64,000 bases of DNA, from assembly GCF_040938485.1 (NCBI RefSeq), contig NW_027271236.1, positions 1,984,001 through 2,048,000 on the forward strand. Direction: 5' to 3'. Shown here one piece after another: positions 1-64,000 of this stretch (positions are counted from its first letter, which is position 1; every line of letters begins with the position of its first letter). A program made the translations under genes and the position numbers. Below the pieces are notes generated by a model. That model was not told the origin of the DNA. It saw nothing but the letters and a program-made list of their open reading frames with translations, and searched no databases. Source of the stretch: Diadema antillarum. Lineage: Eukaryota.

Positions 1-194
1 GAAAAGAGAGTTGATAAACGCACCCTTTCGTAAAAGGCTTTCCTATAGGGCTTTCAAAACAGCTTTGCGTTAATCAACTCGTAAAAATTCCTTGAAAGCT
101 GTTTGGAAAACCTGTTTCTGCCGAGAAAAGGAGTTGATAAACGCAGCCCTAGTGACAAGCACAGTGATTGGAGGTTACACTGGATTGTACTTAC

Positions 195-3100
195 TTTAGT
201 CGTTTTGTGCTACCTAGGCCAAAGACGAGATTCAGAATGTATATAAGTGGTAAGGGCCATATCTGCAAATGAAAACAAAAGTTTTAATGCAGGAGAGGTA
301 GCAGCTAAACAAACCGAAGTGACCATTCTAGTCTAAACTATTGCACCCAATAGTTAAAGATTTTAACTTTATCTATCGCTTTTTATACAGTGTCATGTTA
401 CTTTAATAGCAAAAACTGACTTTACAAATGAAATTAAAGAAGAAAAAAAAAAAGAAAACTCTTACAATGCAGGCAGTCAATAATCAATACCAGTATTCAA
501 TGAATGACAACAAGTGGACCTTTGGGACAAAGCATCAGGCTACAGTAAAACACGATATTTTTGCGGCATGAAATCATCGCGAATTGCAGCCGACGGCCTT
601 TTTCGCGGCGTGAAATTTTCGCGAGTTGCCTCTAACATTCAATGCATATAGACAAGAACTTTCATGTGCATTTTAATTTCGCAAATCTTGGCTCTCGCGA
701 AATTCGCGAAATCAAAATACACGCGAACATTCCTCATTTTACAGTATCGAAAGAATCCCACAGTGTGAGCACCATACATTTTTTATTCATTGCAAAGCTA
801 CAGGCTGAGCTTATCATTGTGTTTACCAAGATATCCAATGATTGCAGAAGACACTGCAGGGCAAGGGAAAGAAAAAGACTTTTTTATTTATTTCTTTTTA
901 ATTAATTGCAAAAGTATTACAAGGAAATCTGTAGTACAGTTCATAACACTATGAATTAGAGTTACAGACATGAAAGCACATCAGAGAATTCAGTTCTTTT
1001 AATCTTATGAATGCTGTAAAAGTGGAAATTTTTGCGGTGTGGAAATTTTCGAGAATTTCACGCAACTAGAAACCAGAGCAAAAATAAAAGCACATGATTA
1101 TTTTTGCTTGCCATATGTTCCAGTAGTTGATGTCTTGATTCCACTGAATTAAAAACATACGAAAATCTTCTTACCGGGCCGAGAGCGTAAAATTAGTCAC
1201 ATAAAAATATCCACTTTTACAGTAGTTCCCTCAGGACTACATGATTGCTAACTTGTAAAGTATAAAATTTGGCAAAATCAGAAGTTATCTATTATGTTCA
1301 AAATCATAGGCAATCATAGGCAATGAATATTGTGGACACGGAGGGATACTATTGGCAATGCTGCACACTGGCACTGGTCTGACAGTCCCTGACCAGTAAA
1401 AATCACTGTCAGACCAGTAACTTTTTCAGGAATAGACCAGTAAAAGATGGAAAAGCTGGGTACATACTGGTTAGACAGACAGGTCGGACCAGTAGAAAAA
1501 ATGGGTTAGTATGCAGCCCTGCTATTGGTAAAAATTGTAACGTTTTATTCAGCTTTCAGTAAATACTTATTCTATGGTAGAATACAGCACAGGGCTGCCT
1601 CTTTCCAAAGACAGACAAACCACAAAAGCACACATATGACTGCTACAGACTTACCTTTCTAGGAATTTGCCAATTCCAGTCAGGAAAATGAACAATGCCC
1701 AGACTTTTTCCAAGAAAGAGTATGACTATCGTTGATACCATCTGTTGTCATAGATGAAAACAAGATTTCATTACGTTCAGCATTTTTACTATGTTGAAAG
1801 AATGGTAATAGGACAATAAAATGAAATATATCATCACCTGATGGAAATGAAAACACCCGGGACAATACTCCAGCAATAATAATTACACATTAAAAATTAA
1901 GCTTACCTCAGGGATAAAATCAGTTATAAGGAAAATATGGAACAGACTCCCATATTCTAGGTGATACCAGATAAAACAGGGCCTCACTATTCAGACCACT
2001 CTACACTTGTCATTACATCAGAAACTCCAAGTCCAGGCATCGCCCACATAAATCAAAAGGGTCATTGAAGCTGTGATAGAGTGATAGATGCTCTCACGTG
2101 CCATCTTACTAGCCATACTCTTGACCATACTAGTACTGACAAAACTGAAGTTGGACCAGCAAAAGCTAAATTTCAAGCGGGAGAAAATACATCTTAAGTG
2201 CGAGACACACAGCTATAGTGGAAGAATAGGGGGATGGGAGATTTTGTGAAAATGGCCCCAAAGCAGAAAATTGGAGTCTCCATTACATTATGGAAAAGGA
2301 AAAACTTAAACCACTAGCTTATATGTGGCTATCTGTTTACTTTGCATTTGTAATTTCAAAGTTCTGTGCATGAAAGGCATACAAGCACTTTTTTTCTCTC
2401 TTTCTCTTTCTTCTCCTTCCCTCTCATTGGTACTCACCTGACCGAGACCCACAACCTGATAGGATGGAAATCTGCAAAATTATCAGAAAAGAGAAAATTG
2501 CAAATAAAACGTAATACATAAATCAGAACTGACGAAAAGTGAAGCACACATCAACACTTTCTATAAACCAATGTACAATGTAGCTCAAATTCATTAGAAA
2601 GATCTGATGAGTGATATGTAGCCTATGTATATGATATCTACATACTGGAAAATATTTTAATTCTAAAAGCTAAATCAACATTTTCTATGATGTAACGAGA
2701 CTCAAATTTACATAAATGATTCGATATCACACTGAAATTGGGAGAGCATTACAAGACCATCGTCTTTCCAAGGGCCGGACAAGACAGGTGAATAACCAGG
2801 TAGAGGTAATACATAATAGATATTTTCTGTAAGTTTCATGCAGTTTGGGTTAAAAAACTAAATTTGAGATAGAATATCTATCAGCATGTGGATACAAAAC
2901 AACTGGACAGGGGGTGCCCTGATATTTTATTTCTTTTAACCTTTTCTTGTGGCCAAAAATTCCATCAAGTTGGATTTGAAGCTGTTGAGAGTCATACTTT
3001 CACCCATGCTTGAGGAAAGTTTGCTCCATTCATTTATGCTTCACTGTGAAAAAGAGCTACCTTGGTACAGTCTGAGCTTTGATCTGAGTAGTCCTGCTTT

Positions 3101-6100
3101 TTTATGCAATTGTAAATTCAATTCTCTATCGATGACTAAGGGTTCTGTATGTACTGTTGAGGTATTGTTTTTATCTTCCTTGGTGATGTTAGATAGCTCG
3201 TCAACCTCCAGCATGATCAACCCCCTGTCTTCCTTTAATATCTTCTCTGTTCTTTCTCTGTTGCTTTCATTCCTTTTTTCTCCTGTTTTTTGTCTGTTTT
3301 CTTCAAATGGTTCTACTCCTGACCACCTTAGTGTACCATGCCCAGTGCAGTATAGACCCCTATGCTGTCAAACAAGGAATGGTCGCGTGCATTTTAATTT
3401 TGCGAATTTCGTGAGAGCCATAATTCGCGAAATTAAAATGCATGTGAAAGTTCTTGTCTACACTATATGTATTGAATGTTTGAGGCAACTCGCGAAAATT
3501 TGATGCCGCGAAAAAGGCCGTCGGCTCCAATTCACGAAAATATCACGTTTTACAGTACGTCAGTACAGTCAGTAGGTCTACACGTTGTAATGTAGACGTA
3601 GACTCTAGTCACATTTTTTTCTGCGAATAAACCATAGTTCACTGGAGGAAGTCAACAAAAGAAGAAGAAATAACGTCAAGAAGGTAATGTAGGGCAATCA
3701 AAGAAGAAGTGTGATAAATTTACTGATAGATATTTATTACCGGGTACCCATACTGATTAAAGAGAAGGTAAACCCCAAGAGCAATGTGGATTGAGTGAAA
3801 GCAGCAGCATTAGTAGAACACATCAGTGAAAGTTTGAGGAAAATCGGACAATCGATGCAAAAGTTATGAATTTTTAAAGTTTTGATGTTGGAACCGCTGG
3901 ATGAGGAGACTACTAGAGGTTATGACGTATGAGTGGACAACAATACCAAGAAAATATAAAGAAAATTCTGCAAGAATCCATTTTTCATGAAAATTACAAA
4001 TTCCATCAACTTGATATTGACATATGTTAAGGGTAGCAATTATTCCCCCTGCTTTCTGAAAGCGGTTGGTCCATTGCTCTTTCATAATTCTAGAAAAGTG
4101 AATTTTTGTTGAATTTCCTTTATATTTTCTTTGTATTGTTGTCCACTCATACGTCATATCCTCTAGTAGTAGTCTCCTCATCCAGCGGTTCCAACACCAA
4201 AACTTTAAAAATTCATAACTTTTGCATCGATTGTCCGATTTTCCTCAAACTTTCACTGATTTGTTCTACTAATGCTGCTGCTTTCACTCAATCCACATTG
4301 TACTTTGGGTTTACCTTCCCTTTAAAAGTGATCCCCCATCTGTATCACCTCAGCTCATAGAACCTTAGACAGAAAGATCCGTCTGTCCGGAGGACTCTTT
4401 TTATATTTTGCCATTAACGCTGTCCTCCGTAGACAGACGGAAGGTTGCAGTACCCATTGCTGTGTGGATGTTCTTAACCACTGTCTCTATGGAAAATTGG
4501 GTGAGGTACCTCACCCTTCTCGATTGCGTCTAATTCACGGCCCTAGGTCGGCAAATTTAAGCTTGTATAGTGAAATTAGCTCTTTAAAAATACATTAAAC
4601 TCACCAGATTAATGAATAATCCAAGATTTTAGTAGAATTTTCAACGTAAAACACAGCCTGTCAGGTTGTCACGTTCAAACTGCAGAAACATACACTATGA
4701 ATCTATTAGCCAATCACATGCGAGGTACATGTAGTTTCTACGTGTTTGTTTTACTAAAACACGTACCTCGCATGTGATTGGCTTACAGATTCAAAATGGC
4801 GACTTACAGCTTGCGAACGGCGATGTTGTGATATCGATAAAATGTCTGCGTTATAACCGAGTTTATGTGAGTATTTCGATTGCACAATTGAGAAATTTAT
4901 CCCAAATATTGCTGCATAATGTGTCATGTCATGTCAAACTTGTTTGAATGTAAAAAAGCTGTCTGAAATTTGGTTTATCGTAACGTTTGATCTGTGCGCG
5001 ACTGCTCCACACAGGAGCCGCAATCATTGACTTCGGTCTGTATACGGAGGGGATCCGTGAAGCCAGACGCAGTCTCCGCGGAACATTCCCCGACGGACAG
5101 ATACAGACCGATCTTTCGGTCAAATAGAACCTATACTCTAACTATAGGCCTATCAGGCTCAAGTTCTAAGCTAAGTTATCTCAGTTCAGGAAACCCACTC
5201 ACAAGGGGGGCCTCTCCTTATAAGTAACCCGTCCCCCTTATAAGTAACCCCGTCCCCCTTATAAGTAACCCCCGGGGCACCCCTTATAAGGAGTCTCCAC
5301 GCTTTTTTGCAATGCAACGCGAAAATGAAAGGACTGCGGCAATTCGCTTGATTATGTCCATAAAGCTTCACAAGTTTCCTAGTTACTCACGAAATTTGAG
5401 CAAAATCGGTTCGAGGCATCATATCTAAAATCATGGATTTAAATGCGATGTCAAACGACCCATGCGAATGCTGAAATGCGAGCGATTACTGGCGTGAGTG
5501 TCGCCAGGCGCGGCGGCGCGGCAATGCTTGAGTGCAGACGTGGCGACCGAGTACGAAAGTCTCGTACTCAGTCGCCACGTCTGCACTCAAGCATTGCCGC
5601 GCCGCCGCGCCTGGCGACACTCACGCCAGTAATCGCTCGCATTTCAGCATTCGCATGGGTCGTTTGACATCGCATTTAAATCCATGATTTTAGATATGAT
5701 GCCTCGAACCGATTTTGCTCAAATTTCGTGAGTAACTAGGAAACTTGTGAAGCCTTATGGACATAATCAAGCGAATTGCCGCAGTCCTTTCATTCTCCCG
5801 TTGCATTGCAAAAAAGCGTGGAGACTCCTTATAAGGGGTGCCCCGGGGGTTACTTATAAGGGGGACGGGGTTACTTATAAGGGGGACGGGTTACTTATAA
5901 GGAGGGGCCCCCCTTGTGAGTGGGTTTCCCGAACTGATCTAACCATCATCAAGCGCAAAAATCATGTCCGCTCTTGCTGTGGCATCTCTATGGGCAAGAG
6001 ATGGCAGGTTGAAATGCTGTTGTGCCTGTAGTCTCTTCTCATAATTTGTACTGATTGAAAATAGAGAAGTAGAATGTACTAGAACCCTGGCGCTGGCCTA

Positions 6101-6465
6101 CATGTACCCTTCCAAATTCCCACGATCCGATCCCGCCCGATCGCGCGATCCCAGCCAGTTGGTTGGTATAACTCTTCGCAACACACCTTTTTAAACGTAT
6201 GGGACTAATCTCACACCCTATCGACGTGGCGTTTATTAGTCATCGTGTATTGACCTCAATATCAAATCAGTGATGTCACTACTTACTTGAAATTAGTCAA
6301 TACAGCTTTGTTGATGAAGACTATGAGTATGGAACTCAAGCTATAAAACAGAGCTGCAAGAAGTCGACTGAGTCTCGATGGAGCCGACGAATCGGTGGAC
6401 GCCGTCGTGCCTTCCCCTGCCATCGTTGGGTTGTTTGTTGTCTTTTCTTCTTCAGATTTTACCAT
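195..6465 (-). CDS. SLC35D2: SLC35D1/D2-family nucleotide-sugar transporter (fringe connection/sqv-7 type), 5' part; remaining exons lie beyond the window start
   Basis: Exons in transcription order: 6465-6287 (MVKSEEEK...RLLAALFYSLSSILIVFINKAVLTNFK), 2471-2438 (FPSYQVVGLGQ), 1741-1655 (MVSTIVILFLGKSLGIVHFPDWNWQIPRK), 262-195 (IWPLPLIYILNLVFGLGSTKRL). All introns are GT-AG with consistent phases. Peptides match recalled SLC35D N-terminal TM segments. ATG 6465 has ACCATGG context; a second in-frame ATG lies at 6423. D1 versus D2 orthology cannot be resolved. Confidence 0.93.
541..746. mobile_element. TA-flanked MITE family A (Tc1/mariner-type termini)
   Basis: Bounded by tacagtaaaa at the left end and ttttacagta at the right end; cgcga-rich core. 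Inverted copy at 3363-3557; degenerate copy at about 51580-51765. Confidence 0.7.
1012..1224. mobile_element. TA-flanked MITE family B
   Basis: TIR ctgtaaaagtgga...tccacttttacag + TA. Further copies at about 7480-7642 (partial) and 50056-50267. Confidence 0.78.
1357..1521. mobile_element. Degenerate CAG...CTG MITE (gttagtatgcagccctg right end)
   Basis: Right TIR intact, left degraded; repeated gaccagta motif; ctattgg on both flanks. Confidence 0.5.
2935..3360 (-). pseudogene. Decayed CR1/L2-type LINE ORF2 C-terminal fragment
   Basis: Minus-strand translation ...EKILKEDRGLIMLE...SKLRLYQGSSFSQ*SINEWSKLSSSMGESMTLNSFKSNL resembles the CR1-type tail (SF...INEWNxLP......LNSFKxxL) and has an internal stop. 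Confidence 0.6.
3363..3557. mobile_element. TA-flanked MITE family A, inverted copy
   Basis: Reverse complement of 541-746 (aagttcttgtcta, gaggcaactcgcgaaaatt, gccgcgaaaaaggccgtcggct). Confidence 0.72.
3761..4321. mobile_element. TTAA-flanked MITE with long (about 200 bp) TIRs, Kolobok-like
   Basis: TTAA at 3757-3760 and 4322-4325; purine-purine 5' terminus; long inverted arms (gtaaacccc...ggatgaggagactactagagg versus its reverse complement). Confidence 0.82.
4366..5123. mobile_element. Non-autonomous DNA transposon with 9-bp TSD (Mutator/MULE-like)
   Basis: Imperfect TIRs TAGACAGAAAGATCCGTCTG / TTGACCGAAAGATCGGTCTG (right end, reverse complement); direct repeat ATAGAACCT at 4357-4365 and 5124-5132. 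Confidence 0.7.
5182..5936. mobile_element. Foldback-type non-autonomous DNA element, copy 1 (755 bp near-perfect palindrome)
   Basis: Arms 5182-5556 and 5562-5936 are reverse complements with a 5-nt loop (aagtc). Termini CAGTTC...GAACTG; 4-bp direct repeat ATCT at 5178-5181 and 5937-5940. Lies in SLC35D intron 1. Confidence 0.93.
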
Positions 6466-6713
6466 GGTGCGTGTATATGTGTGGTACACTTGCACTGTAC
6501 ATGTACATACAGCGCGGTGGTGGTGGTGCTGGTGCAATGGTAGACGTGGGTACGGGTGGAGCTAGCTAGCTAGCCAGCTAGCGCTGCGCCGGGGCTCGGC
6601 TCGCGTCGGGCGGCGGACCGTGGAATCCGTGGACATGCAGAGCTAATACATGCACAGTAAATTACTGTAGTACGCGCGCGACGTGAATTGAACGAAAATC
6701 AACGTCTGTCACC
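6466..6713. promoter_or_regulatory. Compact CpG-rich bidirectional promoter/5' UTR region shared by SLC35D and Asterix
   Basis: Only 248 bp separate two divergent ATGs. The interval is GC/CpG-rich against an AT-rich background (e.g. gcgctgcgccggggctcggctcgcgtcgggcggcgg, tacgcgcgcgacgtg). Confidence 0.75.
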
Positions 6714-9700
6714 ATGTCGACTACTACTTCAGCTCCAAATTCATCCGATGGAGTCAAAAGGCCCAACAAAATTAAAAAGTAAGTGTATCAGCTGTAAAAT
6801 CTAAGGCTTCAAAACTCAGTATTCGGTGAATAAAAGTTCTTAGTTGTACGTGTTTTTTTATCTGGACCGAGTGATTCAGTGATTCACGCTTCGCGCTTTT
6901 TACTTTGTGTAGATAAGTCCCATACATGCAATCTCATGTAACCTACCACTGCCTTGAATTGCATTGCCATTAGCATTGGCATCATTGGGAAGCTTAAATA
7001 CGTACATTGCATTCATATGCATGCACGTTCAGGTTGGTATGTCAGGCAGAGAGCTGAATAGCATACAACTCACTGTATTTAGTATTAAATCAATAAACTC
7101 ATTGAACTTGATGGATGTGACTGCTGTGAGGATTGAGAGATTAGTATGGTAGCCCTACTACTCTAGCTACATATCGACCACCTTAAACCGACCGCGTATA
7201 ATTCGCGCACTGAACACTTAGTACGCACTTCTCTGCGTGCAAAGCACATAAAAATGGATTGGCGTTGAATGTAGATGAGGATGGTGTGGGAAAACGTGAT
7301 AATTCACTGTTCATTAATGGTTTTAATCAAGGACAAAATTTCGAATGAATATTTTCACCGAATCGTAATGACAGCACAATGTAATGTCTATGGAAGTTTC
7401 TAAGTTCGTCGGCGATATTTTTGCACTGAAACTTCAAATCGAAAAGGGAACAACGGCATTTGATAGAGCTGGATTCAGAAGCTAGCGCGAAAATAAAAGC
7501 ACGCAATCATTTTTGCGTGTCATATGTTCCAGTACTCTCAGTAGCTGATGACTTGATTCCTCGGAATTAAGAACATGCGAAACTCTTCTTACCTGGCCAA
7601 GCACGAAAAATTAGTCGTGCGAAAATATCCACTTTTACAGTATTTAGCCTTGTAGTTCCACTCTGGGAGCTCTGCCTCTGACTGGGGCTATCCTGGGTTT
7701 TAGGCCTACTACTAGGGGGCTAGCCCGACTAGACACCATGCGAAGCACGGCATCCCTGTGTTGCAACACTTGTGTACAGCGACAGGGCTGTGTATAGTTA
7801 CGAGGGGGCTCCTAAAACTAACCCTAACCCTATTTAAAGCCTAAAGCCACCTACATGGTGTAAAGTCATGTCTAAATGTAATCATATAATCTACTTTGAT
7901 ACATATCACATTTCTTTTTTTCAATTTTAGCGGGTTAAATTACATATGGCGAATTGCAATGTGTGTTCTAACACATCATGTCACAGTTTTTTTTTCTTTT
8001 TTTTTATCGTCAATTTGTGTGTTTCACTGTCTAGTTCTTCCAAAACTGCTTTTGGCAGGCTTTTTGCTGTGTGCAATTTCGTGCTTCTGGCCACAACTGA
8101 GAAAACATGATGTAGATGGAAGAGAGAAGAATAAACTGTATCTCTTTTTCTCTCTCCCTCTCTCTCTTTAATCTCATCAAGAAACCAGCAATCTCCCTCG
8201 GCTTATCTTTTCTTGTCAAACTTAAATTTGTTCACAGGATGTGTTTTATCATTGTTATTGAGTATAATACTGAGTTACACAACTGGAAAGACTTCCTCAT
8301 GCCCCCACCCCCCTAATTTTGCCATATCACTCAGCACTACCCCACCCTTGTTAGCTAAATGCACAGATGCACGCACGCAGGCACATTTGGCAAGTGGTAG
8401 GGACAGTATGCATCCATGCGTAAGCTGACAAGGGTAGGGTAGTACAGAGTCTAATGGCAAAATAAGGGGGGGGGGGCATAAAGAAGTCTTTCCATACAAA
8501 TTTCCAGTAAATGCTCACATTTCACATGACTGACTAGATTCTTTTGACCTGCTCTCAAGTTATATATGCCCCTGGCTTATATTAACAAATCATTTCTCTT
8601 GTTGTGTTGTGTGTGACAGATACACGCCACCAGATGAAAATTCCCCTGATGATCCCACTGCAGACTACATGAACCTCCTTGGTATGGTGTTTAGCATGTT
8701 TGGACTCATGATGAAGGTTTGTAATCAGTTCATGATTTATAAACATTCATAGGTAGTGTAAAATCCTGTAGCTCTCTTTTGCATCTCCTTGCAATTTAGG
8801 TATTTAAATTGTGCACACAATAACATTCAACAGGTATTGGCATCAAATTTTAGAGATATACAAATTGTTTTCCCCCTCTATTTTTCTTCCAGAAGTGCAG
8901 TATTGTTGCATAGATGCAGCAAATTTGTAAAACTTTAATGTAGATTTGTTGTGACAGAGCAATAAAAGCAACCAAAACTCAATTTATTTTTTCTATGAAA
9001 GTACCATGAATAAGAAATAATGCTTGCATGATATTAAGACATAAATGATACCACTGATACTTTCAAATTTTGTAACTCATTGTTTTTAAAACCACTGGGA
9101 TTAAAAATTATGTCTGATTTTCTTCAACATGTAAAAAACAACAACAACAAATTATATAGATCACAATTGTTGCTATGTATTGGCAATTGTATATTGGTAT
9201 ATTGTGAATGTATGTACACATGCAAATACAGGTTGTATACACGCTGTTGAGGGGATTTGTTCCATGCATTTTAAGCATGAAGTCATCAATGTCATGATAT
9301 TCATCGATTAAAATATGTGCACCTGCAAATGAAACAATTAAAAAAATACTGTGTTGCACAGCATTATTTGTAAAAATGTTTTGATACATTGTATCACTCA
9401 GAAAAATATGAAGAAACAATAAAGCTTGCCAAATTAATTTCTAACAGAAAGAATATTTTTAACTATCCCTGTGCTGTTTCATTTCTAATTTCTCAGATGA
9501 AGTGGTGTGCATGGATGGCAGTCTTTTGCTCTTTCATCAGCTTTGCCAATTCAAGATGTAATGAGGATGGAAAACAGATGTTTAGTAGCTTCATGTAAGT
9601 CAAATCTTCTTGATAATTTATCCTTCTTAATTAATTGAGCAAAACCTGATAAGTAGAGTCTGTTCATGTTCACCTACAGTGTACATGAACATAGCAGTTG

Positions 9701-10980
9701 TCAGTCATTAGGTAAGTTTGGAGTGAGATTTTTCTGAGTCTTGTGGAGAGTGTGTTCAGAAACAAATCACATAATGCACTTCTAATGTAAAGTTTGTCAT
9801 GCAATGACCACTAGAACATGGCATGTAACACATCTTGCTTGTTGATTGGAAGGTGGCTTCTTGTGATAGGTCAGTCTAAGTTTCATTTCAGCAAGCTACA
9901 ACTTGTACTTCAATGTATTAATTGTACACTGTTTTATTATTGCATCTAAATCTGCTGCACATCCAGTTGTGATGTGTGCATGTTTGCTACTAGTTGTAGC
10001 CTGAGCAGTCACTAATTAACCATTCAAAAGTTCAGGTGCCTTGATTTGTTGGCATTCCCTGTAAAAGTAACTTAGTATTTTCTGTGAAATGACTTAACGA
10101 AATTGACTCTACATGATGTGTGTGACACAATAAAACTATATTCACTCTTAAAGGGGATGGCTAGTAACTGATCAGTGGGAATCAGTGGGAATTCCGGGGG
10201 ATGATTGTTCCAATCCTTGTGGGATTCATTTAAGAGTACATTATGTATCTATTGTTGTGTGAAAACTATTTGCTTCAGAATGGTCTCATATTCAAGTAAT
10301 GTGCAGTTTAATGCTTCCAGGTTAGCGTGCCTGTACAGTGACGGGGCATTACACTGCACATTACTTGAATATGAGACTGTTCTGAAGCAAATAATTTTCA
10401 CACAACAATAAATATATAATGTACTCTTTTAGAATGAATCCCACAAAAATTGGAACAATCATCCCCCAGCATTCCCACTGATTCCCAGTGATCAGTTACT
10501 AGCCATCCCCTTTAAACTTTGAAAGGTTAGCTTCATTAAGACCCCACAGAGCCAGTGTCAAAGTACATGAGCTTGGGTATAAAGTAAAATATCGGAGAGA
10601 TATAGATACTATCAATGTTTGTTAAAGGTGAAACTTTTAGAGAGTTTGCCAAGTATATTTCCCTATGAAGGAGGTAGTGCTAGTGATGTGAGCTCTGATT
10701 TGCATAGTCTTTAACTTGTGACATACACATGTATATCAATATGATTTTTGTTTTCTTGAGTGGGATGTGAATACCAAAATTTTCTGAACAGAATTTGAAA
10801 TGAAGCATTTTCTGAATGTTTATGTTTATGTCTTCTGTTTTAGTTTGTTTTTGCAAAGAGTATTGTCACAGTAATAAGTTATTCAAACCTTCTGGTCTTT
10901 TACATTACAGGTTGTCAATATCAGCCGTAGTGATGTCATACCTTCAGAACCCAGCTCCAATGACGTTACCATGGCAATGA
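6714..10980 (+). CDS. WDR83OS: PAT complex subunit Asterix, complete, 109 aa
   Basis: Exons 6714-6778, 8620-8716, 9497-9594, 10911-10980 (330 nt, GT-AG, phases consistent). Translation [109 protein letters not shown] matches recalled Asterix motifs ([35 protein letters not shown]). Confidence 0.97.
10152..10511. mobile_element. TTAA-flanked MITE, Kolobok-like, in Asterix intron 3
   Basis: TTAA|AGGGGATGGCTAGTAACTGATC ... GATCAGTTACTAGCCATCCCCT|TTAA; TIR about 85 bp. Confidence 0.85.
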
Positions 10981-11159
10981 CAGCGGGAGACAGAAGTGTT
11001 ATAGATTGCTTTTTCCAGCCTTTTCTCTGTATTTTGAATCTTGCTCTATTACATGTGTTTCATGTTATATCCCCTGTACTACACCCATACATCTTATTAA
11101 AAAAAAAAGAAGATATGTTCATAGGTACTGTACTGTCTAATGTTAAACTATCATTTGCA

Positions 11160-11523
11160 TGCTGAAAAAAAAATCGCCCGATTTCCCAATACACATATAG
11201 TAGCCTTTGTTACAGATTTGTACGTCGTTAAACCCTCAGCACCGCAGGGCGCCTCACCCTGGCAGAAACTAGAGCACATGCAAAAATGCACAGCTTGAAC
11301 TCCCAAGTTCATTGACCCTACCTGCCAAAATATTGAAAATCCTTTTAAAATCCATACAAATTTTCGGATCACTACCAAAATTTAATCATCTCTTCCTTGT
11401 GTCATTCTCAACCTTTCCTGCAAGTTTCATCCAAATCCGGTCATAACTTGTTGAGTTATTTTGCACATGGACAAACAAACCAACGGTAATGAAAACCTAA
11501 CCTCCTCCCGTAGCGGAGGTAAA
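11160..11523. mobile_element. Possible Helitron/Helentron-type non-autonomous element
   Basis: Ends in aaaacctaACCTCCtcccgtagcGGAGGTaaa, a short subterminal hairpin. Classification is from recalled pattern only. Confidence 0.4.
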
Positions 11524-13582
11524 TATCAGTACCCGAATAGGCATTGGTGCACTTATGGATAGCATTGGTGTAAATTTGGATAAATGACATCTCGCAAAAA
11601 TATCTGTGTCCTCCATATAGGCAAAAATATGTTTACATGAAAATAACAGGTTTTTACAGTAAGTGCAACCTATCATAGAATAGGTCACATGTAATCTGGA
11701 CAGTTTCACCTTCATTGATGTGCACTTTGTGAATGCATCCAATTGATTTATTGTCTATACTGTATGATTGTGATATAATAGCTGTGATTATTGAAGATTG
11801 ATTTTGGCAATGAACTTTGTGTAATAATAAGTAAAATTTTCTTTATCTGAGTTTTAGAATGGATTAGTTATTCATTTTGGGTCATTCCATCTTTAACATG
11901 TCAGTCAATTGTTTATGGATTTGATCAGTGAACAGATCCACAAGAAACTCTTTGGTTATCATTTGTAGAATGGCTTTCGGTATCAATATGTAGTACACAC
12001 AGTATCTTGTCCGGAAGGTCAAGCAATCAAATTTCTTGTCTGCTTCCAAAGAAAGATCCTCACATCTCTTGCATTCATGAGTAGCATTTGATTTTTGAGA
12101 CATGGAGGATGTACATGAAAGAGTGTACATGTAAATGTAGTTATTGCAGAATGCAGTTAATATCTACTCCATGTTACAAGAAAACAATTGTAAGAATCTT
12201 ACTTTTTGCTCTGTAAAAGACGATGGAAAACATGTGCATCTGTATATGGCAAGGAGAATTTAGATCGCTCCTGTATGCAATAAATATCTCTCAAATGGCA
12301 TTATGAGTTTCACAGTGATTGTAGTGTTGTCATGAGAAATAGCTACTGGTATGTTGTATAGCAGGTTCAAAAAATAAAGTGATATTACAAATATGTTCTT
12401 GGTGTTCTACAAATACATTACATTTGATTATGGTGTCAAGGAAAAGAAGTGATATCGAGTGATGGGGGGGGGGGGGGGGGAGTGATATCTGACATACATA
12501 CATTAATCAGGCTTTCTCCCATTGTTGATATATGCATTTGTTACAGGAAAAAAAAAAGTTCTTCCACTGGGTCTAAGAACAGCAATACATAACAGATGGA
12601 CCTGAACAGACATACTATCAACCATGCATTATTTACGTACCCATTTTCTCATCAAGGTATACATTCAAAGAGACATTCAACATATACAGTCAACTTCAGC
12701 CAAGTCAAATAAAAAAGACCAGAGATAGCCCTTCAATTTGCATGACTCGACTTTCGCAATAAAGTAAACAAATGTTGGTACAATGTAACTCCCATGTGTA
12801 GATTGTTTCTTTGACTTGCCCAGTTTTCTGACTTCAGTCAGGTTGACATAGGCGAGGTTTCTCAATAATAACTGTATGTGAATATATGTGGTTGTACATG
12901 TATGTGTGTGTGTGTATGTGTGTCTGTGTGTGGGTGTGTATGTGTTTGATGTTGTGGTGCCCTCTTCTTGAGTTTGCCATTGCATTACTAATGGAGTCAA
13001 ACTAAGTGGTTACTTGCTAGCATTGATCAATAATGGGTGGGAAAGCGGAAAATACACCAGCGTATATTTCAACACATGGGACCTGTGATAGTTCAGGTGA
13101 TGAAATACTGTATCAGTAACAGTAGGCAACATCCTATACCATACAAGTGTGAACCGAATAAATTTCTTCAAGTTTTGAATTTATGGCGACAGTTCATGAT
13201 TTTTTATCTCATTTCAGCAAAAAAAAACACCAAAAAAAAAAACAACAAACAAACAAAACAGTGACAACAACACAATGCTGCATAAATCATCTTTCCCTTC
13301 TGACTTTCCTCAAAAATAAGATATTTCAAAGAAATGATACAAATCACTTGTTGGCTTTCTTCATTTGCATAGATCCAATAGAAGAGGAAGCAGAGTTTCT
13401 TGATATGCTATACAATTTGTAGAATATTTTTGTTTCACTTCACCATGACGATATATTTCAGTGATAGGCCTGACCCATCTTAAAGGTGAACTCCTGTGCT
13501 ACTCCTTCAGTTGCAGATGTCTGTATATTTGTCAGTGGCGGATAAGGGGGGGGGGGCACCAGATTCTTGCCCCCTTCTCTCT

Positions 13583-13618
<36 letters not shown>

Positions 13619-14149
13619 CTTGTTAGCCAATGAAACCAGGAAGTGGCACCAGAAACAAACAAAGAAACAAAACTTACACAGGAGCATTTTTTTTTTTTTT
13701 TTTGCATGTCAGCTGATTGAACCCGGAAGTGGCACCAAAAAGAATTTTTTACGAAAGTCCTTGATCCTCCCCTGTTTGAATATAATGTATATGCGAGTGA
13801 TCATAATCCTATATATGGTGATGATGATGAGGGAAAAGCACTCCATGAACCCAAATACTCAAAATGAAGTGAAACTTTTCCCCAGTGTTTTTATTCAGCA
13901 TTTTCATTTTTTTTTTAATCCTAGTGAAGTATCCACTTTTTGGTGTAATTCTTACTGTTTGGCTGGCGAACTGAAGTGTATAATAATATGGTACGTTACA
14001 GTTTTAATAGTAATCCTAATGATAATTACAGTCTGTTCTGAACCTATGATCACATTAAAAACTGTCAGCTGTAGTTTCGCGGTTGTCATCAGGTATGGAA
14101 TGTGAAGACTATGATCTGTATGAAAGGGGTCAAAGTTCACATTTGACCA

Positions 14150-14560
14150 TAACACAGAGGTCGAGCATCTGGCTGGCTGGGTGTTGTTACGTTATCCGGT
14201 GTGCGGCACGGTGTATCCGAGGAGTAGGTAGGTTCGTATACTGTACCGTACCCGTGGCCGTACCCACATCGCATACAACACCGCACCGGTTGCTGCTGCT
14301 GACAAAAGAAAATCCCCGAATCATGATTGCGGTTGGTCCAGAATGTTCGCTGGGGAAGTGATTTGAGTCTGCTGTGTGGGATTCAAGATTCGAAAGCTGA
14401 TATTAATTGTATGAAAGAGGACGAGTTGATTCGGTATTCCCCACCTGCCTGGGAAGTTCAGTTCTGACTGAGTCTGTCGTTGGCAAAGAAAGGATACAGC
14501 GTAGCCTAGCCAGCCTGTCTGCTGTAGCGCGGTGTGTGTAGGTAGGTATGTAACACCATT
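14150..14560 (+). promoter_or_regulatory. CpG-rich region; candidate UBE3C promoter and non-coding first exon
   Basis: Local CpG enrichment and a donor-like gtag|gtaggtatgt near 14550. The UBE3C ATG exon is preceded by a pyrimidine tract and acceptor (tttttacttgtag near 17452). No transcript evidence. Confidence 0.45.
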
Positions 14561-14805
14561 TTCCTCCTCGCTCGCTGGCTGCCGATCGTCTACGAACTGT
14601 AAATAATAACGCCGTAAATCACTGGTAAAACTGGCTAAAACCATAATGTTAATGGAACAGTAACACTTGCGCCCAATGAATGGTGTCCATAAATACGGAC
14701 TTAATATTGGGCAAAATGTTAGTACGAAACGAAACATATCATAGGAATAGGATAAGGACATTTTCACATCAAGTTGACTTTTACTGAGTCGATCAGCATG
14801 ATCAG

Positions 14806-14950
14806 TTGACCGACAAGTCTGTCTAATTCCGCGAAAAACTTCTCATTTATAATGAATGACATTTTCTGGGTCAGTTTTAAAAACTGACCCAGCAAATGTC
14901 ATTATTATAAATGAGAAGTTTTTGCGGAATTAGATAGACTTGTCGGTCAA
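14806..14950. mobile_element. 145-bp hairpin MITE with 9-bp TSD (MULE-like)
   Basis: Palindromic along its length, centred on ttttaaaaa. Termini TTGACCGA...TCGGTCAA; direct repeat CATGATCAG at 14797-14805 and 14951-14959. Confidence 0.82.
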
Positions 14951-15536
14951 CATGATCAGTAAAGTTTTAAAAGGTTCACTCGGCTACTGCTAACTTACAA
15001 ATTAAATTTATGAGTTTAGAGGCTACATCTGTTTACATAACATTGGTAAATTTTAAATTTCTTCAGGAGAGGTTGCCTTTGTCATGTTCACTCTGATCTT
15101 TGGGTTTGCTGATCTAAATAGAGATCTACAATTAATGTAACGTTAGGGCGTACTCTGTAGTGGGGTCTATTGACTATAGCGTTTATCAGTTTGCATCCAT
15201 GGAGAGGCAAGTGCTTAGATGTTGAATTAGATTAGCCATACTAGTGTCATTTTAATTAAATATTACTGGCAATACTTGATACTGCTCACCGCTCATGCAT
15301 GTCCTAAATAAATGACAGGACAGGTGTAACCCAAAGAATTTGACCTGCAACTAATCAATGCAATCATTCCTGAAATCACACGTACTTGTCATTGACAATT
15401 CAATTTATAGCAAGCCGCCCATAATTTGACCATACAATGTAGCTCCATCCAAAGTTTGATCGCCAGCTGCATGTAAAGTAGGTGTCTAACACATCGACAG
15501 TGTACACAGTACATTGAAACGGACACCCATCTATTT

Positions 15537-16626
15537 CAGTTCGGGAAACCCACTCACAAGGGGGGCCCCTCCTTATAAGTAACCCGTCCCCCGTATAAGT
15601 AACCCCGTCCCCCTTATAAGTAACCCCAGGGGCACCCCTTATAAGGAGTCTCCACGCTTTTTTGCAATGCAACGCGAAAATGAAAGGACTGCGGCAATTC
15701 GCTTGATTATGTCCATAAAGCTTCACAAGTTTCCTAGTTACTCACGAAATTTGTCTAATTTGTCATATCTAAAATCATGGATTTAAATGCGATGTCAAAC
15801 GACCCATGCGAATGCTGAAATGCGAGCGATTACTGGCGTGAGTGTCGCCAGGCGCGGCGGCGCGGCAATGCTTGAGTGCAGACGTGGCGACTGAGTACGG
15901 AGACTTTCGTTCATTCAGGTGGCTTTAAATGAAGGAAAAATAACAAAAGTAACGAAGTAGTCAACCACCTACCTTTGCAATTGGTATGCATATATACAAA
16001 AGGATACGTTCCCATAGGGTTGTCCAGTTGAAGTCGTCCCTAAACAAAAATTTTAAGTTGAAACTTGCAAGTTTCGCCGATGAAGCTTGAAATTTCCAAC
16101 AGCTCCCGCATTCAGCAAGTTGTTCAGCGCAGCTCGCTGGAACATATCCTTTTGTATATATGCATACCAATTGCGAAGGTAGGTGGTTGACTATTTCGTT
16201 ACTTTTGTTATTTTTCCTTCATTTAAAGCCACCTGAATGAACGAAAGTCTCCGTACTCAGTCGCCACGTCTGCACTCAAGCATTGCCGCGCCGCCGCGCC
16301 TGGCGACACTCACGCCAGTAATCGCTCGCATTTCAGCATTCGCATGGGTCGTTTGACATCGCATTTAAATCCATGATTTTAGATATGATGCCTCGAACCG
16401 ATTTTGCTCAAATTTCGTGAGTAACTAGGAAACTTGTGAAGCTTTATGGACATAATCAAGCGAATTGCCGCAGTCCTTTCATTTTCGCGTTGCATTGCAA
16501 AAAAAGCGTGGAGACTCCTTATAAGGGGTGCCCCGGGGGTTACTTATAAGGGGGACGGGGTTACTTATACGGGGGACGGGTTACTTATAAGGAGGGGCCC
16601 CCCTTGTGAGTGGGTTTCCCGAACTG
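15537..16626. mobile_element. Foldback-type element, copy 2 (1090 bp; arms about 476/488 bp, 126-bp unique spacer)
   Basis: Same termini and arms as copy 1, plus a further inverted segment of about 120 bp. Spacer 16013-16138. 4-bp direct repeat ATTT at 15533-15536 and 16627-16630. Confidence 0.93.
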
Positions 16627-17505
16627 ATTTATAGCATTGCACGTAAAGAACAAGCTTTCACGCATGAGACTACCCGCAATGGTTTTGCATTCTTCACTCG
16701 AGATTTGATGATGCCGAAATACTGAAAAACCTGATAATAAACAAGATCAACAGCAAAACAATGACACCGTACATTATGGATGCACATTCATTGGAAAAGC
16801 ATTACATGCATTTCACACGTATTGTCAATAGAGGGTAGGGGTGTTGGTTTCAAAACTACAGCACAACTGAGTGTGTTACAGTTTAAGATATTAACCCACA
16901 TGTTCGAAGCCTGAGTTACCTTGTATCGCAAATCACATTTTTAATGCGCTCTTGTGAATTCAGAGTATTTTCTTTACTTGTGAGTAAAATTTTAGGCAAA
17001 ATGTGAGATATTTCAAATATCTGTTGATAGAAGAAACATTAGGGTGTCGAGGTGTTGGACACCCAACTATACCTGGTACAATTGTAGTTCCTCCTATGCT
17101 CTTGCGTGCTGTCGAATTTCGTCACAGGAGGTCAAACTTCGCTGGATTTGGTGCAGGTTTTTTAGTGATTCAAATCTTTACAAGATCATTGAGTTGCTGA
17201 AAAGGTAGACCCTACAGTCTAGATCCTACATGCTTTCATTTGTGTGCCTTAACCATCATGTGCATTTAATAAAGAAATGTACAGCAAGAGCAACAAGTTA
17301 TACCTTCTCAATATTTTCAGCATTTTGTACATAATTTGTCATATGAAGAGAGAAAATTGTATGTGACATCGTGTTTCAGGATGTGATTGTTATGTAGAAA
17401 TACCTAAATTCAAAGTTTTGAAATATCGTTAATTTTATTTTTTACTTGTAGGCCTAAACAGTGTAGAGACTTCATCGTTCCAGCAGCCACAGAGGAGGAG
17501 CCACC

Positions 17506-20500
17506 ATGTATAGTTTTGACGGTGACTTTCGGAGGAGACCGGTGGTGTCATTGAGAGGAGCCAGCAAGAAGGTTAGCCCCTGTCAAATCACTGCTATCAG
17601 CTAGTCCTACTGGACATTTTCATTGTCATGCTGCCATGCAGGAAGTGCCTGCAGTAGTCTGATGGTAGCTTTCTGCTGAATTAAACCTTGCTCACACCAA
17701 GCCAGAATACAGTACAACCTCCAGAAGCTGTGTTTTGTCTACCCTTGTCCACTATTTTATCCATGAACTGTTAAAAATACCTACCTCTGTAACAGTAATC
17801 CCTTCAGGGTAGTTGCGAAGTCACCATCATTATCTAGGTCTGTCTTCTGAACTCTCTCCTATTTATCATCTCGTCATTTATATTATTCTATGATTTTACT
17901 TTATAATGTGATACACATCTTTACTTTGCTTTTGGTTTGATAGGTAATTCAATATTATGAAGTGTTTGTCTTAAATTACAGTTGTACCCCTTAAAATGTG
18001 TACAATGTATTATTTCCATACACTTGGCAAAGTAAATTGATAAACGATATGATACCTTTAATATACATAATGCTTTTCCTTGCACCACATCTAGAGATTT
18101 TCTTATATTTGGGAAGCTTTTATCTTATATCCTCATGACATGGTGCATGCCTGTTGCTGAGCAGGGAGTGCAAAGTTTGCTGCCTAGCATTGATACTTGC
18201 AGTAACATCAGGAGAATGGCGTAACGATTAAATGCGAGCGAGCGGGGCGAGCGAGCTTGAAAATTTTGACATTTTACAGTCCAAAATCTGCCGTTTGTAG
18301 CTATATTTTTTCGCTTTGGAAATTGAGGAGGTGGGGGCACATCGGGCACAAATGCTGGCAATTACTGGCAGCAACATCAGGAGAATGGCATAACGATTAA
18401 ATACGAGCAAGCGGATCGAGTGAACTTGAAAATTTTGACATTTTACAGTCCAAAAACTGCCGTTTGTAGCTATGTATTTTCGCTTTGGATATTATGGGGG
18501 GGGGGGTTCACCGCGCGCAGCTGCTCGCAATTAATGGTAGCAACATCAGGAGAATGGCATAAAGATTAAATGCGAGCAAGTGAAGCGAGCGAGCTTGAAA
18601 ATTGTGACATTTTACAGTCCTCAAACTGCCGTTCGTAGCTAAATTTTTCGCTTTGGAAATTAAGAGGGGGGGGGGGGGTGCCCGGTGCGCCTCCCCCCAC
18701 CCCCCGGATCCGCCAATGGTAGTCAAGGGTGTCGGTTTATGTTCATGATTGGGGGAGGTATGACCAGCAAGGGGGCGTTGAAGTGACCAAGCAGGGGAAG
18801 GATGTCCAAAATCTGCACTTTAGAGCATCCCCTAATCGATTGTGTTTGTGTGTGTGTTTTTGTGTGTGTTTTATATTCATTGAAAAATTAGGAAATAGCC
18901 CAGGTCAAGTCTTATCATTGGCAATGCAAGGCATTTTAATATAGACTAGTATGTAAAGCAACACTGCAAAATAAATGATCTAGCTTTGATATAACGAAGC
19001 GTATTCCAAGGTCACAAAGGTGTACATTCTACATCACATTACGCAACATTGCAGCGACTCTTTTTGCCGTTCGGATGTTCTCATTACACTGCGCATATCC
19101 TGCTTATATTCAGAATGCCAACCAGGAATCACGCTGAATCACAATCTTTTGAACAATGTTTCACACTATATACCTCTTTAATTATGGTCAAAAGAAATCT
19201 TAGAAAAATATCTTATTTCTTGATCACCCTTTCATGTCAATTTCAAAAGCAGTTTACTAACCCTTGAATTACCATTTTGGTAAGTTGTTGTTGTTTTTTA
19301 CCAGCGGATTGCCCCCCCCCTGTAGTTAATAATACTAAACATTAATTATATGATATGGGGGCATGTGCCCCCCTGTAGTTAACAATACTAAACATTAATT
19401 ATACGATATGGGGGCACGTGCTCCCCATGCCCCCCCCCCCCCCCCCCCCCCCCCCGTAGTTAACAATACTAAACATTAATTATATGATATGAACTGTGCT
19501 CCTCAGTGAAGTATATCAAATGAATTCCTTTGTGCTTTTAAATTATGCAAGTTAGAATTACATTCAGATGATGAATCTGATCTTCCTGTGTTGAAAGCTG
19601 TATGAGTGACATACATATTGCATTGTTGTGTGTGTTTTCCCCCAATAGGAGGCGACTGCATCTCTGTTACAAAGAAATCAAGAAGAGAGACGGAAGAGAG
19701 AAGTAAGTTGTGCAATAAAAGGTATATAAAAGTGCTTTCAATACAGATGTTGCCTAGATTCTGGTAATTAAAAGTGGTATATTGATTTTTATTATTGGCT
19801 GATGCCCTTGTGTCATCTGTGCAATCATTTGCTGAAGCATTTACAGTATAAATGCATGATCTCTACTTTCTGTGGACAGTCATTTTGTGTAGGTTTTTTT
19901 TTAGTGGCATGTTTTCATTTATTTTATGAAGTGTATTGTCAAAAGATCCTATATTGGGGGGTAAAACATTCATGTAGTCCAGAAAACAGTGACTTGACTG
20001 TTTGTTTGTTTTATGTTTGTGTTTGTTTGTTTGTTTTATTTATACAATACCTTGTACCAGTACACTGTATTGAAAGTTTGAAGTCATTACTTGCAGTTTT
20101 GATGGACTGAATTCTGTTCAGTTATGATTGACTGAAAAAATATAGCTGACTCAACAGAGCAATTTGGAACATGATATAACAATGCAATGCTATTTTGATT
20201 TATGATGTATCAAAAGGGAAATACAGCATGTATGATTAGTTTTTTTTCGGTTGCATTTTTGTTTGTTTATTTGCAGGCAGAAAGAAACCGCCTGAGAAGT
20301 GCCACAAAGATACAGTCATTTGTGCGGGGCTCCCTCTGTAGACACAAGCTAAAGAGAAGCCACCGACGGGAGTGGGATGAGAGAGTTGCAGCTGCGGCCA
20401 GAGAGCTGGTCGATGTGCAGACAATGTCCAGTCTGCAGAGATTATTGATTCACTTCTACAACTCCACAGAAGATATGCAGAGACTGGTATGGGCACAAGA

Positions 20501-23500
20501 TTCATTCATTCTTCATGCCAGTATATTAATTTAGGCTGTCATTCAAACCAAAGTGGAAGAGTTATGTGGGATCTCCAGCTTGCTACCTCAAACATCTTTC
20601 ATTCATGTGACTCATATTCACATTAGAGAATTTTTAGGAGATATTACAGATCAGTTGTCCAAGTCACCTTATAAAAATATTTCAGTATTGTGCCTCCTTT
20701 GTAAACTATGTCATAATTGTAAAGTGTAACTTTGACTTTAGACAAGCAGAATTAGACATTTGTTTGATTTTATATGTTACTTCATTCTCAAGTATTGAAG
20801 TTGAAACTGTGTTTGCGATAAAAGACACCATATGATTTTCTCATCAAAATGAATATCTTCATTCTGTTCTTTGAATGTGATTCATTCACATTTTCTCTGA
20901 CCTTTTTCTTTGTTTTACCTACCTGAAAGTGAAGAAATAATTCCTTGACAAGGTAATGTCTCATTCTCTACTGATTTTCTTGCCTTCCAGACCTGGTTGT
21001 GTCAGTGCCTCCTGAAGCAGAGAGAGACTAGCATCCGATTGTTACAGCAGGAGCACCAAACTTGGCTGCATCAAATGATGCACATCTTACAGATGTGCTG
21101 CAGGTCAGAGAATAGTCATGGTTTATTTTCAAAGTCAATGACAGTTTCTATAGCAGACTGTGTAAAGCGCTAGTTCTTCAGTGCCGGACAAATACTGCTT
21201 TATGCCAAAATGGAACAAATGTTTGATTCACTAATATACTCCTTGACTTGCAATGGTGAGGTTGAAGGGGAGGGGAGTCTCAATATTAGTATTGTAGTGA
21301 CTATTCAAATTGAATGGAGAGCCACTAGGAAACATCCATAGTAAATGTCAGAGACTTAAGTTTACACTAGCATCAAGGTCAGCTTGAAGTAAAATGCCCC
21401 TCCTATCATCCCACCTCACCATTTCCTAATCCCAACTCACCTCCCCCATAAGAGCAAAGCAGAGAAGCCATACAAACACATCAATAATGAGTATTAATGA
21501 AGGTGCTATTGGTTGAACCCTTTGTTTAAGCACAGCTAGATTCCTGATATTAAGGATTTTCCTGTCTTTCTGTCCAGTAATGGAAGAAGTTGGATCTGTG
21601 ATGATCCCTATACCAAGGTTGATGTTCTATAGGGATGATATAGGTAAAACTTACTTTTCATGCCTTCTTCACCCTAGTATCACATTTCCCCCGTGACCCT
21701 TCCAACCTTCTTCTTCCCCCTCTCCTCCATGGGTCTTCTTCCTCCCCACTGACTTCCAAACTCTTTACATAATTCTTACTCTATTTTAATTTGTATTTCT
21801 CCATAAGGCATAATATGAGATCCCGCTCGTGCATGCGCCAACAATTCCCTCGCAATATGGCGCCATTCTGAAATGTCTCTCGCCGACTAGATTTCTAAAT
21901 CGTGATCTATCACCGTATTCCCTTGACTTCGTCATTATTTAAAGCTTCTACGTTTTTGTTTGGATGCTAGTAGTTTACGTGCGAAACTGATTTTGATTAT
22001 TTTCCTGCCGTGCAGAGGGAAATTTTCATTGGTTTGTTGGGACTTTTCAGTTCGCATGGAAGGGAATGCAGCAGCGGAGGTGAGGCCGGCACAGCCGTGC
22101 TCTACACCTGGAACTTCGGCCCAGATGCATTAATCCTTAATAAGGCCGTGACACACCTTTCCGGGCAAGCCTTGCGTGTGACTTGCAAAGAACAATTTTG
22201 ACTACCCGGAGGTCCCTGTAGATGATCCGCACATGACAGAACCTAGCATGTATCTCAATCGTAGTCGCCCGGAGGTGCGCACGCATATTTTTTTACCCGC
22301 AACCGTGTTTAGGCCCTGTCACACCTTTCCGGGCAAGCTACTCGGGCTTGTTACGTGTAGGGATTTTCTAGCATACCGGACATTCCTGAGGGTGGAAAAG
22401 GATTTGAGCGAGTCAGCGCATGTGTCTTACTTGCTGGACGCGTTCTACTTAAATTATACTTGCGAGTATACTGTGTGACCTTTATACCAGTCGCGTGGGG
22501 GCTGACAACTCAGTGAAGGAATTCCTTTAATGGAATGGCTGAAATCCCACAGAATTTCATTATCTTGGCTGCATACGAGACTGTGAAGTACCTGCGTGGG
22601 AGTTGCCTGGGAAGTGCTACCGCTAAGGGCCTCCTACTGGCGTTCTGCGTGGACCTCTACGGGCATTCCCGCGACTCACCCGGAAAAAGTTTTGGTCATG
22701 CTCAAAACTTGGCTGTGGTTAAATCGGACTTGCGTGAGCACCTCCGGGCAACTACGCGCTAGATACTGTCAGGTGCGGACCAACTGCGGAGAGCTCCGGG
22801 GAGTAAATTTGTATCCCCGCAAGTCAAGCCGCAAAACTTCCTCCGTACGGTATGACAAGGCATGAATGAAAATTGCAAACATTCTTGTTCGCCCGCTGAA
22901 AATCTTCTACGTGCTGGAAACTACCTCCTCGCCACAAGCCCGCGTAGCTTGCCCGGAACGGTGTGACACGGCCTTTACAATTGTCTATGTCTCCTATCCT
23001 GTCTTCCTTGGTGCAACCTCAACTTCCAGCTCACCACTGCCCTTTGACTCTGACTATATACCTTCATTACCCTCTCCCTATATTGCTTCCATCCTTCTCT
23101 CTCCTCATTCTATTGTCTTCTTTCGCCAAACCACAGTCCTTTCAAAGACTACATACACATGGTGTTACCACAAATCTCTCTTCCTATTAACTCTTGAATC
23201 ATCTTGATATTTCTTATCTCCAGACTCCTTGAAGCCCCTTCGTCTACACCAGTCCCCATGCCCCTCAGGATGCTGGAGGTCTACACTGATCTCAATACCT
23301 ATCAACAGTATGGAATAGCCCTGGAATATGCAGTCAGGACTGTAGCATCGCTACAGATGCATCTCGTCCAAAATGGTGAGTCATTCTCCCATTCATTCAT
23401 CTACTCATTTACACATTCACTCATTTGTTTAGTTTTACATGTTTGTTTCCTATCTGAATATTTAGCATGGTATAACTTGTCGCTTGAGAATGAGAAGGGA

Positions 23501-26500
23501 GTTACGTTGTCTCGAACACTATGGGCTTAGTGGCAACTTCAAGCCCTTCTCATTCTCACCCAACAAACTTGTATACTGTATTTTTGTTCAACTCAAGGTA
23601 GGAGTGTATTTTTAATGCCATTTATTTTTATCACCCCCTCCATACCCATCTGCCACCTATTCAGCCACATCTCACCCCTCCTGTATTTTTTCTGTACAGG
23701 ATACTCAAATTCTTATCTTCATAGTAGAAATGATACCTGCTGGATATCAAAGTTGTCATGGTGTGACCAAGGATAATGTTTTCTTTGTGTAAAGGTTATT
23801 ACAAGAGTGTGAGATGTTTCATCAATGAGAGACTCCCTCCAGGCATCGACTTCACTCGACCTCCTCCCATTGCTCAGACAGCCTTGGACCTTACACTCAG
23901 ACCTGTCCACATCACAGCCACCAGCCCAGCACTAAGAGGTCAAAGGTCAGAACTCCTACGTGTCTAATCATATATACGTGCTACCATATGCACTGACATT
24001 GTATGAAAATGAAGCTATGCAACAATTACAGCCAAAAAAGATCACTAACTTCTTAGAAATAGTTCAAATCTCTGAGTGACATCATACTTGTAATATTCAA
24101 TAGACAGTAGTGCTAGAATAGACTGTTTACGAAACGGTTTGCTATGGTACTGACATTTTTTTCTTATATACCCTGATGTTGATAGCATCATTGTCACAAG
24201 TTATGTAAGCCTGAGTATTTCTTCCTCCATTCAAACTTTCCTATACAGCAGATGCCACAAAGTCTGATAATATTCATAATTGTGCCACTATAATATTAAC
24301 CAAGCATCTTCAAGCTGTGATGATTTGTATTCTGACCATGAGAAGCTGTAGCCTCTGGTGCTCATATTGTAGATATTGGGATGAATTCTGAAGAGGGAAC
24401 TCGTGTAATTTTATGTTGTCTGATGTGCATTTTATTGATTGCTTGTGTGTAGAATGATTTAATGTGATGCTTCTGAGATGCATTCAATACATGATTGATG
24501 TGACTTTTGTTTGTTTGTATTGTCAATAGGAATCTGCTCCTGTGTTCATTGTGCCAAGAACTGCTATGCAGACAGTCCTCAGAGCAGATCAGTGAGTTCC
24601 TGATCCCAGCCCTAGCCCACAGGAAGAGTGGTGTACAGCCAGAGCAGCTGGTAGAAGCCCTGGTCCCAACGGTCAGTAGTGGGGACATGTCACTGGACAG
24701 TCAGGGAGTACAGCTTGGTGTGGAGCCGTCGCCATGGTTACTATATGCAGTCATGACGATAGTTGGGCCATATATTGGTGAGTTATTACGTGTGTCTGTG
24801 TATATTAGTAGTAGGCTTAGCTACATGTACTTGCATGATGTAGGCTGCCTTTAGAGATAACATAAGGAAATGCACAACTACAGTCCCAGACACACAAAAT
24901 ATTTTAGCATGATAATCATATTATGCAGTAGTGATGATATTAATACATAGGAAAAGACAGTCATGTGACCAAGATGTACACTGCTCTTATATCAATTTCA
25001 TGTGACTCAAACAGACTTGATATTTAAATGAAAAAGCTATCTAGTCATCTGAGGTTAGTATACCAATGACGCATAGGTCTGAGTGCGTCAGTTGGAATTG
25101 TGTGCATAAGGTAACTATGGAATGGTTAACCCACGAGGCGAAACTGAGTGGGTATAGGCTAAATTCCATACTTACTGCATGCACACTGTTCTGATTGACA
25201 CACAAAAAGACATGTGCATCATCTGTGTCATAGAATGGGGACAGTCTCCTTGCCAAAAATCCACTCTTTGGTCATGTTCCCCGATGGCAAATTTACTGGA
25301 TGCATTTCCTTTTGGCTTACCATAGACGTAAGCCTGAAAACCATGCATCCAGTACTTTTGCCATGCATCCTATAATTACTGGATGCATGGCAAAAGTACT
25401 GGGTGCATGATTTTTCAGCCAATAGGCATCTTGTACTGAGTGCTCGAATGCTTGCTTAGTGCACGAACCTTTATTACAACTGCGTGATAACGTGTTTACC
25501 ACTGTGTGAGGCAGCGCGTGGCCAGTAGAAAATCCACACACAGTTCTCGACCAGTGAGATTGCAGGATTCTCACTACCCATTCTATAATGTGTACTGTTG
25601 ATTCCTCCCACACGCTGCTGTAGATGAATTCCCTCCTGATCTTGTGATCCGATACCTCCTACTCCTGAGGGCTCTCCTCCCCACCTTACCCAGCGCTGAC
25701 AGACTCCACCTCATGATGATGGCTGACGATGATTCCGACATGGAAGAGGACTTGGAGAGGGACATTGGAGAAGTAGGTCAATCTGGAAAAAATTTCAGTG
25801 AAATATCCCCAACTGTAGCAAACAAACATACAAAGAGCTATGAGTAATCCTTTGTGTCTATTAACAGACTGATATGGACAGGAAAGATGATTTGGGGAGG
25901 AAGTTAACTCCTCTAAAGGTCAAGGTTGAAGAAAAAATACCACACTATCCAACAAACATGCATAGGAACTGAAAATGACCCCCCCCCCAACAAATGACCT
26001 TCATACCTGGGCCCTGTTTTATGAAGAGTTAAAATTGATTATATAGTTGATTTCAACTGTAAGTCTGTGGCAGCCTGTGTGGTAAGGAAATTTGAAATTG
26101 ATTTTATCTTTTGATAAAACGGGACCCAGCGCAACTGGTATCATTCCTTTTGTAATTGATGTAGGTGGATGAGGAAAATTACCGCTTGGTCTATTCTCAC
26201 TTGTCTATTCTCACTTGTCTAATGCCGTTTTGGTCTCATCCAACATGCGATGATTGAATGGGTTTAGCTGTTTTGGTGTTAAGATGATGTGCTATAGTGT
26301 GTTATAGTTATCAAATCTTTCATTAAAGGAATCCTGTACCCTGATTGGCCTACATAGCATCATGTGACCAAACATATCATAGCTATGTTGAAGACGAGAT
26401 GACCATGACATCGTATTCATGGTATAGTGCACAATATACCATGAATATGATGTCATGTTTGCGGTATAGTCATTTGATAGCGTGAGTATTTGTTTACTGT

Positions 26501-29500
26501 GCCTAAACTGTCTTACATTTCTCTTTTCATCACAGTTTGGCAATGCGTCTACCATCTCAGAGATCCGAGAACAGTGTGTCAGACAGGTCAACTCTCCGGC
26601 TCATGTCAAGTGTCTGATCGCCACGACAACACAGGGCAATGTCCCCGCCCTCACAGCCCTCTGTACATTGTGCCACGCCTTGATGGTAGACCACAAACTT
26701 CATGTACCCAGGAGCAAGTATGTCACTCCATTTTGACAAAGTCCTCTGTGAAATGATTATCCACATGTACAACCCTCATAAAAGTAATGACTCTTATATT
26801 CAGTATTATGCATAATTGGTATTGATGTAGTGGAAAGTAGGGGAATCCCCACATATTAGACCTTACTCCAGACACTTTGTACCATGTCAAACTCTGCCAT
26901 GCAAGCATTTCTGCATGAAACCATTGAATTGTCATGTGAAAAGCCTATGACTGAAGTACCTCAGCATAACCAATGCCTTGTCATTGTCAGTTGCAGTAAA
27001 GACTTGATTAGCAACCAGCAATGAACGCATGAGGAGAATAAAGAAATAGAATACCAGTATATGAGGTGTTGTAAAATGACATTACATTACGCCATTGTGT
27101 TGACCCAGATACTTGAAATTATTTTGTACGTTTAGGATGATCCAATGACAAGCAGAACTGATTTCTCTGTAATACCTTGTTTGTTAGGACATTTGTATTT
27201 TTAAAAGTCTTTTTTTATGAAGGAAATAATCTGAATTCCCTCATTATATCTTTGTCTACAGGTTGCTTTATTCACTAGCCATCAACAAGGCCTTCATCAG
27301 ACATCTATGGTCAACTCTTAGAACAGTCTCATCAATATCTGTCACAGGGTGAGTGAGGGCGCCAAACATTTGTTTTTTTTTCTCCCAGTATCAATGAATC
27401 GAGAAGAGTTGTTGTCTTTCTTTTGATGGCAAAAAATCATGAAAGTCTACAAAAATCACCTAAAAACAAAACCAAAAAAAAAAAAACTCCCACAAAAACA
27501 CACAAAAACAAAACAAAAATCACAAAAGTTCTACCAATACATTTTCATGCCATGGGTGGAAACCATGAAGGCATTTCCATTGATTGTTCACTTTGTCGCA
27601 AGAAAGGCAGTGAATGCAAAGTGTAGAAATTTGATGTACATTGTAACTGTTTTGTAGTGGCTACTGGACAGTCCGGATGTTTTTTTTTTTCCTGCTATTT
27701 GTCATGTTGTGGTAATCTTTTGATCTCCACACCTGTGGGTGATTCAATACCTCAATTTTAATCATGGTGAATGTGCTTGGGAGTTGTGCCAGTTCAAAAA
27801 TGTTATGGTCGGATGCCAAATCTCACCTTTACTAGTAACTGATTCATTATTGTAAGTTCATTATGTATAGATTAGTTTGACATTGAGATGGAGTGTTTGC
27901 AAACTACATGTATGCTTGTTACTGTCATTGAAATGTACTGGTCAGTAATGATGTATTAAAATGTGTACTTAAAAGAGAAATATAAAAAAAAAATCCTGTT
28001 GTCGTAGCGACTAGGGGCTTGCATAGAAAGCAGATTAATCAATGTAACATTTCTTTATTTTCATCATGTGCAGAACCCACATTCCTCTGCTCCAGACGAT
28101 ATCCCGGGGGATAGACCTTCCTACCAGTGACATTAACCGCATCATCCCCCTCCTGTCGGTCTTCTGTTCTCTCTTTGGTCACCTCCTGGTCTCCTTGCAT
28201 GACTCCGAGTTTTACGGCGAGGATTCCGGTGAGTAGCAACTTTCCCCCTCCTCTTCCTTCTTGCCCCCTTCTTTAGAGGGGGTAGTGGTTTTACTGTCCA
28301 CCTTGGTCGTGGAAGGTCTTGGATTCAAGTCCGAAAGAGATCTGTTGCTTTATAGTGTTATGTCCCTTTAATTCAGTGGTCTGTTCTGTTAGTAAATGTT
28401 TATTCTTGACTGATAACGAGTGATGCCATTGCCCACTTTAATAATATGTTTATAGCTGTACGAGTGTATTCGTTTACATGTATCAGACTAGTATCATAGT
28501 AAAACCACTGATCAGCTTCACTCCAAGAAGTGGACCCGATTGAGAAGGCTAGAAGCAGAGATTTGTTGCACGTAATAATCACCTACATCTTCAGATATGG
28601 CATCTAGAGAGAGAGAGAGAGAGAGTCAAACCTGTTTGCAAAGACCACTCGGGGAAAACACTCAAAAAGTCATTATGTTAGCTATACACTCTGCTCCTTC
28701 AAAGGATCACCAGTGCCTTAGTAGCAAATAGATGTAAATGGCATTTGCTTGATACAATGACTAAACAAAGCCATAGTAAGCTGGTTGCTTGACAGTCACT
28801 GTGCACACTTTTCAGTCATCCCATTTTCCTCAAACTTTCACTGATGTGTTCTACTAATATTGCTGCATTCACTCAGTCCACACATATATCTCGTTGAACT
28901 TGTCCTTTAGATCTAAACTTCCCCTGTTTTACTCCAAGTTACGTTGGAGTCATGCTGGCTAAAGATGATACCATTACAACTCTTACTGATGTAATGCTAA
29001 GACAATGAGGTGTAGAGTCTCTGAGACGATTTACTCAAACTTTGCCTTCATGCATAGTTTGTACATTTATTCAAACAGTTGTTGCACACACCATGCAGAA
29101 GAGGTGTACTCTATTGGTCAAACAATAAACACTCTTTATAACCTTAGAAAGTGCTAAACATGCTAAACAGGCTTTGGTCTTCTGTTTTATATTAGCAATT
29201 GCACCAATATTGGTATACAAACAGCATTGACAATAAAAGGGATTGTATAGTTTAGTTGAGACCTAACTTCAGGTTTCCAACATTTTTTGGTGAAATAATG
29301 AGAAACCTCTTGTAAAATGTGAAAGAGGATGTAATTTCAAGGGGAATCCAATGTTTCTTTGATGGAAATTGGTTATGAAATGGCTGAGTTATCCAAAACA
29401 GAGCGATCCTAATAAAATCGCTTTGTTTTGCTTTGTTTTTGGATGATGTCTCGGCCATTCCAAAGCCGATTTTCATCAAATAAACTTTGAATTCCTCTCA

Positions 29501-32500
29501 GAATGGTATGCTCTGTACTATTTTATAAGTGGTTTCTTGATATCTCACCAAAAGTTAAAAGCCCAATCCTCATATCCACCAATGCTATACCATCCCTTTA
29601 AGGCCTAGTATGTGATAAATATCCCTGCCTCTGTTGTCTGTAGACCCAAATAAGATGAGTCTGATGCCCTTCAGTCTTGAGGAGCTGGTGCACATGAGTC
29701 TGGCCCTGAGAAATGCTTGTCTTGGGATGGTGGAACTGGCCTACCCTGAGACCACTCCATCAGTCACCTCTGAGTACTCTCTGGCCATGGCCAGTGTAGG
29801 GGTCAGACGGAGACTGGACCCCAAGAAAGCTGAGAAAGTCATGGCTACTTGGCTCTATGTCTTCAAGGTGGGTATGAATCTAGTTTGCAGGCACAAACCC
29901 TTGTTTGTTGTAAAGGAGTCTGCGCCAAGACTACTACATGAGCCACCCTGGCACTGTCCCATAGGCCCAGTGTTGTAGCTTCTCCCTTGTTGGGAGAGGC
30001 TGCAAGTGCCAGGATGGTGCATGTAGTAGTCTTGGCGCAGACTCCTTTATGACCAACAAGGGTTTTGCACACTAGTATGAATCAATTTCAGTGAGTTTAC
30101 TCTTGTGGTCTGTGCATCATATGGAGTGAAAAAGAGATAAAATGATCAGTATTACCTGTAGTGGATAATCTGATACAACTCCAGGAACGCAAGAACTGAT
30201 TAAGTTGAATGTAATCGACTATAGTCAATCTTATTATGATCATATGGATATTGTTCTTAAGATAGACATTTAAAAGACAGCATAACACATTAGTTATGCA
30301 GGATGCACAGATACAGTTCTAAATAAATTGGAAAATAGCCATAGATATTATTCTTGGGTCTCAAAAGCTGTTTTAAAAGCCATTGCCTGGTGTTTGTATA
30401 TATACAAGTGTAAATGTCTACTGATTTACTGATCTGACTTATCAATTTGTATGTGTCTCATGCTTCTGTTAATTTGGTGTATGAATTGAAAGCTCTCTTT
30501 TTCCTGTATATGAGTATTTTGTTCACATTTTTCATTCTTTGTCAAGTAGTTGGGTTTGTGAAGAAGAAATGAGAAAATACACTCTTCAAATGAGGGATTG
30601 AGTAGTACATATTATTTCAGCATGAAATGAATATGTATGTGAGATATATTTTAGACTGTCACCAGATTTAATTATTCTTTTGTGTAACTTTACTGGACCA
30701 AATTCAAACTCTTCCTCAATTTTTGTTGTCTTCAATTCTTGTATTAGCATATCTTGGTATTTACAGTTACAAACTGTTATTACTGTATATACAATATATT
30801 TAGCGAGTCTAAATTTTCGTGAATCAGGACTTCCTAATGATTTCGCGAGTGGTTATTTTTGCAATCGTCGAGTACTGTACTGGTAGAAAATTGAGCAAAG
30901 AAAATGGAATTCCATCCCGATGGAATCCCATTTTCTTTGCTCCATTTTCTACTAATAAATAATATTCATTTCTGGTCAATTTTTCTGTTTGCGTTTCAGT
31001 ACTGTACTGAACGGAGAAATGTATACTTGCACATCACATTCATATTGGGATCCGAGTCAATATTTTCGCGTGTCTTTAAATTCGTGAATAGCACCTGACT
31101 TGCAAAATTCGCGAAAATAAAAACCTCGCAAAATATTCGGCATATACAGTATTCTCCTATGAATCAAGAAATGCTAGTGATGGAAAAAGGACAAGATTGA
31201 AATTGAGATGTCAAAGACCAATATTTTGCTCTGCATTTTGCTCACTTGACCACAGGTCACCACCCAGCTGGTCAAGCAGCTACATGCCAGGGACATCCGA
31301 CGGCCATTCTGTCCCCTCAATCACTGGCTAGCACCAAATGTCCACGTCTATGCAGATCAGAAGGTATAGCTACTGCTCGACACAGCGCCATGTGTTGACT
31401 TTTTTTTTCAGGGGCTTCTCCTCCCCCAATAGTTTGGCAGGATTTCCTTTAACTGGTAGAGTACCACAAAGAATAGCGCATGCCTTCATGACATGAAAAA
31501 TTCCATTTTCTGTTGCTGCTCACTGCATTTTGTTTTTCTGACAATGAATCAAACTAGCTGCCCTTGTTTTTAGTCTTTGAAAAGTTCTGGAAATCTTCCA
31601 ATTTCCACACAGGGTTTCAAAATGTCTTCTCTGTACCATATGACATTACGTGTATTTTGGCAATTGCTGAAAACAATTGCTGAGGTACATGCTCTGTCAG
31701 GGTTGGATGTAGATGCCATACTACAATGTTGCAGGCCACCACTAGACCTGTGAATGTTAGGTTGTTTTTACAATCAAACTGTCCAAATCAAATTGTATGA
31801 TAAAGAGGTGAGGTTGCATGTATTCAATTCTACTTCTGATGAAGCTCTGAGAGTGTTTGTAAGCAGTTGACCATGGGACTTACTGTAAAGGTAGTAATGG
31901 GCATGTAGTGCCTTGCCCATTGGCACAATCACTTCTAGCAAGGGACTTGAACCAGTGACCTCAAGATTGAGCCCCTAATGATCTTAACCACTGAACCTTA
32001 ACATTTTTTTTTGATTGATGTTATCAATGCTTCTCCTTCTACCAGTCTCGTGGAGTGAGGGGTCATGGGGGTAGGATGTATCGCCCCAGACGACTCCAGC
32101 TCCTAGCCCAGCCCAATCCAGATGATGAAGAGGGACCACCACCATCCACCCACATGGCACGAAGACTGGTCATCTTGGCTGAGCTTCCTTTTGTCATCCC
32201 TTTTGAAGAAAGAGTGCAGGTAGAGTGTTTGTTATCTTGTATAGTAAAGCTGTCCGGATTTAGTACAGGTAGAGTGTATGTTACCTATTAAGGCATTTAT
32301 ATAAAGGCATCTTACAGAAATGCCAAAGTAGTTGAGTATTTTTATTTTGTAATTTTTAACAAGTGTTCGATCAGGATGCCATCTCATTTGCCGGAAAGGT
32401 ATATTTGTTTTTGTTTTTTGTTTTTTTTTGTTTTTTCTCTCTTTTGCTGTGAACATGATAAGATCTTAGACCTGAAGAAAGTAGAATCAAGAATGTCTAC

Positions 32501-35500
32501 CAGCTCATAATCTGTCGTGAACTTAAACAATTTTGGGAGCATTAGTTCTCTGTGCTTATGAGCTTGAAGAACACTGTTTGTCCTCCAACACTACCTGAAC
32601 TGGCTTTGTTTGAGTGAGGTCTGTGATGTCAGTGACTTCTTTAAGCTGCTAGTATAGACAAACCTGTCAATAACACCTTCAGATGTTGTAAGGCAAAAGA
32701 CTGTATACACCAAATATTTCGCAAGGTTTTTATTTTCGCGAATTTCACGAGTGAGCTGCTATTCGCGAAATTAAAGACACGCGAAAATATCGACTCTAAT
32801 CCCGATATGAATATAACACATATGTAAACATTTCTCCATTCAGTACAAGACTCCACGATCGCGAATTTAACCACTTGCGAAATCGTCGGGAAGTCTCGAT
32901 TCGCGAAAATTTAGACTTGCTAAATATATGGCGTATACAGTACTCCCTGTGGACAGGTGGTTTCTACACACATGTCAACATACATGAAAAATGGTCTGCC
33001 AGAAATGGAAGTAGGTGGTCTCTTCAGACAGCCAGTCTATACAAGAGTTGATAAAAGATATCTGTTGTGCTTGGTGTCCATTAGGTATTCCGTGAGTGGG
33101 TAGCAGCTGACAAACAGGAATCTCAGGGAGACTTTGCTGGTTTCCTCCCAGGGAAGAGCATCGACATCATCGTCAGGAGGAACTACATCTATGAGGATGC
33201 CTACGACAGACTCCGCCCTGAGAATGGTGGGTATATCAAACATTTGCACCGATCACCTTATGGTAGCCGTGTAGGTCTGGGTTACTATTTGTTTGTTTCT
33301 TTGTAAAGTGATGGTTAGCCTGTTTGAACCTGTGAACCCTTTTTAAGTGAAGATAGTTGACTTCTGTCAGTTTTATGCTATACTTTGCCAATTTTTCCTG
33401 TCAATTTTGTATTTTGTATTTCAGCTAATACTGCTTTGTGTCAACAGCATTGTTACTCTAATCAAATGATAAGCTATCATGATATTTATGATAGTATGAG
33501 TTAATGTCATTAGTGCTCATCATTTGAAAGTGATTAAAAGAAAGCTGAGTGAGATTCTAGGGTACACTAAATTGAATTGATCAGGCATATGTGATAATCT
33601 TAACAAGTTTTGGTTTTATGTTTGTAAACCGCTTTGATTGATTGATTGTTTGTTCCTACAGAGCCTGACTTAAGGAAAAAGTTACGGGTGACCCTGAAGA
33701 ATGCCCAGGGACTGGATGAGGCTGGCATCGATGGCGGAGGCATCTCTCGCGAGTTCCTCTCGCAGCTTTTGCGGACGGCCTTTGACCCCAACAGGGGATT
33801 TTTTAAGACCACCACTGATGAGCTGCTGTACCCCAGCCCTCAGTCAGCCTACCTACTGGAAGATTTCACCAAACATTATTACTTCATTGGTAGGATGATG
33901 GGAAAGGTGAGCTGGGTATTTTAGTGAAATGTCCTATGAAGGATAGATAGAAAACTTAGTTTACATGAGTGGTTGTATTGAAATGCTGTGTGAATGCATG
34001 GTGGAAATCATACTTAAGCTAGATCCATGCATGGTGTCATCTCTAAATGGTTTAAGTCATTCTACAAGAATTTGGCTATTGTTGGTTAGGTCAATTAATT
34101 TGGAATGAGATAGAATGTGATGCAGGAAGCAGAATGCTGAAAGTCTTAGTTGGTCTTGATGTTAAAATGGAATGGATATCTAATCAATCCATCGTGAGGA
34201 GAAATATGTTTTAGGACATGGTATTTGGTTTAAAGGGAAGATGTATGTGTAGTTTCCTAAATACTTTGGATACTCTTGTCACTAAAGATTCAGTTGAACT
34301 CTGTAAGTGACCTTTGACTAGTCTGATTATTCAGACAGACCCTGCTCATATCTGTTTATGTTTAGATCCCATATCAATTCATAAGATTATTTACATGCAG
34401 ATCCCGTAAGAAAGTATGCTTATAAAGGTCCCTTATAGCTCCATCTATGTGTACAGGTCTGTGAGAATCTGTCGATGATATGTCTCATTATTCACACAGA
34501 TCCTCTACGAGAATCTCTTGGTTGAGATTCCCTTTGCAAGCTTCTTCCTCTCCAAGATTCTCAGCCGTCACTCCAACGTAGACATCCATCATTTGGCCTC
34601 CCTCGACCCTGTCATGTACAAGTGAGTTCAGACTTGGCTTCTGGTCATGTGACCACGTAGAGGATATTCAAATATTTATAAGTTTGTAAGCTACAAAGCA
34701 ATAACACTTAACTGGTACTACTCAGAGATATTGACAAATCTCTCAGTTGGTTACCTAAAAAAGTAGAAAAGCTTAAATGTTTTCCTCTCAGGGATAATCA
34801 AATGTCTCTTGGTTTATACAAATAAAAGCACTAGCTACCAATGTCACTAGCCATTAATCAGTTGACCTGAAAAATAGACAAAGATAAGTACAGATGATAA
34901 ATTGTTGGTAGCGTGACATTGTTAGTAAAAATGTGATGTTACCTGTAGGTCTGATCTATCATATGATATGAATCTAGCTTCAAAGCAATTCATCATTGTG
35001 AATTTGAAAGACACGTTAAGAATCATGAAAGCCCTCTCAAATAAAATTTCAAAGTTTCTACAAATACTTTCAATTCTGCCCTCCCCAAAATAATTACATT
35101 TTTAAATGTCACTAGCATGTGACAAAATTCAGCTCAAACTTTTGATGGATGAAGCTGTGAGGAGTAACGATGTCATCAGATTTCTGTATTGTTTGATTTG
35201 TTTAGATATGCATTGCTTCTTCAAGTAATGTCAGGAGATGAGGTTCTGGTTAATTTAGCTGCTGAAAATTGGAGCTAAACATAGAGGTTGTGTTGCTGTA
35301 ATGTAAAAGTCTTAATGTTGTTCTTCCATTCGTTTCTCCAGGAACTTACTTTTCCTGAAGCATTACAAAGATGATGTCACAGACCTGGATCTGACCTTCA
35401 CAGTCATGGACAATGAATTTGGGGAAGCCCAGGTAAAATTGGGTGCAGCATCAGATTCTTTGTGTATATTCTTCACATTTCTCCATTAAAATGCTAATGC

Positions 35501-38500
35501 CTAAACAATCTATGAGTTTTATAGGTAAGATAGATATGAGTCTTCATTTGCACTTTTGCCTTGGATATATTGATCCTAAGATCCTACATTCATGAAGCTA
35601 ACTGCTAGCAGAAGCGTATTTATAACTATTGAAGAAACTGTCTGTTTAATTGGCTTATGTGGAAGTTTGTCAGGAGTCTTCTGAGCCAACAATGCATTGA
35701 GAAGAATGTATGAAAAATTGTGGGACATCTCTTTATCATGTGCTAATCTGTAAGAAGAACTGTAGCTCATGAAAGGATGATGCTCACTGGAGATACTGCA
35801 ATGTTGTGAGAACAGTATTTTGATGAAAGAAAATTAAGTTGAATGCTATAAGTTTGTCACTTTTCACCTTGTCAATTGTCAGGTCCATGAGCTGAAGCCA
35901 GGTGGGGCCGAGATCCCAGTGACGGCAGCAAACAGGATAGAATACATTCATCTCATGGCGGACTTTAGACTTAACAAGCAGGTGAGATGGCAAGGAAACG
36001 ACTCTCTCTGGAAGTTGTCATGGTAACAGAGCAATATGATGCAGACTTGGGATGTTTCTTTTATGTGATAATTCACAGTGATAATTCACAAGAGTAGTGT
36101 CACTCAAGGTGTAGCATTACCAATGTGTAGTGGTAAAGATGTGTAATGTTACTCAAGGTGTAGTATTGCCAATGTGCAGTGGTAGAGATGTGTAGTGTTA
36201 CTCAAGGTGCAGTATTACCAATGTGTAGTGGTAAAGATGTGTAGTGTCACTCAAGGTGTAGTGGTAGAGATGTGTAGTGTTACTCAAGGTGTAGTATTAC
36301 CAAAGTGTAGTGGGAGAGATGTGTAGTGTCACTCAAGGTGTAGTATTACCAAAGTGTAGTGGTAAAGAAGTGTGGTGTCACTCAAGGTGTAGTGTTAAAG
36401 AAGTGTAGTATCACTCAAATGGTGACAGTACAGACGTGAAGCGTTGCCATTGTTTGGTAGCACTGAAGTGTAGCGTCACTTGTGTGTGTTAGCACAGAGG
36501 CAAAATGTATTGGTACAGAAATTATTTGTAACCCAAGTTTAGTAGCACAGTAATGCAGTGTCACTCAAGTGCAATGGCACTGAAGCGCAGTCTCACCCAA
36601 ATAAGATGGTGTAGAAGTGTTGTGTCATTGAAGTGTGGTTAGAGAGAAGCTCGTGTTATGTGAGGGTGATGTTAAAGGGTGTGTACAGTTCTGGTCGAGG
36701 TGAAGATTTAGCTTTTAACGTTTTGTGAGATATTCAGAAACCACTCTAGGAGATGTCAAAGAGCATGCAGTTCTAAGGGGTATCAAAAGTTTATTCAATG
36801 AAAATCGGTTTTGAAATGGCTGAGATATCCAAAAAGAAGGTGAAACGAAGAGATCCTAATAAAGTTGTGGCATGTCGCCTTTTATTATTAGCACTTTTTT
36901 GGATATCTCAGCCATTTGAAAACCAATTTTCATCAAATAAACGTTTAATCCTTCTTAAAATTATGTGCTCTTTCATATTTCATGAGAGGTTTCTCATTAG
37001 CTCACTTAGGAATGTTCAAAACCTGAATCCCTACCTCAACAAGTACTGTACAGTCATTTTACAGGCATGTTGTCGAATGAGTGTGGTGGTAGAAAAATCT
37101 CTCATTGTATGGTATATCATAGAGGTGTAGTGGCATATTCACAGGACGTATTTTGGAGGTATGGTTATTTTGGATAAGATTTTTACAAGGTGTACAGGAA
37201 TTATGTGGAAGATTTCTGATGTAAAGATGTGACATTAAAAGCTGTGTGTGAATATTTTGTGTACAACAATGTGAAAGCTTTGTGGTTAGGTGTTGTGTAC
37301 ATTATAGGGCAAAATGTTGTATGAAATAGAAACTGTGTCAGTCACTATAAACTGGAATCTATATGAGTTTTCATACAAACCAAATGTTTTTGCTTCCCCA
37401 CCAGATTCGACCCCACATCCTGTCCTTTCGTCAGGGTCTAGCCGATGTCATCGACCTGGAATGGCTGCGGATGTTTGACCACCAGGAGCTCCAGGTCCTC
37501 ATCTCTGGCGCCTCGATGCCCATCGACGTCGACGACCTCCGCCAGCACACAAACTACTCTGGTGGCTACAAGGATGACAGCCCCGTCATTAAGAACTTTT
37601 GGAGGGTGGTAACCAGTATGACCAACGCCCAGCGACGTCACCTCCTAAAGTTTGTCACCAGCTGCTCTAGACCACCTCTCCTGGGATTCAAGGTAAGTCT
37701 TGACCCCTCCATCAGCATTCCCAGGAGTTTCTTGCATTTTCTTTCTGATTTTTTTTTTTTTTTTTGGGGGGGGGGAGGGAGGAGGAAGAATTTTCTTTCA
37801 AAAACAAAAAGCTTGATATCTTGATGTATATTTTTATCTGTGTTTGTGTTTTAGTCTCTCTGTCAGTATGTACCACTATTTGCCACCATCTGCTTCACAT
37901 TATTGTGTGTGACAGATGCTTTTGTCACACACTGGCATTACGGATACAATACACAATATTGATAGTGATAAAGGTCAGGACTTTAAGATGTGATTAGAAA
38001 GAGCAATGCATCTTTACACACATAGTAACTGTGATCACAATGGCAAAACTTTGCGCTCAAAGTTTTGCCAGTCTAACTGCAAACATCCCCAAAACTTTTC
38101 ATGAAACTTCTCACAAAACTTCTCCCTCAAATTAGTGAAATTTCCCAAACCCCGCAAATCTTCTCAGAGTTTATGCAGTCCGACTGCTTGCAGCTGATTG
38201 TGATTTACATATGTGCATTGTTTATGTAGCAACCATTAGCTGTCAGACAGCACATGCTTTTTTAATTTCTCTGTTGCACATATGCATCAGTGACCCTAAC
38301 TTTGAGAACGGAAACTTTGAGAAGTTTGGCTACTATTGTGAATGGATGAAAAAGCTTAACATACAGGTCATAACCCGTTGAGGACGAATTCCGAGTATAC
38401 TCAGGCAGCTGTCTATGGGAAATGCAAGTTGTAGCAAAATCAGGCAGCTGTCTATGGGAAATGCAAGTTGTAGCAAAATCAGCCTGTCCTCAACAGGTTA

Positions 38501-38773
38501 AAGTTGAACTTTGAGAAGTTTTACCAGTGTGACCGTGGCTACAGACTGTTTTTGGCTAAAGTCTAAAATTAGTGATCTCTTCCTTCCTTGTCATTCAACC
38601 AGGAGTTGTACCCAGCCTTTTGTATCCACCATGGAGGCAGTGAGTCCGGCCGACTCCCGACGGCCAGCACCTGTATGAACCTCCTCAAGCTGCCCGAGTT
38701 CCATGATGAGAAGACGCTCCGTGAGAAGCTGCTCTACGCCATCGAGTCTGGGGCTGGCTTTGAACTCAGCTGA
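17506..38773 (+). CDS. UBE3C: Ubiquitin-protein ligase E3C (IQ motif + HECT domain), complete, 21 coding exons, 1076 aa
   Basis: Exons 17506-17571, 19649-19702, 20277-20486, 20991-21103, 23224-23375, 23795-23945, 24530-24777, 25624-25772, 26536-26717, 27262-27348, 28074-28228, 29644-29867, 31256-31363, 32046-32219, 33085-33226, 33662-33906, 34500-34621, 35342-35432, 35883-35981, 37405-37692, 38603-38773 (3231 nt, all GT-AG, phases consistent). N-terminus [22 protein letters not shown]; IQ motif [12 protein letters not shown]; HECT motifs [42 protein letters not shown] (catalytic Cys codon 38672-38674); ends GAGFELS. Confidence 0.97.
18199..18720. repeat. Three tandem units of about 169 bp
   Basis: Units start at 18199, 18368 and 18537 (gcagcaacatcaggagaatggc...gcgagc...gaaaattttgacattttacagtcc...); the array ends in ggatccgcca. 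Confidence 0.85.
19312..19490. repeat. Minisatellite, 3 units of about 57 bp with poly-C
   Basis: ccccc-tgtagttaa(c/t)aatactaaacattaattata(t/c)gatatg repeated three times. Confidence 0.85.
22143..22974. mobile_element. PIF/Harbinger-like non-autonomous element with duplicated left TIR
   Basis: TIR-like AGGCC(G/C)TG(A/T)CACACCTTTCCGGGCAAGC at 22143 and again at 22311; its reverse complement ends at 22974; T/A-rich flanks. Confidence 0.62.
26007..26129. mobile_element. Tourist/Harbinger-like MITE
   Basis: TIR ctgggccctgttttat...ataaaacgggacccag. Related TIR fragments at 1-149 and about 62777-62870. Confidence 0.6.
29238..29597. mobile_element. TTAA/Kolobok-like non-autonomous family (about 380 bp), copy 1 of 6
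   Basis: AGGGAT...ATCCCT|TTAA termini; shared core (aatggctgagatatccaaaa, ccgattttcatcaaataaactttgaattcctct). Other copies at 36676-37059, 42693-43059, 49270-49650, 55602-56004, 58120-58501. Confidence 0.82.
30781..31151. mobile_element. TA-flanked MITE family C in UBE3C intron 12
   Basis: tactgtatat...atatacagta termini; inverted relative at 32699-32942. Confidence 0.78.
31890..31997 (-). mobile_element. tRNA-derived SINE remnant
   Basis: Minus strand: A-box-like tcagtggttaa and B-box ggttcaagtccc, followed by gggcaaggcact. Similar B-box remnants at about 28320, 40125 and 45437. Confidence 0.55.
32699..32942. mobile_element. TA-flanked MITE family C, inverted copy, in UBE3C intron 14
   Basis: Both ends match the reverse complement of the ends of 30781-31151. 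Confidence 0.78.
36094..36420. repeat. Higher-order minisatellite (49/33-bp units) in UBE3C intron 19
   Basis: Units built from 16-17-bp subunits that each start gtagt. Confidence 0.88.
36676..37059. mobile_element. TTAA/Kolobok-like family copy, inverted relative to 29238
   Basis: TTAA|AGGGTGTGTACAG start; core is the reverse complement of the 29238 and 58120 copies. Confidence 0.75.
38023..38541. mobile_element. Degenerate Harbinger-like element with a nested piggyBac-like MITE (38374-38497)
   Basis: Outer ends tagtaactgtgatcacaatggcaaaactt / aagttttaccagtgtgaccgtggcta. Inner element (a)taa|CCCGTTGAGGAC...GTCCTCAACAGG|TTAA carries an internal 39-bp tandem duplication. Confidence 0.55.
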
Positions 38774-41606
38774 GAGCAGAGGAAACATGGACTGATTTAT
38801 TTCATGATGTGTGATGGTGCTACTGTCCTGATCTCCGCAGCAAGTTGGTAATTTGGAAGCCGTCTGCGGGCGATCTCTTAGGATGAACAAAGCAGGACAA
38901 GAATTCCATATGCTAGCTAGTGGTTTGATGTAATGGCCTAAAATGATGATGGACTGATCAGACTGTAGCCCCATACTCCATACCAACGCTTCATCAAAAA
39001 GACTGGGCTGGTAGTGACAAAGAAACTCATCCCCAGTGATGGATATTTCAGTGGATGACTGCAGAGAGAGCAGATGAGAGAACAAGGAAGGCAGGCCAGA
39101 GAGGTCTGTAAGCTGATAAATACTGGCTCCTAGATGGAAGTGGAGGAAAACTTGCAATGAGGTTCAGATCAACCTACAAATGTAAAAGAGCTCCTTTCTG
39201 GCTGAGGGATCTAGTGTGATGTATTCTTCATTGAGTTCACAATTGTACAGAAACAAGTATCTAAAAAAACCATACAAACTCCAGTAATCTTTGTACCGTG
39301 GCTAACCGAAATCATCTTGTATATCAATAAAGTGAACATATAGTTATATGGCACTGAGCTTGCAAGTATATTGAATGAACTGTGTCATGCTCTCGAAAAG
39401 ACATGTGCTTAAGACATGTTTGTCATATTGAAACGTGTACTTATGTGATTAGATGACATGAACATATATCAGGCTTATATTGAATGTTGATTCATATTGG
39501 AATTATTTTGATTTGTCTATGAAATCAATAAATTGATGTGTAGGGGATTGGGAAAGTCATATATTGTAACAATTTTGATTAAAATTTTACTTTCATTTAT
39601 TTGATATCTCTATTCAATAGGTTATGATTCTACAGTGCAATGGAGTAGGGCCTATGTACCAAGTTATGGGGTATTCTGTGTGTACAGTGAAAAGGTTAGC
39701 AATTATAATGTATTTGGATGTTGAAGTTTGAATTGATATATGCAACATGCCTTGAAATTCTCTGACGTACAACTTTGTGGCACATTGAAAAATGTGTGTG
39801 TGGAATGTCTACAGGTGTTGGTTTCTAACCAACACCTGTTTGCATTGTCCGAGGTTGAGTGTATTATCAAAGGAGCATGTGGCCAATTAATGAGACAAAA
39901 CGCTGACTTTATCATGGTGGCCAAGTAGTAAGTTGCATTGTTGTACTGGTGGCTGGTGTGTATTGACATTATCTGGAGGTTAGGAAATTCATATCTCGAT
40001 GTGAAAAAAGTAATTCTCTATTCTCATCAAGGAAATTGAACAGCACAGTATGATACTGCTCAGCTGTGTTGATTTGTGATGAGTGAGCATTAACCGGGGA
40101 ATGTCTTTGCTGGATGTGGAAAGTCACTGGTTCAAATCTTGAGGTAAACAACTGATCCTATTTACATACATATGTGTGCATGGGGAGTGGAGTCTACCTA
40201 CTGTTCTCATATCCTATGCAGCAGTTGCATTCAAAACGGTTAAAGAAAGACTTTATTCTTTCAGAGAGAATACATGTGCAAGATCCCTGTATGTTAAGCC
40301 CTGCAACCAGTGAGCTTTGAGGGTCAGAGGTCAAAGGTCAGAGTATAGGTCAAGAATGAAGCTTTTCTTCCTTGTCTCTGTAGACAGATCATTAGTGATT
40401 GCCAATAGACACCGCACAGTAGCAGGCCGGCCTATTGTGTGAAATGACTAGATGAATGGAACAAATAGTTGGAATGTGATTTTCACATTGCATTTTGTCC
40501 CTTGAGACTTTTGAAGCTAACAGCAGGGGGACATACCAGTGGACATGGTATTTTGAGTGTCATAGCTATTTCCTCATTTTATTCCTCCATGAAAATTTCT
40601 AGACTGAGAATATTATGAAAAAGGGAGATGGACATAGTCTTTAGTAATTCTGTCTTTACAAAAATATCACTAATGTGAGGCAGAAATGATTATGAGAATA
40701 TGCTGTATTATTACTATTAGGTCACATATGTATTCTGTCATCTTTCAGTGTTTAGTTGAGTCTCCATCACCAAACAGCTACCAGTATATTATACAGATGG
40801 TAAAAGGAAGTGATAAGATGGTATAAAGATATGAGTATTGACTGTCTGTGTGACCAACAGTGTTTCCATCTAATGAAAACATAAATGTTTTTTCCTTTTG
40901 TGTAGGCTTTCATTGTCACAGAAGAATACAGCATGAAAGGTCTCACAGCTCCATGTCAAAATGTTTGCCTTCTGAGAGGCGTAGTATGCATTTATCTTGT
41001 TTCATTCTAATCATTTATATTCCTCAGAAATACTCTGCAAATGCAAGTGGTGTTGATGTAGTGTAAGCATTATTACACAAAATTGTGAGCATGGTTCTAA
41101 CAAAATTAACAACATGGTTTTGCAATGATGTAGGTACTTCAGCTTCATTTCTCCTAGTCATATTTTAAAAGGTAAAGGTTCTGTAATGTCCTAATGTTTA
41201 AAATATGTCAGAATGGTAACCAAAACTCATTGGCCAGGGTGTATCGATTGCCTTTATTGTCGATATCACTTTGTTGACATTGCACACCACTGAATTAAAC
41301 ATGTTACTGTACACTCTCATGTCAAATATATATATCTATGCTAGAAAAGTTGCCAAATGAAATCTTATGATGCATACTTATGCTAGATATTATCAAGGCA
41401 TGAAAACATTCACTTTTTTCACAAGCTTGTGCAACGAGTGAGGTGGAAAATGCATTGATCAAGTCGTGCCGAAACGCATGCTTTGTATGCATTTTGACAC
41501 AAAGAATATATATATATTTATCAGCCAAACGTGATTACAATGTATTATGTTCCATGTCAAAGTGGAATGTTTATGGATATTTAAGAGTGTTTCTATGATG
41601 TCCGCT

Positions 41607-41612
41607 AATAAA
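41607..41612 (+). promoter_or_regulatory. Candidate distal polyadenylation signal for UBE3C (3' UTR about 2.8 kb); more proximal AATAAA near 39328 and 39527
   Basis: AATAAA followed by T/GT-rich sequence at the end of a repeat-poor stretch after the stop codon. Confidence 0.35.
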
Positions 41613-41912
41613 GATTTTTATGTGTAATGAACTTGCATTCTTGTTTTGCAGATTCTGTTAAGTCGTTGTGTCCGTGGTGCCCTATGTTCAACTAGCTGCT
41701 GTATTATCTCCCCAATATTCGTATTAATATGTATTGTATTCATTTATGCTGCAGTTTCTCTAAGTTATAATGAGTCTGAAACAAATGCGATATAAGTATG
41801 ATAATACATAAGTAATTGGTGTAATTCTGTCTCTGGCTTAAAAGTTTTCTCATTTGATAATATAGTGTGTATATCTCAGCATCTGTCATATAATTCAATT
41901 ATTGTTTCAAGG

Positions 41913-42383
41913 CAGGGCTCGACACTAACGGTGCCCCGGTGACCCGGGGCCACCAAAAATGAAAGTCGGGCCACCAAATTTCAAAAAAGGGCAAATTTGG
42001 TGGCCCGCCTCGGGCCACCAAAATTTTTTGAAAAGTGTCAGTTAAGATGTTGCAACCCATGTGCCTGTCAATGAATATTCATACTTGGTCTTACCATTCA
42101 GCAGTTAAATTTGTTTAAAGGATGGATGAAAAGGACTGAATGAGTGCCTTAGAGTGAGTGTTGCGAGTTTGTTGAGGTTTATTTATGAGTAGATATGTCC
42201 AACTTCCAATTCTTACTATGATAAAACTTAAATATTTGACTCATCAAAAAAAGCAGGAATTTTAATGTCTTTATTGTTTTTTGGGGGCCACCAAATTTTT
42301 CTCTCGGGCCACCAAAAATTTGAAATTGATGATTTTGGTGGCCCCATCGGGCCAACAAATGAAAAAGTTAGTGTGGAGCCCTG
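41913..42383. mobile_element. CAG...CTG MITE with 5-bp TSD
   Basis: TIR CAGGGCTCGACACTAAC / GTTAGTGTGGAGCCCTG; direct repeat CAAGG at 41908-41912 and 42384-42388; repeated ggccaccaaa subterminal motif. Confidence 0.8.
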
Positions 42384-42692
42384 CAAGGCAACGTAATTTT
42401 CAATTCAAGAGTTTCACAAGCTTTGCAGCAGTCTGTTGTTTGGCCACTGTTGTACTCTTCTGCTTCATGAGACTGTGACTTTGTGTGATGTGATCGTACT
42501 TTACTGTTATGTTTGTCTGTTTGTGTGTGAATGCCTGTGTACATTTTGTGTGTTAATGCATGTGTGTGTGTGTGTGTGTGCACTTGTACATGTTTCAATC
42601 AGGCACCAACATTGCAGCAGTGGGGAAGTTCGTAATGAATTCACTGTTCGACACGAATTGAGAACAGAGTACATGTACTTTCCTTGACTTAA

Positions 42693-43059
42693 AGGGATGG
42701 TATAGTAATGGTGGCGAAGAGGATTGGGCTTTTAACTTTTTGCGAGATACCAAGAAGCCACTTATGAAATAGGACAGAGCATACTGTTCTAAGAGGAATT
42801 CAGAGTTTATTTGATGAAAATCGGTTTTGGAATGGCTGAGACATCAAAAAACAAAGAAAAACAATGCGACCGTGATAAAAGATGGGTCCCACCATTTATC
42901 AGGATTGCTCTATTTTTATCTTCACAAAATGAACAGTAAATTCCTCTTGGAATTACATTTTCTTTCCTATTTCAGAAGAGGTTTCTCGTTATCTCACCAA
43001 AAGAAAAAAAAAATGTTAGAAACGTGAAAGTAGGTCTAAACAGAAACTATATGATCCCT
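42693..43059. mobile_element. TTAA/Kolobok-like family copy
   Basis: TTAA at both ends; family core sequence. Confidence 0.8.
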
Positions 43060-44674
43060 TTAAAAGAGAGCTAGTCTGATCTTGACCTACTTAACTACAA
43101 CTAATGATGCGACTTGGTTCAGACTTGAGTCATTACATAACAGAACCAACATGAATGGACATTACCTGAAAGAAAAGTCCACATTTTAGAATACATCATG
43201 AAATTCCCCTATTGGTTGCCAGATCTTTTGCACTCTTTCAAATACATAGACAGTTATAGTACAATGTTATAGCATCACACTACTGAGTTCTCTATCAAAA
43301 GTTCCCGACCCAAATAGGTTTTGAGCAAAGTGAGTGGACTTTACAGGGCTACTTTTGTTGTAATGTTCATTGGTCATCTTAACTCATATAAGTGCACTTC
43401 CAAAAGGAGATTCTTTTCCAGTCTTAACAAAGATGTTTCGGTGTAATTCTTCTTTCCTAAAGTAATCTAATTGTCATAAAAACAGTGAATCAAAGTGGAT
43501 CTGAACTTGAAAAGTGACAAGGTCCCCCCTCCCCCTAAAAAAACCCAAACAAAAACCAAACAGAAATGTTTTTGAGATTGTTCCAGTGACGCTGTTATTG
43601 GCTTAGAGCCAGAGTGGCATCAATGCTACACAATGACATAATTTTGATCACCACCGTCATCGTGAGGACAAAAGGCCAATAAATGGAGACTTGAATACCA
43701 CTTCCATTCAACATTCAGCTTTCAGTCTACCCTTACCTTCTCGTCATTCAGTGGTTCATGCCTCACGTCCCTTTGACAATTCACCAAAGGAGGAAGTAGG
43801 TTGGTCTCATCATCTGTACATTTTTTATCCCCAGTGAATGAATTGATCATGCCCCCCACCCACATAAAATGAATGAAAAGCCAGCACTATCAAGAAATAA
43901 CATTCAACATCGTGGAACAAAATGTTGCGACAGAGTGGTTACGTTATCACCAAATGCTGCCACCCCCCAAAGAGTATATACCGACAGTAAATGAAATTTA
44001 TGAATTAAGGGCAAAGGAGCTTCCGCAATCACTATAAATAGAACAGGAGAATTGGTAAATCATGTGATAGTTCAATCACAAGTCATACCAACATACTAAA
44101 CCAATCAATTGCATCTACGCCTTGTGTTTGAGTTTGCAGCATACATGTACTTTGTAATTTCACCCTGGTCATATTCTAGGTATTATTAGTGCATGATATA
44201 GTTTGAATCTGCATGCTATTGTGTACTGAATTTCCATGAGTTTATCTTATCACATTGTTTTCACATCTTGAAAGTACATGTTCTCAAGATTCATCTAGCT
44301 TGAAGACTCAGAATAGGCCATTTTGTTTTTGTTTTTTTTTTCAAATCTGGATATAGTCATCACACACACACACACACACACAGATGTATGGTGTACAGAA
44401 TTGTCAAGCACATGCAGTAACAGGATCATAGCAGTCTAGATGAGTATCTCATTAACAGTCATGGCTGTCTTTGTTTATCATGGTTGCCTTTGTTGTCATG
44501 GTTACGAGTTAAATCTTGATGACTTCAAGCACTGATATCACCACTACCACAAAAGTTGGGGATGAAATGACTGCTGAGGTAGTATTGTTAATGACATGGA
44601 TACCTCATCTGAAAACACCAGCTCGTTAGCATCATCTTCATCACAATACATGTTCAGTCATGTCACACTCATTA

Positions 44675-44832
44675 CAGGGACAGATCCAGGAATTCCATAA
44701 AGAGGGGGTGCCTTTACAAAATTGAAGGGGATGCACACATCGCCCCTCCATTATTTCTTTTTATTTCTTTTGTTTTAACTAAAAATAAAGTGGGGGCACA
44801 TGCCCGGTGCACCCCTCCTGGATCCGCCACTG
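44675..44832. mobile_element. CAG...CTG MITE (GGATCCGCCACTG family) with 5-bp TSD
   Basis: CAGGGACAGATCCAGG...CCTGGATCCGCCACTG; direct repeat CATTA at 44670-44674 and 44833-44837. Related ends near 13534 and 18707. Confidence 0.75.
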
Positions 44833-45037
44833 CATTATCCTTACTTTCCATCACTATCAGTATACAGTCATCATATTTGTCATCGTCATGGTAACACATC
44901 TTCTCAGCATCATCAGGAGTGCATCACTTCTCCCAAAACAAATCAAGTCTCCCACAAAACAAATCTCCATCCAATGGTACACAGATGCTACAAAAATCCA
45001 TCCAAATAATGTTGCAAAATGATCCATTTGGTTCTCC

Positions 45038-45074
<37 letters not shown>

Positions 45075-45424
45075 TCTCTCTCTCTGTCCTCTCTGTCTCA
45101 CTGTATTGCAGTCAATACAAACATCAGACACAACCACTCTGCATATCAGCCTATATATTTCATGCAAAAACAGCCAGGAACAAGACATTATATCATGTAA
45201 AATTACAGATTTCTTTATTGAAATATATACATATTGTATATAATATTCAAGGCTTATTACACTTGTCAGGAATCCACGCAGCGTTGATTCCTAGCAATAG
45301 AAATCAATTTAACAAATAACCTGTACCGGTACTTGACAAGTTGTGAATGAATGGATAAAATCCACCACATACATTTGTCAGAATGCGAACTGAAAATGGA
45401 GCTTAAAAACATATGTTCATAAAT

Positions 45425-45510
45425 TATAAGGCCCCTGGTTCAAGTCCCTTGCCAGCTGCAGATACAAGTGTCTCCTAGGCTAGGTACTTTGTTCTCATTG
45501 CCTAGGGTGG
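45425..45510 (+). mobile_element. tRNA-derived SINE remnant
   Basis: cctggttcaagtcccttgc...tcctaggctaggtactt parallels the 31890-31997 copy. Confidence 0.5.
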
Positions 45511-48500
45511 GCTCTTGTACAATGTAGCTATTCAGACTATGCTTCTTCAGTAGTTGCATACACTAAGAATCAATCATATCTTTCTGACTTGACCAGTGTC
45601 ACAAACAGATTAGTTATAATTTTTGCACACTATTTATACTATATGTATTCTATGATGTGCAATATTTCTTCTTCTAATCGCACATTTACAAATTCCTAAA
45701 CTTTTTGTCTGCAGAAATTCCAGTTTTAAGAAATATATGATGCACAACAAAAACAAAACACTTGCACCACTACACACAAAGGAATTTTATTAGTAAAACT
45801 TTAGAAAATGGTATGTTTTTGTTTTTGTTTTCTTCTGGAAGGGTAAAGTAATACTGAATGTTACTTTGACTGAAATGCAGCAAAAAACAACAACAAACAA
45901 ACAAACAAACAAAACATAATGCCTCCGGCAACCACCACCTCGTGGCAGCGGCATTGAAAAAATACATGATAATATTCAGTGTGGGCAAAGTGCATTGCAA
46001 GCATTTGTACTTATCTTCTTACTGTTTTTCAATGGAATCACTTTTCACATATCATTCCTTAATGGAATATGTGATTACAGTGTTAATATGGAAATGACAC
46101 AAAGTTTTGTTGTTGCTGATATAGCTACAGCCAATAAAGGAGGAAAAATTGTGATAAGAATAATTATCTGTTCTTGACTTTCCAAACAGTTACTTTCTCA
46201 CAGTAACAAGCTCTCTTATATTTCATACACGTACTTATTGCTGCTACTCCTTAATTTTTCCATCCTCTAAAAAAAGCAATAACAAGAAAAAACAACAAAC
46301 AACAACAAAAAACTTTAAAACAACAACAAAAACAATAGATTCATCCAGGTAACAGAACAATAAAATGGAGGGCAGTTTACATGGTTCATACAGTGTATGC
46401 TGAACTGGCAGTCAAAGATATTTTGGATATTACAATACAGTCGAGTACTTTATCTTTATGGCATCATGCTTATAAATGAAGAGCTGTGCACTACCAACTC
46501 TGCAAAATGCTAATGGTGCGAGAAAATTCAAGATTTCACCTAGCTTATTGAAATATGAATAAATAGTATGAGAAAAGTAAGAATGGAGTAATGGCCATTT
46601 CAACTGAGGTGGACAATCCAGATAGGAATTGTCACAAATGAACAACCTCTCCTTTCAATATTTCAGTAACTAAATTTACATCCTGCTATCACACTAATTC
46701 ACGACCAAATGGCAATTGCAAGATAAAGAACAAAAAGTGTGCATGTTCCTTTAATATCTTTGGTGAAGAGGCAGAAAAAGGAAGCTCTGAACTTGACAAA
46801 AAAAAAAAACACCTCTGACTTCACAGGGCACGTGGCAGTATAGAATGGCAATAATAAGTTATTTGATTTCATAGTCAAAGTCACAATAAGTGGCATAGAG
46901 CAAAGATTTAAAGTACCTCTTTGAATACTAATTGGAATGTCATTCCTTGTAAGTACAAACAATAGCTACATGAAGACTAGGCTTTAGGCTTTATTTTATG
47001 TCTACTACATCAAGAACTATCGTATCTCTGATAACAACACCAAATGCTTGATCCCTAATTCCTGCCTTCACTCCTACAGTGGGCCAAACCAGATCATTGA
47101 ACAGCTTGAGAGAACATTGTTAGACATTTCTAGACAAAAGTGCCAACTACACAAAGTTGTTTCCATCTTATCAAGCTAGTATCTAAATCATCTCATGTTC
47201 CTAACATGCAGGTGGTGAAACTAATCTCTGCAATAATGACTGGCATTGTTTTGCTGAGGTTAGCAGTTTACTGCATGTTGTTTTTATTCATTTTTATGGC
47301 AAGTTTCCTGTGCTTCCTATACTTCCTGCACACTTCTACCATGGATATCCGGCTCAAAACTGCATTGACATTGCAAACAATTAGGTTTTCAAAGGTGTTG
47401 GCAGATTGAATCAATCATTTAAAAACAATGAATTTTATATTTGTCTATTATACAAATAAAGAAAGACCATATTATAGCAGATGGTGTATAAAAATGAGTA
47501 TCACAATAATATAAATTATATCAAAAAATCTTTGCTACTTTATATCTATTCACTGCAATATGATAAATGTAGAGTATATCAATATTCCATGATATAAACT
47601 GTGACAAGCTACAGTGTAGCTGAAGTACTGAGATACTAACAGAAAGACCTGTGCAAACCTCGTAAACTATTGAGCTGAATATACACTGTATCTTGCATAT
47701 ACAATAATTGCATTTATATTAATCATGACATCAACTCCAAACCTGAAATCTGTGATTAGTACAGCCACAAAACCCTTTATGATCTATTCACAAGTTACCC
47801 ATGTATTTCAACCCTCACGCCATTTTCACCCATGTAAACACAACAGTAATACAAGAACAGAATTATAATCACAAAGCGTATTTCAGATTTTTACAAATGT
47901 AGTATGCATTAAAAGATATCTATACACAATCTTTTGTAAAGCAATTCAGAATACAATATAAAACATTGATATGGCAGTAAATTCATAATAAACAGTACAC
48001 ATAACATTATTTAGCAAGCATATACTGTACACTTGTCAAATTCTTTTTTTTTTTCTCAGAAGGTAGTACATCTGTATTAGGTTCCATGACATTAGCTCCT
48101 GCTACTATTGCCCTCATGAAATACCTGCAAGCTCAGCCAAACATAAATATTACCCACAAACATTACCCTAAGCCTAATCCTAATCCTCACATCAACTTAT
48201 AAATTCTAAAACCCTATCATAACCCTAACCCTAAGACCTTGGAGAAAATAAGACTGCGACAGTTGTCCCCGGAGCAAATGTTTGTGTCACCAAATATCAG
48301 AATTGCCAGTCATTCACATCTTACAGTGATTATGACGAGAACACCTCGTCTAAATTGAACTCACCGTTTTGAATGTTTACACAAGAGAAGCTGCTATCCT
48401 AATCCTATTAGGATTTAACTGCCATACCCAGCATTACCAACGGTTAGCTCTCTCATGACAGAGACCCCCCCCCCCCTCCTTTGTTTTTATCTCAGTCTGG

Positions 48501-49269
48501 CAAGTGTAAAATGACTGCATGCATGGGTGCACGCACACATCAGAGTGCTTTGCCGCACATTGCTGTTGCTATGTTGTCATGAGTATTCTCTCTGCCATTT
48601 CTACATGCCGGGGAGGTTGGAAGGGACTTCCCCACCTCTCAGAATATGATTTCTTCATACAATTCAGGTTTTAGACCTTGCAATCCCCTAAAACAGTGTT
48701 GAATCAATCCCTAGACTAGAGTGGTAAAGAACTCTTGCAGAGAAAAAAAAAATTCCTGCACAAATAAAGATTGCACTTTCTTTAATACGTAATAAAAAAA
48801 AATTGTGCAGCTTGTGTTTGGTAGAAAATTAACACAAAATTACGATGCCCACATCACAATCATGCAACAAGAAGTAATTTGGTCATCAACAATGCATTTC
48901 CACTGCCGCAAATGTATAAGTGCCTTTGATGTAGACTACACATCTACAAACTGGTGCTGAAATAATCCTCAAACCCGAGTTGGAGGAGGAGTTGCACGTC
49001 TAAAATCTCTCCTAACTCGGGTCTGGGGATTATTTCGACACCGTTTTCTAGATAAGGGTAGTCTGAATTCCAGACCCTTTGCCAATTAGATCAATTTTGC
49101 CACTCGTGTATGGATTCAAAGGAGTACTTTCTTCTGTTATAGGTCAATGTTTGTACAAGGGATTAACTGTGTAGATAAGAAGCTTGGCTGGTGAGACAAA
49201 ACGGTGTCGAAAACCCTAGCTAAGCATTGTTTTACTCGGGTTGCTTTAGACGGACTGTATCCCTTTGAA

Positions 49270-49650
49270 AGGGATCGTATAGTTTTGGTTGAGACCTAAT
49301 TTCAGGTTTGTAACATTTTTTGGTGAGATAATGAGAAACCCTTTATGAAATATGAAAGAGCATGTAATTCCATGAGGAACTCAACGTTTACTTGATGAAA
49401 ATTGTTTTTGAAATGGCTGAGATATCCAAAACAGAGCGATTCTAATAAGTGTGGGACCCACACTTTATTACGATCGCTTTGTTTGACTTTGTTTTTGGAT
49501 GATTCAGTCATTCCAAACCCGATTTTCATCAAATAAACTTTGAATTCCTCTTAAAATGGTATGCTCTGTACTATTTCATAAGTGGTTTATTGGCATCTCG
49601 CAAAAAGTTAAAAGCCCAATTCTCAACTCCACCAATACTGTACCATCCCT
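49270..49650. mobile_element. TTAA/Kolobok-like family copy
   Basis: AGGGATC...CCATCCCT|TTAA; high similarity to the 29238 copy. Confidence 0.8.
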
Positions 49651-50055
49651 TTAAACCTTGTATATGTTGCTCACTTATGCCTCAGGAAGACGATATTCAA
49701 ATTTTTAGAAAGTTCATGTAGCACTTTTCTCTCAAACTAGAACTGCCAACATTCACTCATCAAAATTCTATACTGGTATATTCCAAAGAGCAAACAGGAA
49801 GATACTGTATTTAAAGTGAATGTTACATACATCTCAGTTAGAATATTATAATCCCAAATCAGGGAGGCTCTCATATTCTCTTCTCATGAAGACATATTTC
49901 AGTTTTTAGGGAGTCACCTGTAAACTTTGCAACTCAGTCTGTCTCAAACTTTTCCATACAAGATTATGATTTCATGATAGATTTGTATTAGTACCAACCA
50001 TGGTCCAGTTGGTAAAATCTTAAATTTGACCTGCACATTGGTCTTGGACAAAAAC

Positions 50056-50267
50056 TACTGTAAGAGCGGAAATTTTCGCGGTGTTGAAATTTTCGTGCAT
50101 TTCGCGTAACCAGAAACTAGCATGGAAATAAACGCACATGAATGTTTTTGCTTGCCATAAGTTCATGTGTGATGTCTTGATTCCGTGGAATTAAAAACAA
50201 GCGAAACACTTCTTACCTGGCCAAGCACGAAAAATTAGTCACGCAAAAAATATCCACTTTTACAGTA
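50056..50267. mobile_element. TA-flanked MITE family B copy
   Basis: tactgtaagagcgga...tccacttttacagta; collinear with 1012-1224. Confidence 0.78.
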
Positions 50268-50651
50268 TGTATCTTTCTACAAACTTTAAAAAAAAAGTAC
50301 TGAAATATGTAATGAAAGACAATGGTCAAGATTGCCACCTTTCATTAAGTGTCAACCAACTTGATTTATGCTGCATTGTGGCTAATTGTGAAAAAAACAT
50401 GGACTGATGGTGTAACATATAAACAAACCTCTGACAAGGCAGTTTGCTGACACAAAGGCTTTTATAGCTCCTGGCATCCATGAATCAGTACTTAAAATAG
50501 GTCATGATTCAATCATAATATGTCATAGTTAGCTGACTACCAGATCTATCTGCCCCATATATCTTTTTATTACATCAACATCTACAGCGGCATGGTTGTG
50601 GAATTTTCCGAGTGCGAATATGCGAGGAGAAATTTGCTTATTGGTAGGCCT

Positions 50652-50820
50652 ATATTCTACACAGTGGGTGTATGTACACAGTATGATGTACACAATGTGG
50701 TATTTATACACAGTGTTGTGTGTAATGTACACGGTGGTGTGTTTGTACACAGTGTGGTGCATATGTACAGTGTCATATGTACAGCCAGTGTGCATTGTGT
50801 ACACAGTGTAGTTACAATGT
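50652..50820. repeat. Degenerate gtacacagtg minisatellite
   Basis: Repeated (g)tacacagt(g/a)tg units of variable length. Confidence 0.7.
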
Positions 50821-52287
50821 AACATGCTAACCTTCCACTCTTCTGCCGCTAGTCTGTGAAAGTAATAACCTCTGATAATCTCAGCAAGATGAAACACAAA
50901 TATCACAGCTTGAAACGTTTACTTTGATGCTAATAAACAGTACAGATACTTACATGTACAAGCTATCAAATTGTACAAACAAATAGGAGGCATGTACCAG
51001 TACATAGCTCATTAGAGAATGATCTCTTTTATGCATTATACCATACATAACTTGTTGCAGACATTTTCTTTTTTGTTCAGTTTGTTTGCTTTTTAATCTG
51101 TATAGAGGTATAAACTGTGTATATACAATACTGTGCATTTTGCATTATTTATCTATGCATGATACTGTACAGTTCAAGAACACAAAAATAAATTCCACAG
51201 AGTAAAAAATACATTATTCTCCTTCTTGAAGGGTTGACATTATCAATCAGCCTTCCTGAATTCGAATAGAGAAGACATTCCACAATACAGCATACCTTTC
51301 ACCGTGTTTACATGCTTGGAAGAATTACGATACGTTACATTTTAACCAATGCGACATCAAATAAAATGCATTTTAACCAATGCAACATCAAATAAAATAC
51401 CTTTTAACCAATGAAATCCTGTAAGGCAAAAGAATATTCGTGCATACTGAGGAACATCAGATCAATGCCCAATATGAATACAAGCTTAAGTACTAGCAAA
51501 CTATAGTAACCTCAGATTAGAAGGCAGATTTAAGAACAATTTCATGAGATGATACAGTATGGAACAATATAGGCTTACCTACTGTAAAATCAGAAATGCT
51601 CACATGCAGTTTAATTTCTCAAAATTTCGCGTGAGCCAAGATTAGCAAAATTAAAATGTATGCAAAAGTTCTTGTCTGCATTATATGATTAAATGCCAGT
51701 AGCGATTCTCATAAATGGCTGTTGGCTCCAATTCACAAACATTTCATGCCATAAAAAATATCTTTAGCCACCCGTTGCAGAGACATTGTAAAGTCATTAA
51801 TTTATATATAAATTCAAATGAACGGCACAGATCCCTTAAAAGGTAATACATATTGGAATGCAAAACTGTAAAAGTTTACCATTTCTTCCCCCCCCCCCCC
51901 CACAGTTTCACAGAAATTGTTGACCAAGATGATTTCGGAATCACCTCAACATTAAACTATTGGCCAGCAGAGACACACAATAGAAGTGCTCAACTGCAAT
52001 CGAAAATGAGATACTCTATTAAAGAACAATAGCATTACTAGCTCCTCTTGTTGCCATGGTAGCAGATTGTAATCATAAATTTAGTCTGACAAAGTGACCT
52101 CATGGCATGATGATGTCATGCAATGGTATGTCTTGAGAATAAGATTTTTTAAAAAGGCACTGCACTTGCAGAGGTCACAGAACCACATTTGAAGAAAAGC
52201 AACATGAAAAATTGCATGGGAATGAAACATTGTGTGTGTTGACAAACACCAATCAAAACATGGGGAATATTATTTCTCTGTGCTTTC

Positions 52288-53424
52288 TCATATGATGCTG
52301 AGAGTTTCACTAAAGACGTCCCTATCTCCATCTGTTAGTACTTGCCTCATAACGATGTCCATCTCCCACTGCTGGTGGTGTTGCCCCCGGCAACAGCCAG
52401 CTGGCCTCCTTGTGGCCAAGACATTACAACAAGCCCAGTAGAAGTAGCGGCGCCCACCCTGCAAGAAGTTTGGCGGCAGTTCCTCCTGTGAGATGTAACA
52501 CCGCCAGGACTCGTAGGGCATTTGGGGAAGCGGGTGGAACATACAGCTCTCTGGTGGATTGTTGTCCGTTGTGTACTCTTGCTTGCAAGAGAAGCACTCC
52601 AGACTGGGGCCTTGGAGAGAGAAATGCGTCTGCTGTACGATCTCCCTCGTCCGAAGCCTCCTGTTTTCTTCCTCCAGCTGAAGGCATCGTTGCTCCAGCT
52701 CTTTGACTCTCTCCAAGAGACTTTCATTCTGATTTTCCACCTGTTTCAATCGCACCACTGTCACTTCAAATTTCTTCCTGACCTCCTCCCGCTTGCGGCA
52801 AGCCACCCTGAGAGCACTCTCCATTTCCTTCACTCTCTCATCAATGACACCAGGAGGACAGGATGATTTCTTCTCTTTCATCACCACCTCTACCTCCTCC
52901 TCACTCTCGGATGCAGACTTTGCATCCCTCCTATTATATCTCACCATGAGTTCCTTCATTTCTTCTCTCAACTTGGCCATCCGCTTATCAAGCTCTTCAT
53001 TCACTCTGCGCTGAACCATCTCCGCTACCTGTTGCTCAACCTTCTCCTTCACATTTTCTTGATTGATCTGAACTTCCTTCACCATTTCCATCAACTGAGT
53101 GTACTTCACCGCCATTTCCATGGGCTCCTTCCTCAGTTGCTCAAACTTCAGTCGTAAATCATTCTGCTGTTGTTTGTTATCCTCTGTCTGTTGGATGACA
53201 CCGGCGACTGTTCCCAGCAATGTGGAGAGATGCTCCTCAAGGGTCCTCACCCTCTCTTCCAGGTCAGATGCGAGACCAAAGGGTGGGAATACAACTGACC
53301 CTCTTGGTGTCTGTGGGCTCATTGGCCACTCCTCATTACTGGAAAGAGGCCTCATTAAGTCATCATCGGGATCTCCACTGAAATCTACTTCCTCAAACTC
53401 CCTTGGTTCGCCACCCTCTGCCAT
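52288..53424 (-). CDS. Uncharacterised 378-aa coiled-coil protein with C-terminal Cys/His (Btk/REXO1-like) zinc-binding motif; CDS in a single exon
   Basis: Uninterrupted 1137-nt ORF from ATG 53424 (agaATGG). An acceptor (ttctatgtacag|gag) opens the exon at 53459. Heptad-rich E/K/Q/L middle. C-terminal C-x2-C-x3-Y-x4-N-x4-C-x-FHP...W-x-CC-x9-GCC-x3-HH at about 52596-52375. S/L/F-rich shadow ORFs on the + strand support minus-strand coding. Confidence 0.88.
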   Translation of the reverse strand: MAEGGEPREFEEVDFSGDPDDDLMRPLSSNEEWPMSPQTPRGSVVFPPFGLASDLEERVRTLEEHLSTLLGTVAGVIQQTEDNKQQQNDLRLKFEQLRKEPMEMAVKYTQLMEMVKEVQINQENVKEKVEQQVAEMVQRRVNEELDKRMAKLREEMKELMVRYNRRDAKSASESEEEVEVVMKEKKSSCPPGVIDERVKEMESALRVACRKREEVRKKFEVTVVRLKQVENQNESLLERVKELEQRCLQLEEENRRLRTREIVQQTHFSLQGPSLECFSCKQEYTTDNNPPESCMFHPLPQMPYESWRCYISQEELPPNFLQGGRRYFYWACCNVLATRRPAGCCRGQHHQQWEMDIVMRQVLTDGDRDVFSETLSII

Positions 53425-53557
53425 TCTCTTTTCATTCCACACACACCTTGATGACACTCCTGTACATAGAACAGATGCAGAGATTGTTTAAAACAAAACA
53501 AAGCAAAAAAAAAAACAATAAAAGAAAGGGATTTAATGCACCCAGTTTTTTCTAATG

Positions 53558-53754
53558 CAGTGCACTCCCATGATAACGAACATGGTTAAAACGAAATTCT
53601 GGTTATAACGAAGTAAAAATTCAAGCTGCAATATTATCCACTCTGTGGAATTTTTAGAATATTGAATTGTTTATTTGTTCGGTTATACTAATATCTCGAT
53701 ATAACGAAACAAAACTGCCGGTCCCAAGGACTTCGTTATAACGGGAGTCCACTG
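53558..53754. mobile_element. Tigger/pogo-like MITE
   Basis: TIR CAGTG(C/G)ACTCCC...GGGAGTCCACTG; a second, truncated copy starts at 63926 after TA. Confidence 0.7.
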
Positions 53755-55601
53755 CACAGGGCCTTATATAATTTTCAGTGTGATAAACTCTTATGAGGAC
53801 ATACTTAAACCACAACATACACAGTGTAATGTAAAAAATAAAAATAAAAACAAAAACAAAAAACTTACAACAAAACAAAATGCCATCTGTCCCTTTGTCT
53901 TTGACCGTCACTCACTTTTTGGGCAAAATCACGATATGGGTCCCCTCTTGTTCTGCGTGTGCATCTTCACTATGTGCAAAGTCTATGAAGGTTGAAGCAG
54001 TCATGTCAACGGCTATGACGAAATGAATGGCGTTGAATGGAGTGGTGGACTATTTCACGATAATGCCACAACACTCAACAGCAATGTATAATGTTTCATC
54101 ATATGAATTTGATGTTAATGTTTTGCATGCAACATTTATCAAATTTAGTAGCCTGACCAGACACTGTGATGTCGCGATTCGCGACAGCGGCTGCGTGTAG
54201 TTACAAATTTAGGCACTTTTATTTACCATGACTACAGGCCCTACCCTTAACCCTGGGGCGCTCCTTGTACACAGTTAATGCTACGCGTTGGGGCTGGTCG
54301 CAGTAGCCCTACCCTAGATGCTATGAGAAACTGGTAATCCCTGTAATGCACGCACTACGGTACTACTACCATCGAGATATGAGAATCTTGAGGCAATGAA
54401 ATAAACATTACTGCCTGCAGTTACAAGTAAAATCATGGTAAATTTAAACTTTAAACTGAAAGGATCCCAATCATTCATATACTCACTAAAGGTTATACAC
54501 AGCGTTGTGGTGACGCGAAGTGTTTTTCCTCTTCTTTTTCTTCTTTTGAAGTCAGTCTGGAAGCGCTGTAAACACGTCCAGGTAAACCATGTATAAATTT
54601 GATTATGACTTTAATTCATGGTAAAGCACACGTAAATTATAAATTAATAAGTATGTCTTTTGTACAGTAGTACCGGTAACATTTGTCCACGATCCACATT
54701 GTGCTATCTTCAGTGATACGTTGACGGGCCGGAAGAAGCAAAATATCATCTGTCCTTATGCAACAGATATCATTTCACACTTCACTCAAATTGTATTTGT
54801 ACGGCGAGATAGATCGCATGTGATACAACTTGTATTGTGATCAACATAACACCACCCTCGCCTCAAGCGCAGTCAAGTTACACCTGCACGTCGTCGAGGC
54901 ACAGCTTGCTTGCGCGCTGGCATTTACTAGTACTGTATTCAGCTCAGTATAAATGTGATGTACTGCACCACTGGGTACAAGCGAAGAACGATGACGGCAT
55001 GCGATGTTCTCTCCGAGGGGAATCCCCGTTGTCTTTCCCCGCCCGTTGATGGCATGTGGCCGTGTCACCAGTCCTGTAAGAAAGAGAGAGGGGGAGGGAT
55101 CCATCCCTCTCCATGTGCGTCCATGTGCGTCCTTGTGTGTGCATGTACCAGGGAGGTGGGAGCCACATCCCTGCATGTACTTAGTATGTGTTTACTGTTG
55201 TCCTTTTTTTTATCTCTTAGTCAAATTGTTTGTTGTTGGGTTTTTTTTCCTCATTTTTTTCATTATTTTTTTTTTTTTTTAATGAGTGGACTGCATACTA
55301 CAAGCTCTGCTTTTTCGCAGTCCCCTCCATTTCCAGCAATTTTGTTTCTGCCTTTACCATAATGATATAACATTTATTTGTATCTCTGTTGATAATTTAC
55401 CTGGGTCTCTATTACATGTTATTATGTTCATCGCATTGTTGTACCAATTTCGTGACATTATCTGTATACGCGAATTGTATTCCTAATTATTTGTTTGTTG
55501 GAAATGAAATAAATCAACTTGAACTTGAACTCTCTCTTTCCTATTGTGTATGTTTGTGTGTGTTAGTGTGTCTGTGTATGCTGAAAGGGATGATAACTTA
55601 A

Positions 55602-56004
55602 AGGGAAATAGTAGTTTTGTTTGAGATGGCGGTTTCATCTTTTAACTTCTTGCGAGGTAATTAGAAACCACTTGTGAAGTATGAAATAGCATGGAATGCT
55701 AAAAGAGGAATTCAAAGTTTATTGAATGAAAATCGGCTTTATATGGTATTGCAATGGCTGAGATATAAACCAAAGTAAAACAAAGTGGTCCTAAACTTTA
55801 AAGGTTGGTCCCAGCTTTTATTAGGACTTCATTGTTTTTGGATATCTCAGCCATTTCAAAATCAATTGTAATCAAACAAAATTCTAATTCCTCATAGAAA
55901 TGCATGCTCTTTCACATCTCATAAGAGGTTCCTCATTAATTTCACCCCCCCCCCAAAAAAAAAGTGGGAAACCTCAACTCAACCAAAACCATATCTACCA
56001 TCCT
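55602..56004. mobile_element. TTAA/Kolobok-like family copy
   Basis: TTAA at both ends; family core sequence. Confidence 0.75.
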
Positions 56005-56439
56005 TTAAAAAAAGAACCTGGCTTCACAATTCACAGATAGGACCTTGAAAGTCTTCTGCGGGACTTTGCTATAATAAAAATGAACGAATCAAAATTTGAT
56101 AACATTCAAAGGTGTGGGGATGTCGAGTGTCGATGTGTCTGTGTTTCTGTTATGTGGTTGGTGTGTCTCCAGGAACACGACAAAACTGTGAAATACAAAA
56201 CAACAAAATTGCAAAATCAACAACAACTAAGTTCACATGATAGAAATTTTATAAATGCCATTCTGTTTTCAAGTTATTAATGATGGTATGCGTAAAAAGA
56301 AAAATACTATTCAAATATAGACGGGGGGGGGGGGGTGAAGATTCTTTTGAAATTGTCCCCTAATCATGCAATTTTATTCGCGCTACAGACACACTTTTTT
56401 TATTATCATTTATATTATCATAACCCTAACACATTGTTT

Positions 56440-57660
56440 TTCTCCCCAGTTGCCATTACTGAAATAATCAATGAGATCGCTTTTATAGGGCCTATATTCA
56501 TATGAGAAAAGCTCTTGATAGTGATGAAATTATCAATTTTCTTTTAAATCGCCAGCTTTCTGAAATCGTGCGATATTTCGTGCACACAACGGTATTTCGC
56601 CTGTCACTTAATTAGCTCTGGCATTATTCCTGACATGATAGAAATTACAACACCAATGTTAAAGAAAGGACCACCCTAAAAAAATCAAATTGGTGACCAG
56701 TCTCGCTCCTCTCTATATTCTCAAATGATTGGAAAATGGGGTTTATTCGCATGTTGATCACTTTGTAAATACGATAGNNNNNNNNNNNNNNNNNNNNNNN
56801 NNNNNNNNNNNNNNNNNNNNNNNNNNNNNNNNNNNNNNNNNNNNNNNNNNNNNNNNNNNNNNNNNNNNNNNNNNNNNNNNNNNNNNNNNNNNNNNNNNNN
56901 NNNNNNNNNNNNNNNNNNNNNNNACCTCAGTTTGGTTTTCCGATGAAATGTACAACTATCCATGCCATTTCAAATTATATGAACTCAACAATTACTCGGT
57001 GTAGACCTATTGATGAATTTTCTCATACAGTGTATTTTTTAAAGATTTTTCGAAAGCTTTCATACCGTTAATCATGATATCTTGGTATATGGACTAAGAC
57101 GTAAATTATTAGATTGGTTCAAAATTGTTTGCAAAAAAGAAAACAATTTGTTGTTGTTAATGGCCACAAATCTTACATAAAGTTTTTTGTATGTGGTGTA
57201 TCGCAGGGGTCACTCCTTGATCTATTGTTCTATGACTTCCTAAAATCAATTAACTTATACTCTCATTCACCCTTTTGCAGATGACACAAGTTTATTCAAT
57301 TTTCACCTGAACTGTAATATTGTATAACTACTGAATATTCTATGTACTTTGTATTCTGAACAGAGAAGTGTCCTGAAATGGGTAAAGCTAACAAAATGCC
57401 ACTTGATATTTTTAAGTGTAGTTCTTTACTTTCAGTAAAGTAATTGACTTTCTCCTGTAAATATTAATGGGATTGAACTATCCACGATAGATGCTACCAA
57501 ATTTCTTTGAATAGTCATTGATAGGAATTTGTCCTGGAAGACACAGACAGACTTATTACCACAGTTATTCTCCAGAAACTTTGGTAACATTCATAAACTG
57601 AAGTCTTTCATCTCATTTAAATATCTTATTTATACTTTATTATAATTGATACAAAACTTT
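56440..57660 (+). pseudogene. Decayed non-LTR retrotransposon reverse transcriptase (CR1/L2 group), spanning the assembly gap
   Basis: Frameshifted RT motifs: QFGF, DFSKAF.TVNHDIL, RKQFVVVNG, GV.QGS, FADDTSLF. Confidence 0.75.
56778..56923. other. Assembly gap (146 N)
   Basis: Run of N. Confidence 0.99.
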
Positions 57661-58119
57661 AACATGGAGTGCATTTTCATCTAGAATTGTTCGATAATGA
57701 CTCTGGGGTTGTATGTTGATTGTCATTCAGCCTTGGTTTCTCTTCTGATGAATATCTTTTCTATATATACATATAGTAAATTTTTAAAAAATAGTTGATA
57801 ACCTTTACATGACTTCTTCATCTTGGATCTTTTACGTTTCGAATGTAGGACTGCATTATGTAATCTCCGATTGCCCTTTATCATAAAACTTTTGTGCTCA
57901 CATTTACTCCGCTTGATAGCAAAACTTGTTCCATGCATATAGGTCATATACACGTATCACCTTTGCACAAAACACTGCTATCTATACTCTGGTCCTTTTA
58001 TAGCTTTGGAATAATACTCCACTCATTGTTAAATCTGCCCCTTATGATTATTTATCTGCATTCAAACAGAGAATTATGCTTCCTTGCATCCTATGTCCAT
58101 TGATGATATGTGACCTTAA

Positions 58120-58501
58120 AGGGATTGTACAGTATTGGTTGAGGTGGGGATTCATATATTTTGAACATTCCTAAGTGAGATAATGAGAAACCTCTTATGA
58201 AATATGAAAGAGCATGTAATTCTAAGAAGGATTCAAGGTTCATTTGATGAAAATTGGTTTTCAAATGCCTGAGATATCCAAAAAAGTGATAATAATATAA
58301 GGCGACAGGCCACGTCTTTTATTAGGATCTCTTTGTTTCACATTGCTTTGGGATATCTCAGCCATTTCAAACCCGATTTTCATCAAATAAACTTTTGATA
58401 CCCCTTAGAATAACTCTGTGACATCTGATAGAGTGGTTTCTGAATATCTCAAAAAACGTTAAAAGCTAAATCCTCACCTCAACCAGAACTTTACACGCCC
58501 T
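58120..58501. mobile_element. TTAA/Kolobok-like family copy
   Basis: TTAA|AGGGATTGTACAG start; right end matches the reverse complement of the 36676 start. Confidence 0.78.
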
Positions 58502-58519
58502 TTATTAAATTCATGGTCA

Positions 58520-58960
58520 ACAAGTTGTCAATATGTGTATTTTGTACTCAAAATACAGTTATATCATTCTGTCAATTTATGCTAAACTTGCACTATCTTC
58601 TTCACAACCTATGTCCTTCACATTCACATTTCCGCTGTGGTACTTTTACGAATTGCCAATACCAAATCTGGAAGATGATATATTTATTCCTAAAAATGAA
58701 AGACTTTGTACCCATTGCAATGAGGATAATCATTGATGATGAATTTCATTACCTCTTTTCAGTGCAGCCTCTTTAATGAACAGCAAAAGAAATATTTAAA
58801 AAGATATTACTGGAAATACCCAAAGACTATAGGTGAAGATGGATCAAGTTGTGAAAAGAGAACAGTCCTTTCTAATTCAACCATTTAAGTTTTGTAGTTA
58901 TATAATGACACGTGTTAAGATAACTGTAGTATCTATTTTGTCCTTTTCATGGGTACTACA
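58520..58960 (+). pseudogene. Decayed LINE ORF2 C-terminal zinc-knuckle region
   Basis: Across frameshifts: FRCG / LPI...IPKNERLCTHC / DDEFHYLF.CS, the typical C-terminal motif of L2/Crack/Daphne-type LINEs. Confidence 0.68.
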
Positions 58961-59913
58961 TAAGCTTGCTTACAGCTAGGCTGTGCCTTCTGCACGATTA
59001 ATTTATAATTTGTTTGTTTTCTCACTCTCTCCTCTTTCTCTCCATTTCTCCTCCTCTCCTCTCGTCTCCATATGTCCTTTATTCTTTCTTCACTTATCGT
59101 ATGAAAATATTTCCGTATATCTTTGCGTTTTCAATTTTCCTTCTCTTTTCGTATTTTTTTTTCTCAAATTATATGTCACTCGCATCTCTTTTATTGTTAA
59201 TATGAATAATTTGCCACCAGTTTTGTGTCCTTCTTACTCTTCCCTCCCTCACCTCCATTATTCTCCTCTCTCTCTCTCTCTCGTCATATTTCCCTTCCTT
59301 TGTTTTTTGTTCACTATATACCTATTATGTATATATTATATATTTCTGTATATTCCTTTTTCTTTTCACTAATCGTATTTCGCTCTTGTTTACTCTATCA
59401 TCGTTGTTTTGCCTATTCAAAGTTATTTGCAACTCTGCATCATTGAATTGATAATACTAAATTACGTGGATATTTGCATTGGACGTCTCCGATACCCAGA
59501 ATATGGGTTGTTGAGTAAAACAAAGTGTCAGCAACTTTCAACAACTGAACCTCATGACATGGTTGCTCAATGCAGAATACAGATTATAGTATACACCTGT
59601 TAACGAGTATTGATTGCATGCATTTGCTGTGTGATGTGTGGGGCCCTGAAGGTCCTCCGTTCGTCCATTGACAACTGTTGCTAACGGACGCTACGCCCGT
59701 CCCGGCCGCGTTTTTTTTAAAGACGGCACAGATTGGGGCATGGCGCCGCGTCCCGGCCCTGAGCTGGCTGCATGCTTGGCCGCGCCTGCGCCTCGCCTCC
59801 TATCACTCATCCGATCCGCCGAGCTCAGCCCGCTGTGCGCTGGTGGAGCTGCTAATCGGCTATATAGTTGCTCGATTCTGGTCTATTATTTGCACAAGAT
59901 TCATCAAGCCAAA

Positions 59914-61641
59914 ATGTCAAGCAATCTACTGATGAAAGGTGATCCTGTGCCATTTGCAAAGTCTATGTCAAAGCTAGTCAATAACAAAGAATTCAGGTGA
60001 GTGCCATATGAACTGAAAGTACTCGAAACGAAAAAGACTCGCGACGTAGACGTCGTAGTCCCACCTGGTGTAGAGTTAGTAATGTTTGCATGATTTTTAT
60101 GTAGGTCCTAGTATTATTAATGCATAGACTAGATTCTAACGCTAACTGTTAGTGTCTAAGCCATGTTATATTATGTGGATATCCACAACGGTAAGCAGTC
60201 ACAACATTGCTATGTCAGTATGCATACGAAATTGACATAAAACTTACATGTAATTCCGTACCGTACCTAAAACGTGTAGACATGAATACCTGTGATCACA
60301 CAGGGATTAAAATTTACCGGTGCTTGTTTTTAATCTTAGCAGCTATGCCTGAAGTGAATGATGCAATCACTTAATTATCAATCAGTTTAGTTACTTTTGT
60401 TTGCCAGGTTACAATCAGTAACGTTAGAACCTAGGTTCTAGACGACTAACACCAAATGGCCGAGATCATATTTTTGTAATGGTAGCAGACTCACTTATTA
60501 CCAAGGTGTCGCGCCTGTTTACCTGGAATTCCTGTCAGTATTACTACACAACAAAGCATCGCTGAGTTGTGATTTGTACACTTTCGTCAAGATGGATATT
60601 TGATATGAGTTTGATGTAGAAAATCTACTGGTACTTCTTGTCCAAGGATCCAGGGCCACTGTGAAACTGTACAATGAGTTCAGATTGATTGATGAACTCA
60701 GAATATTGATTCAAATTCAAAATACTAAATACATCAAGAATTTATGGAAAATTGTAAATTCAGGCCAAATTGATAAATTGCATATGTTAAGATTCTGTCT
60801 ATTGTACCTTATTGCAGTGATATCAAGTTCATCGTTGGAGAAGAAAGACGACACATCTTTGCCCATCGTTGCATCCTGGTGTCAAGGTGTGAGGTCTTCA
60901 GGGCTATGTTTGCTGAACAAGTCATGCGAGAAAATAGTGGGAAAGTTCCTCTGGTACTGACTGATACAGAGCCAGATATTTTCATGATTGTGCTTGAGTT
61001 CATCTACACAAACTGTGCCACCCTTAGTGGAAAAACTGTGAGTAATTTGCTTTGAGGTAGTCTGGTAAAAAACAATATAGTATCAGAACACATGTGTGGG
61101 TATTTTCAGCAGAAGACTGGTTTAGTTTTACATTCATTATTTCCTGAGCTGATCGAAGACTCAACATTATTAAGTAATTATCATATGCATCTTGCCTTCA
61201 CAATCTATTTTGTGATTTATACGATATTCTGATATATTTAGAATATGTATATTGGTTTTTTTTAGCATAAATATGCTTTGTACACTTACTCTTCAAAGAA
61301 AATGAATATTTGGTACTTGTTATAGCTGCAATGCATCGAAGGTGACACTGTATTCTCTTTTTCTTTTATCTATTCTTGCCATGCATTTTTGAATTACCCA
61401 ATTCCCAAGATTAGATATGTTATTTGAATTTCTGTAGAGGTGTTATTTGAAATATTGAATTATTTGATTCTACATAATGAAGATTTTAAAGTTGTTTGAC
61501 AGTAATGCATTAATCTCTTTTTATTTTCATATTTTCTGTATTCTGTAATGAATATAGATTTGAACATCAATTACATGTATAATGTATGTGTATTACGATA
61601 TGACATGTTGGGTATATATACGTAGGGTATATCTGTTGGGT

Positions 61642-61681
<40 letters not shown>

Positions 61682-61725
61682 TATATGACATGTTGGGTAT
61701 ATATATGTAGGGTATATCCGTTGTG

Positions 61726-61778
<53 letters not shown>

Positions 61779-63662
61779 GTATTTCATTCTGTCCTGTACG
61801 TTACCAGGTTGTTGATGTCCTAGCTTCCAGTATAGAATATGGTCTTGAGGAGCTGAGGAAGGTGTGTAATGCTTACCTGACACAAAACCTGTCGGAGCTA
61901 ACGGCATGTGAGACCATCCAGGCTGCTGTGACGTACGGCCAAGACAGTCTCAGGAACACAGTACTGGCTTTCATTGAGGAACACACTGTGGTTAGTTCCT
62001 CTATGAAAATGTCTTTGATATGCAATCCTCTTCTTTTTTTTTCTTTTTTTGGTTGCTTCAACCCTTATTTTTCATTCAAGTAAATTTTTATTAGCAATAT
62101 CACATAAATTCTTTCAAAAACAATAATTTCAAGAAGTCAAGGTAATACACTTGAAAGTGAAAAAGGAAAAAATAAGCAGGTACTTAATTTGTGGAACGGA
62201 AATCATTGTGCCATTGGAAAATAGAGGATCACATAAAAAACAGTTTTGTAGAATGTTGACCAGTCAAAAGAGATAAAATTCTTTTGTTACAATATGTTGT
62301 ATTTAGAACCAGCAATGTTTATGTGGTGTGTCCACTTGCTAGTGCGTTGTCTTGGTTGTTTTGTTTTTGTTGTTGATAGTTACAAAAAAGATGTCTTATT
62401 ACTCACAGAAAAGAAAGAAATAGAAAATACTTATTTGGTATTACAGAAGCAGTTAGCTGATTTAGCTGAGTTAGCTGTCATATGTAACCAGGAGAACATT
62501 CCAAAGTCTGTTATAAAGCCTAATGTAGTGAATGGCATGAATTAAAGGCTATCCACACCAGACATGTTTGTAAAGCATGTTTTGTATGACTTCCAGGCTG
62601 TTTTCAAACATCCACGCTTTGAGGAGCTCTCTGAGGAGTCACTGGCTGTCATCTTGCAAAGCAACCGACTAAAAATGGATGAGATGGATATCTTAGCTAC
62701 AGTCATAAACTGGGCTTTAGTCAATGCTGTGAGTGTTCAGATCCATTCAGTTATAACACTTCCTGCAATGTTTTAACACCTGGTTTGTGTCTATCAAGCT
62801 AGAGTTACGAGTCCTACGAGTGATTTCTGGGACTTACAGTCAATCTAAAGTTTTGATAAAACGAGACCGTGTAATGTTTATTCTACATGACAAAGTTCAT
62901 TAATCTCTACAACATTTCTTGTTAGAATTCCATGTACAGCTTGCCTAAATGTGTATAAAGATGTACAGCTTGCCTAAATGTGTATAAAGACAATATTTTT
63001 GGCATTGATGTATGTGCTTCAGAATTATCAGAGATCAGTACATTTGCTACTGGTCTAAGTATTTGGTTCTGCCCATCACCTGACTGTTCCAGCCAAGTTG
63101 TCTCTTTTCATTGTGCATCTCTTGTTTTTGACTCTGTATGTGGTTGATCCAAACATCATGTGGTATAGTGGATAAGGCTTTAGACTCCTGAGCAGGAGGT
63201 TGTCAGTTAAAACCCTGTCTGTAGTAAATATACAACAACAACAACAACAACACCCCCCCCCCCAAAAAAAAAAAAAAAAAAAAAAAAACATCCTTGGACA
63301 AGTATATGTCCCCATAATTTCTTGTGACCAAAATGTATAATTGGTTACCTGGGGTGATACTAGTGATAGGGCCTCTTGGAGCATTGTACTTACACTGAAG
63401 TTTTACGGGGGTGAGTAAGACCATGTAATTGCAGAAATTATCAGTAATCATAGAAAAGACAATAATCTGCATTTTCCATTCAGGTTTCAAAGTTTTTAAT
63501 GTTTCTTTGTTCCCCTCCTTTCCTTGGATCTAACAGACGGTACAGAGGATTCCAACCCTTCAGGCAATCAGCAAAGTTATCAAACATGTGAGGCTGCCAC
63601 TGCTTAGTGAGGATGAGTTACAGAAAGTTGAGAAAGAAAACGAGACGAACCAAGTTGTACCG
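59914..63662 (+). CDS. BTBD19: BTB/POZ + BACK domain protein, BTBD19-like; last exon(s) not found in the window
   Basis: Exons 59914-59996, 60818-61037, 61808-61990, 62597-62728, 63537-63662 (GT-AG, phases consistent). Translation includes KLVNNKEFSDIKFIVGEERRHIFAHRCILVSRCEVFRAMF...LEFIYTN...SIEYGLEELRKVC...AFIEEHT...FEELSEESLAVILQSNRLKMDE...HVRLPLL, collinear with recalled BTBD19. Confidence 0.9.
61643..61776. repeat. (TC)n/(TA)n microsatellites within a short duplicated unit, BTBD19 intron 2
   Basis: tatgacatgttgggtatatata..gtagggtatatc.gttg occurs twice, each followed by dinucleotide runs. Confidence 0.8.
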
Positions 63663-63925
63663 GTCAGTTTTTATGTGCGGCAAATATTTCAAACATATCT
63701 GGTCATAATGTCATCACTTTGTGCTCACGGTGTCTGGCAATTTTTCATCGATTATCAGGTTTACCCTGTTCTGGCACCATCCAAGTTGCAGGGTTATCCT
63801 TGTCCTTTTAAAGTTGTCGTAGATTAGCATTCACTGATTGGTGTGCTTGGGGCTGCACAGCCCCTCATACACGTGTAGATAAATCTCTCACATACACCTG
63901 TCCCACGTGTTTGACGAGTTCTATA

Positions 63926-64000
63926 CAGTGGACTCCCGTTACAATGAAGTCCTTGGGACCAGCATTTTTCTTTCATTATATCGAAACTTCGTTATAACCA
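63926..64000. mobile_element. Tigger/pogo-like MITE, truncated by the window end
   Basis: ta|cagtggactcccgttacaatgaagtccttgggacc is the reverse complement of the right end of 53558-53754. Confidence 0.68.

What the first reader, a model, noticed from the sequence alone, without database searches (positions are those of the whole stretch)
5178..16630. Foldback family with CAG...CTG termini, 4-bp TSDs and a shared T-ATYT-A target
Seen: both copies have identical termini and 4-bp direct repeats (ATCT, ATTT). Both reconstructed empty sites read T-ATYT-A (TATCTA, TATTTA). The copies are about 10 kb apart and highly similar, which suggests recent, possibly local, transposition. Known: 4-bp TSDs occur in piggyBac/Kolobok (TTAA), Ginger, Chapaev and Sola (AWWT preference); sea-urchin TU foldback elements have similar modular arms but were described with longer TSDs. 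Inference: a possibly uncatalogued foldback family mobilised by a Sola-like or unknown transposase.
Basis: partly seen in the sequence, partly recalled or inferred. Interest (0 to 1): 0.72.

Follow-up and report, generated by a model that had tools for sequence, protein, structure and literature searches.

The report
Young foldback MITE family, 4-bp TSD
The two near-palindromic inserts are copies of a very young, roughly 900-copy, enzyme-less jumping-DNA family of a sea urchin that always duplicates 4 bases at a Y-ANNT-R target; it is an ordinary kind of element, and the enzyme that moves it was not found.

Summary
Copy 1 (5182-5936, 755 bp, 375-bp arms, 5-nt loop) is flanked by ATCT. Copy 2 (15537-16626, 1090 bp) is flanked by ATTT.

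Family A:
- The 25-nt terminus occurs 868 times forward and 879 times reverse in the 1.75-Gb assembly, and 0 times in the control.
- Of 36 distinct two-ended copies, 35 have a perfect 4-bp duplication.
- A natural filled/empty contig pair shows a precise insertion at AACA.
- Copies lie a median 0.56% from their consensus and carry no ORF.

Family B is an older foldback family (81-92% identity, over 1,000 first-look candidates). It shares only the terminal ~25 nt and the layout of boxes spaced about 20 bp apart.

No transposase-bearing partner was found. A 10.25-kb copy and a 2.2-kb family-B element are nested insertions.

A 4-bp TSD with an A..T preference matches what is published for Sola1 and Sola2. 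It excludes piggyBac/Kolobok, Chapaev3, hAT and classical 8-10-bp foldbacks. The Sola link remains an inference.

The two window copies share no private variant, so direct local descent is unsupported.

The scan met this family before on other DNA (s1-215089). Repbase and Dfam could not be consulted.

The parts
5178..5181 (.). Copy 1, left target-site duplicate ATCT
   Evidence: Read directly. It is identical to 5937-5940.
5182..5936 (.). Copy 1, family A foldback element, 755 bp, short type
   Evidence: It is the 100% query of the genome search.
5182..5206 (+). Copy 1, terminal ~25 nt (functional TIR core). It has one private G>A at position 7.
   Evidence: Only these ~25 nt are conserved between families A and B. 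The substitution was seen in 1 of 51 arms.
5217..5290 (+). Copy 1, left arm: four CTTATAAG boxes spaced 20, 21 and 25 bp apart
5557..5561 (.). Copy 1, 5-nt loop between the arms (arms 5182-5556 and 5562-5936)
5828..5901 (-). Copy 1, right arm: four CTTATAAG boxes
5937..5940 (.). Copy 1, right target-site duplicate ATCT
15533..15536 (.). Copy 2, left target-site duplicate ATTT
15537..16626 (.). Copy 2, family A foldback element, 1090 bp, long type
   Evidence: Length 1090 appears.
15572..15645 (+). Copy 2, left arm box region: three CTTATAAG boxes plus one box mutated to CGTATAAG
   Evidence: The mutated box is mirrored in the right arm, and the same variant occurs in 6 of 51 arms.
15754..15762 (.). 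Copy 2, left arm: a 9-nt replacement where the right arm (16389-16408) and copy 1 keep the 20-nt family sequence
15900..16251 (.). Copy 2, inner palindromic module (15900-16012 and 16139-16251) around a 126-nt unique centre (16013-16138). Copy 1 lacks it.
   Evidence: The module is found only in other short, ORF-less copies.
16518..16591 (-). Copy 2, right arm box region
16627..16630 (.). Copy 2, right target-site duplicate ATTT

Best explanation
The two inserts are independent insertions of one very young, non-autonomous, cut-and-paste DNA transposon family ('family A'). It is a foldback or palindromic MITE of 0.5-1.15 kb that encodes nothing.

A transposase supplied in trans most likely works as follows:
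- It recognises the ~25-nt terminus CAGTTCGGGAAACCCACTCAC.. and probably the four subterminal CTTATAAG boxes, which sit about two helical turns apart.
- It excises the element.
- It reinserts the element at a palindromic Y-ANNT-R site, with cuts staggered by 4 nt. Repair of those cuts gives the 4-bp duplication.

Shown here: the family, its size and youth, the fixed 4-bp TSD, the target consensus, a real filled/empty pair, the lack of coding capacity, and a second, older family with the same terminus.

Inferred: trans-mobilisation, the boxes as binding sites, and the superfamily. The TSD length and A..T preference point to a Sola-type DDD transposase. I put that sub-claim at about 0.4-0.5. The confidence given below is for the rest of the statement.
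For: Family size:
- The terminus occurs 868 times forward and 879 times reverse, against 0 and 0 in the control.
- Of the first 100 hits listed, 42 form two-ended pairs and 16 are single.

TSD and target:
- 35 of 36 distinct two-ended copies have perfect 4-bp TSDs. None extends to 5 bp.
- Non-consensus TSDs (ATCC, AACG, TAAT, TGAT and others) are duplicated exactly. This excludes a 2-bp TSD with conserved flanks.
- The target logo is Y-ANNT-R.
- Filled/empty pair: contig C2157 reads ..GTG AACA[element]AACA GGG.., and contig C36 reads ..GTG AACA GGG.. in flanks 99% identical.

Age:
- Median divergence from the consensus is 0.56%. Median identity between copies is 98.9%.

No coding capacity:
- The longest copies are nested insertions. 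The 10.25-kb C29 copy has TSD ATTC and holds an unrelated ~8-kb repeat.

Related family:
- Family B has termini CAGTCCGGGAAACCCGCTCAC.., TSDs AATT and ATAT, and arms of about 720 bp at 81-92% identity. It shares only the terminal ~25 nt and a box architecture of CTCAYGAG in place of CTTATAAG.

Literature:
- AWWT or AWDT 4-bp TSDs are described as 'a hallmark of the Sola1 transposons' (PMC3845634).
- Sola2 has AT-rich 4-bp TSDs such as AWWT (PMC3627910).
- Sola TIRs range from 11 to 1124 bp and have very variable termini (PMC10741241).
Against: - No autonomous element was found. Three searches required the terminus but a different continuation. They returned 5, 17 and 18 hits. Those hits were mainly deletion derivatives, single ends and family-B-like termini. 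Nine sites were read out, and none carried a transposase-sized ORF.
- The central TSD positions are looser than AWWT. Position 2 is A or T in 29 of 35 sites and position 3 in 22 of 35.
- The one Sola1 TIR I could read in the literature starts GGACC, not CAG. Sola termini are variable, though.
- Only the first 100 of 1,747 terminus hits could be listed. A few long copies could therefore have been missed.
Confidence: 0.88

Rival explanations
1. It is the same kind of non-autonomous foldback element, but it is mobilised by a transposase that is not Sola. Candidates are another superfamily with short TSDs (Academ at 3-4 bp, Ginger at 4-5 bp, Chapaev/CMC) or a lineage not yet described. The source could be a gene without the family's TIRs.
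For: No Sola-type or any other autonomous partner shares the terminus. The central TSD positions are less AT-restricted than AWWT. CAG termini are not what the one readable Sola1 TIR shows (PMC3845634).
Against: - Chapaev3 has a 3-bp TWA TSD and CAC termini (PMC3014272).
- Kolobok and piggyBac are TTAA-specific (PMC9587614), and 0 of 35 TSDs here are TTAA.
- Other agents' unchecked notes describe the Academ families of this genome with a 3-bp TAG or 9-bp TSD.
- Ginger termini are TGT..ACA, from my own memory.
- The A..T preference at the outer TSD positions is published for Sola1 and Sola2.
Confidence: 0.4
2. One window copy arose from the other by local hopping.
For: - The copies lie 10.3 kb apart, while mean spacing is about one locus per 1.75-2 Mb.
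- Two of about 50 fetched loci hold a second independent copy within 0.4-2.6 kb (C1290 and C1815). About 0.1 would be expected.
- Family A copies were found nested in two family-B elements.
Against: - The two copies are different structural types, 755 and 1090 bp.
- They share no non-consensus site.
- Copy 2 has a marker (T>G in box 2) in both arms that copy 1 lacks.
- The family tree is star-like, so kinship cannot be resolved.
- Four to five pairs within 10 kb are expected by chance genome-wide.
- In the first 58 listed loci, 1 pair lies within 10 kb (0.33 expected) and 4 lie within 60 kb (about 2 expected).
Confidence: 0.08
3. It is not a mobile element. It is a palindromic duplication or an assembly artefact.
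For: Long perfect palindromes are sometimes produced by assemblers.
Against: - About 1,750 termini lie on hundreds of contigs, each copy with its own 4-bp duplication.
- There is a filled/empty pair.
- Short-read contigs of four independent runs from two organisms hold the sequence at high depth.
Confidence: 0.01

Closest known systems
Sola superfamily non-autonomous elements (for example Sola1_NA MITEs of insects; Sola2 DFa/PPa elements)
   Same: Both have a 4-bp TSD with A at the first position and T at the last (AWWT or AWDT in the literature; ANNT here, with ATAT the commonest). Both include ORF-less derivatives with high copy number. Long TIRs are on record for Sola.
   Different: No Sola transposase was linked to this family. 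The termini start CAG rather than GGACC. The central TSD positions are looser. The element is an almost complete palindrome.
Classical foldback elements (Drosophila FB, sea-urchin TU, Tetris; mostly Mutator-related; Galileo is P-related)
   Same: Both have very long inverted arms with modular subterminal repeats. Both have little or no unique centre and no ORF. Both vary in length through central deletions.
   Different: Those make 7-10-bp TSDs (PMC4079207). This family makes 4 bp in 35 of 36 copies, so a different transposase class is implied. Other agents' notes report foldback families with 8-9-bp TSDs in this same genome.
piggyBac / Kolobok
   Same: Both have a 4-bp TSD.
   Different: Those are TTAA-specific. 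Here 0 of 35 TSDs are TTAA. Kolobok termini are RR..YY (PMC9587614), whereas these are CAG..CTG.
hAT elements
   Same: Both have CAG-type termini and subterminal short repeats.
   Different: hAT makes 8-bp TSDs (from my own knowledge). That is not met here.
Family B of the same genome (termini CAGTCCGGGAAACCCGCTCAC..)
   Same: The terminal ~25 nt agree at 19 of the first 21 positions. Both have 4-bp TSDs, a foldback build and palindromic 8-mer boxes about 20 bp apart.
   Different: The rest of the sequence is unrelated. Family B has longer arms (about 720 bp) and is much older (81-92% identity). Its box is CTCAYGAG instead of CTTATAAG.

Membership tests
Sola superfamily | 4-bp target-site duplication | tested here: met
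   35 of 36 copies have a perfect 4-bp TSD and none extends to 5 bp. The filled/empty pair agrees.
Sola superfamily | AT-rich A..T target (AWWT or AWDT for Sola1; AWWT for Sola2) | tested here: inconclusive
   Position 1 is A in 32 of 35 sites and position 4 is T in 30 of 35. Position 2 is A or T in 29 of 35 and position 3 in only 22 of 35. ATAT is the commonest TSD, with 6 cases. Literature: PMC3845634, PMC3627910.
Sola superfamily | A Sola-type DDD transposase encoded by an autonomous relative with the same termini | tested here: inconclusive
   No ORF-bearing element with the terminus was found. No Sola protein or profile was available as a query, and only 100 of 1,747 terminus hits could be listed.
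Classical foldback (FB/TU, Mutator-related) | Long modular inverted arms, no coding capacity | tested here: met
Classical foldback (FB/TU, Mutator-related) | 8-10-bp TSD | tested here: not met
   The TSD is 4 bp. For reference, Tetris and other foldbacks have 8-10 bp (PMC4079207).
piggyBac / Kolobok | TTAA-specific TSD | tested here: not met
   0 of 35 TSDs are TTAA. Reference: PMC9587614.
Chapaev (CMC) | TIRs beginning CAC; 3-bp TWA TSD in Chapaev3 | tested here: not met
   The termini are CAG..CTG and the TSD is 4 bp. Reference: PMC3014272.
hAT | 8-bp TSD | tested here: not met
   The TSD is 4 bp. The 8-bp figure comes from my own knowledge.
MITE / non-autonomous TIR transposon (structural class) | Short, ORF-less, homogeneous, high copy number, TIRs plus TSD | tested here: met
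   Lengths are 486-1148 bp, there are about 1,750 termini, and median divergence from the consensus is 0.56%.

The most novel reading that the evidence does not exclude
The A/B foldback lineage kept the same ~25-nt terminus and 4-bp Y-ANNT-R integration through at least two amplification waves. One wave is about 10-19% diverged and the other about 1%. No TIR-bearing autonomous copy is present in the assembly. The lineage may therefore be driven by a transposase that is not a conventional member of its own family. That could be a single-locus, host-resident Sola-like gene (another agent's unchecked note reports one in this genome) or an undescribed transposase class.
Probability: 0.12. Interest if true: 0.7.

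Novelty: new member of a known kind. Interest (0 to 1): 0.3.

Why it matters
For annotation, about 900-1,000 near-identical palindromic inserts, plus over 1,000 older relatives, are a source of assembly breaks, hairpin RNAs and intron polymorphism in this sea urchin.

For transposon biology, the family shows that the foldback build has arisen outside the Mutator and P lineages, in a lineage that duplicates 4 bp. It also gives a clean in-genome data set: a target logo, a conserved 25-nt end and co-varying box motifs in two families. These can be used to identify and test the responsible transposase.

It does not change any general view. Foldback MITEs, 4-bp TSDs and missing autonomous partners are all familiar.

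Tried and rejected
1. Long copies as autonomous candidates.
- Seven one-ended or long loci (L031-L037) share nothing beyond the 375-bp arm.
- The 10.25-kb C29 copy is a foldback with a nested ~8-kb unrelated repeat. That repeat itself carries a 1.24-kb insert.
- The 2.2-kb C2157 element is family B with a nested family A copy.

2. 'Terminus but different interior' patterns.
- These gave 5, 17 and 18 hits.
- I fetched one site (a chance match in ordinary sequence) and five. The three family-B loci came from the follow-up pattern search. None carried a transposase-sized ORF.
- Nine further sites were not fetched.

3. The inner module and centre of copy 2 as a probe. It hit only short copies.

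4. A family B arm as a probe. All hits were abutting arms with no long interior.

5. A lead from note s1-224646, a Sola-like family marked by a 13-mer.
- The 13-mer is abundant: 1184 forward and 1189 reverse hits.
- The one longer cluster I fetched has no ORF. This gave no route to a Sola query.

6. Metagenome contigs with the 20-nt terminus. The eight hits are all high-GC bacterial chance matches.

7. Reads.
- Only short Logan contigs were available, and the left flank is itself repetitive.
- No joint spans the insertion site, so nothing can be said on polymorphism of copy 1.
- The runs do show the family at high depth in two coded organisms.

8. A search with window 3000-19000.
- A related stretch on C258, at 87-96% identity, aligns up to window 4363 and again from exactly 5937. 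About 35 bases lie between the two alignments.
- This is consistent with an empty site for copy 1 and for the neighbouring 759-bp repeat.

9. ORFs of at least 130 aa in the window. None is a transposase.

10. Bao et al. 2009, the Sola paper, is not held. Its content is cited through PMC3845634, PMC3627910 and PMC10741241.
Full report
**What is there**

The repeat finder and direct reading confirm two near-palindromic inserts.
- Copy 1 is 5182-5936, 755 bp. Its arms are 375 nt and about 98% complementary, with a 5-nt loop. As single-stranded DNA it folds into one hairpin of -502 kcal/mol, against -105 +/- 8 for shuffles. It is flanked by ATCT on both sides (5178-5181 and 5937-5940).
- Copy 2 is 15537-16626, 1090 bp. 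It has the same arms plus an inner palindromic module (15900-16012 and 16139-16251) around a 126-nt unique centre. It is flanked by ATTT (15533-15536 and 16627-16630).
- Each arm begins CAGTTCGGGAAACCCACTCAC. It then carries four CTTATAAG boxes spaced 20, 21 and 25 bp apart.
- All 14 CTTATAAG boxes in the 64-kb window lie in these two elements, where 1.2 are expected.
- Copy 1 has a private G>A at position 7 of its left end, so the termini are nearly but not strictly identical.

**The family**

The window lies in a 1.75-Gb assembly. Other agents' unchecked notes name it the sea urchin Diadema antillarum.
- A 375-nt arm finds dozens of copies at 98-99% identity.
- The 25-nt terminus, allowing up to 2 mismatches, occurs 868 times forward and 879 times reverse. 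The reversed control occurs 0 times.
- Among the first 100 hits listed, 42 are two-ended pairs and 16 are single ends. This suggests roughly 900-1,000 loci.
- From all fetched loci I collected 36 distinct two-ended copies, mostly 486-1148 bp long, plus one of 3188 bp.
- Of these, 35 have a perfect 4-bp duplication and one matches at 3 of 4. None extends to 5 bp.
- Non-consensus duplicates such as ATCC, AACG, TAAT and TGAT are repeated exactly. The duplication is therefore 4 bp, not 2 bp between conserved flanks.
- The site logo is palindromic, Y-ANNT-R. A is at TSD position 1 in 32 of 35 sites and T at position 4 in 30 of 35. Position -1 is a pyrimidine in 27 of 35 and position +1 a purine in 30 of 35.
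- ATAT is the commonest TSD, with 6 cases, and TTAA never occurs.
- Contigs C2157 and C36 are 99% identical in their flanks. One has a family A copy between two AACA and the other has a single AACA. This is a natural filled/empty pair.

**Age and kinship**
- For 51 well-aligned arms, median divergence from the consensus is 0.56%.
- Median identity between copies is 98.9%, and between the two arms of one copy 99.2%.
- The burst is therefore very recent and the tree is star-like.
- The two window copies share no non-consensus site.
- Copy 2 has a T>G in its second box in both arms, a variant seen in 6 of 51 arms. Copy 1 lacks it.
- There is thus no sign that one window copy gave rise to the other.
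- Some clustering at the kilobase scale exists. Two of about 50 fetched loci hold a second independent copy within 0.4-2.6 kb, and family A copies sit inside two family-B elements.
- In the first 58 listed loci, however, neighbour distances are close to random: 1 pair within 10 kb where 0.33 is expected.

**A second, older family**

I searched for sequences that keep the terminus but change afterwards. This uncovered family B.
- Its termini read CAGTCCGGGAAACCCGCTCACGAGG.
- Its TSDs are AATT and ATAT, with a few decayed.
- It is a foldback with arms of about 720 bp at 81-92% identity, and it gave 1,154 first-look candidates.
- Families A and B align only over the first ~25-30 nt.
- After that, both have palindromic 8-mers about 20 bp apart in G+C-rich spacers: CTCAYGAG in B and CTTATAAG in A.
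- A conserved end together with co-varying boxes is what one expects if the same or a closely related transposase serves both families. This is an inference.

**The search for the enzyme**

No copy has coding capacity.
- Seven long or one-ended loci share only the arm.
- The 10.25-kb copy on C29 (TSD ATTC) holds a nested ~8-kb unrelated repeat. That repeat is inserted in a CTTATAAG box with a TAA duplication.
- Three searches with IUPAC 'not' codes returned 5, 17 and 18 hits. These were mostly deletion derivatives and single ends. The 17 hits also included the family-B-like termini that led to family B.
- The nine sites I read from these searches and the follow-up were short elements, lone ends or a chance match.
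- No Sola protein or profile was available as a query. A lead through another agent's 13-mer family gave no ORF.
- Metagenome contigs gave only bacterial chance hits.
A rare long copy cannot therefore be excluded.

**Reads**

Four public runs were laid on window 4700-6400 as short contigs only.
- The family is present at high depth in two coded organisms.
- The unique right flank is fully covered only in organism A.
- No contig bridges the insertion site, so polymorphism of copy 1 is undecided.
- A related stretch on C258 aligns up to window 4363 and again from exactly 5937, with about 35 bases between the two alignments. This is as expected for a site lacking copy 1 and the adjacent 759-bp repeat. 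I could not read it.

**Comparison with known kinds**
- TSD length is set by the transposase. Four base pairs excludes the Mutator- and P-related foldbacks, which have 7-10 bp (PMC4079207). It also excludes hAT at 8 bp, a figure from my own knowledge.
- The absence of TTAA excludes piggyBac and Kolobok (PMC9587614).
- Chapaev3 has a 3-bp TWA TSD and CAC ends (PMC3014272).
- A 4-bp TSD with A first and T last is published as a hallmark of Sola1 (AWWT or AWDT; PMC3845634). It is also reported for Sola2 (PMC3627910).
- Sola TIRs range from 11 to 1124 bp and have very variable termini (PMC10741241).
- Other agents' unchecked notes report young Sola1 elements in this genome.

I therefore take a Sola-type transposase as the most likely driver, at about 0.4-0.5. 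I do not file the family as Sola, because the defining feature, the transposase, was not found.

**Verdict**

This is a real, well-defined, very young foldback MITE family with a strict 4-bp TSD and a Y-ANNT-R target, and it has an older sister family. It is a new member of a known kind, so it is of annotation value rather than a surprise. The same family was already followed up elsewhere in this scan (s1-215089). Whether it is in Repbase or Dfam could not be checked.

Noticed in passing
L061:61-2290 (C2157), L062:57-1444 (C102), L063:49-1556 (C36), L065 (C1240): Family B is an older foldback family at 81-92% identity with 1,154 first-look candidates. Its termini read CAGTCCGGGAAACCCGCTCAC, it has CTCAYGAG boxes, and its TSDs are 4 bp (AATT, ATAT).
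   Followed up: partly
L061:1450-2168 versus L063 (reverse strand) around 1427-1435: A natural filled/empty pair. A family A copy sits between two AACA on contig C2157, and a single AACA is present on contig C36. The flanks are 99% identical, so these are probably two haplotypes or a very recent duplication.
   Followed up: yes
L058:221 to L059:4221 (C29:1009720-1019221): An unrelated repeat of about 9.5 kb is nested in a family A arm. It is inserted in a CTTATAAG box with a TAA duplication, and its ends read AGGGCCGTTCACATTGG. It has 30 or more copies at 92-100% identity elsewhere (for example C968:392599-400736) and looks PIF/Harbinger-like by TSD and ends. It carries its own nested 1.24-kb element with inverted ends of about 55 nt.
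   Followed up: partly
L064 (C152:450700-456740), reverse strand 129-878: A family A copy (TSD ATCA) is inserted about 95 nt inside a family-B-type element. Together with L061 this makes two family A copies inside family B elements among the few family B loci read. It may reflect a preference for related elements, but the evidence is anecdotal.
   Followed up: no
window 4365-5123: A 759-bp repeat with many copies at 98% identity in the genome lies 58 bp upstream of copy 1. Both it and copy 1 appear to be absent from a related stretch at C258:849492-851841 (87-96% identity).
   Followed up: partly
window 3757-4325, 10148-10515, 14805-14951, 8284-8494: These are further small palindromic or inverted-repeat elements, with arms of 33-159 nt at 85-96% complementarity. 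The region is a nest of MITE-like inserts.
   Followed up: no
window 29251-29602, 36673-37027, 42688-42892, 49284-49654, 55835-55956, 58136-58504: A dispersed repeat of 150-350 bp is present in both orientations at 61-91% identity. It is an older interspersed family.
   Followed up: no
window 18194-18700 and 36072-36480: Two tandem arrays: three 169-bp units, and a lattice with a period of about 49 bp.
   Followed up: no
window 37363-37824 (+): An open frame with a strong HECT ubiquitin-ligase domain match (E = 1.5e-34). It is probably an exon of a host gene.
   Followed up: no
window 4700-6400 in runs X3 and X15 (organism B): Runs of a second coded organism hold the family at high depth. They hold only the first ~130 bases of the unique right flank, which suggests the family is shared by a related species or lineage.
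   Followed up: no
G000 genome-wide; L069 (C9:2389400-2395400): The 13-mer GGTAACGTATCTG occurs 1184 times forward and 1189 times reverse, against 19 and 17 in the control. The hits fall in clusters of 2-3.7 kb, which agrees with the array family of another agent's note. The cluster I fetched has no ORF.
   Followed up: partly
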